A stretch of DNA of 64,000 nucleotides from positions 310,001-374,000 of the forward strand of contig NIVC01000173.1 in the NCBI GenBank assembly GCA_002269645.1, read 5' to 3'. The notes beneath the pieces were generated by a model. That model was not told where the DNA came from and searched no databases. It was given only the letters and a program-made list of their open reading frames with translations. Source of the stretch: Macrostomum lignano (Eukaryota). This document shows positions 1 through 64,000 of this stretch, in pieces. A program made the position numbers and the translations under genes. Each line of letters begins with the position of its first letter. Positions within the stretch are counted from its first letter, which is position 1.

Positions 1-1
1 G

Positions 2-677
2 TCGCCGACGCACGGGCCGCCGCCGACACAGCCGGCGCAGTGCTCGCAACCTCTGCCAGCCTATCCAATTCCAGATCAGCAGCAGCCAGTTCAACCAGTT
101 CATCCAACTAACCAGCATCCTTATCAGCCCCGGCACCAGTCTCCGCGGCGTCGGCTGCCCTACAAAATGTCTCCGACGCCTAGCGAGCAGGAGTTCGCCG
201 ACATGCACGAGCCGCCATCGCTTGGCATCCAGCAGCAGCAGCAGCCACCCGGCCTCCACCTGCTGTCTCCGCGGACTGGCGCCGCCTCCTCGCGCGAGTC
301 CTCGCATCTCACCCTGACGCCGCAGTCAACTCCGCCTGGTCCGCCGCTGCGCCGCGCCGTGCTGGTGAAGGCCAACACCATCGACCAGCCGGCGAACCGG
401 CAGGCGCAGGCGGACTTTCCACACGACAGCCGACGGAAATTTTCCGACACTCACGTGCTGCGCAGGACGCCGCAGCTGCTGCCGCCGCCGCCGCCTCAGC
501 ACGCGTCGCCTCAGCCGTACCAACACTACCAGCAGCAACTCCAGCATCAGAAGCAGTCGCAGTATCAGCTGTCCCAGCAGCAGGATCCGTTGAATCCGGC
601 TGTTTTGGCCCGTCAGAGCCTCGTTGCGGCACTGCTGACAGCCAGCGAACAAACGCCGCCAAAGCCGCGTCGGTCTA

Positions 678-713
<36 letters not shown>

Positions 714-1574
714 GATCGCCCTCGCCCAAACTGTCGCCGTACAACCTCAGCCCTCGCAGTCTCTCTCCGGCCCACCACCGCGGTCACAGCGGCGGCGGCG
801 GCGGCGGCGGCGCTCCTTTGTCGCCCTTCGGCGGAAATTCCTCTGTCGGTGGTGGAGGCGCCGGCGGGTTCTGTCTGCCTCGGACCAGCTTGGAGACGCT
901 GGGCTCGCTGCCGCGGATCACCATCAGTCCACACGTGCCAGAAGCTGAGGAAGAAAACAAAGGTGATGAAGCTACCACTGAGCAGCAGCTTCAGCCCTAC
1001 AGATTGGACGGCGTCCGCAGCGAGCTGGCGAGTCCCGTCGGGCTGCTGTCGGATCCGAGTCACTCCAAGTCCGACACGTCGCTCGTGTCGATGCGTTTCT
1101 CCGTCGGAGAAACGGCGGCCGGCGGGAATGCCGACGGCAACGCGGCGAAATTAACCGGCGCTCCATACGCAACAAGTAGCTCCTCCATGACCCGCTCCTG
1201 GTCCTCCATGGAGGATCTGAGCGGCCATGCATCATCGGCTGTCCGCAGTCAGCCGCACCGACGACCCGTCGATGCCGGGCCGATGGCTGGAGAAGCTTCC
1301 AGCTCGGCAGCAACGCTGCTGACAATTCCTCAGGACGTTGCCTCGGCCGCCGCCGCCGCCGCCGCCAGCGCTGCAGCCGAGGGTTCACCCGACAACGCCG
1401 ACAACCTGTACCCGACCTCGCGATCGCGCAGCATCCTCCGAGCTCAGACTGTTGACGACGCCGATTCCGAGTTCGTCAGTCGACGACCGCAGCGCGCTTC
1501 CCTAGTCGATTTTGTCACCTGGCCGCATTTCATCCCGGATACGGTCAACCCGCAGGTCGGGGGCACTTTTCAAG
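2..1574 (+). CDS. FMN: Formin (FMN/Cappuccino subfamily) exon A, 5'-partial; low-complexity N-terminus ending in the start of a DEP-like domain
   Basis: Frame 2 has no stop from base 2 to 1621. Donor CAAG|GTAGGG at 1575 (phase 1) joins in frame to exon 9157, giving ...TFQ-G-QSLLSWL. Confidence 0.7.
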
Positions 1575-2157
1575 GTAGGGGACTCTTGGCGAGATTTTTG
1601 AAGAACAACAACTCTAAATGATCTTAGAACCGACCTTGATTCGAAATTTCATTTCAATCGACTCAATTTTACTCGCAGTGTGTGTGCTATTACACATTTT
1701 TTCTTTCCTAATTTCGTCTACCCCCCACCCCCTCCCCCCTATAATGCTTCTCGAGCAGCTCAGCCTGCTTCAACTCTTGAGTGCCAGAGTACCATAGTGG
1801 GGATGATTGCAAGCCTTGGATGAGAGTGTGTGGGGGAGAAGAGGATGAAGGCGTGGGATTGGGAGTTGCAATTCGGGCATTTCTATGGGTTGTGGAATGG
1901 GCAGAGCAACTGCTCAGTGCGAGCACAGTAAGTATTTTGCGCTGGCAATCTCTCGCTTCTCTCTCTGCCTCTCTCTGGGATCGGCAATCTCTGTGCAACT
2001 CGTTACAGCATGTTTGCACACAAGTTGTTCAGCCCAGTGCCATCGCCTGGGTTGATCGATCTTCTTGCTGCCTATCGGGCGCGTTGGAGCTGAAGCAATT
2101 TCCCTTAGTAGCAACTGTTTGAGAGCTATAGGGACTGCGGTGTCTGCCTGCCTGTCT

Positions 2158-2649
<492 letters not shown>

Positions 2650-4054
2650 CACCAGAAGAGAAGTAACGCTATGAAGCAGTGTTCCAAGCTCCTGTCCTGC
2701 GCTTCCCCTTCTTTTTTCCCTCCAATCCTTTCCCTTCCAGTTTGCTCAAACTCAAACCAAACCGAAGCTGTCTTCCTACCCAGCCTCTCTATCACACATT
2801 TGCCCTCTTTTTATTTGGCAAGAAGAAACTCATTGCTTTCTTACCCCACCCTCCCTTCTCATCCAAGTCGCGGCAATGTAGCGCAGGTGGCAGCTGTGTT
2901 GGAGAACTGGCGCCCCAGCCGTACAACTCTCCCCCCGCAGGAAAAAAAGATGAAGGAAGAAATCCTTTTAGAGGAAGTTTCAGAAGCAAACAGATAGCTG
3001 AGGCGACGCGAGACAGGACGCGGAGCTGGGGAGAGTCAAAGTTGCGGAAAACACAAGACAAATTTGCTCCAAAAGGAATGAAGAAATTGGGAAAATGAAA
3101 CAGGAGAGGAGAAGACGGGAGAGCGACGGGGCCAGGCGTTCCCCGCCCCAAGCCAGTTGCACCTGGGAGGAGAGACACGCGACTACAGTATATTCTCACA
3201 CTACAGGTAGCTTTCAAATGCACTTTTCTGTCGGATACAAGTACAGCACTGCCATCGCTGGCTGCTTTCTTGAGCGAAATTTTCACTGACACAACTTCAG
3301 GTTAAGTACAATTGGTCCTGGTTAGTAAGTCAGTACGTTACGTGGCGAGTAAATGAAAAAAAACATGGATAAACATGATAAACAGGATGACCTTCAAAAG
3401 TTGTGACCTTGGCTTGACACAGCAAAACACACGCTAATGCTTCCTGACTACAACTTGATGTACTTACTCATACTTGGATTTGAACTGCAAATATTTATAT
3501 AATTCTGTTGTTTCGAAATCAAAATTAAAATTGTTGATGCTATATATACGTTTACGTGATGATATTATAATCGTAAAAGTTAAGATTAGGCTCAGACTGT
3601 GGGAAAAAGACACTTTTCCCAAATTAGGCAGATTAATCGTTAGGAATTTAAAATAGACAAAAATTGTAAGAAAAAGTTTCTGATAAAAGAATTACAAATT
3701 TTTAAATAATGATTTAGTAGTTTTTGAGGAGACGCGAAAAATATACGATGACGTCATCTTTGCTTCGGATTTAGTATATTAGACTAGCAATTTAAGCCCC
3801 CCGTTGGGGGACGCAAGAATGACGCCAAGTGGTTTTTATTTTGGCCTATGAGTAACAACCTTACTAATTATTCAAAATCCATTAATCAGAACTTACTTTT
3901 TCTCATTTTTGGCAAAAATAAATTGCCATGAATCAAAACCTTCAGCAAATAGTACTTATCCTTTCAAGCACAAACTCTTAGGGCATATCGTCATTGGCCT
4001 GGGCGTATTCTGGTCCGCAGCAGGAGCTCAATATGCCATAAGCCTTGATGACAT

Positions 4055-5135
4055 CTCAATAATTTCCCCAGTAAGCCTTGACATCTCAGCGATTCCTCCC
4101 AGTAAGCCTTGACAATTCAGCAATTCCCCCCAGTAAACCTTGACAATTCAGCGATTCCTCCCAGTAAGCCTTGACATCTCAGCAATTCCCCCCAGTAAGC
4201 CTTGAAATCTCAGTAATTCCCCAGTAAGTCTCGAATTTCAGTAATTCTTCCAGTAAGTCTTGAAGTCTAAGCAATTCCCCCAGTAAGCCTTGACAACTCA
4301 GCAATTCCCCCCAGTAAGCCTTGAAATCTCAGTAATTCCCCAGTAAGTCTCGAATCTCAGTAATTCCTCCAGTAAGTCTTGACTTCTCACAATTCCCCCA
4401 GTAGGCCTTGACAACTCAGCAATTCCCCCAAGTAAGCCTTCACATCTCAGCAATTCCCCCAGTAAGCCTTGACAACTCAGCAATTCCGCCAGTAAACCTT
4501 GAAATCTCAGAAATTCCCCCAGTAAGCCTTGAAGTCTCAGCAATTCCCCCAGTAAGCCTTGACAACTCAGCAATTCCCCCAAGTAAGCCTTCACATCTCA
4601 GCAATTCCCCCAGTAAGCCTTGACAACTCAGCAATTCCCCCAGTAAACCTTGAAATCTCAGAAATTCCCCCAGTAAGCCTTGAAGTCTCAGCAATTCCCC
4701 CAGTAAGCCTTGACTTCTCACAATTCCCCCAGTAGGCCTTGATGACATCTCAGCAATTTCCCCAGTAAGCCTTGACATCGCAGCAACGCGAAGTCGAGCC
4801 TTGGCATCTACGCAATTCTCCCAGCCCAGTAAGCCTTGATATCGCAGAAATCCCCCCAGTAAGCCTCGACATCGCAGCAATTACCCCATTAAGCCTTGAA
4901 ATCGCAGAAATCACCCCGTAAGCCTTGACATTGCAGCAATTAAACTCGAGCCTTGGCATCTACGCAATTCTCCCAGTCCAGTAAGCCTCGAGATCGCAGC
5001 AATTACCCCAGTAAGCCTTGACATCTCAGCAATTCCCCCAGTTAGCCTTGAAATCTCAGCAATTCCCCCAGTAAGCCTCGAGATCGCAGCAATTACCCCA
5101 GTAAGCCTTGAAATCTCAACAATTCCCCCAGAAAG
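4055..5135. repeat. ~30-bp minisatellite (CCCAGTAAGCCTTGACATCTCAGCAATTCC)
   Basis: Degenerate tandem copies. Source of several spurious ORFs. Confidence 0.93.
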
Positions 5136-5810
5136 CCAGATAAATTTGCTGCTTCAATGCAGACTCGAACTGCCGACCAGCTGCTTAGCCTATGCCTGTT
5201 ATTGCTTGTCTACAGTAATTCAGTCATTCTTGGAATTAGCTATCCCTTCTAATCCCGCAAAAACAGACTGCAGTCATACTATTAACAGCCTGCAGTTATC
5301 CACTTTGCCGTCTACAGCTTTCATTAACATCAGCAAACTACAATAATTCACTCAGCAGTCTGCAGTTATCCCCTCAACAACTTGCACTTAATCATTCACA
5401 GTTATTATCCACTTAAACTCTGTAGATAGTTATCCCATCGGCAGTTTGCAGCTATACACTCATAAGTCTGGAGGAACTACCTCAGCAGTTTTTCGTTTTT
5501 CAACTTTGCAGTCTAAATGAATGATCCCTTCGACAATCTGCAGTTCTCCTCAGCAATCTGCGGTCATTCCATTTGCAGTCTACAACAATTCTCATTTATC
5601 CCCTCAGCAGTCTGCAGTTTTCCTCTTTGCTGGCCCCTCAGTGTCCTCAGGAAGCTGCAGTGATGCTTTCAATAATTGTACGGCTCATTATATAATCAAT
5701 TTTCGATAGATATTGGCAGTCTTTTGCACATCAATGCAACGAAGATTTTGCATCGTCTGCATTTTTGCGATTAGTCCAGGCACAAGCTACAAATAAATGA
5801 AAACTAATTT

Positions 5811-5897
5811 AATATATTTTTATCTCCCTCGTGCATACTCTGAAGCTTGCAAATATATTTTTATCTCCCTCGTGCATACTCTGAAGCTTGCAAATAT
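5811..5897. repeat. Two-copy ~42-bp tandem duplication
   Basis: AATATATTTTT(T)ATCTCCCTCGTGCATACTCTGAAGCTTGCA occurs twice. Confidence 0.85.
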
Positions 5898-8639
5898 TTA
5901 ATTATTTATAGCTCGTAGCATCAGCTCAAGAAATTAAATTTTAGTCTATGGCCATAGACGTATTATTATTTTTCGATCTCTCACTGCGAGAAAAATACAC
6001 TAATTAGATAGGGAAAATGCAGTTTTTTGAATATTTAAGACCTTTAGAATTGAAGCAGATAAAAGAAATGTTAACCATACAATCCTTGGTTGAGTTGCAA
6101 CTTTTTGGTGAAAACGCGATCGAAATTGGTCAAGAATTGCAGTCTGTAGAGCGTTTTACACGGACATAGATTAGAGATTTAGTATATAAGACTAGCCATG
6201 TAGCCCACTTCGGGGGGAAGCTTAAACATAACTTCCGTTTCCCGTTGAACATTTCCCTTGAAGCTTCTCAATCTAACTGCTTCACAATCCCATTTTTGGC
6301 CATAGACAATAAAAAGCAAGTCTTCAGTAGCTTGACTATGCTAGCCAGCTAAGGATTGAATAGCTTGCTCCTAGGCTGAATTGGCTTGGAAAGTGCTATA
6401 CTATCAGTGCGCTCCTAACTAAGTAAGGCTTTTAATTAAAGACAACCCTAAATACAAACTTTCATGCTTTTTCTAGAAGTTGTAATCGAAAAAAAGATTT
6501 GTTTAATAATACACATTGTTTCCTCTTTGTCGCAGAGCGTTTCTCCAGAATTTTATCGAACACACGCAAAGAGCAATATGTGTACTGGAGGCTCAGAATG
6601 TGCAGCAGATATTGTCAATACGTAAAAACTGAATAATGAGCTCTGCTAAGCTTCCGTTTTTTGGATATTTCCCCTATACCTAGATGCATGTGATGTAGCT
6701 CGCATTAGGGCAAGTGCTTAATAAGCCATCTAGTGCTCCTATTATGGACGGTCGCAGAAAGCTTGCCTAGCTCAGCTAAAAAAACTAGCATTGCCATGTC
6801 AGCTCACTCTACTGGGCTGTCCAGCTCTACCCAGAACGGTAGCGGGGGCAGGGCTGTTCCCAGGCCAGACTGTACGCGCATTTATTAAATCCTCTGAAGC
6901 CTCCCTACAACCCGCGGCCTCAGCTCTCAATTTATCCTAAGCCTAGGGAACTGGGATTTGGCATTTAGTGCGTCGCGCAAGGCAAGACGAGGGTAAGGGA
7001 TAGAAGTCTGCTAATGAGACTTGGGAGCTGGCAGAGGTAGGTAGGGGGCTAGCCTGACCAATCTAATTCTTTTCTACTTAACTGCCAACTCATACTTAAT
7101 ATCTGCTTGAAAGCAGTTCAAAGCTATCCTATTCTTCAGTGTTCTCTTTCTGAGTTTTATAAAAATTCCAAATTTAGCTACTATGCTTATGCTGCGATCA
7201 GAGATATTGATCAACCGAGATACGGTCAAGGGCCGCTTAGAATAAGTGTATCGTAATTTTTACAAGGCTCACATGCAAAGATATAATATACTCGTAATAT
7301 ATAACTGTGACTGTCGCGACTTTCTTAGTCATTTCTTCAGTTCATCTGTACTTGTTGTGGCGGCCAGACTGTACGCGACTGGCAGCACCAGTGCAGCCGC
7401 ACTGGAAACGCCCCCAAACCTCTGTCTAGCTGAGGTGGGGTGGGTGCGCGCCATGCTAGCCGGCTCGCTAAGCCGGGGGGGGGGTCGGCGTAGCCTATCA
7501 CGCCACGCCACCTTTTCGCACCTCCCTAGGCCCCTCAATCTCGCGCAGTCTGTGTACATATAAATATACATGAAATGCAGCACAAAAACTCTTCGCTGCC
7601 ATTCCATCTATTGAAACAAAAAGGCCTTCCGCCTCATTGTCCTATTTGCTCTGTTTTTCTCTCCCTCTCTGTCCAGTTCAGTCTTGTTATTCTCTCTCTC
7701 TCCCTCGCTGCCTTCTGATTGGCTCTTCAGTCTCGTTATTCTTATCTCTCTCCCCTTCAGCCTCGTTATTCTTATCTCTCTCTCCCTCGCTGACTTCTGA
7801 TTGGCTCTTTAATCTCGCATCTTTCCTTTGTCGCGCACTCCACTCATTTGCACTCAACCCCCACCCCATTAATCTAGTTAGCTCGTAATGACTTATACTC
7901 GTAAATACACTCAAATGGGCCCTGCGCCCAACCAACTTTGGATTTTCATATCATTAGATAGTTTCTCTTATTTTTATCTACGTACATGGCGCCCGAACAA
8001 AAATGCCTACATAAATGTAGATTTAGAATTTCAACGGTACCTCTACGGAGTACCTCTGCAGTAACTATTGACGCTTGTAAGAGGAAGGATTTACACTGGC
8101 GCGCTCTCTGATATATGCATGGTCGCTTTTGTTTTTTTATTCCTTGGTTTCTTCGGCCTTTAGCGATCAGCGAGAGAGCGATGAGAGTAGAGACAGATGA
8201 GGTAAATGGAGACTGGTCCACACTGTCGGATGGTGCAGCTGGTGCATACACAACAGACTGCAAGCTCGATAAATTATGCATTTTATTCTCTCGTCTCTCC
8301 CCTCCCTTTCTCTATACCCCTCTCAGTTCGTTCAGTTATAATTCCGCACTAGAGTTGCCTATGGGCCGCGATCTCGCCTATATGTGCAGCATAATCCCAA
8401 GGCCTTAATCCTCGGGCTTCCGGGAGCACACGGCGTTGAGTGGGAAGATTCCACTACCGGGCTATGGCTAACCGACGATGTCATGTGAACTCTACCTTGT
8501 AGTTATTTGTAGAGAGAGAAAGTTTTCTTTGTAGCTCAGCAGATGTTAAAGGATATTAGAGGTTAAGGGATTATGGACTTAGTAATCCCTTATGCTTATG
8601 GAGTCGAAGTGTATACAGTGGTGTCAATGGAAGTAGGAT

Positions 8640-8992
8640 CTAGGGTCTAGAAGTAGCTGAAATTGTCTAGAAGTAGCCAATAGGGTCTAGAAGTAGCCAA
8701 TAGGGTCTAGAAGTATAGCCAATAGGGTCTAGAAGTAGCCAATAGGGTCTAGAAGTAGCCAATAGGGTCTAGAAGTAGCCAATAGGGTCTAGAAGTAGCC
8801 AATAGGGTCTAGAAGTAGCCAATAGGGTCTAGAAGTAGCCAATAGGGTCTAGAAGTATAGCCAATAGGGTAATAGGGTCTAGAAGTAGCCAATAGGGTCT
8901 AGAAGTAGCCAATAGGGTCTAGAAGTAGCCAATAGGGTCTAGAAGTAGCCAATAGGGTCTAGAAGTAGCCAATAGGGTCTAGAAGTAGCCAA
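8640..8992. repeat. 20-bp minisatellite (AATAGGGTCTAGAAGTAGCC)
   Basis: Tandem copies, directly visible. Confidence 0.95.
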
Positions 8993-9156
8993 AATGATCT
9001 ATAAGTACGCTCGTAGGCGTTAAGTTACCAAATCTTGGATTCGAGGTTTAGGATAGCGCATTGGGAGATCTCTTATCGAGACAGATGCAGCTGTGCAGAT
9101 CAGCCTATTTGATGCAGATGTTTTATAACCCTATTAATTATCCCCATGCATTGCAG

Positions 9157-9314
9157 GACAGAGTCTGCTGTCTTGGTTAACAAGTTCGGCACATTTTCTC
9201 AACGTAAAGGCGCGCGGCGAACTGTACCTGTTCGTCAATCAGGTTTGCACCTGCCTGCTGGCTCTGGGCGTCATTCGTCAGGTGCAAAGCGATGCGCCAA
9301 ACTCAGTGTTTAGG
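9157..9314 (+). CDS. FMN: Formin exon B (DEP-like core: GQSLLSWLTSSAHFLNVKARGELYLFVNQVCTCLLALGVIRQVQSDAPNSVFR)
   Basis: Acceptor TTGCAG| at 9156 and donor AGG|GTGAGA at 9315. Phases match both neighbouring exons (1 in, 0 out). Not in the ORF track. Confidence 0.7.
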
Positions 9315-9423
9315 GTGAGAATTTAATAATAATTATGAGTTTAATCAGCCACAAATTCAGTACGTTGAATGTCATTTTAATTTTAAAGCCATCAGTTAAC
9401 CCATGCAGATAACTAGATTTTTA

Positions 9424-11015
9424 CTTAAACACTAGCGATTCAATTTAAACACTAGCGATTCAATTTAAACACTAGCGATTCAATTTAAACACTAGCGATT
9501 CAATTTAAACACTAGCGATTCAATTTAAACACTAGCGATTCAATTTAAACACTAGCGATTCAATTTAAACACTAGCGATTCAATTAAAACACTAGCGATT
9601 CAATTTAAACACTAGCGATTCAACTTAAACACTAGCGATTCAATTAAAACACTATAGCGATTCAACTTAAACACTAGCGATTCAATTTAAACACTAGCGA
9701 TTCAATTTAAACACTAGCGATTCAATTTAAACACGAGCGATTCAATTTAAACACTAGCGATTCAATTTAAACACGAGCGATTCAATTTAAACACGAGCGA
9801 TTCAATTTAAACATGAGCGATTTAATTTAAACACTAGCGATTCAATTTAAACACTAGCGATTCAATTTAAACACTAGCGATTCAATTTAAACACTAGCGA
9901 TTCAATTTAAACACGAGCGATTCAATTTAAACACTAGCGATTCAATTTAAACACTAGCGATTCAATTTAAACACTAGCGATTCAATTTAAACACTAGCGA
10001 TTCAATTTAAACATGAGCGATTTAATTTAAACACTAGCGATTCAATTTAAACACTAGCGATTCAATTTAAACACTAGCGATTCAATTTAAACACTAGCGA
10101 TTCAATTTAAACACTAGCGATTCAATTTAAACACTAGCGATTCAATTTAAACACGAGCGATTCAATTTAAACACGAGCGATTCAATTTAAACATGAGCGA
10201 TTTAATTTAAACACTAGCGATTCAATTTAAACACTAGCGATTCAATTTAAACACTAGCGATTCAATTTAAACACGAGCGATTCAATTTAAACACTAGCGA
10301 TTCAATTTAAACACGAGCGATTCAATTTAAACACGAGCGATTCAATTTAAACATGAGCGATTTAATTTAAACACTAGCGATTCAATTTAAACACTAGCGA
10401 TTCAATTTAAACACTAGCGATTCAATTTAAACACTAGCGATTCAATTTAAACACTAGCGATTCAATTTAAACACTAGCGATTCAATTTAAACACTAGCGA
10501 TTCAATTTAAACATGAGCGATTTAATTTAAACACTAGCGATTTAATTTAAACACTAGCGATTCAATTTAAACACTAGCGATTCAATTTAAACACTAGCGA
10601 TTCAATTTAAACACTAGCGATTCAATTTAAACACGAGCGATTTAATTTAAACACTAGCGATTCAATTTAAACACGAGCGATTCAATTTAAACACGAGCGA
10701 TTCAATTTAAACATGAGCGATTTAATTTAAACACTAGCGATTCAATTTAAACACTAGCGATTCAATTTAAACATGAGCGATTTAATTTAAACACGAGCGA
10801 TTCAATTTAAACACGAGCGATTCAATTTAAACACTAGCGATTTAATTTAAACACTAGCGATTCAATTTAAACACTAGCGATTCAATTTAAACACGAGCGA
10901 TTCAATTTAAACATGAGCGATTTAATTTAAACACTAGTGATTCAATTTAAACACTAGCGATTCTATTTAAACACGAGCGATTCAATTTAAACACGAGCGA
11001 TTCAATTTAAACACC
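9424..11015. repeat. 20-bp satellite (TTCAATTTAAACACTAGCGA), about 1.6 kb
   Basis: Highly homogeneous tandem array filling most of the formin B-C intron. Confidence 0.97.
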
Positions 11016-11472
11016 GGAAATGGAATTTAAACACTTCTATATTTAATAATACTATTCGGATATGCCATAATATCAAACTGAAAACAACAAACAAGTACAA
11101 AATATGTTCGAATGATTCAGCTGCCTAAATTGGAAAGCAATTTTGCTTCTGCGTAAGCAGCATTCTTTTTCCACTGCGATATCAAATGCTGCAGTGAATT
11201 TATTTGAATTAACAAAAGCTATTAATAGACAAATGTATGCAGAATTTACAAATGTCTGGTAGTTTATGTACAAGAGACCTTTATAGAATTTAATAAACCA
11301 TAGCATTTTGCTATTATCGTCCGCTATTGTGAAGTGGGATCATGCAGCTGGCAGCTGTTCATACTAGTAGCCATTGACAATGAACTGCAGCCTGTCCCAA
11401 TGCCCCGAGTTCTGCCTTTCCGACCGAATCTCCATCACTGTGCTGTATCCCGAGCCGCCTTCGACTTTGCAG

Positions 11473-11535
11473 CCGCACGAGTTCTACGAATGGTGCGGTC
11501 AGCAGGCTCCTCCGCCAGCAACGCAGCCGACGTCT

Positions 11536-11573
<38 letters not shown>

Positions 11574-12219
11574 CAACTTGTCGCCTTCAAGACGTCAGCA
11601 ACGACAGCTTCAACAGCAACCGACAGTTGGCGAGTCCGCGGAAGACACTGTCTGTGCCGCCCTCGCCCAGGCGAAGCGAGACTTTGACGACAGAATCAAC
11701 CGGCTGCAGCTGGAGCACAAGGAGGAGCTGGAGCGGCAACGGCAGGACGCTGATTTAAGAATCTTCCAAGCTAAAAATGAAAGCGTCATGAAGGTCTGCA
11801 GTCTGCGCGACAAAATCGAACAGCTCGAGCAGCGGGTTGAGAAGTATCGGATTCTAGCTGGAATCGAGGGCTTGCTCAGCGGTCAGGATGTTGCTGCGGT
11901 GGCGACGGCTTCCGCTGCCGCTGAAAAAAGCGGCTCTAGCAAGACTTTACCGACCGCTGCTGCTCAGGGCCCAGCGATTGGCTCTGATTCCGCTTCCGCA
12001 GCTGATGGTACCGCAGCTCCTCCAGTCGCGCCAGCCAGCTTTGACAAGTCGGTGGACACCAGCGATATTCAGCAGGTGCTGGGCGAACTCAGCAGCAGCA
12101 GTCCCGAGTCGCGCAGCCCGTTGGCAAGCGCCTCCGACTGCGCACCGATGACGGTCGACGCTTCAGCGCAGACGGACGTCTCCGGATTCGCGGCACCGCC
12201 TCCGCCGCCTCCGCCGCCG

Positions 12220-12254
<35 letters not shown>

Positions 12255-12884
12255 CCCTCCACCACCACCGCCCCCGCCGCCTCCGCCACCGCGACCAAGC
12301 AGCCTCAGTGGCGGCGCCGCCAAGTCTGCCAGCAACCAGCAGCAGCCGGGCTCCCAGGTGAGCGTCAAGGAGCAGATCATGCACTGGCAGGAGCAGTCAG
12401 TGGAGCCGCATCGCCGGGCCTGTCTCAACCTCAAGACGCTCTACTGGTCGCCGATCTACTTGAACCGGCTGCCGCCTGGCAAAGCCGGAGTCTGGGAGTC
12501 TGTCGACAGGATGGCGCTGCCAAACTCGCGCGATCTTGAGCGCCTGTTCGCCAGGCCGAGTGGCGAGTTGAGCAAGGCGGGTCGAGCCGCCAGCGCGGCC
12601 GGCAACTTGGACAGCCCGCTGAGTGCAAGCGCCGAGGGGAAGCCGTCCGGCTCTCCCGCCAAGCTGTTGAACTCGAAACGGGCTCAGAATTTAGGCATTT
12701 TTATTGCTGCAACCCAGATAGACAAGGACGCTCTGTACAGCTGTTTGGTGGCCTTTGAACCTGGCTGCATCTCCGTGGAGCAGCTCAAACAGCTGCGCGA
12801 TCTCACGCCAAGTCAGGAGGAGATGGCTCAGATTAAAGAGTTCGTGGCCTCAAATCCTGGAGCAGTTTTGGATCGGCCTGAGCG
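11473..12884 (+). CDS. FMN: Formin exon C: end of DEP-like domain, poly-Q, coiled coil, FH1 polyproline, start of FH2
   Basis: Lies in ORF 11374..12888. About 32 consecutive Pro at 12196-12291. LKTLYWSPI...VWESV...LERLF...KLLNSKRAQNLGI matches the FH2 start of FMN formins. Acceptor CTTTGCAG| at 11472, donor CG|GTGAGT at 12885. Confidence 0.9.
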
Positions 12885-12939
12885 GTGAGTCTGTGCAGGT
12901 TGACTGCATCAAATTACTGCTGGTAGATAACCCAACTCT

Positions 12940-13640
12940 CACCAAGCTCTGTGTAATCGGTGAGCATGTCTCTCTCACCCAGCTCTGTGCATTCGGTGAG
13001 CATGTACTCTCACCCAGCCCTGTCATTTAGTGAGCATCTACTCTCACCTAGCCCTGTCCTTTAGTGAGCATCTACTCTCACCTAGATCTGTCCTTTAGTG
13101 AGCATCTACTCTCACCTAGATCTGTCCTTTAGTGAGCATCTACTCTCACCTAGATCTGTCCTTTAGTGAGCATCTACTCTCACCTAGATCTGTCCTTCAG
13201 TGAGCATCTACTCTCACCTAGCCCTGTCCTTTAGTGAGCATCTACTCTCACCTAGATCTGTCCTTTAGTGAGCATCTACTCTCACCTAGCCCTGTCTTTT
13301 AGTGAGCATCTACTCTCACCTAGATCTGTCCTTTAGTAAGCATCTACTCTCACCTAGATCTGTCCTTTAGTGAGCATCTACTCTCACCTAGATCTGTCCT
13401 TTAGTGAGCATCTACTCTCACCTAGATCTGTCCTTCAGTGAGCATCTACTCTCACCTAGATCTGTCCTTTAGTGAGCATCTACTCTCACCTAGATCTGTC
13501 TTTTAGTGAGCATCTACTCTCACCTAGATCTGTCCTTTAGTGAGCATCTACTCTCACCTAGATCTGTCCTTTAGTGAGCATCTACTCTCACCTAGATCTG
13601 TCCTTTAGTGAGCATTTACTCTTACCTATATCTGTAACTT
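12940..13640. repeat. 34-bp minisatellite (TGAGCATCTACTCTCACCTAGATCTGTCCTTTAG)
   Basis: Tandem array just after the donor at 12885. Confidence 0.95.
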
Positions 13641-13680
13641 TGGTGAGAGTCTCAGCTACTCTCAGCCTTTTAAATGATAG

Positions 13681-13800
13681 ATTATATTAGATTAGATTAG
13701 ATTAGATTAGATTGGATTAGATTAGATTAGATTAGATTAGATTAGATTAGATTAGATTAGATTAGATTCGATTAGATTCGATTAGAATAGATTGGATAAA
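13681..13800. repeat. (ATTAG)n microsatellite
   Basis: Pentanucleotide run. Confidence 0.95.
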
Positions 13801-13917
13801 ATTGGATATGTCAGACTACTTAAGCTACTGCATTACGCTGTGAGTAGTCAGCATCGACATAGCTGCAGTAACCAACAGTTGTCAACTTAGACACACACGC
13901 AATGCCCCTCGGCACAG

Positions 13918-14191
13918 ATTTCTGCTATCAATTTCGGAGATTCCGTTCTTCTCGGAGCGTCTGCACTGCATGCTGTTCCAATTGGAGCACGAGGACTGCG
14001 TCTCAGCGCTGGAGTCTCGCGTCACCGCGCTCATCTCGGTCTGCCGTCAGCTGTACGAGAGTCGATCGGTGCGAAAAGTGCTCAGCCTGGTGCTGGCGCT
14101 GGGCAACCTGCTCAACTATGGTACCAGCAGAGGGCGCGCTGATGGATTCGGTCTGGAGATTCTGGGCAAGCTGAAGGATTTGAGATCCTCG
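13918..14191 (+). CDS. FMN: Formin exon D (FH2 core)
   Basis: RFLLSISEIPFFSERLHCMLFQ...LVLALGNLLNYGTSRGRADGFGLEILGKLKDLRSS contains the FH2 GNxMN/GxAxGF motifs. Phase 2 in, phase 0 out. Confidence 0.93.
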
Positions 14192-14239
14192 GTTAGTTGA
14201 TGAGGCTTATGCATTTTAATACTGATGTAGCCATGTAAC

Positions 14240-15125
14240 CTGTCTTAGGTGCTTACCTGCCTGTCTTAGGTGCTTACCTGCCTGTCTTAGGTGCTTACCT
14301 GCCTGTCTTACATGTAGGTGCTTACCTGCCTGTCTTAGGTGCTTACCTGCCTGTCTTAGGTGCTTACCTGCCTGTCTTAGGTGCTTACCTGCCTGTCTTA
14401 CATGTAGGTGCTTACCTGCCTGTCTTAGGTGCTTACCTGCCTGTCTTAGGTGCTTACCTGCCTGTCTTAGGTGCTTACCTGCCTGTCTCAGGTGCTTACC
14501 TTAAGTTACCTGCCTGTTTAATTTATAGGTGCTTACCTGCCTGTTTTATTGGTGATTACCTGCCTGTTTTATTGGTGCTTACCTGCCTGTTTTATTGGTG
14601 CTTACCTGCCTGTTTTATAAGTGCTTACCTGCCTGTTTATTGGTGCTTACCTGCCTGTTTTATTGGTGCTTACCTGCCTGTTTATTGGTGCTTACCTGCC
14701 TGTTTATTGGTGCTTACCTGCCTATCTTAGGTGCTTACCTTAAGTTACCTGCCTGTTTATTGGTGCTTACCTGCCTATCTTAGGTGCTTACCTTAAGTTA
14801 CCTGCCTGTTTAATTTATAGGTGCTTACCTGCCTGTTTTATTGGTGCTTACCTGCCTGTTTTATTGGTGCTTACCTGCCTGTTTTATTGGTGCTTACCTG
14901 CCTGTTTTATTGGTGCTTACCTGCCTGTTTATTGGTGCTTACCTGCCTGTTTATTGGTGCTTACCTGCCTATCTTAGGTGCTTACCTTAAGTTACCTGCC
15001 TGTTTAATTTATAGGTGCTTACCTGCCTGTTTTATTGGTGCTTACCTGCCTGTTTTATTGGTGCTTACCTGCCTGTTTTATTGGTGCTTACCTGCCTGTT
15101 TCATTGGTGCTTACCTGCCTGTTTT
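14240..15125. repeat. 21-22-bp minisatellite (TTAGGTGCTTACCTGCCTGTC and variants)
   Basis: Tandem array after the donor at 14192. Confidence 0.95.
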
Positions 15126-15489
15126 AGGTAAATGAGACAAAATGGGAAAACAGGGGTAAAAGAATAGGGAGTGGATATTGGATTGCTTGTGTGTAATTGT
15201 ATCAAGTTACAGTTATTGCCTGAATAAAGCACTAGATATATTTTCATAATATTCTAAACTATGATGAGTATTGCTTAATCTGTCTCAGGCTGAGCATACT
15301 TGCGTTTCTCAAAGCTACTTCAAGGTAAAGTATTATATTAGTTATGCCCAGTTCATTTGTTACATTAAAGTTCGACTGCTGTTGAAGTTTAAAGTTTAAA
15401 AAAAACTTTGCTGACTAAATCTTGCACTGTTTCTTGAAGTTCTACTTCAAAAACAAAACAGAACTCATCAAAAATGAATTTCATCTCAG

Positions 15490-15772
15490 GAGAACACCTG
15501 CACGCTATTCCAAGTGCTGGTTAGCATGTACATCGACGAGTACTGGGAGAGCGGCAGCCCCGAGCTGGGCACCGTAGTGCCGTTCCCTCTGCCCGACCCG
15601 GAAGAGGTCAAGCAAGCGGCTGAAGTGGACCTGGCCGGCGTGAAAGGCGAACTGCGGCACCTGTCGGCCAGGCTGATTGCCAACGAGAAGATCGTGAGAA
15701 AGGTGGCCACCTCGTCTGCGCCTAGCGAGCGGGAACCGTTTGCTAAGAAGATGAACTCATTTCTGGATAGAG
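15490..15772 (+). CDS. FMN: Formin exon E (FH2)
   Basis: ENTCTLFQVLVSMYIDEY...VVPFPLPDPEEV...EPFAKKMNSFLDR. The FPLP motif is typical of FMN1/2/Capu. Acceptor CATCTCAG|, donor AG|GTGAGC. Confidence 0.9.
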
Positions 15773-16877
15773 GTGAGCTGAGGTCAGCAATGCTTGTAAT
15801 AAGTAAATGTTGGATGCAGTAGTTTGTTTGTTTGTTCTGGGGAACCGTTCGCAAGTTTGGTTCGAGTGTGACATCCAGAGTAAATATTAGATAACAAACA
15901 CTCAGGACTTGCTTGCACCGTCGACACCGAATGAGCCATTGAATTGCATATGAATCCGATGTACAATCACGCAAAAATTGGCTTGGTTTGCATGCCGCCA
16001 GCTCTGTAGTAGGCCATCGTACTGGATTTGGAATGAAGACGTTAGTGCATCATCAAAGAAGCCGCCGGTTGTGTCATCGGTGTAAAAGCAGTTCAGGGAA
16101 TCGAATATTCGAGCACTTGTACCAACGATTAACCATTTTTGTTGCACACACCTGCCAATTCAACAACAACATGTGCTGTCTAGGTCTTTACAAAGGTACA
16201 TGTAGAGTCACCGGGCGCGCCTCTGGTCCGATCGAATTCTGGACGCTGGCGTCAGCCAGCAGGCAGTTGACGAAACATCGAGTGCACGCCTGCCCCCTCC
16301 GGTAGGGTTGCCAGCAGCGTCAGCAGCAGAACCTTATGCACCGGCTGTGACCAGTGCGAGTTCATGGCGAATGATGTGGCCTCCCAGCTGGAGTCGGCGT
16401 AAAAGGTCGCTTGGACGGGCCAAGGGCGTTGCGGCGTTGATGAAATGGAAACTCTGCTCGTCGCCTGTGTTGAAGGCGTCGCAATTATGCAGTCCTTCCC
16501 ACCGCCGAAGCTCAAGGCGATAATTTGATCTAGTCAAATGACTAGCGAGTAGTCAACCAGGCATGCCCATCCGCTGACCCCTGAGTACGCAAACGCGCTC
16601 AGACAGGATGTACAGTCCTGACGTAGTTCGATTCCGTTCTCTGCGACGTCTATCTAGAGCCGTGAGAGTCTCGACCATTGCGACCGAACCTCCAAGAAGC
16701 AGATCGTGTACATTCTTGACGATTAGACAATGCATGTCTGTGTGGTTGCTAACAGACAAGCACAGACATACTGCATCGATACTGCATCGATTCTAACGCG
16801 TCTTCATCATACCTTCTCTATACATTAGAAAATGGCCCCATGGTTCGTTTACTTTTCAATTTTCATTTTTCCCACAG

Positions 16878-17067
16878 CCAAAAAAGATTTAAGCGAATTT
16901 CGCGAAACAGTTACGGACGCCGAGACTTGCTACTGCAACATTCTCATGTACTTCTGCCAGCCGCCATCCACACCGCCAAAGGAGTTTTTCAGCCACTGGG
17001 CAGCGTTTTGTGTCGATTTTAAAGAGCAGCTTAGGCGACAAGTTAATCTGCGGCAGCGAGGGGTCAC
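16878..17067 (+). CDS. FMN: Formin exon F (end of FH2); terminates at TGA 17069-17071 if unspliced
   Basis: AKKDLSEFRETV...YFCQPPSTPPKEFFSHWAAFCVDFKEQL matches the FH2 C-terminus (FFxxWxxFCxDFK). Phase-1 acceptor CCACAG|. A perfect donor AC|GTGAGT overlaps the stop codon. Confidence 0.88.
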
Positions 17068-17267
17068 GTGAGTGTTTACAATATGTTTTAATTAGTAATT
17101 TTACTACACCTTTTTACTTTCTATTTTGAAAAATCTGCACTCAATATTGACATCTTTGCATTCAATTTTGACAATCTTTGGCATCGCTTGTTGAAATTTT
17201 CAACCTATTTTGACAAACCCAAATGCAATAGTGACGAATTTCAACTGAAATTGACAAACTCCCAACT

Positions 17268-17464
17268 TTATTAACAATTTGCAAGCAATTTTGACAGTGT
17301 GCATTCAATTTTGACTATGCATTCAATTTTTTGCATTCACTCTGTCAAAAATTGATGCACATATGCAAGTTTTGTTCCATAGACGGCGAGACAAAGGCAC
17401 TGTTTTGTAACCCAGTGTCAAAATTGAATGCTCACTGTCAAAATTGCTTGCAAATTTTTAATAA
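17268..17464. repeat. 48-bp inverted repeat with 101-bp spacer (fold-back/MITE-like)
   Basis: 17268-17315 is the reverse complement of 17417-17464 with about 2 mismatches. Confidence 0.85.
17383..17410 (+). CDS. FMN: Possible short terminal formin exon (TRRDKGTVL*)
   Basis: Acceptor GTTTTGTTCCATAG| is phase-compatible with the donor at 17068. Stop TAA at 17408-17410, AATAAA at 17460. Too short for homology support. Confidence 0.3.
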
Positions 17465-18466
17465 ATTTTTAATTTTTAAATTCTGCCATAATCTGAGTTA
17501 GGAAACATGGCTTAGAACAAATGAGCAAATTCATCTTTAGTATTAAAACTTGTTGACTTGAAGGCAGTATATTCTATACCTAATTGGGTTTTTGCCTCAA
17601 TAGCCTGAATGAGTTTATGGTTGTTGCTAGTTGATGAAGCATCTGCTTTAGTAAAAAAAGCCTTTTTTAAGCAGAAAAACACTTCCCTATTCCCTTCATG
17701 CTTCTTCCTTTTTATGTGTTGTTTCATGACTGCAATGCCATTATTTCTTATATTAATAGTCACCATTTCTTCACTTTCATTTGTAGAACTCACTTAGTTT
17801 TGGAATTCATTTACTTGATTTGCTGGTTTTGAAATGATTGACTAATATTTTATCAAAATGTTTTCACAAACAATCTGATAAAACTACCATCTATCAGGCA
17901 AAAAACTGATTAATTGTCCACTTATCTTTGCTTTTATAACTGCATTTTTTATGTTCCTAACTATGAAAAAGTGAAAAATCAATGTGACAAAGTGTGACAA
18001 AACCAATGGAGGCTGAAGCAACAGTTCATTAGTCTAACTGCAAACCTTTACTATTTACTACTAAGATCTCCAAAGAAAAGTAAATGATGTCAAGGTTGTA
18101 ATTTAGCACAAATGTAGCTAGCACAAAATTTAGCACAAAATGTCATGACTTGTAGTTAGTGCTGGTTAATATATTCATAAAATGCAATTGTCATTGCTAA
18201 TAATTTAGCAACATTTCAATTGAATTATTCAATACTGAATATATTCCTATTTACTAAAAATAAGCAATATAAAATCCATTTTATCTATAAGTTATGCACT
18301 TAGCCTAAACTTCAAATGTGACAGCTTGTTATGTATTTGTTTATCTTTATTAATCTTTGAAGAGTCTACAGAATTTCATGCTACATGTACTGAGTGCATG
18401 CATGTACTATCTAAAAAGACTTTTATTAGTCAGTTGTTATAAAATGCTTGCTTTTTCAGATGCCCC

Positions 18467-18724
18467 ATGGCCAGTCCAGAAGAGGACACTGGTCGCAATA
18501 GAGATTCGCTCTCGCCTCCATTTGACGATGTCAATGATGATGACGAAAATGACAGTAATAATAGCTATAGTTCGGATGCAGATGAAGGTAGTGCTGGGCA
18601 GCTGGGCGAACAGGAGTTGGATCCAGCTGTCTGGTGCTTGTTGGATAGGGTTGGACGGAGGCACTGGCTTAACAGCGATGGACTGCTGCTGATTGGTCGG
18701 GAGGATTGCAGCCTCATGCTTAAG
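18467..18724 (+). CDS. CEP170: CEP170-like exon 1 (acidic leader plus start of FHA)
   Basis: [14 protein letters not shown]...[13 protein letters not shown] aligns with the CEP170 FHA start (WFLV...RHRL...FVGRDDCELML). Acceptor TTTTTCAG| at 18459, donor AAG|GTGACT. Confidence 0.88.
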
Positions 18725-18764
18725 GTGACTGTTAGTGAATTCGTTTGGTTAGCCATTTATCTCT

Positions 18765-19035
<271 letters not shown>

Positions 19036-19098
19036 TGTATGCCTACTTACCTACCTGGTAAAATGTCTAGATATTAATTAGCCTATTAATAATTTCAG

Positions 19099-19188
19099 TC
19101 GCACAGCGTGGATCCTCAGCACGCTGTGATGACATACGACTCCGAGCTCGGACTGTATCGCGTCAAAGACCTCGGCACTGTTAACGGG
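19099..19188 (+). CDS. CEP170: CEP170-like exon 2 (FHA)
   Basis: SHSVDPQHAVMTYDSELGLYRVKDLGTVNG carries the FHA SxxHA and DLGSxNG motifs. Phase 0/0. Confidence 0.93.
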
Positions 19189-19449
19189 GTAAGCCTTTTA
19201 AGCCGTTTGCCGTTCGCTTTTTTCGTCTTTCTAGTCATTTTTTATGACAGTCTGCCGGCAGTTTTTTTGCTCCCCTTCGCCTTCTATTCTTGCAACTATC
19301 TATTTTTCTAAGAAATATTGATTGACAGCCGATGTCTGTTCGCTAACTTCACTTCCTTCTTTTTATATATTTTTCTATCTAGTTTCTAGTATTCCGTTTT
19401 TTGACGCATTTTTTAAATTTGTACTGTATTTTCTTTTTCTGAATATGCT

Positions 19450-20300
19450 GGCACCCACTGAAGTACCTGAAGAGGGCAGTGGCACCCGCTGAAGTACCTG
19501 AAGAGGGCAGTGGCACCCACTGAAGTACCTGAAGAGAGAGCGGTGGCACCCACTGAAGTATCTGAAGAGGGCAGTGGCACCCACTGAAGTACCGGAAGAG
19601 AGAGCGGTGGCACCCACTGAAGTATCTGAAGAGAGAGCGGTGGCACCCACTGAAGTATCTGAAGAGAGAGCGGTGGCACCCACTGAAGTATCTGAAGAGG
19701 GCAGTGGCACCCACTGAAGTACCGGAAGAGAGAGCGGTGGCACCCACTGAAGTATCTGAAGAGAGAGCGGTGGCACCCACTGAAGTATCTGAAGAGGGCA
19801 GTGGCACCCACTGAAGTACCGGAAGAGAGAGCGGTGGCACCCACTGAAGTATCTGAAGAGAGAGCGGTGGCACCCACTGAAGTATCTGAAGAGAGAGCGG
19901 TGGCACCCACTGAAGTACCGGAAGAGAGAGCGGTGGCACCCACTGAAGTATCTGAAGAGAGAGCGGTGGCACCCACTGAAGTATCTGAAGAGAGAGCGGT
20001 GGCACCCACTGAAGTATCTGAAGAGGGCAGTGGCACCCACTGAAGTACCGGAAGAGAGAGCGGTGGCACCCACTGAAGTATCTGAAGAGAGAGCGGTGGC
20101 ACCCACTGAAGTATCTGAAGAGAGAGCGGTGGCACCCACTGAAGTATCTGAAGAGAGAGCGGTGGCACCCACTGAAGTATCTGAAGAGAGAGCGGTGGCA
20201 CCCACTGAAGTATCTGAAGAGGGCAGTGGCACCCACTAGAGTACCCGAAAGAGGGCAGTGGTATCCACTGAAGTACCTGAAGAGAAAGCGGTGGCACCTA
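19450..20300. repeat. 30/33-bp minisatellite (GTGGCACCCACTGAAGTATCTGAAGAGAGAGCG)
   Basis: In CEP170 intron 2. Produces the repetitive ORFs at 19375-20297. Confidence 0.95.
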
Positions 20301-20377
20301 CTGCATACTTCTCAGGTTCTATAGACACTCGTGCATAGTCGTACAATGATACAGAACCGTTATATTTTCATTGCCAG

Positions 20378-20692
20378 ACATTTGTCAACGAGAGCAGAAT
20401 AGCCGAGGACACCTATGTTTACCTTAACAACGGCGATTCGCTTCGGTTTGGTTACGATTCTAATGTGTTTCGAGTGCAAAGATTTTCCCCAACAACCGCC
20501 GCTGCCACAACGTCTTCTGCGGCCTCCTCAACGCCTCCTTCAGCTGCTCCGTCTGCTTCAGTGCCCGCGACCGCCGCTTCTGCCCTGAAAAGGTCCGAGC
20601 ATCCGCCTGTTGTGTCTCGACCGTCTCTCAGTGGCTTGCCCGTATGGGCTACTGGCGCTGCTAAGGGTGTCTCAGCTATGGCCGAGTGTCCG
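20378..20692 (+). CDS. CEP170: CEP170-like exon 3 (end of FHA plus S/A/P-rich linker)
   Basis: TFVNESRIAEDTYVYLNNGDSLRFGYDSNVFRV matches CEP170 TFVNDVRI...LRFGYD. Donor CCG|GTGAGT at 20693. Confidence 0.92.
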
Positions 20693-21760
20693 GTGAGTTG
20701 TGTCTTCTTAGTGTCTAACATTGGGGTTGTGTGTCCGGTGAGTTGTGTCTTCTTCTTAGTGTCTAATATTAGGGTGGAGTGTCCGGTGAGTTGTGTCTTC
20801 TCAGTGTCTAACATTGGGGTTGTGTGTCCAGTGAGTTGTGTCTTCTTAGTGTCTAACATTGGGGTTGTGTGTCCGGTGAGTTGTGTCTTCTTAGTGTCTA
20901 ACATTGGGGTTGTGTGTCCGGTGAGTTTGTGTCTTCTTAGTGTCTAACATTGGGGTTGTGTGTCCGGTGAGTTGTGTCTTCTTAGTGTCTAATATTGGGG
21001 TTGTGTGTCCGGTGAGTTTGTGTCTTCTTAGTGTCTAATATTGGGGTTGTGTGTCCGGTGAGTTGTGTCTTCTCAGTGTCTAACATTGGGGTTGTGTGTC
21101 CGGTGAGTTTGTGTCTTCTCAGTGTCTAACATTGGGGTTGTGTGTCCGGTGAGTTGTGTCTTCTCAGTGTCTAACATTGGGGTTGTGTGTCCGGTGAGTT
21201 TGTGTCTTCTCAGTGTCTAACATTGGGGTTGTGTGTCCGGTGAGTTTGTGTCTTCTCAGTGTCTAACATTGGGGTTGTGTGTCCAGTGAGTTGTGTCTTC
21301 TCAGTGTCTAACATTGGGGTTGTGTGTCCGGTGAGTTGTGTCTTCTTAGTGTCTAACATTGGGGTTGTGTGTCCGGTGAGTTTGTGTCTTCTCAGTGTCT
21401 AACATTGGGGTTGTGTGTCCGGTGAGTTTGTGTCTTCTCAGTGTCTAACATTGGGGTTGTGTGTCCAGTGAGTTGTGTCTTCTTAGTGTCTAACATTGGG
21501 GTTGTGTGTCCGGTGAGTTGTGTCTTCTTAGTGTCTAACATTGGGGTTGTGTGTCCGGTGAGTTGTGTCTTCTTAGTGTCTAACATTGGGGTTGTGTGTC
21601 CGGTGAGTTGTGTCTTCTTAGTGTCTAACATTGGGGTTGTGTGTCCGGTGAGTTGTGTCTTCTTAGTGTCTAACATTGGGGTTGTGTGTCCGGTGAGTTT
21701 GTGTCTTCTTAGTGTCTAACATTGGGGTTGTGTGTCCGGTGAGTTTGTGTCTTTTTAGTG
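20685..21760 (+). repeat. 45/46-bp minisatellite containing the 5' splice site (GTGTCCG|GTGAGTTGTGTCTTCTTAGTGTCTAACATTGGGGTTGT)
   Basis: I count 24 GTGAGT copies from 20693 to 21739. Confidence 0.96.
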
Positions 21761-22479
21761 CGTAATATTAGGCGTGTCCATGTTTCGATATGCATGCAGT
21801 TTTAAGAACAATGGACTTTAATTAACATTGCTTTAATCAGTCAGTCAGTAAAGCAGAAAAAATAGCAGAATGCTTTCTCCATGCTGCTTTATTTGAAATT
21901 GTAGCGAATAGCGAAACCGTAGAGTTCTTGGTTGCATTGAGTCTATAGAAGAGAGCGGAAAGTGACTGCAATGCTAATTGGTGTTGCATTACCAAAAGTC
22001 TCAGTTCACCTTACTAAGCCTAGCTAATGCAATGCTAAGTTACCATAGCAGTGGTTGAACAAACGACTTTCTTAAAGTAAGTCAGTTTTATGTAAGGCAG
22101 TACACAGACCGCTTTTGCGTATTATTAAATGTCTGCAGAAATGCAGTGTAGCGTAACTTATAACAACAGGAGTGTTAGAAAATGGTGAATTCGCTTAGTA
22201 ATATCTGTAATAATATCAATATTAGTTCAACATGAATAGTTTTGTGTAAGTTAGTAAAACAGAATTAGATAAGCAACAAGGATTCTAGCGGGTTTTTTTA
22301 GCGCTGATGCGTTTTGTATAGGGCTGATCGGTAAACTTTTCTGGTAATTTGTTCGAAGTTTTAAATTAGGGTAAGAGAGGGAGAAAGAGGGAAAGGAGAA
22401 ACAGGCTGACAGAACAGAATGGAAGACCATCGGAAATACACATGCAGAATATATTTAGACCAAGAGATAATCACTATAG

Positions 22480-22529
<50 letters not shown>

Positions 22530-22596
22530 GGCAGGCAGGCAGACAGACAGACAGACAGACAGACAGACAGGCAGACACTGACAGAGAGACAGCCTA

Positions 22597-22629
<33 letters not shown>

Positions 22630-22692
22630 GGCAGGCAGACAGACAGACAGACAGACAGACAGACAGGCAGACACTGACAGAGAGACAGCCTA

Positions 22693-22733
<41 letters not shown>

Positions 22734-22840
22734 GGCAGACACTGACAGAGAGACAACCTAAGACAGACAGACACTAAGACAGACAGACAGACAGACAGAC
22801 AGACACTGACAGAGAGACAGCCTAAGACAGACAGACACTA

Positions 22841-22881
<41 letters not shown>

Positions 22882-22910
22882 GGCAGGCAGACAGACAGAC
22901 ACACACGCAC

Positions 22911-22945
<35 letters not shown>

Positions 22946-22966
22946 CACTGACAGAGAGACAGCCTA

Positions 22967-23007
<41 letters not shown>

Positions 23008-23056
23008 GGCAGACACTGACAGAGAGACAACCTAAGACAAACAGACAGACACTGAC

Positions 23057-23113
<57 letters not shown>

Positions 23114-23134
23114 CACTGACAGAGAGACAGCCTA

Positions 23135-23167
<33 letters not shown>

Positions 23168-23345
23168 GGCTGACACTGACAGAGAGACAGCCTAAGACAA
23201 ACAGACAGACACAGAGAGGCAGACAGACAGACACAGAAAGGCAGACAGACAGACACAGAGAGGCAGACAGACAGACACAGAAAGGCAGGCAGACAGACAA
23301 ACACAGAGTTAGACAGTCAGATACAGACACAGAGAGACACAGACA
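22480..23345. repeat. Compound (GACA)n microsatellite
   Basis: GACA runs with recurring CACTGACAGAGAGACAGCCTAA interruptions. Confidence 0.96.
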
Positions 23346-23460
23346 ATACAGATTTCCACAACAAATTTAGAAACTTGTGCACTAATTCTACTACCGCAAG
23401 TAAAACTGCAGCAAAGCGCAGGCAATTTTACCAGTTAAACTACAATAAACATTCACCCAG

Positions 23461-23809
23461 GCCTGCACTCAGGGCAGCGAAGAATTTCGCCGGTCAAGCG
23501 CAGACCTGAGCAGACTGTGCCTGTTTCATCAGAAGGAGCTGGATCGCGTCTCCACCGCAGCTAGCATGCCCTCGCCTGGTCAACAATCGGCGGCACCAGC
23601 AACAGCAGCGACCTCTAGCAAACCGGCTGTAACCGCCTCAGTGACCGCTTCTGTAGCTGGAATGCAGGATCCCGGCTTCTCAAAAGATTCGCTCAATTTC
23701 AACTCTAACAATACTACTCAAAATAGTAATACTAGTAAGGATGGCGCCAAGGAAGCTAGTTGCAGCAAAAATAACTTTTCTAGAGGCGTTGAACGAAAGA
23801 AGATTAAAG
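23461..23809 (+). CDS. CEP170: CEP170-like exon 4 (low-complexity linker)
   Basis: Open frame from acceptor CACCCAG| to donor AAAG|GTAAGA. It supplies the phase 0-to-1 change needed between exons 3 and 5. No motif recognised. Confidence 0.65.
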
Positions 23810-23884
23810 GTAAGAAGATAAGCTCTGTAAGACTGGCTCGAGTTGTTTATGGATTGTTTAAATATGGGATTTAAAGATCCCTAC

Positions 23885-24870
23885 TAGAATTTAGGATCTA
23901 GATATCTGAGATTTGAGATCTAGATTTCTGATATTCAGAATCTAGACATCTGCGATTTGGGATCTAGATTTCGGAGATTTGGGATCTAGATTTCGGAGAT
24001 TTGGGATCTAGATTTCGGAGATTTGGGATCTAGATTTCGGAGATTTGGGATCTAGATTTCGGAGATTTGGGATCTAGATTTCGGAGATTTGGGATCTAGA
24101 TTTCGGAGATTTGGGATCTAGATTTCGGAGATTTGGGATCTAGATTTCGGAGATTTGGGATCTAGATTTCGGAGATTTGGGATCTAGATTTCGGAGATTT
24201 GGGATCTAGATTTCGGAGATTTGGGATCTAGATTTCGGAGATTTGGGATCTAGAGTTCTGAGATTTGGGATCTAGAGTTCTGAGATTTTGGATCTAGATT
24301 TCTGAGATTTAGGATCTAGATTTCTGATATTCAGAATCTAGATATCTGCGATTTGAGGTCTAGATTTCTGAGATTTAGGATCTAGATTTCTGATATTCAG
24401 AATCTAGATATCTGCGATTTGAGGTCTAGATTTCTGAGATTTAGGATCTAGATTTCTGATATTCAGAATCTAGATATCTGCGATTTGGGATCTAGATTTC
24501 TGAGATTTGGGATCTAGATTTCTGAGATTTGGGATCTAGATTTCGGAGATTTGGAATCTAGATTTCTGATATTCAGAATCTAGATATCTGCGATTTGGGA
24601 TCTAGATTTCTGAGATTTGGGATCTAGATTTCTGAGATTTAGGATCTAGATTTCTGATATTCAGAATCTAGATATCTGCGATTTGGGATCTAGATTTCTG
24701 AGATTTGGGATCTAGATTTCTGAGATTTGGGATCTAGATTTCGGAGATTTGGGATCTAGATTTCTGAGATTTGGGATCTAGATTTCGGAGATTTGGAATC
24801 TAGATTTCTGAGATTTTAGATCTAGATTTCTGAGATTTAGGATCTAGATATCCGAGGTTTGGGATATGGA
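23885..24870. repeat. 22-bp minisatellite (GATTTCGGAGATTTGGGATCTA)
   Basis: In CEP170 intron 4. Most units carry the ATCTAGAT palindrome. Confidence 0.95.
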
Positions 24871-24962
24871 TATTTTATATTTGGCAGCTACATTTTAATG
24901 CCTTCCATTATTGAAAATCTAATAAAAAATAGCTATGAAAAACTCAACTTGGCGACTCGCAG

Positions 24963-25990
24963 AACTCTACGGCCAGCCCGACTGGTGGGGCACCGACGAC
25001 GCCGATGAAGAACGAGAGCAGCAATCTGCGAAACAGAAAAAGCAGCAACAGCCGCCGCCTCAGCCGCCGCCCCCGCCGCCCCCGCAACCAGCGTCGCCGC
25101 CTCGACGTTTGCCGAATCGTCACGCCGAAGCGTTCACGGTGGCTTTGGACCCGTCAGCCGAAGACGCGACATCATCAACCGAGTGTGTCGCTGGCGACGG
25201 CAGCAGCGGAGGCGCCGGTTTCGTCGCCGGCAGCGGCGTGGGCGGCGGCAGCGGCGACGGCCTTCAAGTGACGGACAGTCTAAGCCGGTTTGTGCCGTCA
25301 AAAATTCGTAAAAGCTTCCAGGAGAGGCAGGAAATGAAACGAAAGAAAGTTGAAGAACTGCGCGAGCGAACGCGGCAGCAGCAGCAGCAGCAGGTGCCGC
25401 CGTCGGCGTCTGTTGCTAAGCGCCCGATCGCCGCCTCTAGACAGTCGTCGGCCCCCCTGGCGCCTGGCGCCGTTACTAAACCAACTTCCGGTGGTGCCTC
25501 GGCGCCATCTAGAAATGCTCGAAGCGTCAGCGGCAGCGGAACCGGAAGCGGTGGAAAAGCTTTTTTGTTTGATCGCCTGTTGAAAAGCAACAGTAGGGTT
25601 GGCGGAGGTGGTGGCGCTGGTGCCGGCGCTGCTACGGATCGGCGCCGAACTAGCGCCAATTCTGGCGCCGCTAGTTCAACCGGTGGCAGCGGCGCCGCAG
25701 GTCGGATTAGTATTCGAGATAAGCCGTTGCCGCCGCCTCCGCCGCCGTCTAAAAAGCAGCAAAAACAGAAGCAGCAGCAGCAGCAGCAGCAGCAAAAACA
25801 GCAGCACCCACTATCCGAGCGAGACCTCTACTCAGAAGCTGCTCAATACGAAGATGAGCTGCCCGACGTGGATAATGAGGATGCTGCGAGTGAGACTGGC
25901 ACCTACACAATATCTGAGAGCGGCAGCGCGCACGAGGACGCTGAGTTCAGGCATCTGGAGGCTCTGGCTGACAGTCTCGACGCGGGACAG
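24963..25990 (+). CDS. CEP170: CEP170-like exon 5
   Basis: LYGQPDWWG (CEP170 LYGQPSWWG) and SETGTYTI (CEP170 SDxGTYTI) motifs. Within ORF 24935..26038. Donor CAG|GTGCGA. Confidence 0.88.
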
Positions 25991-26018
25991 GTGCGATTTA
26001 CTTACTTTATTATCATTA

Positions 26019-26515
26019 GGATTGGTTGCTATGGGTAGGATTTGGGATGATTGGTTGCTATGGTTGGGATTTGGGATGATTGGTTGCTATGGGTAGGATT
26101 TGGGATTATTGGTTGCTATGGGTGGGATTTAGGATGATTGGTTGCTATGGGTGGGATTTAGGATGATTGGTTGCTATGGGTGGGATTTAGGATGATTGGT
26201 TGCTATGGGTGGGATTTACGATGATTGGTTGTTATGGGTGGGATTTAGGATGATTGGTTGCTATGGGTGGGATTTGGGATAATTGGTTGCTATGGGTGGT
26301 ATTTGGGATGATTGGTTGCTATGTTTGGGATTTAGGATGATTGGTTGCTATGGGTGGTATTTGGGATGATTGGTTGCTATGTTTGGGATTTAGGATGATT
26401 GGTTGCTATGGTTGGTATTTAGGATGATTGGTTGCTATGGGTGGGATTTAGGATGATTAGTTGCTATGGGTGGGCTTTGTGATAATTGGTTGCTATGGCA
26501 GGGATTCGATTACTG
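26019..26515. repeat. 29-bp minisatellite (TGATTGGTTGCTATGGGTGGGATTTAGGA)
   Basis: Starts about 30 nt after the donor at 25991. Confidence 0.94.
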
Positions 26516-28464
26516 GTTGCTATGAGTGGCAGTTAAAATGATTAGACTCATTACTAATAATGGTTCGCCATCGCATGATGAAGTAAATAAGTTAGTTAAT
26601 TCTCTGCTGCCGCATTAATCTACTTTAGTGTTGAATATTTTTTTAATCAATTTTTCCTATCTCAGTCTCAAGGCTTGTCGATAATTTATGACTCAAAAGT
26701 CGGCACAATAGTACAAATAATATGCATGCGAGTCGCGCTTATTGAGTCGGATTGGCAGATTGGCAGCATGAATATATATATATATGCTAAGTAAGGAAGT
26801 CAGGTCAGAGATGAAAGCAAATTAAAAGCCGTAAAAACTTATTTGCTGCTGCTGAACTCAGCTGCGGAAATCTCCGCCCAATTCCTCCTCTCCCCTATAT
26901 CCCCTTCAAGCCCTTCTTATCGGCGCCGTTATCGTTCCTCAGCACCACAGTTCACCCTCGTAAAAATTCAACTGGGACCAGTTGAATCCAATTTGCACGA
27001 GTGTGGCCGTGCTTGGGGTCTCTGAGTAGGCGAGAGGTCAGAGCAGCTCACCGCGCGGTGATCCATGGTGAGTGAGTATGAATCTGTCAAAGAGTACTAG
27101 ATATTCAACCTGGAGTTATAGATTACTTATTTTGGGTTAATCCTTAGAAATATCGAAATCCCGTTGTTCTCTAAAAGCTATTGAAATTGCAGAATATTAT
27201 CAAACAATAGCAGTAACTTTGTGCGCTAATTCTATCATTAATCATTGCTAGTGCATTAGCAGCAGACCACTATGGAGATATGTACATGTATGCTTAGCAT
27301 AGTGGATTGAAACGCATGTCTATTTTAGCTAGCAAACTATACTATGAGTTATATATTCCAGTTTGTTTCAAAGTATAATAAATTAAAATTTAAAGCCTGA
27401 CGCCACTTCTTTGATTCACCACTTCAGTTCTATTAGATTTCTGCATGCTTACTCAAGTTTCTATGGCTGAGCAGTTAGGTTCGTAATTGGGAGGCCAAGA
27501 GCTAGGCCTGGGACCAATGAAAAATCTTCACTAGAGTTATACTTTAACTTCTCTCCCTCCCGAATTCATCTCTGCTCCATCTCCAGAAATTTAGACTTAA
27601 CTGGAATCTCTATGGACTGCGATCCTTCTTTGTTGCAACAAAGCAGTGTCTGTGTGTAAACCAATTCTAAAAGACAAATTACTATTAACTGGTTGATTAA
27701 TTACATATAATAGGAGAATTAATCTTAATAATAATGAACTTTATCGCTCGGCCGTTAATGCGAATTAAAAAGGTAAGCGGCAGTGGCCTAATTAAGTATT
27801 GGTTATTTTTGTATATTAGACTAGCGCTGCGTGCCCCCCTGTGGGGGCTAGAAGCGGTTTTAGTAAATATTATAAATTATACTACAAGTGTAATAAACTG
27901 GCATCTGACATCCACATCAAGACAAGCTATTCCACCAGCAATAGAACATTTTAGTATAGTCCACTAGTAGTCTTGAGCCCCCCGCCCGTTCGAGAATCAA
28001 CAAATGAAGGACGAAACGTAATTTTCGAAACATATCGTCACTTGCCCCCCTCTCTCTTTCGAGCGCATTGCTGCTCGTAACACTATCTAAATGAAAGCCT
28101 AGTAAAGTACAACCCCACGGCTATTCACCCATTTACCAAAATGTAAAGGCCTGTTGATCATAAATCCTCTCCCTATACTATCCATGCTCTTATTTGAGGA
28201 AGGATTATTGTGTTGGATTTGGTAATGCTCAAACTCGGGCCTATAAATCCCTGCAATGTGATTGCTTTCTTAGCCTCCGGCTTTATCTGCGAGCGAAGCG
28301 AAGCTAGCCATTTCGGAATAATTCCCTTTTTTGCTTACAACAGCAGATAGCAAAAGAGCAAGACGAATGAATTCGCTTTGACCACTGCTGTCTTTTGCGT
28401 CACTGAAAACACTAAGGAATTGTCCCGAGTTCACACTAGATTCAATTCTTGTTACAAATAGAAT

Positions 28465-29220
28465 GAGTCCCAATTCCAAACTTCCATGAGTCCGAATTCC
28501 ACACTTCCATGAGCCCCAATTCCACATTTCCATGAGTCCCATTCCACACTTCCATGAGTTCGAATTACAAACTTCAATGAGTCCCAATTCCACACTTCCA
28601 TGAGTCCGAATTCCACACTTCCATGAGTCCCAATTCCACACTTCCATGAGTCCGAATTCCACACTTCCTTGAGTCCCAATTCCACACTTCCATGAGTCCC
28701 AATTCCACACTTCCTTGAGTCCCAATTCCACACTTCCATGAGTCCGAATTCCACACTTCCATGAGTTCGAATTACAAACTTCAATGAGTCCGAATTCCAC
28801 ACTTCCATGAGTCCGAATTCCACACTTCCATGAGTCCGAATTCCACACTTCCTTGAGTCCGAATTCCACACTTCCTTGAGTCCCAATTCCACACTTCCAT
28901 GAGTCCGAATTCCACACTTCCATGAGTCCGAATTCCACACTTCCTTGAGTCCGAATTCCACACTTCCTTGAGTCCCAATTCCACACTTCCTTGAGTCCCA
29001 ATTCCACACTTCCATGAGTCCGAATTCCACACTTCTATGAGTCCGAATTCCACACTTCCTTGAGTCCGAATTCCACACTTCCTTGAGTCCCAATTCCACA
29101 CTTCCTTGAGTCCCAATTCCACACTTCCATGAGTCCGAATTCCAAACTTTCTGTGCCCCAATTCCAAACTTCCACGAGTTAAAAGTCCCAATTCAAAACT
29201 TAGATGAGTCCCACTTCCAA
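28465..29220. repeat. 23-bp minisatellite (GAGTCCGAATTCCACACTTCCAT)
   Basis: In CEP170 intron 5. Source of the minus-strand ORFs at 28270-29263. Confidence 0.95.
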
Positions 29221-30244
29221 ACTGACGAGTCACAATCACAAGTAAAATCAATCCCATTTTCATACTGTAAGCTAAGTTTTTCAGTACAGTGGACTAGCAC
29301 TAAAAATCCCCATTGGGGGCTACTCGACTAGAATTATTTTCCTCATACAGAAGAGACCCAACCTCTGTCTTGCATCCAATGTAGTTAAAAAATTATACAG
29401 TAGACCTGTACTAAACCGAGTCACGACAACACGACAACTTGACTCATACTCATACTATTATATCATTCTGTTGCACATTTTGTTACACAGTCATTAAGAT
29501 CAGAATATGATAGTGATAATAATAATAAAAAAGGCAAGTCATATCAAAAGATGAACACTGGATCTGCCTCCTTATCAAAAGCAATAACAATTTATGTGCT
29601 GAAAAAATGAAAAACCTCCTATCTCCGTAATGTCTTTTTTTGGTAAAATCTGCCTCCTAAAGTTTTCCAACAAACGTAGTTTCTCGTCCTACTAAAATGG
29701 CCCTTATCTTTAAACCCAAGCAGGTTTATTTATACGCAGATAAGAAAGGGAGAGGTGGATTGCGCGACTGGGGGAAAGAGCTAAAATTGAAGAGCCAATC
29801 AGAAGCCAGCGAGAGGGGGGAGAGAGATGAGAAACTACAGTCAGTCAGAAAACCAGATTGGAGGTTGGACTAGGCAAGGGGTCGGCAGGCAAACTTTTTT
29901 ACATCAAGGGCCAGATAGAGAATATTGACTGCCTGTCGGAATAGAAAAGAGGTAGGAAAGAAGAGGCAGGGGAGAGAGAGGAGAAAGAGAAGACAGCAGA
30001 GAAGAGACACAAACCTTGAACGGGCCGCATAGAAAGGCTTTGTTGAACAATCTGCCATGATTTCACACTTGTGGCCATTAATTCTCACTGATTTCACGCA
30101 AAGATTAGGAGCGGTGGATAGTCACGTGATGAGATTGTACATGTAGTAAATGTACATTTATATGCTTCCACAGAGCAACTGTGGAAGCATATGTATAAAC
30201 AATAGTCTATCAATATCAAAGCACATGAATTTTATTATTCACAG

Positions 30245-31081
30245 GAACTGGAATTGAGGGCCGGGCCCAAATGGGTAACCGATATGGTCAGCGTGAACGG
30301 CGCTGCCGGAGTCGATGCGGCCGCTTCAACTGCGGCAACAACAACAGCAGCAGCGCCAAAGCCAGCGTCCCCGGTTGTTGCATTGAGGCGAGACAGCGAG
30401 GCATCTGACGACACGTGTCATCAGTCTCAGGTGTCGGACGTGCTGTCGTCTGGGCCTATTGATGAAGAGCGCAATAATAAACAGCAACTGTTAGACGAGC
30501 AGCAACGTTCAGCATCCTTGGATACGGCCTGCCTACTGCAGGACACGGCCACTGTTCTTCATCACATGGAGGCCCGCCTAGCAACCAGAGCCGGGGGACC
30601 AGAGCCAGAAAACGACATCAGCAATGCCGCACTGTCGGATCAGGCAGCTTTGCCAACATCGCACAGTCTCCGTTCTCGTCTGTCCGCTTTGCGGGTGGCA
30701 AAGTCTCAGCAGCAGCAGCAGAAATCCACTGCTAGCAGTCGCCAGGCTTTCGAATACGGCCGGCACTCGTTGAAGATGCCAGCCTCCAGTACGCATCCGC
30801 CTCCGGTGTCGAGGAATGCGGTCACCGCTGCCGCCGCCACGGCGACCTCCGCCACGATTTCAACGCCGCACAGAATTCTGTCGGCGGGCTCGCCGTCCGC
30901 CTGGCGCGGCGGTCGTCGGCCGGAAAGTCTGCACGAAGCTCTGGCGACGTCGGCGGCGGCCGCGGGACGTCCGAGTTTGCGCGGCTCTGCGGAGGACGTT
31001 CGAGCCAGTCGGGATGCTCGCCACCGGGGCGGCGGCGGCACGGATCTCAGTCGGGATTTGGAGCGGCTGGCTAGGAGAGAG
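30245..31081 (+). CDS. CEP170: CEP170-like exon 6
   Basis: ORF 30254..31117 with exon-like codon usage. Acceptor TTCACAG|, donor GAG|GTTGGC, phase 0/0. Confidence 0.75.
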
Positions 31082-31233
31082 GTTGGCGCTCTTGTTATAC
31101 CCGAGGCTGCTAATTAGTAGTATGTAGTGTATGTTGATGTATTGATACTACAGATTATTACATATGGCTTTTGTTATCATTTTTACACCTGCCCTAATGG
31201 GCAGATGTGCAACCGACAGCTCAATGACAGCTC

Positions 31234-32613
31234 AATCAATCATGATTCAATCACACACCGCCATCAACCACTCATCAATCACACACTTAGCCATCAATCA
31301 TGATTCAATCACACACTGAGCCATCAATCACTCATCAATCACACACTTAGCCATCAATCACTCATCAATCACACACTTAGCCATCAATCACACACTGAGT
31401 CACCAATCACTCATCAATCACACACTGAGCCATCAATCACTCATCAATCACACACTTAGCCATCAATCACTCATCAATCACACACTTAGCCATCAATCAC
31501 TCATCAATCACACACTGAGCCATCAATCACTCATCAATCACACACTTAGCCATCAATCATGATTCAATCACACACTTAGCCATCAATCACTCATCAATCA
31601 CAAACTGAGCCATCAATCACTCATCAATCACACACTTAGCCATCAATCATGATTCAATCACACACTGAGCCATCAATCACTCATCAATCACACACTTAGC
31701 CATCAATCACTCATCAATCACACACTGAGCCATCAATCATGATTCAATCACACACTGAGCCATCAATCACTCATCAATCACACACTTAGCCATCAATCAT
31801 GATTCAATCACACACTGAGCCATCAATCATGATTCAATCACACACTTAGCCATCAATCATAATTCAATCACATACTGATTGATTAACTTCAACAGTGTGT
31901 GATTGAATTATGATTGATGATACTACAGATTATTACATCTAAGTGTGTGATTGATGGCTAAGTGTGTGATTGATGAGTGATTGTTGGCTAAGTGTGTGAT
32001 TGATGAGTGATTGATGACTCAGTGTGTGATTGATGGCCAAGTGTGTGATTGATGAGTGATTGTTGGCTAAGTGTGTGATTGATGAGTGATTGATAACTCA
32101 GTGTGTGATTGATGAGTGATTGGTGACTCAGTGTGTGATTGATGGCTAAGTGTGTGATTGATGAGTGATTGTTGGCTAAGTGTGTGATTGATGAGTGATT
32201 GATGACTCAGTGTGTGATTGATGGCTAAGTGTGTGATTGATGGCTCAGTGTGTGATTGCTGGCTAAGTGTGTGATTGATGAGTGATTGATGGCTCAGTGT
32301 GTGATTGATGGCTAAGTGTGTGATTGATGAGTGATTGATGGCTCAGTGTGTGATTGATGAGTGATTGATGGCTCAGTGTGTGATTGATGAGTGATTGATG
32401 GCTCAGTGTGTGATTGAATCATGATTGATGGCTAAGTGTGTGATTGATGAGTGATTGATGGCTAAGTGTGTGATTGATGAGTGGTTGATGGCTAAGTGTG
32501 TGATTGATGGCTCAGTGTGTGATTGATGGCTAAGTGTGTGATTGATGAGTGATTGATGGCTCAGTGTGTGATTGATGGCTAAGTGTGTGATTGATGACTA
32601 ATTGATGGCTCAG
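31234..32613. repeat. Inverted pair of 30-bp minisatellite arrays (CATCAATCACTCATCAATCACACACTTAGC and its reverse complement)
   Basis: Forward array 31234-31877, reverse-complement array 31893-32613. Confidence 0.95.
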
Positions 32614-32638
32614 TGATTGGTTACTTTTCCTGTCTCAG

Positions 32639-33173
32639 AGGCTGAAGTGCGAGCTAACCATTCGTCATCCGCATCCAAGCCGGTCCCCATTCCTCTCCAA
32701 ACAGGATCTGAGTGGATTAGGCGCTGCCGCCGGTCGCCAATCGTCTGCTTTCTCGCCGACCACCTCCAACAACAACAGCAGCAGGGCGCCATCCTCCTCC
32801 GTGGTTGTGGTCGGAGGTGGCGGCGACGGCGGCACCTGCGACTGCGCTTGCCACCATGAAGCGGGCAGGCAGCAGCAGCTCAGGCGCGAGGTGGCGGCCT
32901 ACGACTCTGTGCTGCTGTCCAGCCTGGTCAGAATGAGCTGCAAACTGCGTCGCTGCTCTGACGGCCTTCTTGGCCGGCTCCGGAGCAGCCGGCATTTGAG
33001 TCGGACTCCGAGTCCGGCTGAGGACGTCCTGTTGAACAGCCCCGACGCTGCCGGAGCATCCTTAGCGGCTGCCGCGGCTCCGGGGGCGTCGGCTGAAGGA
33101 CGGAGCAGCGACTTGCAGGACAATCTGCAGTCGTGTCTGTACAATTTGCAGGCTGTGCAGTATCATATTCAGA
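32639..33173 (+). CDS. CEP170: CEP170-like exon 7 (CEP170 C-terminal-like region)
   Basis: AYDSVLLSSLVRMSCKLRRCS resembles the CEP170 C-terminal DSxLxSxVxQxSxKIR segment. Acceptor TGTCTCAG|, donor A|GTGAGC at 33174 (read-through stops at 33191-33193). Confidence 0.8.
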
Positions 33174-33289
33174 GTGAGCGGCAGAAGAGTTAGCCAATGA
33201 AAATTGCTTTCTAGATGAGAATCGCCCAGAAACAGAAGTTACTGTACACTAAAATATTGCACCTAATAAATAGTTGCACTAATTAATAA

Positions 33290-34560
33290 TCAGCCTTAAA
33301 AGTATCGCCCAATTTAATGATTACCCTAATCGAAAAATCGCCCTAATTTATGATTAACCTAATCAAAAATTGCCCAATTTAATGATTACCCTAATTATAA
33401 ATCACCTAATTAAAAATCACCCTAATTAAAAATCACCCTAATTAAAAAATCGCCCTAATAAAAAAATCGCCAATTTATTGATTACCCTAATCAAAAATCG
33501 CCCTAATCAAAAATCGCCCTAATCAAAAATCGCCCTAATCAAAAATCGCCCTAATCAAAAATCGCCCTAATCAAAAATCGCCCTAATTTAAGAATCGCCC
33601 AATTTAATGATTACCCCAATCAAAAATCACACTAATAAAAAATCGGCCTAATTAAAAATTGCCCTAATTTAAAAATCGCCTAATTTAATGATTACCCTAA
33701 TCGAAAAATCGCCCTAAATTATGATTACCCTAATAAAACATCGCCCAATTTAATGATTACTCTAATTAAAAATCACACTAATAAAAAATCACCCTAATTA
33801 AAAAATCGGCCTAATTAAAAATTGCCCTAATTTAAAAATCGCCTAATTTAATGATTACCCTAATCAAAAATCGCCCTAATTTAAGAATCGCCCAATTTAA
33901 TGATTACCCCAATCAAAAATCACACTAATAAAAAATCGGCCTAATTAAAAATTGCCCTAATTTAAAAATCGCCTAATTTAATGATTACCCTAATAAAAAA
34001 TCGCCCTAATTTTAGAATCGCCCAATTTAATGATTACCCTAATCGAAAAATCGCCCTAAATTATGATTACCCTAATAAAACATCGCCCAATTTAATGATT
34101 ACTCTAATTAAAAATCACACTAATAAAAAATCGGCCTAATTAAAAATTGCCCTAATTTAAAAATCGCCTAATTTAATGATTACCCTAATAAAAAATCGCC
34201 CTAATTTTAGAATCGCCCAATTTAATGATTACCCTAATCAAAAATCGCCCTAATTAATGATTAACCTAATAAAAAATCGCCCAATTTAATGATTACTCTA
34301 ATTAAGAATCACCGTAATTAAAAATTGTCCTAATTAATGATTTTCCTAATTAGAAATCGCCCCTAATAAAAAATGTCCTAATTAAAAATCACCCCAATTG
34401 AAAATTGTCCTAATTTTAGAATCGCCCCAATTAAAAAATCGCCCTAATTTAAAATTGCCCGATTAAAAAATCACCCCGATCAAAAAATCGCCCCAATAAA
34501 AAATCGCCCCGATTAAAAAATCGCCCCAGTTAAAAAACGCCCTCATGAAAAATCGCCCTA
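33290..34560. repeat. AT-rich compound repeat (AAAAATCGCCCTAAT / ATGATTACCCTAAT)
   Basis: Short degenerate units with larger repeated blocks. Fills the last CEP170 intron. Confidence 0.9.
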
Positions 34561-34630
34561 ATTAAAATCTGGCATAAATGGCCCAAGAGAATCCCTAAAC
34601 AAAAGGCCCAAACAAAACTGATTCCCGCAG

Positions 34631-34809
34631 TAATCGAGCGGGCGATCTTTCCGCAAGCTCAGAGCGGCCGCAACTCGGCCCTCGGCAGCTGCTCCGAAGG
34701 CGATTACCTGGTCGAGCGTGAACGAATTAATAGCGAAGTTCGCGGCTTCCAACCGATTGAGCCGGCGTTCCCGTCTACTCAGCTGAAGTTCTACACAGAC
34801 TATAAGTAG
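34631..34809 (+). CDS. CEP170: CEP170-like terminal exon 8 (IIERAIFPQAQSG...KFYTDYK*)
   Basis: Acceptor TTCCCGCAG| is in phase 1 with the donor at 33174. The joined NLQAVQYHIQIIERAIFP fits the CEP170 'NLxxVExxLxxIxxxIDP' helix. It is a GC-rich island in AT-rich DNA and is absent from the ORF track. Confidence 0.7.
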
Positions 34810-35359
34810 GCATTTTTTAACAAATAATTATTTTACAATATTTTCGTTGCATAGATTACACTATTATACTACTTATTATAATATTCATAAAAGTAGTAGC
34901 TTGTGCCTTTGCTAAGGAATTTTCTAAATCAGCTTATGCCTGTAATTAGTTGTCAAGGATTGGTCGAGCACACAGTTATTAACATATATTGGTATTTTTA
35001 ATTGTCTTTCATTTAAATATAAAATATGCTTCAATCGTTACTAATAGCATTATCCCTGTCTATGCGTCTCTTTTGTTTTTTGTTCATAATTTCTGCTTTA
35101 ACTGAATTCAATCATGTTTAAAATGTTTAATACTTTGTACAGCAGAAAGGAAAGTATTGTTTCTTTGTATATTTATTGTGTCAATATTACTAAAAAGTGA
35201 TAACTTATTTCACTGAGTCTATATTGCTAAGCAATATATTTTTGACAGGAATTCCGAGTATTAATTCATCCTTATATCCTTATCCTTATTTAACAATTAC
35301 ACTCAGCCCAGTTCTGATGTTAATAAATAAGTTAATTGGTTCAACGTCAAAGGCCAAAT

Positions 35360-35830
35360 TTTCCTACTCAGTGGGGGGTCGTGTTGGCGAAGCGCGCTGA
35401 TTGGCTGACGCTGCTCCGCCCCTAATTTCCTTACCCCTCTCTCAGTGGGGGTCGTGTTGAAGCGCGCTGATTGACTGACGCTGCCCCGCCCCTAATTTCC
35501 TTACCCCTCTCTCAGTGGGGGTCGTGTTGAAGCGCGCTGATTGACTGACGCTGCCCCGCCCCTAATTTCCTTACCCCTCTCTCAGTGGGGGTCGTGTTGA
35601 AGCGCGCTGATTGACTGACGCTGCCCCGCCCCTAATTTCCTTACCCCTCTCTCAGTGGGGGTCGTGTTGAAGCGCGCTGATTGACTGACGCTGCCCCGCC
35701 CCTGATTTCCTTACCCCTCTCTCAGTGGGGGTAGTGTTGATAAAGCGCGCTGATTGGCCGAAGCTGACCCTTGTCTGATTTCCTACCCTTCAGTTGGAGT
35801 CGGGGTGATAAAACGGGCTGATTGGCTGAC
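35360..35830. repeat. 70-bp tandem repeat (about 5-6 copies), intergenic
   Basis: Period of 70 bp (AGCGCGCTGA at 35461, 35531, 35601, 35671). Confidence 0.93.
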
Positions 35831-37129
35831 GCTATTCAAACCTAATTGCCTACAACTTGTCTTCTATAATAACACAATTTTTTGCTCTACTTTTGAAACT
35901 TTGTTTCTGGTTGTCACCAAAGTTAATTGCAAACAAAATTTATATTTAATGCCAATTAATTATTTCTCTGCTTTGCGAAAGTTTTAAAATTAACCCGACT
36001 AAAAACCGCAAACCATAACCTTTTTGTGTATTTGTTTTGTTTTCAAATTCTCGTATACACAAGCAAAGTTAGACCAAGTCAATGGGGCGCATTTTTGTTA
36101 TTTTCTTTCTAGTATTTGCCCAGTAATTTAAAAGTACATGATGATTTGCTTTAACGGAGCTTGCTGCTACGTACTTTTAGCTTATTTATATTCTTACTGT
36201 ACTAGTCTGTATGATTCCGCTTTTGATGCTTTTTATTCAACTGCCATCTTAATATAGAAAGTCCAGGAAAGTTTCTTGAAATCGTTTTGAAGGCTCAGTT
36301 TTTTCCCCTAGAAATTCTCCCACATTAACAAAATACAATAGAAAATGCTATTAGTTTATACACTAGTTTTCCTAGCAAAACTTATCGAAAGATTTTTGGG
36401 GAATCTTAGGCCCTCAAAAAGGCGTTTCTAAGAAACAATGTTTTCTAGTGATTCTTCAACAGAGAATGTATTTCCTTTCTACTCTACTCTTAGTATTGTG
36501 TTGCGAACTAATCGTTACTTTTTGTTGGACAACAGAATTTCATCTTGTAATTTATTTGAGTCTCGTTTTGGTTTCCGGTGTTGTCGAAAATTCTTAGAAA
36601 AGGCTCAGTTGATTGCGCTTTTGAAAGCCTTTGACGGGCAGACTGCGATATGATGCTATTATAAAATTATTATATGGTCGTGTATAAATAATGATTATCC
36701 AGAATTTTGATGCACATGTAAAACTGAATTTATTGCCATGATTTTATATTGCGCACTACAACAAAATCTAAAAATAAGTACGTTTTGATTATAAGATTAC
36801 TATTAGTCTGTGATATTCTGAAAATCGGAATCGCTTACTCTATTTAAAAAGGATAGTTGGTATTTTTTATATAAAGCTAGCCGTAGACAGACAGTATAAG
36901 TACATTTTTCAAAAGGATTGGACCTGTTCTATTCGTGCACCTGAGGGTGTGCCAATCAATAAGCCAATGCCTCTGTTGCCTGGCCGCTCTCGAGATTCTT
37001 TTGTTGCAACAGCTCCCATTTACATGTAGAAGAGCCGTTTGTACTTTTGTATTTGACTCTGGTTACCATTGATGGTAAAGCCTGGAGAACAAAATGGGCC
37101 TTGCTTGTACTCGTAAGCTTGCTGAACCT

Positions 37130-37640
37130 GAGCGAGAGGGAAAGAAGTGGAGAGAGGAGGGTAAATGAGAGGGGAAGAAGCGAGGAGAGGAGGGTAAATG
37201 AGAGGGGAAGAAGCGAGGAGAGGAGGGTAAATGAGAGGGGAAGAAGCGAGGAGAGGAGGATAAATGAGAGGGGAAGAAGCGAGGAGAGGAGGGTAAATGA
37301 GAGGGGAAGAAGCGAGGAGAGGAGGATAAATGAGAGGGGAAGAAGCGATGAGAGGAGGGTAAATGAGAAGAAAAGAAGCGAGGAGAGGAGGGTAAATGAG
37401 AGGGGAAGAAGCGGAGAGAGAGGAGGGCAATTGAGAGGGTAGAAACGGTAAATGAGAGGAAGATAGAAAAGGGTAAAATGATCAAATGATCATGATCAAT
37501 GGGTGTAGGGTAAATGAGAGGGTAGAAACGGGTGGAGGGTAAATGAGAGGGTAGAAACGGGTGGAGGGTAAATGAGAGGGTAGAAACGGGTGGAGGGTAA
37601 ATGAGAGGGTAGAAACGGGTGGAGGGTAAATAAGAAGGTA
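37130..37640. repeat. Purine-rich minisatellites (33-bp GAGGAGAGGAGGGTAAATGAGAGGGGAAGAAGC, then a ~28-bp unit)
   Basis: Tandem copies, almost purine-only on the + strand. Confidence 0.9.
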
Positions 37641-38364
37641 AAAATAACAGCAATAATTGCAACGAGCAGGTATTACAAAACTATTGTACACCTATGAATG
37701 CTGTAGTCTGAGATAAATGAGAGCGGGAAAGTATAAAAGAGGAAATTATATTGTGCTAGAAGCACTGTACCGCAGGTGCATGTTACAACGGTATCATCCA
37801 GGGCCACCTCGGTCGCAAATTCACACAAATATACGCTTGCCTGTGAAGGCATCGTGAAGTGAACCGTGAAGATGCCGTGGGGCCGTGCTCATGACTGCTC
37901 AGCCAATCAACTTCATGGCCTATGCTTCACGCCGCCTGGTTTCTGGGGGGTCCGGGGGCCTGTGGCAGGCAGGACTAGGGGGTGAAGAGGCGACGCCCCT
38001 GTGTAGTTTTAGTTTATCCCACTTTCCTCAGCTTTCCCACCAGCCTCCCCAAACCCCCATCCCCCTCTCCTAACACTGCTAGGATGATGGGTGGGGATTT
38101 TTTCAAGCATAACCAGCTACTCAACTCCCCTTTGCCTTCTCCCCGTCCCATCTCTGCCTAATCCGCTCTCCTCTTCGTCCACACGTGTGTGTATATATAT
38201 ACATATACATACGCATAATCTGTAGCCTCCTTTGCTTCCAATCAATTTGCTTCGAGCGCTAAGAAGAGTATAGTATAGGATCAATATAGAATACATAGAG
38301 AGAGGAGACAAACTACTTGAATTGTGATTTTTTCTCTGCTCCCCCAAGGCTGCGCACATTCCGG

Positions 38365-38506
38365 ATGCAGTCGGCGCCACCAGTGGACGAGCCGTCGTCG
38401 ACGCAGAAACCGACAACACCGACACCGCCGGGCGGCAGATTGCACGGGCGTGCGAGATTTCCCAGGCATTTGTTCAGACGGCACCAGAGCCTTGAGCAGA
38501 TTAAAG
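38365..38506 (+). CDS. RASGRP: RasGRP-like exon 1 (putative start MQSAPPVDEP...)
   Basis: Acceptor CCCCCAAG| at 38348, ATG at 38365. Donor AAAG|GTATAT (phase 1) matches the acceptor at 48024. No homology support for this N-terminus. Confidence 0.5.
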
Positions 38507-38519
38507 GTATATTTACCTG

Positions 38520-41500
38520 TTAGACAGTAGTGTCAGTTGTGTTAGTGTCAGCTGTATGAGACAGTAGTGTCAGCTGTGTTAGTAGTGTCAGCTGTGTTAG
38601 ACAGTAGTGTCAGTTGTGTTAGACAGTTGTGTCAGTTGTGTTAGACAGTAGTGTCAGTTGTGTTAGACAGTAGTGTCAGTTGTGTTAGACAGTTGTGTCA
38701 GTTGTGTTAGACAGTAGTGTCAGCTGTGTTAGACAGTAGTGTCAGTTGTGTTAGACAGTTGTGTCAGTTGTGTTAGACAGTAGTGTCAGCTGTGTTAGAC
38801 AGTAGTGTCAGTTGTGTTAGACAGTAGTGTCAGCTGTTAAACAGTAGTGTCAGCTGTGTTAGACAGAAGTGTCAGCTGTGTTAGACAGTAGTGTCAGCTG
38901 TGTTAGACAGTAGTGTCAGCTGTATGAGACAGTATAGTGTCAGCTGTGTTCGACAGTAGTGTCAGCTGTATGAGACAGTAGTGTCAGCTGTATGAGACAG
39001 AAGTGTCAGCTGTGTTAGACAGTAGTGTCAGCTGTATGAGACAGTAGTGTCAGCTGTGTTCGACAGTAGTGTCAGCTGTATGAGACAGTAGTGTCAGCTG
39101 CATGAGACAGAAGTGTCAGCTGTGTTAGACAGTAGTGTCAGCTGTGTTCGACAGTAGTGTCAGCTGTATGAGACAGTAGTGTCAGCTGCATGAGACAGAA
39201 GTGTCAGCTGTGTTAGACAGTAGTGTCAGCTGTTAGAGACAGTAGTGTCAGCTGTGTTAGACAGAAGTGTCAGCTGTGTTAGACAGTAGTGTCAGCTGTG
39301 TTAGACAGTAGTGTCAGCTGTGTTAGACAGAAGTGTCAGCTGTATGAGACAGAAGTGTCAGCTGTGTTAGACAGTAGTGTCAGCTGTATGAGACAGTATA
39401 GTGTCAGCTGTGTTCGACAGTAGTGTCAGCTGTGTTAGACAAAAGTGTCAGCTGTGTTAGACAGTAGTGTCAGCTGTGTTAGACAGTAGTGTCAGCTGTA
39501 TGAGACAGTATAGTGTCAGCTGTGTTCGACAGTAGTGTCAGCTGTATGAGACAGTAGTGTCAGCTGTATGAGACAGAAGTGTCAGCTGTGTTAGACAGTA
39601 GTGTCAGCTGTGTTAGACAATAGTGTCAGCTGTATGAGACAGAAGTGTCAGCTGTATGAGACTACTGTTAGACAGTAGTGTCAGCTGTGTTAGACAGTAG
39701 TGTCAGCTGTGTTAGACAGAAGTGTCAGCTGTATGAGACAGAAGTGTCAGCTGTGTTAGACAGTAGTGTCAGCTGTATGAGACAGTATAGTGTCAGCTGT
39801 GTTCGACAGTAGTGTCAGCTGTGTTAGACAGAAGTGTCAGTTGTGTTAGACAGTAGTGTCAGTTGTGTTAGACAGTTGTGTCAGTTGTGTTAGACAGTAG
39901 TGTCAGTTGTGTTAGACAAAAGTGTCAGCTGTATGAGACAGTAGTGCCAGCTGTGTTAGACAGTAGTGTCAGCTGTTAGACAGTAGTGTCAGCTGTGTTA
40001 GACAGTAGTGTCAGCTGTATGAGACAGTAGTGTCAGCTGTGTTAGACAGTAGTGTCAGCTGTGTTAGACAGTAGTGTCAGCTGTATGAGACAGTAGTGTC
40101 AGCTGTTAGACAGAAGTGTCAGCTGTTAGACAGAAGTGTCAGCTGTATGAGACAGTAGTGCCAGCTGTGTTAGACAGTAGTGTCAGCTGTGTTAGACAGT
40201 AGTGTCAGCTGTTAGACAGAAGTGTCAGCTGTATGAGACAGTAGTGTCAGCTGTATGAGACAGTAGTGTCAGCTGTGTTAGACAGTAGTGTCAGCTGTAT
40301 GAGACAGTAGTGTCAGCTGTGTTAGACAGTAGTGTCAGCTGTGTTAGACAATAGTGTCAGCTGTATGAGACAGAAGTGTCAGCTGTGTTAGACAGTAGTG
40401 TCAGCTGTATGAGACAGAAGTGTCAGCTGTGTTAGACAGTAGTGTCAGCTGTGTTAGACAGTAGTGTCAGCTGTGTTAGACAGAAGTGTCAGCTGTATGA
40501 GACAGAAGTGTCAGCTGTGTTAGACAGTAGTGTCAGCTGTATGAGACAGTATAGTGTCAGCTGTGTTCGACAGTAGTGTCAGCTGTGTTAGACAGAAGTG
40601 TCAGCTGTGTTAGACAGTAGTGTCAGCTGTGTTAGACAGTAGTGTCAGCTGTATGAGACAGTATAGTGTCAGCTGTGTTCGACAGTAGTGTCAGCTGTAT
40701 GAGACAGTAGTGTCAGCTGTATGAGACAGAAGTGTCAGCTGTGTTAGACAGTAGTGTCAGCTGTGTTAGACAATAGTGTCAGCTGTATGAGACAGAAGTG
40801 TCAGCTGTGTTAGACAGTAGTGTCAGCTGTGTTCGACAGTAGTGTCAGCTGTGTTAGACAGTATTGTCAGCTGTATGAGACAGTATAGTGTCAGCTGTGT
40901 TAGACAGTAGTGTCTGCTGTATGAGACAGTAGTGTCAGCTGTATGAGACAGTAGTGTCAGCTGTATGAGACAGTATAGTGTCAGCTGTGTTAGACAGTAG
41001 TGTCAGCTGTATGAGACAGTAGTGTCAGCTGTATGAGACAGTAGTGTCAGCTGTGTTAGACAGAAGTGTCAGCTGTGTTAGACAGTAGTGTCAGCTGTGT
41101 TAGACAGTAGTGTCAGCTGTATGAGACAGTATAGTGTCAGCTGTGTTCGACAGTAGTGTCAGCTGTATGAGACAGTAGTGTCAGTTGTGTTAGACAGTTG
41201 TGTCAGTTGTGTTAGACAGTAGTGTCAGCTGTGTTAGACAGTAGTGTCAGTTGTGTTAGACAGTAGTGTCAGCTGTTAAACAGTAGTGTCAGCTGTGTTA
41301 GACAGAAGTGTCAGCTGTGTTAGACAGTAGTGTCAGCTGTGTTAGACAGTAGTGTCAGCTGTATGAGACAGTATAGTGTCAGCTGTGTTCGACAGTAGTG
41401 TCAGCTGTATGAGACAGTAGTGTCAGCTGTATGAGACAGAAGTGTCAGCTGTGTTAGACAGTAGTGTCAGCTGTATGAGACAGTAGTGTCAGCTGTGTTC

Positions 41501-44500
41501 GACAGTAGTGTCAGCTGTATGAGACAGTAGTGTCAGCTGCATGAGACAGAAGTGTCAGCTGTGTTAGACAGTAGTGTCAGCTGTGTTCGACAGTAGTGTC
41601 AGCTGTATGAGACAGTAGTGTCAGCTGCATGAGACAGAAGTGTCAGCTGTGTTAGACAGTAGTGTCAGCTGTATGAGACAGTATAGTGTCAGCTGTGTTC
41701 GACAGTAGTGTCAGCTGTGTTAGACAGAAGTGTCAGTTGTGTTAGACAGTAGTGTCAGTTGTGTTAGACAGTTGTGTCAGTTGTGTTAGACAGTAGTGTC
41801 AGTTGTGTTAGACAAAAGTGTCAGCTGTATGAGACAGTAGTGCCAGCTGTGTTAGACAGTAGTGTCAGCTGTTAGACAGTAGTGTCAGCTGTGTTAGACA
41901 GTAGTGTCAGCTGTATGAGACAGTAGTGTCAGCTGTGTTAGACAGTAGTGTCAGCTGTGTTAGACAGTAGTGTCAGCTGTATGAGACAGTAGTGTCAGCT
42001 GTTAGACAGAAGTGTCAGCTGTTAGACAGAAGTGTCAGCTGTATGAGACAGTAGTGCCAGCTGTGTTAGACAGTAGTGTCAGCTGTGTTAGACAGTAGTG
42101 TCAGCTGTTAGACAGAAGTGTCAGCTGTATGAGACAGTAGTGTCAGCTGTATGAGACAGTAGTGTCAGCTGTGTTAGACAGTAGTGTCAGCTGTATGAGA
42201 CAGTAGTGTCAGCTGTGTTAGACAGTAGTGTCAGCTGTGTTAGACAATAGTGTCAGCTGTATGAGACAGAAGTGTCAGCTGTGTTAGACAGTAGTGTCAG
42301 CTGTATGAGACAGAAGTGTCAGCTGTGTTAGACAGTAGTGTCAGCTGTGTTAGACAGTAGTGTCAGCTGTGTTAGACAGAAGTGTCAGCTGTATGAGACA
42401 GAAGTGTCAGCTGTGTTAGACAGTAGTGTCAGCTGTATGAGACAGTATAGTGTCAGCTGTGTTCGACAGTAGTGTCAGCTGTGTTAGACAGAAGTGTCAG
42501 CTGTGTTAGACAGTAGTGTCAGCTGTGTTAGACAGTAGTGTCAGCTGTATGAGACAGTATAGTGTCAGCTGTGTTCGACAGTAGTGTCAGCTGTATGAGA
42601 CAGTAGTGTCAGCTGTATGAGACAGAAGTGTCAGCTGTGTTAGACAGTAGTGTCAGCTGTGTTAGACAATAGTGTCAGCTGTATGAGACAGAAGTGTCAG
42701 CTGTGTTAGACAGTAGTGTCAGCTGTGTTCGACAGTAGTGTCAGCTGTGTTAGACAGTATTGTCAGCTGTATGAGACAGTATAGTGTCAGCTGTGTTAGA
42801 CAGTAGTGTCTGCTGTATGAGACAGTAGTGTCAGCTGTATGAGACAGTAGTGTCAGCTGTATGAGACAGTATAGTGTCAGCTGTGTTAGACAGTAGTGTC
42901 AGCTGTATGAGACAGTAGTGTCAGCTGTATGAGACAGTAGTGTCAGCTGTGTTAGACAGAAGTGTCAGCTGTGTTAGACAGTAGTGTCAGCTGTGTTAGA
43001 CAGTAGTGTCAGCTGTATGAGACAGTATAGTGTCAGCTGTGTTCGACAGTAGTGTCAGCTGTATGAGACAGTAGTGTCAGTTGTGTTAGACAGTTGTGTC
43101 AGTTGTGTTAGACAGTAGTGTCAGCTGTGTTAGACAGTAGTGTCAGTTGTGTTAGACAGTAGTGTCAGCTGTTAAACAGTAGTGTCAGCTGTGTTAGACA
43201 GAAGTGTCAGCTGTGTTAGACAGTAGTGTCAGCTGTGTTAGACAGTAGTGTCAGCTGTATGAGACAGTATAGTGTCAGCTGTGTTCGACAGTAGTGTCAG
43301 CTGTATGAGACAGTAGTGTCAGCTGTATGAGACAGAAGTGTCAGCTGTGTTAGACAGTAGTGTCAGCTGTATGAGACAGTAGTGTCAGCTGTGTTCGACA
43401 GTAGTGTCAGCTGTATGAGACAGTAGTGTCAGCTGCATGAGACAGAAGTGTCAGCTGTGTTAGACAGTAGTGTCAGCTGTGTTCGACAGTAGTGTCAGCT
43501 GTATGAGACAGTAGTGTCAGCTGCATGAGACAGAAGTGTCAGCTGTGTTAGACAGTAGTGTCAGCTGTTAGAGACAGTAGTGTCAGCTGTGTTAGACAGA
43601 AGTGTCAGCTGTGTTAGACAGTAGTGTCAGCTGTGTTAGACAGTAGTGTCAGCTGTGTTAGACAGAAGTGTCAGCTGTATGAGACAGAAGTGTCAGCTGT
43701 GTTAGACAGTAGTGTCAGCTGTATGAGACAGTATAGTGTCAGCTGTGTTCGACAGTAGTGTCAGCTGTGTTAGACAAAAGTGTCAGCTGTGTTAGACAGT
43801 AGTGTCAGCTGTGTTAGACAGTAGTGTCAGCTGTATGAGACAGTATAGTGTCAGCTGTGTTCGACAGTAGTGTCAGCTGTATGAGACAGTAGTGTCAGCT
43901 GTATGAGACAGAAGTGTCAGCTGTGTTAGACAGTAGTGTCAGCTGTGTTAGACAATAGTGTCAGCTGTATGAGACAGAAGTGTCAGCTGTATGAGACTAC
44001 TGTTAGACAGTAGTGTCAGCTGTGTTAGACAGTAGTGTCAGCTGTGTTAGACAGAAGTGTCAGCTGTATGAGACAGAAGTGTCAGCTGTGTTAGACAGTA
44101 GTGTCAGCTGTATGAGACAGTATAGTGTCAGCTGTGTTCGACAGTAGTGTCAGCTGTGTTAGACAGAAGTGTCAGTTGTGTTAGACAGTAGTGTCAGTTG
44201 TGTTAGACAGTTGTGTCAGTTGTGTTAGACAGTAGTGTCAGTTGTGTTAGACAAAAGTGTCAGCTGTATGAGACAGTAGTGCAGCTGTGTTAGACAGTAG
44301 TGTCAGCTGTTAGACAGTAGTGTCAGCTGTGTTAGACAGTAGTGTCAGCTGTATGAGACAGTAGTGTCAGCTGTGTTAGACAGTAGTGTCAGCTGTGTTA
44401 GACAGTAGTGTCAGCTGTATGAGACAGTAGTGTCAGCTGTTAGACAGAAGTGTCAGCTGTTAGACAGAAGTGTCAGCTGTATGAGACAGTAGTGCCAGCT

Positions 44501-46172
44501 GTGTTAGACAGTAGTGTCAGCTGTGTTAGACAGTAGTGTCAGCTGTTAGACAGAAGTGTCAGCTGTATGAGACAGTAGTGTCAGCTGTATGAGACAGTAG
44601 TGTCAGCTGTGTTAGACAGTAGTGTCAGCTGTATGAGACAGTAGTGTCAGCTGTGTTAGACAGTAGTGTCAGCTGTGTTAGACAATAGTGTCAGCTGTAT
44701 GAGACAGAAGTGTCAGCTGTGTTAGACAGTAGTGTCAGCTGTATGAGACAGAAGTGTCAGCTGTGTTAGACAGTAGTGTCAGCTGTGTTAGACAGTAGTG
44801 TCAGCTGTGTTAGACAGAAGTGTCAGCTGTATGAGACAGAAGTGTCAGCTGTGTTAGACAGTAGTGTCAGCTGTATGAGACAGTATAGTGTCAGCTGTGT
44901 TCGACAGTAGTGTCAGCTGTGTTAGACAGAAGTGTCAGCTGTGTTAGACAGTAGTGTCAGCTGTGTTAGACAGTAGTGTCAGCTGTATGAGACAGTATAG
45001 TGTCAGCTGTGTTCGACAGTAGTGTCAGCTGTATGAGACAGTAGTGTCAGCTGTATGAGACAGAAGTGTCAGCTGTGTTAGACAGTAGTGTCAGCTGTGT
45101 TAGACAGTAGTGTCAGCTGTATGAGACAGAAGTGTCAGCTGTGTTAGACAGTAGTGTCAGCTGTGTTCGACAGTAGTGTCAGCTGTGTTAGACAGTATTG
45201 TCAGCTGTATGAGACAGTATAGTGTCAGCTGTGTTAGACAGTAGTGTCTGCTGTATGAGACAGTAGTGTCAGCTGTATGAGACAGTAGTGTCAGCTGTAT
45301 GAGACAGTATAGTGTCAGCTGTGTTAGACAGTAGTGTCAGCTGTATGAGACAGTAGTGTCAGCTGTATGAGACAGTAGTGTCAGCTGTGTTAGACAGAAG
45401 TGTCAGCTGTGTTAGACAGTAGTGTCAGCTGTGTTAGACAGTAGTGTCAGCTGTATGAGACAGTATAGTGTCAGCTGTGTTCGACAGTAGTGTCAGCTGT
45501 ATGAGACAGTAGTGTCAGCTGTATGAGACAGAAGTGTCAGCTGTGTTAGACAGTAGTGTCAGCTGTGTTAGACAATAGTGTCAGCTGTATGAGACAGAAG
45601 TGTCAGCTGTGTTAGACAGTAGTGTCAGCTGTATGAGACAGAAGTGTCAGCTGTGTTAGACAGTAGTGTCAGCTGTGTTAGACAGTAGTGTCAGCTGTGT
45701 TAGACAGTAAGTGTCAGCTGTATGAGACAGAAGTGTCAGCTGTGTTAGACAGTAGTGTCAGCTGTATGAGACAGTAGTGTCAGCTGTGTTCGACAGTAGT
45801 GTCAGCTGTGTTAGACAGAAGTGTCAGCTGTGTTAGACAGTAGTGTCAGCTGTGTTAGACAGTAGTGTCAGCTGTATGAGACAGTAGTGTCAGCTGTGTT
45901 CGACAGTAGTGTCAGCTGTATGAGACAGTAGTGTCAGCTGTATGAGACAGTAGTGTCAGCTGTGTTAGACAGTAGTGTCAGCTGTGTTAGACAATAGTGT
46001 CAGCTGTATGAGACAGTAGTGTCAGCTGTATGAGACAGTAGTGTCAGCTGTATGAGACAGTATAGTGTCAGCTGTGTTAGACAGTAGTGTCAGCTGTATG
46101 TGTCAGCTGTATGAGACAGTAGTGTCAGCTGTGTTAGACAGTAGTGTCAGCTGTGTTAGACAGTAGTGTCAG
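38520..46172. repeat. 22-bp satellite (GACAGTAGTGTCAGCTGTGTTA), about 7.65 kb
   Basis: Continuous array in RasGRP intron 1, roughly 350 units estimated from length/22. Confidence 0.99.
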
Positions 46173-46999
46173 TGAGTTTTCAATCACATTTGTTGAGAAG
46201 CTTATTAGCTATAAATCCAGTCACTGAGTACATCTCAGAGTAAGGTACTTTCACTGTACATTGATTTTTGGCAACTACGAGCTGCCAAACTGAGCGATGG
46301 ACGGAATCGCATTAATTATTCATGAGCCGTCGGGAATGCTGAGGGATCAGCACAGGTGGCTTGCCAGATGCTTCATAGTTCTCCAGGGATCGCCTCATCT
46401 GCCAGTCTGAGCATTAAATATATCTGCTCATTTACCTTTCTTCTTCATCTGCCTGCTGTTACTTCTATCAGAAAAGCAATCATGCTAGAATTTGGACTGC
46501 ATTTCCTACCAGCAGCGCTGTAGGAATTAGGATACATCTTTCAGCTGCTGGAATTATTGAAGAGAAGGACGAGAGAGAGAGAGAAAGAGAACATGGTTGG
46601 GACCGCATCTATAAGAGGCTGGAATGAATTGAGACGCCAGGAGAAGCTAAAAAGAGGGGAGAGAGACGGAGATGGGAAGTCTTTGCAGGATGTTGTGCAA
46701 AAGGTTTAAAAAATGGCCTTCTTACTTTAGCATTTTCTGACAAGGATGCAACGGGACTGGTGAGCAGGCGGCTGCATTGGTGCTTTTTTGCAGGTCGCGC
46801 CAGAAGGAAGTGCAGACGACAGGGCGCTGTGAATGCTGAATGGCCCACTCATCTTTTAGCAGCTTCAAGTGCGTGTAATATGCGTGTACTAATCACAAAG
46901 GTTAGCATACGGTTGCCAATTCTGGTGAACAATGAAGACTATTGCTTAAGTTCTGTCACTGTGTGCACAGAAATACATTATATTGGTTCATATTCTTAG

Positions 47000-47460
<461 letters not shown>

Positions 47461-48024
47461 AGCCAGACAGACACAGCAGGCAGATGTATCCAGCTGAAGT
47501 GCATCAGCTCCCCTCAAAGTTGGCTATCAGCTCCGAGTGCCGCGGGCGGGAAGAAGTTCCGCCCCAGCCGGCAGCAGGCAGCTCAAAATCCGAGTCGGAG
47601 TCGCTGACTGGCCGAGGCGGAGCAGCGGGTATCGGAGCTGGGAAGGCGGTGGTCCAAGGGACTGGAATCTGCCGAGCCCCTTTCCCGGGGGGCAGGGAGG
47701 GATCCGTGAGTTGGGACAGGGCGAGAGGTGGAGCGCGCAAGGGGGCCCGAGAGGCGGGGAGCTGGCCGAGTGGGATGAGGGGGAGGGCAGGATCTGGGAC
47801 TCAAGCCGCACCGTCAAGTGTACTCAAGTGGCCGCGGCTCGGCTCGCGCCAAAAAGAGGGGGTGGTTAGACAGAAGTATAAAGAAAAAAGAAGCCAAAAA
47901 AACAAATTCAAGAAGCAAAGTCTCGCGGGCATCTGCGACCGTCTCTGCGTTCGCAGTTCCGACAGTCGCGGCTAGCGCTTTCCGAATAAATTTTTGTCAA
48001 GGCAGGGCTGAGACTGTTTGTTAG

Positions 48025-48367
48025 ACATGGAAAAGTCTGAAACTGGGACACCCGATGAATATCAACCAACTGCAGACTCGTCAGCCAAGATGCTGAATCA
48101 GCAGCAGCAGCAACGGCCGCAGCCAACGCCTCCGAGGCCGCAGAGGTCTTCACTTTCGCAGCCGCCTCAACTATCGCCTCATCAGTCGCCTCATCAGTCG
48201 CCTCATCAGTCGCCTCATCAGTCGCCTCAGGCGCTTCAGCTGTCTCCAGAGTCGCCCAGTCTTCATAAGAGACTTAACTACGCCTCGGCCACCGGTCTGC
48301 ACAGCCGGCACTCGACGGATGATGCCACAGTGTGTCGCTCTGGAGACGAACGGGGAGGTCAAGTCGG
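48025..48367 (+). CDS. RASGRP: RasGRP-like exon 2 (Q/P/S-rich, SPHQ repeats)
   Basis: Within ORF 48018..48371. Acceptor TTGTTAG|, donor GG|GTGAGT in phase 2. Confidence 0.75.
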
Positions 48368-48399
48368 GTGAGTCTTTGAGGATCTCTAACGGATTACCT

Positions 48400-48640
48400 T
48401 GAGATGAGAATATTTTACTTTGAGATGAGAATATTTTGCTTTGAGATGAGAATCTTTTGTTTTGAGATGAGAATCTTTTACCTTGAGATGAGAATATTTT
48501 GTTTTGAGATGAGAATCTTTTACCTTAAGATGAGAATCTTTTTCTTTGAGATGAGAATCTTTTACCTTGAGATGAGAATCTTTTTCTTTGAGATGAGAAT
48601 CTTTTGCTTTGAGATGAGAATCTTTTCCTTGAGATGAGAT
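48400..48640. repeat. 21-bp minisatellite (TTGAGATGAGAATCTTTTGCT)
   Basis: Fills RasGRP intron 2. Confidence 0.93.
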
Positions 48641-48665
48641 GGTACAATAACTTTAATTATCGCAG

Positions 48666-48796
48666 GCGTCATCAAAAGATCAGCGGTGACCTGCTGCTAG
48701 TGGATGAGCCGTCAAAAAGCCCCGATGGAACTAACGGAGTCACCGTTCGGGGAGGCACTCTGGTCGGCTTAGTGGAGTTTGGAATCTCCTGCTTTG
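48666..48796 (+). CDS. RASGRP: RasGRP-like exon 3 (start of REM)
   Basis: VRGGTLVGLVEFGISCF resembles the REM start (xGAxLxELIxxCIxSF). Splice phases are consistent. Confidence 0.8.
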
Positions 48797-48856
48797 GTGA
48801 GGATACTTTGTGATGTAAGGTGAAACATAACTCATTATGTGTACGCCTCCTGGCGG

Positions 48857-49262
48857 GATTCAGCCATAGACATAACCCATTATATGCACGCTCTGGAGAG
48901 ATTCAGCCATAGACATAACCCATTATATGCACGCTCTGGAGAGATTCAGCCATAGACATAACCCATTATATGCACGCCCTGGGGAGATTCAGCCATAGAC
49001 ATAACCCATTATATGCACGCCCTGGGGAGATTCAGCCATAGACATAACTCATTATATGCACGCTCTGGGGAGATTCAGCCATAGACATAACCCATTATAT
49101 GCACGCTCTGGGGAGATTCAGCCATAGACATAACCCATTATATGCACGCTCTGGGGAGATTCAGCCATAGACATAACCCATTATATGCACGCTCTGGGGA
49201 GATTCAGCCATAGACATAGCTCATTATATGCACGCTCTGGGGAGATTCAGCCATAGACATAT
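48857..49262. repeat. 43-bp minisatellite (GATTCAGCCATAGACATAACCCATTATATGCACGCTCTGGGGA)
   Basis: About 9 copies in RasGRP intron 3. Confidence 0.95.
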
Positions 49263-49395
49263 CAACACAAAATATACAGAGCTGAGCTCTAAACATATTT
49301 TAAATAAAATGAAGTAAAAAATCAAATGGCATTATCATGGAACAAGTACGAACTACATGTCTAAATTCTTAATACATTTCTACCAAACTAATCAG

Positions 49396-49555
49396 ACATA
49401 AACGGCAAGGACACCAGAGTTGACAATCAAGAGTTTCTCTGTGTTTTCTTTCTAATGCACGAGTGGATTTCGGACTCGCTGACCGTGGCTTCAACCATTA
49501 TTAGCCTGTGCCAGAGCAACCGGAACACGCTGAGGCGAGGCCTGCTTATGATACG
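49396..49555 (+). CDS. RASGRP: RasGRP-like exon 4 (REM)
   Basis: DINGKDTRVDNQEFLCVFFLMHEWISDSLTVA... matches the RasGRP 'FLMMHPWY' REM motif. Acceptor CTAATCAG|, donor CG|GTAAGG. Confidence 0.85.
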
Positions 49556-49617
49556 GTAAGGCAGCATCATGGTTTTGAATTGCTGGTGAGCAGGTGTAAT
49601 TTTAGCAAGGATTTTTA

Positions 49618-51027
49618 GAGGCTTTAGCACCAGAGGCTTTAGCACCAGGGGCTTTAGCACCAGGGGCTTTAGCACCAGGGTCTTTAGCAACAGGGTCTTT
49701 AGCAACAGGGGCTTTTAGCACCAGGGTCTTTAGCAACAGGGGCTTTTAGCACCAGTGGCTTTAGCACCAGTGGCTTTAGCACCAGGGGCTTTAGCAACAG
49801 GGGCTTTAGCACCAGGGGCTTTAGCACCAGGGCTTTTGGCACCAGGGTTTTTGGCACCGGGGCTTTTAGCACCAGGGTCTTAAGCAACAGGGGCTTTAGC
49901 AACAGGGGCTTTAGCACCAGGGTTTTTGGCACCAGGGGCTTTAGCACCAGGGGCTTTAGCAACAGGGGCTTTAGCACCAGGGCTTTTGGCACCAGGGGCT
50001 TTAGCACCAGGGTTTTTGGCACCGGGGCTTTTAGCACCAGGGTCTTTAGCACCAGGGCTTTTGGCACCAGGGGCTTTAGCACCAGGGTTTTTGGCACCGG
50101 GGCTTTTAGCACCAGGGTCTTTAGCAACAGGGGCTTTAGCAACAGGGGCTTTAGCACCAGGGTTTTTGGCACCAGGGGCTTTAGCACCAGGGGCTTTAGC
50201 AACAGGGGCTTTAGCACCAGGGGCTTTAGCACCAGGGCTTTTGGCACCAGGGTTTTTGGCACCGGGGCTTTTAGCACCAGGGTCTTAAGCAACAGGGGCT
50301 TTAGCAACAGGGGCTTTAGCACCAGGGTTTTTGGCACCAGGGGCTTTAGCACCAGGGGCTTTAGCAACAGGGGCTTTAGCACCAGGGCTTTTGGCACCAG
50401 GGGCTTTAGCACCAGGGTTTTTGGCACCGGGGCTTTTAGCACCAGGGTCTTTAGCACCAGGGCTTTTGGCACCAGGGGCTTTAGCACCAGGGTTTTTGGC
50501 ACCGGGGCTTTTAGCACCAGGGTCTTAAGCAACAGGGGCTTTAGCAACAGGGGCTTTAGCACCAGGGTTTTTGGCACCAGGGGCTTTAGCACCAGGGGCT
50601 TTAGCAACAGGGGCTTTAGCACCAGGGCTTTTGGCACCAGGGGCTTTAGCACCAGGGTTTTTGGCACCGGGGCTTTTAGCACCAGGGTCTTTAGCAACAG
50701 GGGCTTTAGCAACAGGGGCTTTAGCACCAGGGTTTTTGGCACCAGGGGCTTTAGCACCAGGGGCTTTAGCAACAGGGGCTTTAGCACCAGGGCTTTTGGC
50801 ACCAGGGGCTTTAGCACCAGGGTTTTTGGCACCGGGGCTTTTAGCACCAGGGTCTTTAGCACCAGGGCTTTTGGCACCAGGGGCTTTAGCACCAGGGTTT
50901 TTGGCACCGGGGCTTTTAGCACCAGGGTCTTTAGCAACAGGGGCTTTAGCAACAGGGGCTTTAGCACCAGGGTTTTTGGCACCAGGGGCTTTAGCACCAG
51001 GGGCTTTAGCACCAGGGGCTTTAGCAT
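49618..51027. repeat. 15-bp minisatellite (TTAGCACCAGGGGCT), about 1.4 kb
   Basis: The unit length is a multiple of 3, which creates the artefactual 442-aa ORF. Confidence 0.96.
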
Positions 51028-52324
51028 CCGACCCGACCCCGAACTTTCCCTGAAAGGAGAACGCTTTATCTCAGGCTTTCCGTGATGATTTTTTTTCCAA
51101 GAGTGACGACTGAAGGGAGTTACTCGTCCTGAGGTACCTCTAGTAGTCTGCTTCTCGTTTTCATTTGCAGTCCTGGCTCCTTAACTCCTATTTCTAGTCA
51201 TCAGCTGGCAATTTCAAGTCCTCACTCCTCTCCTCCCTATAATTTAACTCCTCATTCTTAAGATCTTAGCATTAACTTTAACATCCACTTACTTAAATGT
51301 TTACTAACTTGGGTTTAAGTTGTCATTGTTAGCGCAACATTCAAGTGTAACTTAATGAAGAATTAGAAAAAAAAGGTTAAACACCCTTAAGTATTTAATT
51401 CATGTGTTTAATAAAACTTGTTGCAATTAGAAATACAGGGATTTTTGAAATCCACAAGCATAGACCAGCGGCAAGCACAATCCAATGATTTATAAATTTT
51501 ATCCGTAAAACCCAAAATTTGTAATTTAAAACTTAAATTCAAGCATTATTTTCGGATTTTCGAAGTTTAAATATTCGCCTTTTTATGCTCAAAAAGCGTT
51601 ATATAACGGCTAGGAGAAATGTATTTTTAAAAAAGTTTATTTTTCCTTCAAACCCGAAAACCCCAAAAACCCGACCCTAAACCCGACCCAAAACCCAACC
51701 CGACCCCGAACCCCGAACACCTCTAGACTCACACCTCAATGCTCTGGGCTATATGATACAAAGACAATACGGTGTACTTTCTCTGTCTTCTATTTTCAAT
51801 AGTCAGATCAACCTCATGCTGTCGATAATTTCTAAGCCGTGAGCCCTCTAGTTTAGTACAAGTTTAGCCCTCAAGCCCAAAGGCTCTTGCCTTTGGCAAG
51901 AGCAGCCCTTTAGCAATAAAAAAGGCGAAGCAAGAGACGTGGTGCCTTAATCCCGTGAGCTAAAATGCTCGCTCTCTCGCTCTTCCCCATGCAGGTTTGG
52001 ACTAAATTTGAGTTTCGTTCAATTTAATAACGGAATTAGAACTAAAAAATTCAACGGGATTAGAGAGAAGAAGAAGAAGAAGAACGAGATGCTCAAGTGA
52101 TTTGGATTGGCGAGCCTTGCTTTGTTACTGACGATCGAGCAGAAGAGAGGAAGAGAAGGGGTGGAAGAGAGAAGGGAAACGGTCGAATCCATGCAGTCCA
52201 GTTTACAAGCCGAACCGCCCCTAGGCCTTGAAATTTTCTCCTTTCTTTTCTCTCGCAGCCCTCTACACTCTCATGCGCCAAGCTAGCTTAGCATCAATCG
52301 ATAGAAGGAGTGTACTGCTGGGCG

Positions 52325-53270
52325 CAGGGGCGTCGCCACCGGGGTGGGACATGTCCCCCCCAGTAAAAGATATGGGGGGCATGCCAATGCTTTGTCCCCC
52401 CCCCCACCCAACTTTTTGTCCCGTTATGGAAATCAAAAATTCAATTTAGGGCGACAAAATATAACGCCTGCGGCGCCAAAATGAGTGCTTTCTGCGCAAA
52501 AATGTGTCTGCGGTGCTAAAATGAGTGCCTGCGGTGCTAAAATGAGTGCCTGCGGTGCTAAAATGAGTGCCTGCGGTGCTAAAATGAGTGCCTGCGGTGC
52601 TAAAATGAGTGCCTGCGGTGCTAAAATGAGTGCCTGCGGTGCTAAAATGAGTGCCTGCGGCGCTAAAATGAGTGCCTGCGGCACCAAAATGAGTGCCTGT
52701 GGCGCTAAAATGAGTGCCTGCGGCGCCAAAATGAGTGCTTTCTGCGCCAAAATGTGTCTGCGGTGCTAAAATGAGTGCCTGCGGCGCTAAAATGAGTGCC
52801 TGCGGCGCTAAAATGAGTGCCTGCGGCGCCAAAATGAGTGCCTGCGGCGCCAAAATGAGTGCCTGCGGCGCTAAAATGAGTGCCTGCGGCGCTAAAATGA
52901 GTGCCTGCGGCGCCAAAATGAGTGCCTGCGGCGCCAAAATGAGTGCCTGCGGCGCCAAAATGAGTACCTTTGGCGCCAAAATGAGTGCTTTCTGTGCCAA
53001 AATGAGTGCTTTCTGTGCCAAAATGTGTCTGCGGCGCCAAAATGAGTGCCTGCGGCGCCAAAATGAGTGTCTGTGGTGCTAAAATGAGTGTCTACGGCGC
53101 CAAAATGAATGTCTGCGGCGCCAAAATGAGTGCCTGCGGCGCCAAAATGAGTGCTTTCTGCGCCAAAATGAGTGCCTGCGGCGCTAAAATGTACATAAAT
53201 AAAATGTACATGTACATATAGAATTCTTGGATTTGTCCCCCCCACCATAAAATCCATGGAGACGCCCCTG
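52325..53270. mobile_element. MITE-like non-autonomous element with CAGGGG terminal inverted repeats and an internal 21-bp minisatellite
   Basis: CAGGGGCGTCGCCA (52325-52338) vs the reverse complement of TGGAGACGCCCCTG (53257-53270): 13/14 match. CTGCTGG occurs near both flanks (imperfect TSD). Confidence 0.65.
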
Positions 53271-54472
53271 CTGCTGGTATAACTTCTAGCACTAGAGGAG
53301 GCCGAGGGAATGCTTATAAAAATATGCCATAATTAGTACTACTTAGCATAGCAGTGATTTTGTTCTATATAATAATTTCTCGCGAAATCTCAGGTGAAAG
53401 TAAACCGTTATTCGCAAAAGCCAGGCGTTGCTTCACCGAAAGCTTGTTTTGGCTATTGCGAGACTGGGCGGAACTGATTGAATGTAAAAGTTAAAAAACA
53501 TTTTCCTCCATCATTTTTTCTAAACTGGTTTGCGAGCTGCTGCATGCCCTCGAAATCCGATTGTCTCTGAATTTTATAGACGATTGAATTTCAAAGACGG
53601 ATCGACTTGAAAGGGAAAAACGTCTTGATGCCAAAGCACGCAATTATTAAATGGCTAGTCACTCTTTTTTTGCGAATTAGCTAAGCTTTCAAAGGTGGAA
53701 AATGCACGATGTCCTAGCGCAATAGTACAGTCAATTTTAACAAAAAATGAATTACATTATTACAGGATTTGCGATTTAGGGATAGTAATCATAATCAATG
53801 CTATTAATTAAAATCGTGCGTAATTAAAGCCGATACTAAAAGAGTGTAACCTTTATTCGCGTTTAATTAAAAGGAACTCTTTTATTAAAGGGACTGCAAT
53901 TGATTAAAAGGATGATAAAGTGTGGATTCGGTCTTTTTATGGCGCAATTAAGTCGATAAGGTTTAGGTTCAGATTGTCAGTCATAAAAGCGAGATTTACT
54001 CCGATCCGGACTGTATAGATATAGGTCTGTTTAATTTTTTAAGAAATCTAAAACTAATACTGTAAGTACTTTAACTTACTGTCTTTTTCAGGTTCTTTAT
54101 AAGGTCTTTGTTCAGAAGATCTAGCTCCCGGTTGGTTTTTAGTTAAATTTTTAACTTTTCTAAATTTGAAATTCTACTCAAATTATCAAATTATTTATTT
54201 ACTATTTTCGTTATAATATATTATAAAAATAATGTAAATACAAGTTTATTTTGATAGCCCGTGTTATTAAATTGTTAAAGAATAATAGCAGTAACATTAA
54301 ATCTAAATCGTAATAATATAAGCATTAATGTTAATCCCGAAATTCATTGACGATCAGTATTCATTTTTATTACTTTTGTCATTCTTGTTATTCTTTAAAG
54401 AAAAATACGGTAATATTTGAAGGTCAGACACAGCTATTTATCAATACCAAGACCCTCTGATTCCTCATGCAG

Positions 54473-54601
54473 ATTCTGGATTAACAAATACCCGGAAGCA
54501 TTTGAAGCGAACAAATCGCTGGCCCAGTTAGTTGAATCGTTTTTCGAGCGCGTCAATGCTAGAGACTTGGACGATGAAGCTGTGAATCTGGGCGACTGCA
54601 C
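54473..54601 (+). CDS. RASGRP: RasGRP-like exon 5 (end of REM)
   Basis: RFWINKYPEAF matches the REM 'RYWIxxFPxEF' motif. Phase 2/2. Confidence 0.87.
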
Positions 54602-54690
54602 GTGAGTTTTTAAACTTTTTTAAACTGCTAACTTGTCTGAAAATTGAACGCAATATTATCAGATATTCGTCGGAAATTAAAAAAAAACAG

Positions 54691-54841
54691 ATCTCGACGG
54701 CAATGGCTGCGTTTGGACTCATTAAAAAAGGCGAAGTCTTCGGGAGCTGCCGTGAACTCGCTGGTGTTTCACCAGCTGGAGGCTGAGCAACTGGCGGCCC
54801 AGTTAACTGTACTCGAATTCAAAGCGTTCAGTAGGATTCGA
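54691..54841 (+). CDS. RASGRP: RasGRP-like exon 6 (start of CDC25/RasGEF domain)
   Basis: SLVFHQLEAEQLAAQLTVLEFKAFSRI matches RasGRP SLLFDHLEPxELxEHLTYLEFxSFxRI. Confidence 0.9.
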
Positions 54842-54899
54842 GTGAGTGATTAAAACTGTTTCAATTGGAAAGCATGGTGGGTTAGGGGGCTTCATGTTG

Positions 54900-55400
54900 G
54901 GCACAGACAGGGGAGTGGGATGGGTATAGCTGCTGGAACGGGGAGAGTGGGTTGGTTGGCTGCTGGGGCAAGGAGGGGGAGTGGGGTGGAGGCTGCTGGG
55001 GCAAGAGGGGGAGTGGGGTGGGTGGCTTCTGGGACAAGAGGGGGAGTGGGGTGGGTGGCTTCTGGGACAAGAGGGGAAGTGGGGTGGGTGGCTGCTGGGA
55101 CAAGAGGGGGAGTGGGTGGCTGCTGCTGGGGCAAGAGGGGGAGTGGAGTGGGTAGCTGCTGGGACAAGAGGGGGAGTGGGGTGGGTGGCTGCTGGGACAA
55201 GAGGGGGAGTGGGGTGGCTGCTGCTGGGGCAAGAGGGGGAGTGGAGTGGGTAGCTGCTGGGACAAGAGTGGGAGTGGAGTGGGTAGCTGCTGGGACAAGA
55301 GGGGGAGTGGGGTGGGTGGCTGCTGGGACAAGAGGGGGAGTGGGGTGGGTGGCTGCTGTAGCGAGAGGAAAGTAGAGTGGGGGTAAGGGGACAGGGAAGG
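54900..55400. repeat. G-rich ~33-bp minisatellite (GCTGCTGGGACAAGAGGGGGAGTGGGGTGGGTG)
   Basis: In RasGRP intron 6. Confidence 0.92.
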
Positions 55401-55587
55401 GATCTGTGGCTCACAGAAACACACGGGTTAAATCAGCTGCACTGACTTTATTTTTGTTAACACTTTATCACAATAGTCAATATAAAGTACTAAAATAGGT
55501 ATTACGAGCGCATAAAGGTAATCGCATTAACTTAATTAACAATTTTATGTAGCTCGTATCAAGTTTCAATTTTATTTAAACATTCAG

Positions 55588-55761
55588 CTAACAGACCTGA
55601 AGCGCTACTCAACTGGTGAAAGTCTACGCAGCAGTCCAAGCCTGGAAAGATCGGTGTCACTATTCAATGGGCTATCCCAGTGGGTCCAGTGCATGATACT
55701 TAGCAAAGCGACTCCAGCTGAGAGGGCTCGAGTCGTAGCCAAGTTTTTGGAAGTTGCTGAG
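55588..55761 (+). CDS. RASGRP: RasGRP-like exon 7 (CDC25)
   Basis: LERSVSLFNGLSQWVQCMILSKATPAERARVVAKFLEVAE is the RasGEF core (FNxxSxWV). Confidence 0.93.
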
Positions 55762-55914
55762 GTTTGCATTTTCTTAATTAATTATTAATTTTTCAAATTA
55801 TTGGTTTCAAAGCTTTCTACCAACACTCGTACTATATGTACAGAGTGTGTCTTAAGTAGCTTGATCCTAGGTTGTTTGATGCTTGATAGTTAATAAAAAC
55901 CTGAGCAAGCACGG

Positions 55915-56135
55915 AGCGCGTGATTCAAGGTCGTTACATTCTTGATAGATAAACACAGCAGAGCTAGCACAGGGCAAGTGATTCAAGGTCGTTACATTCT
56001 TGATACACAGTAGAGCACGCACAGGGCACGTGATTCAAGGTCGTTACATTATTGATACACAGTAGAGCACGCACAGGGCACGTGATTCAAGGTCGTTACA
56101 TTCTTGATAGATAAACAAACCAGAGCACGCATAGA
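55915..56135. repeat. Four-copy ~51-59-bp tandem repeat (GTGATTCAAGGTCGTTACATTCTTGAT...)
   Basis: The core recurs at about 55920, 55978, 56031 and 56082. Confidence 0.85.
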
Positions 56136-56246
56136 GAGCGTGCTTTTAGGTCAAGCATTTGATTGACAAGAAAAGTATGAGGAAACGTATTATTGACCAA
56201 CATATTCGCGCGACAAAGTTGTCCTTAACTAAACCTGTCCCTGAAG

Positions 56247-56363
56247 GAGCTGCACAGAATCCGCAACTATAACACGCTGATGGCCGTTATCGGAGGCCTC
56301 ACCCACAGCTCCATAGCCAGGCTGAGCAAAACTCATGCCTGCCTATCGCAGAGGTCGCAAAAG
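56247..56363 (+). CDS. RASGRP: RasGRP-like exon 8 (CDC25)
   Basis: ELHRIRNYNTLMAVIGGLTHSSIARLSKTH carries the NFNTLMAVVGGLxHSSIxRL motif. Confidence 0.94.
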
Positions 56364-56444
56364 GTGAGTTCACAAGTGCTGACTGACTCTACGCAACCTC
56401 GCATGTAACTTGTGGCAATATCAGCCAAAAAATACGTCTTGCAG

Positions 56445-56545
56445 ATGCTTATCGACTTTGTGGAACTGCTAGCCTCATCAAACAATTTTCACACCTATCG
56501 CAAGGAATACGCGGATGTGCCGCAGGACTTTAAGATTCCGATACT
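56445..56545 (+). CDS. RASGRP: RasGRP-like exon 9 (CDC25)
   Basis: ELLASSNNFHTYRKEYADVPQDFKIPIL. Phase 0 in, phase 2 out. Confidence 0.92.
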
Positions 56546-56636
56546 GTAAGTCTCGTGTAAGAATAATTGAACACAATAATACAGTTTCTGTCCAAGGAAT
56601 TATATATTCTGCAAAGAATCTATTCACTTAAAACAG

Positions 56637-56820
56637 AGCGGTGCACCTGAAAGATCTCATCCAGATGAGCGTAGCCCTGCCAGATACGGTTGGGGACAAT
56701 GACCAGATGATCAACTGGCGCAAAGTCAGCCAGCTTGGCCTGACTGTGTCGGTGCTTCGAACGGCTCAGCGATTGCTGCTGCCAGTGGAAGAAAACCAGG
56801 ATCTGTGCAACACACTTCGG
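56637..56820 (+). CDS. RASGRP: RasGRP-like exon 10 (CDC25)
   Basis: AVHLKDLIQMSVALPD...MINWRK carries the GVHLKDL helical-hairpin motif. Confidence 0.92.
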
Positions 56821-56889
56821 GTGCGTTCGAAGTACGCTTGTAACTTGGGAATAGAATGCATGCATGATGCTCATTATGACTGTTTTCAG

Positions 56890-56967
56890 TTGTCGCTGGA
56901 CTGCCACTATACTGAGGACGACATCTACGAGGTGTCGCTTCTCAGAGAGCCGCGAAGTCTTCTGTCT
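56890..56967 (+). CDS. RASGRP: RasGRP-like exon 11 (end of CDC25)
   Basis: LSLDCHYTEDDIYEVSLLREPR matches RasGRP LSLDxxYTEDEIYELSxAREPR. Confidence 0.92.
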
Positions 56968-57057
56968 GTAAGTCTGGCTAACTTCGGAACCATATGATGC
57001 TTCATTCTTTGTTTGAGGCTAATTTTTTTAGATTTCGTTGCTGAATGAAAATTTTAG

Positions 57058-57159
57058 CCATCGACGCCAACCAAGCCGGTTGTGTTTGCGCAGTGGGTGT
57101 CCGGGTCGAAACCGCCGCATCCGGAGACTCTGCGGCGGCATATCTGCGATATGGTGGAG
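57058..57159 (+). CDS. RASGRP: RasGRP-like exon 12 (linker)
   Basis: PSTPTKPVVFAQWVSG...TLRRHICDMVE matches the RasGRP PVVxxDWASG...KHxxxMV linker. Confidence 0.9.
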
Positions 57160-57204
57160 GTGAGAATTTTATAATTGAGGTGGAAAATGAAGCTTAACTG
57201 AAGA

Positions 57205-57745
57205 CAGACTAGATAGCGGAGTGAGGTGGGGCTTGACGGGGCAGACTGGATAGCGGAGTGAGGTGGGGCTTGACGGGGCAGACTGGATAGCGGAGTGAGA
57301 TGGGGTTTGACGGGGCAGACTGGATAGCGGAGTGAGGTGGGGCTTGACGGGGCAGACTGGATAGCGGAGTGAGATGGGGTTTGACGGGGCAGACTGGATA
57401 GCGGAGTGAGGTGGGGCTTGACGGGGCAGACTAGATAGCGGAGTGAAATGGGGCTTGACGGGGCAGACTAGATAGCGGAGTGAGGTGGGGCTTGACGGGG
57501 CAGACTAGATAGCGGAGTGAGGTGGGGTTTGACGGGGCAGACTGGATAGCGGAGTGAGGTGGGGCTTGACGGGGCAGACTAGATAGCGGAGTGAAATGGG
57601 GCTTTACGGGGCAGACTGGATAGCGGAGTGAGGTGGGGCTTGACGAGGCAGACTGGATAGCGGAGTGAGGTGGGGTTTGACGGGGCAGACTGGATAGCGG
57701 AGTGAGGTGGGGCTTGACGAGGCAGACTGGATAGCGGAGCGAGTC
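57205..57745. repeat. 37-bp minisatellite (GATAGCGGAGTGAGGTGGGGCTTGACGGGGCAGACTG)
   Basis: In RasGRP intron 12. Confidence 0.95.
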
Positions 57746-57830
57746 GGGATTCTAAATTTGAACATATTCAGGTAGATAATTAAACGTCGACAGCCTTCAC
57801 TCAGAAACAATTCAATACCTCTCCATTTAG

Positions 57831-57946
57831 GCTGTATTCAAGGTCTACGATCACGATCGAGATGACATGATTTCCGAGAAGGAATTCGAAGAGATTGCGG
57901 AAAATTTTCCTTTTATCGACTCGTTTGCAGTGCTAGATGCCGACAA
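57831..57946 (+). CDS. RASGRP: RasGRP-like exon 13 (EF-hand 1 and start of EF-hand 2)
   Basis: AVFKVYDHDRDDMISEKEFEEIAENFPF...VLDAD(N). Confidence 0.93.
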
Positions 57947-58992
57947 GTGAGTTATGAAGCTATTTTTAATTAATTCAGCGGCAGGAGTTTCAGTCGTTGC
58001 AATTTGATTAATTGGGTGCGAAAAGGAAACTAAGAAAAATAAATCAATTTTTAATTTTCGAGGCACTGCTTTTAATTAAATATCGTTGACAGCTTTTCTA
58101 AGAAATCTAATTAAAATCGACGAGGAAGCAAAACCGGGACGGATAAATTTTAGCCTGTCCGGTTATTTCACTTTTATTTCTATCCGTTTTCTTTTTCACA
58201 CCATGCTCGTGCTTTTTAATTTGATTCATTAATTTGACATTGTATAGCCTGCGGTCCTTTCCTGACCTTTCGCAAACATATTAAATAGACAGTGAAAAGA
58301 GGAATATGGTAAATAGACTGCCTGATCGTTGAAGACTTGAAAGGGGTTCTGAACTCCTGTCAGACGCAGAGCGCATGCATGTAATCAGGCAGTTCACTAA
58401 AAAAGTCAACAGAAAGTTTTTTCTTATTGGTTCAGCCGGGATTCAACTGACACCTTATAGTTAGCAAGAAATTTATCGGAATCCATGCTTCGCACGGTTC
58501 ACAGGGGGGGGGGGTTGGGCACGCACTCACACACCGAGCACGGCAGACACACACACTCACGCAAAGGTGTGGGCGAGAATTTTACACGTCCCAAATACAA
58601 TGCAATTGTGACTACGCTCTGTATAGAACGCGAGTAATTTGTCGCGTGCACGAGTCGGACTCGTTGCCACTGAGGTACTCCGCTCTCCCCATCTTTTAGG
58701 CTACCTTCTCAAAGGCTGAGAAAGCCGCTGGGTTGCATCGAGAACTGAGGATGAGAAAGGCATAAAGTTTTGAATCGATAGTTAACACCGAGGAAAAGGG
58801 GATTGAGCAGCAGCTCAGCGGGTAAACTCGTCGAACCCTCACGTCACGATCCCTGGCTCGACAGTATTGGCTCGCTTGTATGATGCTCAGGAGTCAGCGG
58901 AATAAATAAATAATAAATAAATAAATAGCACTAAAGGTATCCCAGTCATAATCGTTCATTCAATCAGTAATTTCTCATTTCAAACAACACAG

Positions 58993-59333
58993 CGACGGAA
59001 TGATCTCTAAAACCGAACTCAACGACTACTTCATCCGGGCGAATTCGCACGCGCTGAAGAGCAGCTTCAAGCACGACTTCCACGAGACGTCCTACTTCAA
59101 GCCGACCTTCTGCGACCGCTGCACCGGCCTGTTGTGGGGCCTCATCAAGCAGGGATGGAAGTGTCGCGGTTGCGGCATCAACGTTCACAAGCACTGCAAG
59201 GACACCGTTGTCATGGAGTGCCGGACCAGGACTTCCACGACGGGACAGCAAAGTGGCAGCGGCAGCGGCGGCGGGGCAGGCGGCGGTGGCAGCCAGACGC
59301 GTGGAGGAGGCGGACCCGGCAATGCGGCAGACG
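58993..59333 (+). CDS. RASGRP: RasGRP-like exon 14 (EF-hand 2, C1 zinc finger)
   Basis: DGMISKTELNDYFIRA, then HDFHETSYFKPTFCDRCTGLLWGLIKQGWKCRGCGINVHKHCKDTVVMEC with the complete HX12CX2CX13CX2CX4HX2CX7C pattern. Confidence 0.95.
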
Positions 59334-59539
59334 GTGAGCAGTTGGAAGCAGATGCTGCTGAACTGGGCTTTATTGGGACGTTTACGAGAATTTGGGAGGC
59401 TCGAAGAACACTTTTTCCCGTGACATAAAAATTTAGAGTCTAATAGAGACTACTAAGCTATGAGCGTAGTAGACTGTCCAAATTGAATCTCTGATGTTTA
59501 TAATGAATCGCTATAGTGGCTAAATTCAGCTTTGTTTGA

Positions 59540-60182
<643 letters not shown>

Positions 60183-60693
60183 AAGTGTCAGTGGAGCATC
60201 CTGGCGCAACGCCTTCGGCGGCAACGCCTGACAACCAACGCCCATTCCCCTGCCCATTCTCCTGACTGCCTGAGCACATGCAAGCACATCAATACATTAA
60301 GCAGGTCGCACTCATACACGCTCACACAGGGTGTATGGAGACATTTCCCGTCAGAGCCCAGGGTCAAAATAGGATCAGGATATAAACGCAACTGTTTCAA
60401 CTGTTCCGACAAGTTTTCGACGCACTCATCGGTTTGACCCTGAGCTTTTCTGTGGGTTCAAATTTAGCGTTTAGTTTTGGGTTGAGTTTAAGTTCCATCG
60501 ATCCACATCCAATGTTTAACTGATCGGGGATTTGAAATAGCAAAGAAAAAACTTGAAGCAGTACAAGTGTAAGTGGTGGGTACCATAAAACCGAACGTAC
60601 AAAATGCACACTACAGCTTGAAATAATCTTCAGAAGACCCAAATCATGTCAGTTGGTCGTGTAATTGCATGTCCAATTAACCTTTCGTTACAG

Positions 60694-61088
60694 GCTCCAC
60701 CGCGCCTGCATCGATGTCATCTCTAGGTGCTGGAAGCAGCCAGACAGGCAGCGTCTTGACCGGAACTGCGTCTGGAACCGGTACAAGCGTTCGAACTGGC
60801 AACAGTAGGGACAGCAGTGCCCGCTCTAGACGTCGGTCTCAACAACAGCAAAACCATCATCAGCAGCAGCAGCAATCGCAGCAGCATTCAACCGTTTCAG
60901 CGACACCTTCTGGTCTGTCGGCTCAGGAGAAAGCAATCCAAACCGACGCCTGTCGATGCTGCCACGGCGCCGGCGGTGCCGTCACCGACACTGTCGACGG
61001 AAGCAGCGCCGGGGAGTCGCCGTCGCCGAGGTCGCCGAATTCGCCGTTGGGCGACTATGATGAAGCAGCTAAGAGGAAGCTGACCAGC
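60694..61088 (+). CDS. RASGRP: RasGRP-like exon 15 (S/T/Q-rich tail)
   Basis: Overlaps ORF 60714..61097. Acceptor TTACAG| (phase 1), donor AGC|GTGAGT. Confidence 0.75.
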
Positions 61089-62638
61089 GTGAGTTAATTA
61101 ACCCTTGCTGTTGAAATCTGGGAAACTGCTATTTGAGAAACCAGCCAGGGAACACTGATAAGATATGCGAGGGAATTTATAAAATAAATATTCCCAATCG
61201 TTAGGCCAAGGGCTACTCAATTAGGAGGACGGGAAAATTGTTATTGCTATTTTGATAGGAGGCAGATCCAAAGTTCATCTTTTGATATGTTGTGCCTTTC
61301 TTGTTGTTTTATCGATATTCATAAAGCTTTTTGTTCACAATTAGCCCCAAACAGCATGTACGCTCGTACGTGTAATTGTGATCAAAAACTCGAAATTTTG
61401 TACATAATCATCATTGAAAAGTCTATACAGTTTCAAATTTTGCTCCCAGAGTTTACCAACTGATTGATATAGTAAATTATCATTTCATGTCGCATTGCCA
61501 CGTGAGCTATGACTTGTCTATCTACAGGCAATATCTTGCTAAAACAATTTTCATTATTTGAATTGGTCGCCCCATGGATACATTTATGGACAAGACTTTG
61601 GAGAAAAAAAGCTTTAATCAACCTGTTTTTAGAAATTATAAACTCAAATCTGTAACGAATCCACTTCAAGTTAAATCCAAGCATTTATCAATTTATTTTT
61701 AGATCAGGGATTTTTTCGTTTACACCCCGTTTCCAATTCTATTTTTGAACTATATTTGTATGGGAAATCGATCTGATAAACAATCAGTTAGTGAATAAAT
61801 AGTCAAAATCTTTAAGTCGCATCCGTCCCAAAGCCAGACAGGGCCATGCTGAGTCAATAAGGGCCTTTCTTTGAGTTCTAAATTTATCTCTGCGTCGCAC
61901 AGATTGTTTGCTCAATTTTAGACCTCGAAGATGGTTACCTAGATAGATTTTCTGGCTTTCCTGAGAACAGTCAAAGTGTAATCACCTGATAAGTGACGGT
62001 TTGAAGTGACTGTTATATAGTGCATTTTGTTGGTGGCTATAAATAAAGTACATGCATGCAACAGCTGTAAATGTAGTCTTACGAGTTATACGGATCGCAG
62101 CTGTGGAGATGCAGTCAGGCGAGCCATGCAGTATCTTCGTGTCTTTACTGGGGACACCACCCGATGGCTGCAGTGTGGTGAGGCATTATTGCATTTGACT
62201 GGCTCCAAAGCTATAATGTTGTCTGTTACACACTGAGCTAAGAATGACAAAACAGATATAGAACTATAATGAGCCGAGCCGTGCAAATTTTAATGGTTCC
62301 TTTCAATGCATGATTGTATACGTAGAATAAAAAATTAACATAGAATCCTGATTTTCTAAAGAAAGCCACAACTTAGCTGAACATTGGGTCTGCTGCAATG
62401 TCGATCAAGCTGCGATTCCTGGAATAATAAAATATAATTAAGTAAACAATAATTTACACGCAGCTGATTGTAGTTTTAAATTAACTATATCTACAGAGCA
62501 TCTTATAGTCCTTGCTATATGACTAAGAGTTATTTTATTATATTATACTTTACTGCCCGAACTAATAGCAAATTCAATTAGTTCAGGGTTATAAATCATC
62601 CTGCAGTATAAAATTGCCCCCCAACCCCACTCCCCCAG

Positions 62639-62809
62639 GAGAACAATCAGCTTCGCGCAGAGGCTCAGAGCCTTCGCCAGCAGGTACAAACGCAGTCGGA
62701 GGTGATCGCCAAGTTACGCGACGAAATCGCGAACATGCGACAGCAGACGGTCAGCTTCATATTGAAGCAGATGGACACGCTGCAGATGCAGCAGAACTCA
62801 GAGGTGTAG
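62639..62809 (+). CDS. RASGRP: RasGRP-like terminal exon (coiled coil, ends ...QNSEV*)
   Basis: Acceptor CCCCCAG| in phase 0. ENNQLRAEAQSLRQQVQTQSEVIAKLRDEIANM shows a heptad pattern. Stop TAG at 62807-62809. Confidence 0.75.
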   Translation, partial: ENNQLRAEAQSLRQQVQTQSEVIAKLRDEIANMRQQTVSFILKQMDTLQMQQNSEV

Positions 62810-63379
62810 CTGAGAATTGTCCGCCGCTGCTGCTGAGCTACAAGACTTGACACAAATTGTTAAGCGTCACCGCATTCCCTGTTCGTGATCTTCATCTGTC
62901 CCGCTCTCCCCTCTCCGTGTTGTCAATAATTGTTTTTTTCGTTTTGTGATCGACCGCATTTTGTTATTGCTATATAATTCGATTTTTCTGTCTTTTCCAT
63001 GCAACCATACGACGTACATGTACATGTATGTACTGTACACAATACTTCACCTGCACACTCATCGGGCCTTCAGGAGATTTGAATGTTTCAAGAGGCTCAA
63101 TATACCCATACTTATTTTTTTAGGTTTATGTGTATAGATTTAATAAACATTAGCTATACTTTCCCATTGTACACGTATAGTCGTATCCGGTAACAATGAA
63201 AACAAAAAACACACTAGTCATGGTAATTGTGCAGTAAAATATATAAATCCATTTGCGCTGTTTTTGGTTGTTCGTGGTAATTTAACTCATGCTTGTCTCC
63301 TGACTTAGTGGTAGTTATACTTACTAGTAATAAAGATGTTGATCCATCTTAAATTAAAGTGAGCTGGTGATATAGGGGT

Positions 63380-63905
63380 AAGATGGAGTAAGGTGGTGGG
63401 GAAGGGGTATTAGAGTGGAGTGAGGTGGTGGGAAAGGGGTAGGATAGAGTGAGGTGGTGGGGAAGGGGTACCAGAGTGGAGTGAGGTGGTGGGAAAGGGG
63501 TAGGATAGAGTGAGGTGGTGGGGAAGGGGTACCAGAGTGGAGTGAGGTGGTGGGAAAGGGGTAGGATAGAGTGAGGTGGTGGGGAAGGGGTAGGATAGTG
63601 GAGTGAGGTGGTAGGAAAGGGGTAGGAGAGTAGAGTGAGGTGGTGGGGAAGGGGTAGGAGAGTAGAGTGAGGTGGTGGGGAAGGGGTAGGAGAGTAGAGT
63701 GAGGTGGTGGGGAAGGGGTAGGATAGTGGAGTGAGGTGGTGGGGAAGGGGTAGGAGAGTGGAGTGAGGTGGTGGGGAAGGGGTAGGAGAGTGGAGTGAGG
63801 CGGTGGGGAAGGGGTAGGAGAGTGGAGTGAGGTGGTGGGGAAGGGGTAGGAGAGTGGAGTGAGGTGGTGGGGAAGGGGTACGAGAGTGGAATGAGGTGGT
63901 GGGCA
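63380..63905. repeat. G-rich ~32-bp minisatellite (GGAGTGAGGTGGTGGGGAAGGGGTAGGAGAGT)
   Basis: Downstream of the RasGRP stop codon. Confidence 0.93.
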
Positions 63906-64000
63906 AGGGGTAAGAAAGTTGACTGAAATGGAGGGAAAGGGTTAAGAGGGCTAACGTACATATTCAGTAATTATTCAGACATGCAAAAACAGTTTAAAGA

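Follow-up and report, generated by a model that had tools for sequence, protein, structure and literature searches.

In Macrostomum lignano, 45% of the conserved genes are trans-spliced (Wudarski et al. 2017, PMC5730564; Ustyantsev & Berezikov 2021, PMC8629364), and the sequence of the spliced leader (SL) is CGGTCTCTTACTGCGAAGACTCAATTTATTGCATG (PMC8629364). The choice between cis- and trans-splicing can depend on what lies upstream: as cited in PMC8629364, adding an upstream donor to a trans-spliced gene of C. elegans makes it cis-spliced (Conrad, Liou & Blumenthal 1993).

The window considered here is a stretch of 64,000 nucleotides on M. lignano scaffold NIVC01000173.1 (window position + 310000 = scaffold coordinate). 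It contains a formin gene of FMN/cappuccino type and, next to it, a gene for a CEP170-like FHA protein, for which a first-pass annotation had proposed either a splice route into one chimeric protein, a polycistron resolved by trans-splicing, or two separate genes. Comparison of the window copy with two other copies in the M. lignano genome, L001 and L002, makes it probable that these are adjacent, separately transcribed genes, and that their close arrangement in the window copy is the scar of a 7.3-kb deletion. An FH2-FHA protein or an operon does not hold up as a new finding: the two genes are ordinary neighbours. The interest of the locus lies elsewhere, as a clean, polarised case from a duplicated genome: in one of the copies, a deletion appears to have stripped a gene of its last exon and poly(A) site, and the orphan donor has ended up in frame with what is probably the trans-splice acceptor of the gene that follows.

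The two genes and their splice signals

The formin coding sequence in the window lies on the + strand in exons A to D. Exon A (11380..12884) holds a probable start codon, a coiled coil, a poly-proline FH1 (a run of about 33 prolines in a direct reading of the translation) and the start of FH2 (Pfam FH2 positions 8-137, E=1.5e-10); judging from the 760- and 768-aa products annotated in the paralogs, translation would start at 11380. Exons B (13891..14191, with fitting splice phases), C (15490..15772, a 98% match to the UniProt formin A0A1I8I319) and D (16878..17067, a 100% match to the same protein, ending ..RQRGVT) carry Pfam FH2 profile positions 148-372 of 372 (E=4.4e-48), the domain being complete to its end. 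The named proteins among the best matches are formin and cappuccino. Exon D is identical to its counterpart in L001 and differs from that in L002 at three positions; in the intact copies one further coding exon follows it, and in the window copy it is the last that remains. No formin CDS is annotated in GenBank for the window copy, which may be silent, and a search for contigs encoding A0A1I8I319 found none on record.

Exon D ends at a phase 2 splice donor, GTGAGT (17068..17073, + strand), whose partner exon is gone. It had been described as a donor overlapping its own stop codon, and direct reading agrees: the sequence runs ..GGG GTC AC|GTGAGT, with GT at 17068-69 and an in-frame TGA at 17069-71. 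The overlap is uninformative as such; the internal donor of exon A, CG|GTGAGT (12884/5), likewise contains an in-frame TGA. The donor is the single occurrence of GT[G/A]AG in 16878-18724, and the same 14-nt context is found at L001 1291 and L002 1073. From there to the acceptor AAATTTCAG|A AAG TTC.. is 1955 nt in L001 and 1658 nt in L002, and the native terminal exon, 39 nt long and encoding T-KFNISSSVESNG*, lies 1.7-2.0 kb 3' of the donor (L001 3254-3293, L002 2739-2778), with a TTTCAG acceptor of matching phase ahead of it. The annotated upstream genes of L001 and L002 (768 and 760 aa) stop exactly at the stop codon of this exon, and A0A1I8I319 continues ..RQRGVT-KFNISSSVESNG past the donor. 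Because two paralogous loci and A0A1I8I319 continue the identical donor context into a further exon, the donor at 17068 is genuine. The native junction is ..GGGGTCAC|AAAGTTCAAC.., and a fusion to the FHA gene would read ..GGGGTCAC|ATGCCCCATGG...

The basic C-terminal tail that follows FH2 in FMN and cappuccino formins is the formin-Spir interaction motif. No such tail is found here: KFNISSSVESNG in the paralogs is 12 aa long and has no basic cluster, and the window copy has no tail exon at all, a search of the window in all frames finding no KFNISSSVESNG. The formin tail that had been reported as missing is thus truly absent from the window, where the deletion explains it, but the intact tail is itself merely 12 aa.

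The FHA gene is represented in the window by eight + strand coding exons which, spliced and translated, give PAA88843.1 exactly; the locus carrying PAA88843.1 is a 100% match to the window over 8476-20500, the stretch compared. Exon 1 (18467..18724) encodes MASPEE.., an acidic N-terminus and the first part of the FHA domain, and its ATG is homologous to the L001 CDS start; it is followed by exons 2-4 (19099-19188, 20378-20692, 23461-23809) and exons 5-8 (24963-25990, 30245-31081, 32705-33173 and 34631-34809, the last with the stop codon). Exon 1 also differs among copies, with NNSYSS/EGSAG in the window and NDSYSS/EDDAG or EGGAG elsewhere. The FHA domain is recognised by Pfam (E=2.7e-14) and matches the CEP170 FHA structure PDB 4JON at E=2.5e-27 (next FHA structure, 9e-7). 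No CEP170 C-terminal family was found: when the entire product of 1,171 aa was scanned against Pfam at E<=1, the only hits were FHA and Yop-YscD_cpl, whose fold is FHA-like and related.

The FHA gene is annotated on its own in all three copies, as Mlig002046.g1, Mlig006295.g1 and Mlig018398.g1, models that start at or just past MASPEE and whose “.g1” marks the first gene of a transcriptional unit. Two of the three GenBank CDSs are 5'-partial, starting 3-4 codons past the ATG, with transcript models that begin at about 18474-79; PAA88843.1 has a 5'-partial CDS starting at 18476, and PAA54032.1 is complete, beginning with MASPEE. The acidic stretch before the FHA domain (about 55 aa), previously likened to a linker, is present, but is simply the annotated N-terminus (MASPEE.. 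in PAA54032.1). In the annotation of the three copies the formin and FHA genes are same-strand neighbours with no opposite-strand gene between them, and only + strand genes are called around the pair. The models Mlig002046, Mlig006295 and Mlig018398 were not found mentioned in a literature search, which also turned up no paper pairing Macrostomum with CEP170, and CEP170, FMN and formin are not mentioned in the M. lignano supplements of Wudarski 2017, Grudniewska 2016 and Grudniewska 2018.

The 5'-most acceptor of the FHA gene, TTTCAG| (18454..18459, + strand), fits the M. lignano SL acceptor motif [T/C]TNCAG (PMC8629364). In its fuller context, TTTTTCAG| (gctttttCAG|), the AG is at 18458-59 and the exon begins at 18460 (ATGCCCCATGGCC); its position 7 nt before the main ATG, as first reported, agrees with direct reading (ATG at 18467). 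The 7-nt leader contains an upstream ATG at 18460 that is out of frame (13 codons, TAG at 18499-501) and overlaps the main start, an arrangement (18460..18501, + strand) identical in all three copies. The acceptor is conserved in L001; in L002 it reads CTG, the AG being lost. Upstream of it, a region that may contain promoter and/or outron is retained (17478..18459, + strand); it lacks any GT[G/A]AG donor and contains numerous ATGs that are out of frame. In L002, 9239-9966 is the homologue of window 17478-18259 (88.6%), nothing in that copy corresponding to window 18260-18434, and in L001, 9078-9993 is the homologue of window 17833-18459.

The motif [T/C]TNCAG occurs at 1.53 per kb on the + strand, with two occurrences in the 1.39-kb gap between donor and acceptor, and would be expected to end at most 10 nt upstream of a given ATG in about 1.5% of cases by chance. 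Since the motif fits, the ATG is 7 nt away and the gap has no GTRAG donor, the most plausible role of 18459 is that of a spliced-leader acceptor belonging to the FHA gene itself. Against this, the loss of the AG in L002 means that not every copy depends on the acceptor; a leader with a terminal AUG, joined at 18460, would give AUG-AUG and an out-of-frame ORF of about 15 codons overlapping the true start; and the 5'-partial transcript models begin at about 18474-79, not at 18460. Use of the terminal AUG of the SL as the start codon was considered for joining at 18460, 18475 or 18480 and rejected, every case being out of frame. No SL RNA gene was matched in the window at <=3 mismatches.

The foldback element and the deletion junction

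The gap also contains a truncated foldback (inverted-repeat) element (17103..17468), with arms of 52 nt each at 17264-17315 and 17417-17468 that are 94% complementary; its RNA fold has an energy of -104 kcal/mol (z=-8.6). The full element is found at L001 1310-2321 and L002 1095-2116, where each arm measures about 290 nt and the spacer about 430 nt. An apparent “mini-exon” encoding RRDKGTVL* (17383..17410, + strand) is part of a foldback arm and not a conserved exon: L001 and L002 carry the sequence in both orientations, its TAA (17408-10) is TAC in both, and the paralog gene models skip it.

The deletion junction lies at 17452..17480. Homology to the right arm of the foldback stops at 17462, and homology to L002 from 9239 onward restarts at about 17478; between them, 17463-17477 is filler in which the 11-nt AAATTTTTAAT appears for a second time, a duplication that creates an AATAAA at 17460-65. 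In the other copies, window 17299 to 17478/17833 corresponds to L002 1291 to 9239 and L001 1507 to 9078, and the segment missing from the window, about 7.29 kb, is L002 1948-9238. It held the terminal exon, the formin 3'UTR/poly(A) region, most of the intergenic spacer and the foldback centre. Nothing of it recurs elsewhere in the window apart from the arm of the foldback itself (168 nt) and a single short fragment of a repeat. On the left, the breakpoint falls within the right arm of the foldback, which is whole in both other copies; the window state is therefore derived. The converse, an insertion of 7 kb in the other copies, was rejected: the segment is carried by both L001 and L002 and has no ORF longer than about 150 aa, and it is the window foldback that is truncated.

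A deletion of 7.3 kb accounts together for the short gap, the donor without a partner and the “missing tail”: they are its scar, and not parts of a designed FH2-FHA protein. Apart from its consequences for expression, the locus is a caution for annotation of the repeat-rich, multi-copy M. lignano genome, with a window formin that has no GenBank CDS and two of three FHA CDSs that are 5'-partial.

What the window copy could express

The deletion leaves the orphan donor 1.39 kb 5' of the FHA gene's first acceptor and, by chance, in frame with it. In the intact copies, 18459 would likely be used for SL trans-splicing, removing an upstream region that is filled with ATGs and has no consensus donor. 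Formin transcripts of the window copy, having lost their normal 3' end, might keep the intron and end at the TGA, or they might read through; in the latter case the orphan donor should take the FHA acceptor in cis, producing a fusion mRNA specific to the window copy. Such a fusion would be a chance product of the deletion and not an architecture shaped by evolution. That this whole sequence of events has taken place, with a recent deletion turning an SL trans-splice acceptor into a cis acceptor and giving an expressed, in-frame formin-CEP170-like fusion gene, is a rather improbable proposal.

One alternative is that the window formin simply ends early, as the proposal of two separate genes had it: at the TGA at 17069-71 or in the mini-exon at 17383-17410, with polyadenylation after the AATAAA at 17460. 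Both stop codons and the hexamer are present where they had been placed (TAA 17408-10, AATAAA 17460-65), and a formin ending at the TGA would lose no more than the 12-aa tail, FH2 being complete to Pfam position 372 of 372. But neither the TGA nor the mini-exon is the native end, the hexamer is new, made by the junction and buried in a stable stem, and the acceptor at 17382 exists in the paralogs, where it is skipped. Poly(A) signals are, moreover, usually suppressed when a strong donor upstream of them stays unspliced, which also counts against this reading. An end of this kind is possible, but less likely than not. Of the original proposal, the separateness stands, two separate genes being annotated in all three copies; the two formin ends do not, the native end being the terminal exon KFNISSSVESNG*, which the window lacks.

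A young fusion confined to the window copy, with an in-frame formin-FHA mRNA of about 1,940 codons as at least a minor isoform, is possible though unlikely. The native terminal exon and poly(A) region have been lost, the donor is strong and proven, and the only AATAAA in the gap lies within the 52-bp stem. The gap has 31 YAG sites, of which 18459 alone leads from the orphan donor into a long ORF, and 18459 is also the next consensus-type acceptor to leave such an ORF open; a compatible donor and acceptor with one open ORF are thus at hand. In the C. elegans experiments of Conrad et al. (1993), as cited in PMC8629364, an added upstream donor turned a trans-splice acceptor into a cis acceptor. 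On the other side, the window formin has no GenBank CDS, the FHA transcript model is unfused, begins at about 18475 and is open to its 5' end, and transcripts could end instead at the TGA with a retained intron or use the TAG acceptor at 17382. Word-index searches for M. lignano transcripts or protein models containing the junction, run with formin exons A-B, with the N-terminal part of the FHA protein and with the chimera, gave only A0A1I8I319 and distant matches. If the window copy is transcribed, it would offer a direct view of the capture of SL acceptors in cis and of the origin of a fusion gene.

Could the two genes form an operon, transcribed as one pre-mRNA and resolved by SL trans-splicing at 18460? 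The genes adjoin on the same strand, the acceptor fits [T/C]TNCAG, and in the window only about 980 nt separate a putative poly(A) site near 17480 from 18460; 15% of M. lignano genes have been assigned to operons, a pair trans-spliced only at its downstream gene being counted as one if the genes are less than 1 kb apart after repeat subtraction (PMC8629364). The short distance in the window is, however, due to the deletion: the intact spacing is 6,707 nt in L001 and 7,222 nt in L002, of which 0-134 nt are tandem repeat, the one class of repeat counted. Each of the three copies has the FHA gene labelled “.g1”, first in its transcriptional unit, and each keeps about 1 kb 5' of the acceptor, as expected if the gene has its own promoter. 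The donor/acceptor arrangement of the window is not good evidence for an operon, and the operon itself is improbable.

It would likewise be surprising if the deletion were an artefact of the Mlig_3_7 assembly, the locus being in reality like L001 and L002. The breakpoint does lie in a palindromic element, long-read assemblers have difficulty with such sequences, and the M. lignano genome is highly duplicated (PMC8629364); but the junction has a clean 11-nt duplication, the breakpoints share no long repeat, and the flanks carry copy-specific differences (TAA vs TAC, a 20-nt duplication, 2-12% divergence).

Finally, a regular, evolved FH1-FH2-FHA chimera made by cis-splicing 17067 to 18460, joining an actin nucleator to a CEP170-type protein (proposed earlier as a DEP-FH1-FH2-FHA architecture), can be set aside as extremely unlikely: both splice signals are strong, the join is in frame as claimed (one-in-three by chance) and 18459 is the sole acceptor in the gap to keep a long ORF open, but in L001 and L002 the donor has its own terminal exon and stop with the FHA gene 6.7-7.2 kb beyond, all three FHA genes are annotated alone (PAA54032.1 complete from MASPEE), GenBank and UniProt hold no fused model for M. 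lignano, an exhaustive chimera search gave no protein covering both halves among the best 150 of 5,715 matches, and the frame match is already present in L001, where the genes are 6.7 kb apart, and was therefore not selected after juxtaposition.

Comparison with known systems

As to the proteins themselves, the M. lignano FHA protein resembles human CEP170 (4JON) in having its FHA domain near the N-terminus, the CEP170 FHA being its best solved-structure match, far ahead of others; it differs in the acidic extension of about 55 aa before the FHA and in its low-complexity remainder. The window formin shares the FH1 poly-proline stretch and complete FH2 of FMN and cappuccino formins, but its native tail extends only about 21 aa past the aligned region, vs about 40-50 aa in the relatives.

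Like SL genes and operons already described in M. lignano, the pair comes from the same species and combines a TTTCAG| that fits the SL motif, a 7-nt leader, a conserved gene and a same-strand neighbour. Unlike the published operons, with their 1 kb threshold, the intact copies lie 6.7-7.2 kb apart and the FHA gene opens its transcriptional unit; and, unlike in SL genes, the terminal AUG of the SL would be out of frame at the FHA gene.

Other parallels are fusion and read-through genes made by deletion, in which, as here, a terminal exon, a poly(A) region and a spacer are lost and an orphan donor comes to face an in-frame acceptor of the next gene. The window case differs in that its fusion transcript is a prediction, in that its acceptor is probably one for trans-splicing and not an internal cis acceptor, and in the persistence of two intact copies of both genes in the M. 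lignano genome. In the work of Conrad et al., the upstream donor was engineered into a nematode construct, whereas here a natural deletion has set a proven donor upstream of a likely outron acceptor, and the outcome is a prediction. If the proposed conversion from trans- to cis-splicing is correct, the locus would be a natural counterpart of that donor insertion: a newborn chimera beside two intact parental copies.

Formin exons and their native 3' end

The formin gene of the window lies on the + strand, with a probable start codon at 11380 and four + strand exons whose splice phases match: A (ending 12884), B (13891-14191), C (15490-15772) and D (16878-17067). Its FH2 domain is complete (the Pfam match reaches profile position 372/372), and formin and cappuccino are the named relatives among its best matches. 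A tandem array of ~1.6 kb (9419-11035; match offsets in multiples of ~20 nt) lies directly upstream of the probable start. GenBank annotates no formin CDS at window 8476-18475 (L003 1-10000, L003 being the window's own copy), although exons A-D are open and well spliced; formin is annotated in both paralogous copies.

As the first-pass annotation had it, the last FH2 exon ends in a donor (..CGA GGG GTC AC|GTGAGT, GT at 17068-69) overlapping an in-frame TGA (17069-71); a reading of 16400-19400 confirms the positions. The overlap is uninformative, since the donor that closes exon A, CG|GTGAGT, internal to the gene, likewise overlaps an in-frame TGA. GT[G/A]AG occurs once within 16878-18724. On sequence grounds GTGAGT at 17068 is a real donor, because its 14-nt context is identical in the window and in two other genome copies of the gene pair, L001 (NIVC01002983.1) and L002 (NIVC01000436.1), both of which have a phase-matched small exon downstream.

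A search with the hypothetical chimera (exon D spliced to exon 1 of the downstream FHA gene) returned a Macrostomum lignano FH2 protein, UniProt A0A1I8I319 (P0001), identical to the window formin up to ..RQRGVT and continuing as KFNISSSVESNG, a tail with no coding match anywhere in the window. The small exon, which with its acceptor reads AAATTTCAG|A AAG TTC AAC ATC AGC TCT TCA GTG GAA TCA AAC GGC TAG, follows the exon D donor after 1955 nt in L001 and 1658 nt in L002 and translates as T-KFNISSSVESNG* in the phase set by that donor; its stop codons coincide exactly with the annotated ends of the upstream + strand gene at L001 3293 (768 aa) and L002 2778 (760 aa). The native formin tail is short and non-basic, and the FHA gene starts 6,707 or 7,222 nt further on in L001 and L002, respectively.

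A deletion cutting a foldback element

Upstream of the scar, the window can be aligned over 15770-17299 with L001 (1-1507) and over 16023-17299 with L002 (24-1291); homology picks up again only at window 17478 (L002 9239) and 17833 (L001 9078). Intact copies have a ~1 kb inverted-repeat (foldback) element, whose two arms in L001 span 1310-1598 and 2029-2321. Of this element, the outer portion of the left arm survives in the window together with ~130 nt of the right arm; the centre (L001 1508-2038) is absent, as is everything from L002 1948 to ~9238. At the junction (17463-17477) the 11-nt AAATTTTTAAT occurs a second time. The missing 7.3 kb is present in both L001 and L002, its ORFs all <= ~150 aa; in the rest of the window it recurs only as foldback arm sequence (168 nt) and a single short repeat fragment. 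Judged from these alignments, the window state is derived, by deletion here: a truncated palindrome cannot yield a complete one. Insertion of the 7.3 kb in L001 and L002 was rejected, the window foldback being the truncated one.

Two features proposed for a formin end within the window fall with this comparison. The mini-exon at 17383-17410 is foldback arm, occurring in both orientations in the paralogs, where its TAA reads TAC and gene models skip it; AATAAA at 17460 was made at the junction by the 11-nt duplication (paralogs read AATGAA) and sits inside a 52-bp stem of the RNA fold of 17100-17480 (-104 kcal/mol, z=-8.6). A GC-rich repeat fragment (translated ..RMMWPPSWSRR..), probably a transposon remnant, occurs in the intron preceding formin exon D (window 16248-16399) and in the spacer deleted from the window copy (L002 3457-3588, L001 ~3990-4100).

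The CEP170-like gene and its relation to the formin

In the exhaustive search with the chimera, its FHA half was 99% identical to P0004, whose cluster comprises three GenBank proteins of assembly Mlig_3_7: PAA88843.1 (Mlig002046.g1, partial), PAA54032.1 (Mlig006295.g1, complete) and PAA83038.1 (Mlig018398.g1, partial). The window itself encodes PAA88843.1 (P0154), eight window exons translating to it exactly; the locus of this protein, L003 (NIVC01000173.1:318476-354809), equals the window across the compared stretch 8476-20500, so that scaffold position is window position + 310000. The FHA domain matches that of human CEP170 (4JON) at E=2.5e-27; a Pfam scan at E<=1 gave FHA and a related FHA-like fold only, with no CEP170 C-terminal domain, and "CEP170-like" is therefore the safe name.

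Intron 1 holds a long (TATC)n / (CTAT)n microsatellite (18770-19030; a similar tract lies at 2100-2660), and intron 2 an array of a ~33-nt unit (alignment offsets in multiples of 33; window 19400-20300, L002 10900-14500), several-fold longer in L002, which partly explains why gene length differs among copies (16.3, 18.4, 20.6 kb). Further on, a 22-nt unit (TAGTGTCAGCTGTGTTAGACAG) repeated ~342 times makes up a 7.6-kb array (38543-46172) that accounts for the strong GC skew seen at 38-46 kb and lies in the range covered by a GenBank gene model for a 926-aa product (L003 29893-36334+, window 38368 onward); a downstream + strand gene (54400-63000) carrying RasGEF (E=4e-14) and C1 (E=7e-16) domains is of RasGRP type.

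The evidence favours a pair of separate genes, the window copy bearing a deletion scar. Separateness had been one of the options proposed, but the native formin end is the small exon absent from the window. Another possibility is that this copy, and no other, yields a fusion transcript: the 17067/18460 join is in frame, as claimed and as translation confirms, and such a predicted transcript is mechanistically reasonable because the donor has lost its partner exon, the native poly(A) region is missing and 18459 is the only YAG (1/31) keeping a long ORF open. GenBank, however, has no formin CDS here and leaves its FHA model unfused, and we regard the fusion as rather unlikely, and its being functional as far less likely still. 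An operon, also proposed, is a weak alternative: the published definition of M. lignano operons requires a repeat-adjusted distance < 1 kb (PMC8629364, PMC5730564), but here the closeness of the two genes arose secondarily, and all copies have the FHA gene as ".g1". There is no support for an evolved FH2-FHA protein, none of the best 150 matches in the exhaustive search matching both chimera halves.

Probable trans-splicing of the CEP170-like gene

The acceptor claimed for the second gene is in place: gctttttCAG| (AG at 18458-59) precedes the start ATG at 18467. It is not a chance motif, since at 1.53 [T/C]TNCAG per kb only ~1.5% of ATGs are expected to have one ending <=10 nt upstream. The window and L001 share the conserved site TTTTTCAG|ATGCCCCATGG; in L002 the first acceptor reads CTG for CAG, its AG lost, beside a 175-nt deletion (L002 9957-9992 vs window 18260-18459), and that copy may be differently processed or decaying.

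Because the gap between formin donor and FHA-gene acceptor holds many out-of-frame ATGs and no consensus donor was found in it, the most plausible native use of the acceptor is predicted spliced-leader (SL) trans-splicing at 18460, the part of the operon proposal that the motif makes plausible. Against this, the SL's AUG and the ATG at 18460 would open a ~15-codon out-of-frame reading frame across the true start, the acceptor AG is lost in L002, and two of the three GenBank CDSs are 5'-partial, with transcript models starting at ~18474-79. The partial CDSs begin PEEDTG.. and EEDTG.., 3-4 codons past the conserved ATG (window 18474-18479; L002 10001), at points adjoining tandem AGs (18473/74, 18478/79); if these were SL acceptors, splicing would remove the start codon and leave the SL's AUG out of frame. 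Trans-splicing at 18460 may be set beside what is known of M. lignano, in which the SL, CGGTCTCTTACTGCGAAGACTCAATTTATTGCATG, joins acceptors of the motif [T/C]TNCAG, an acceptor without an upstream donor is trans-spliced, and trans-splicing affects 30% of genes and 45% of the conserved ones (PMC8629364, PMC5730564).
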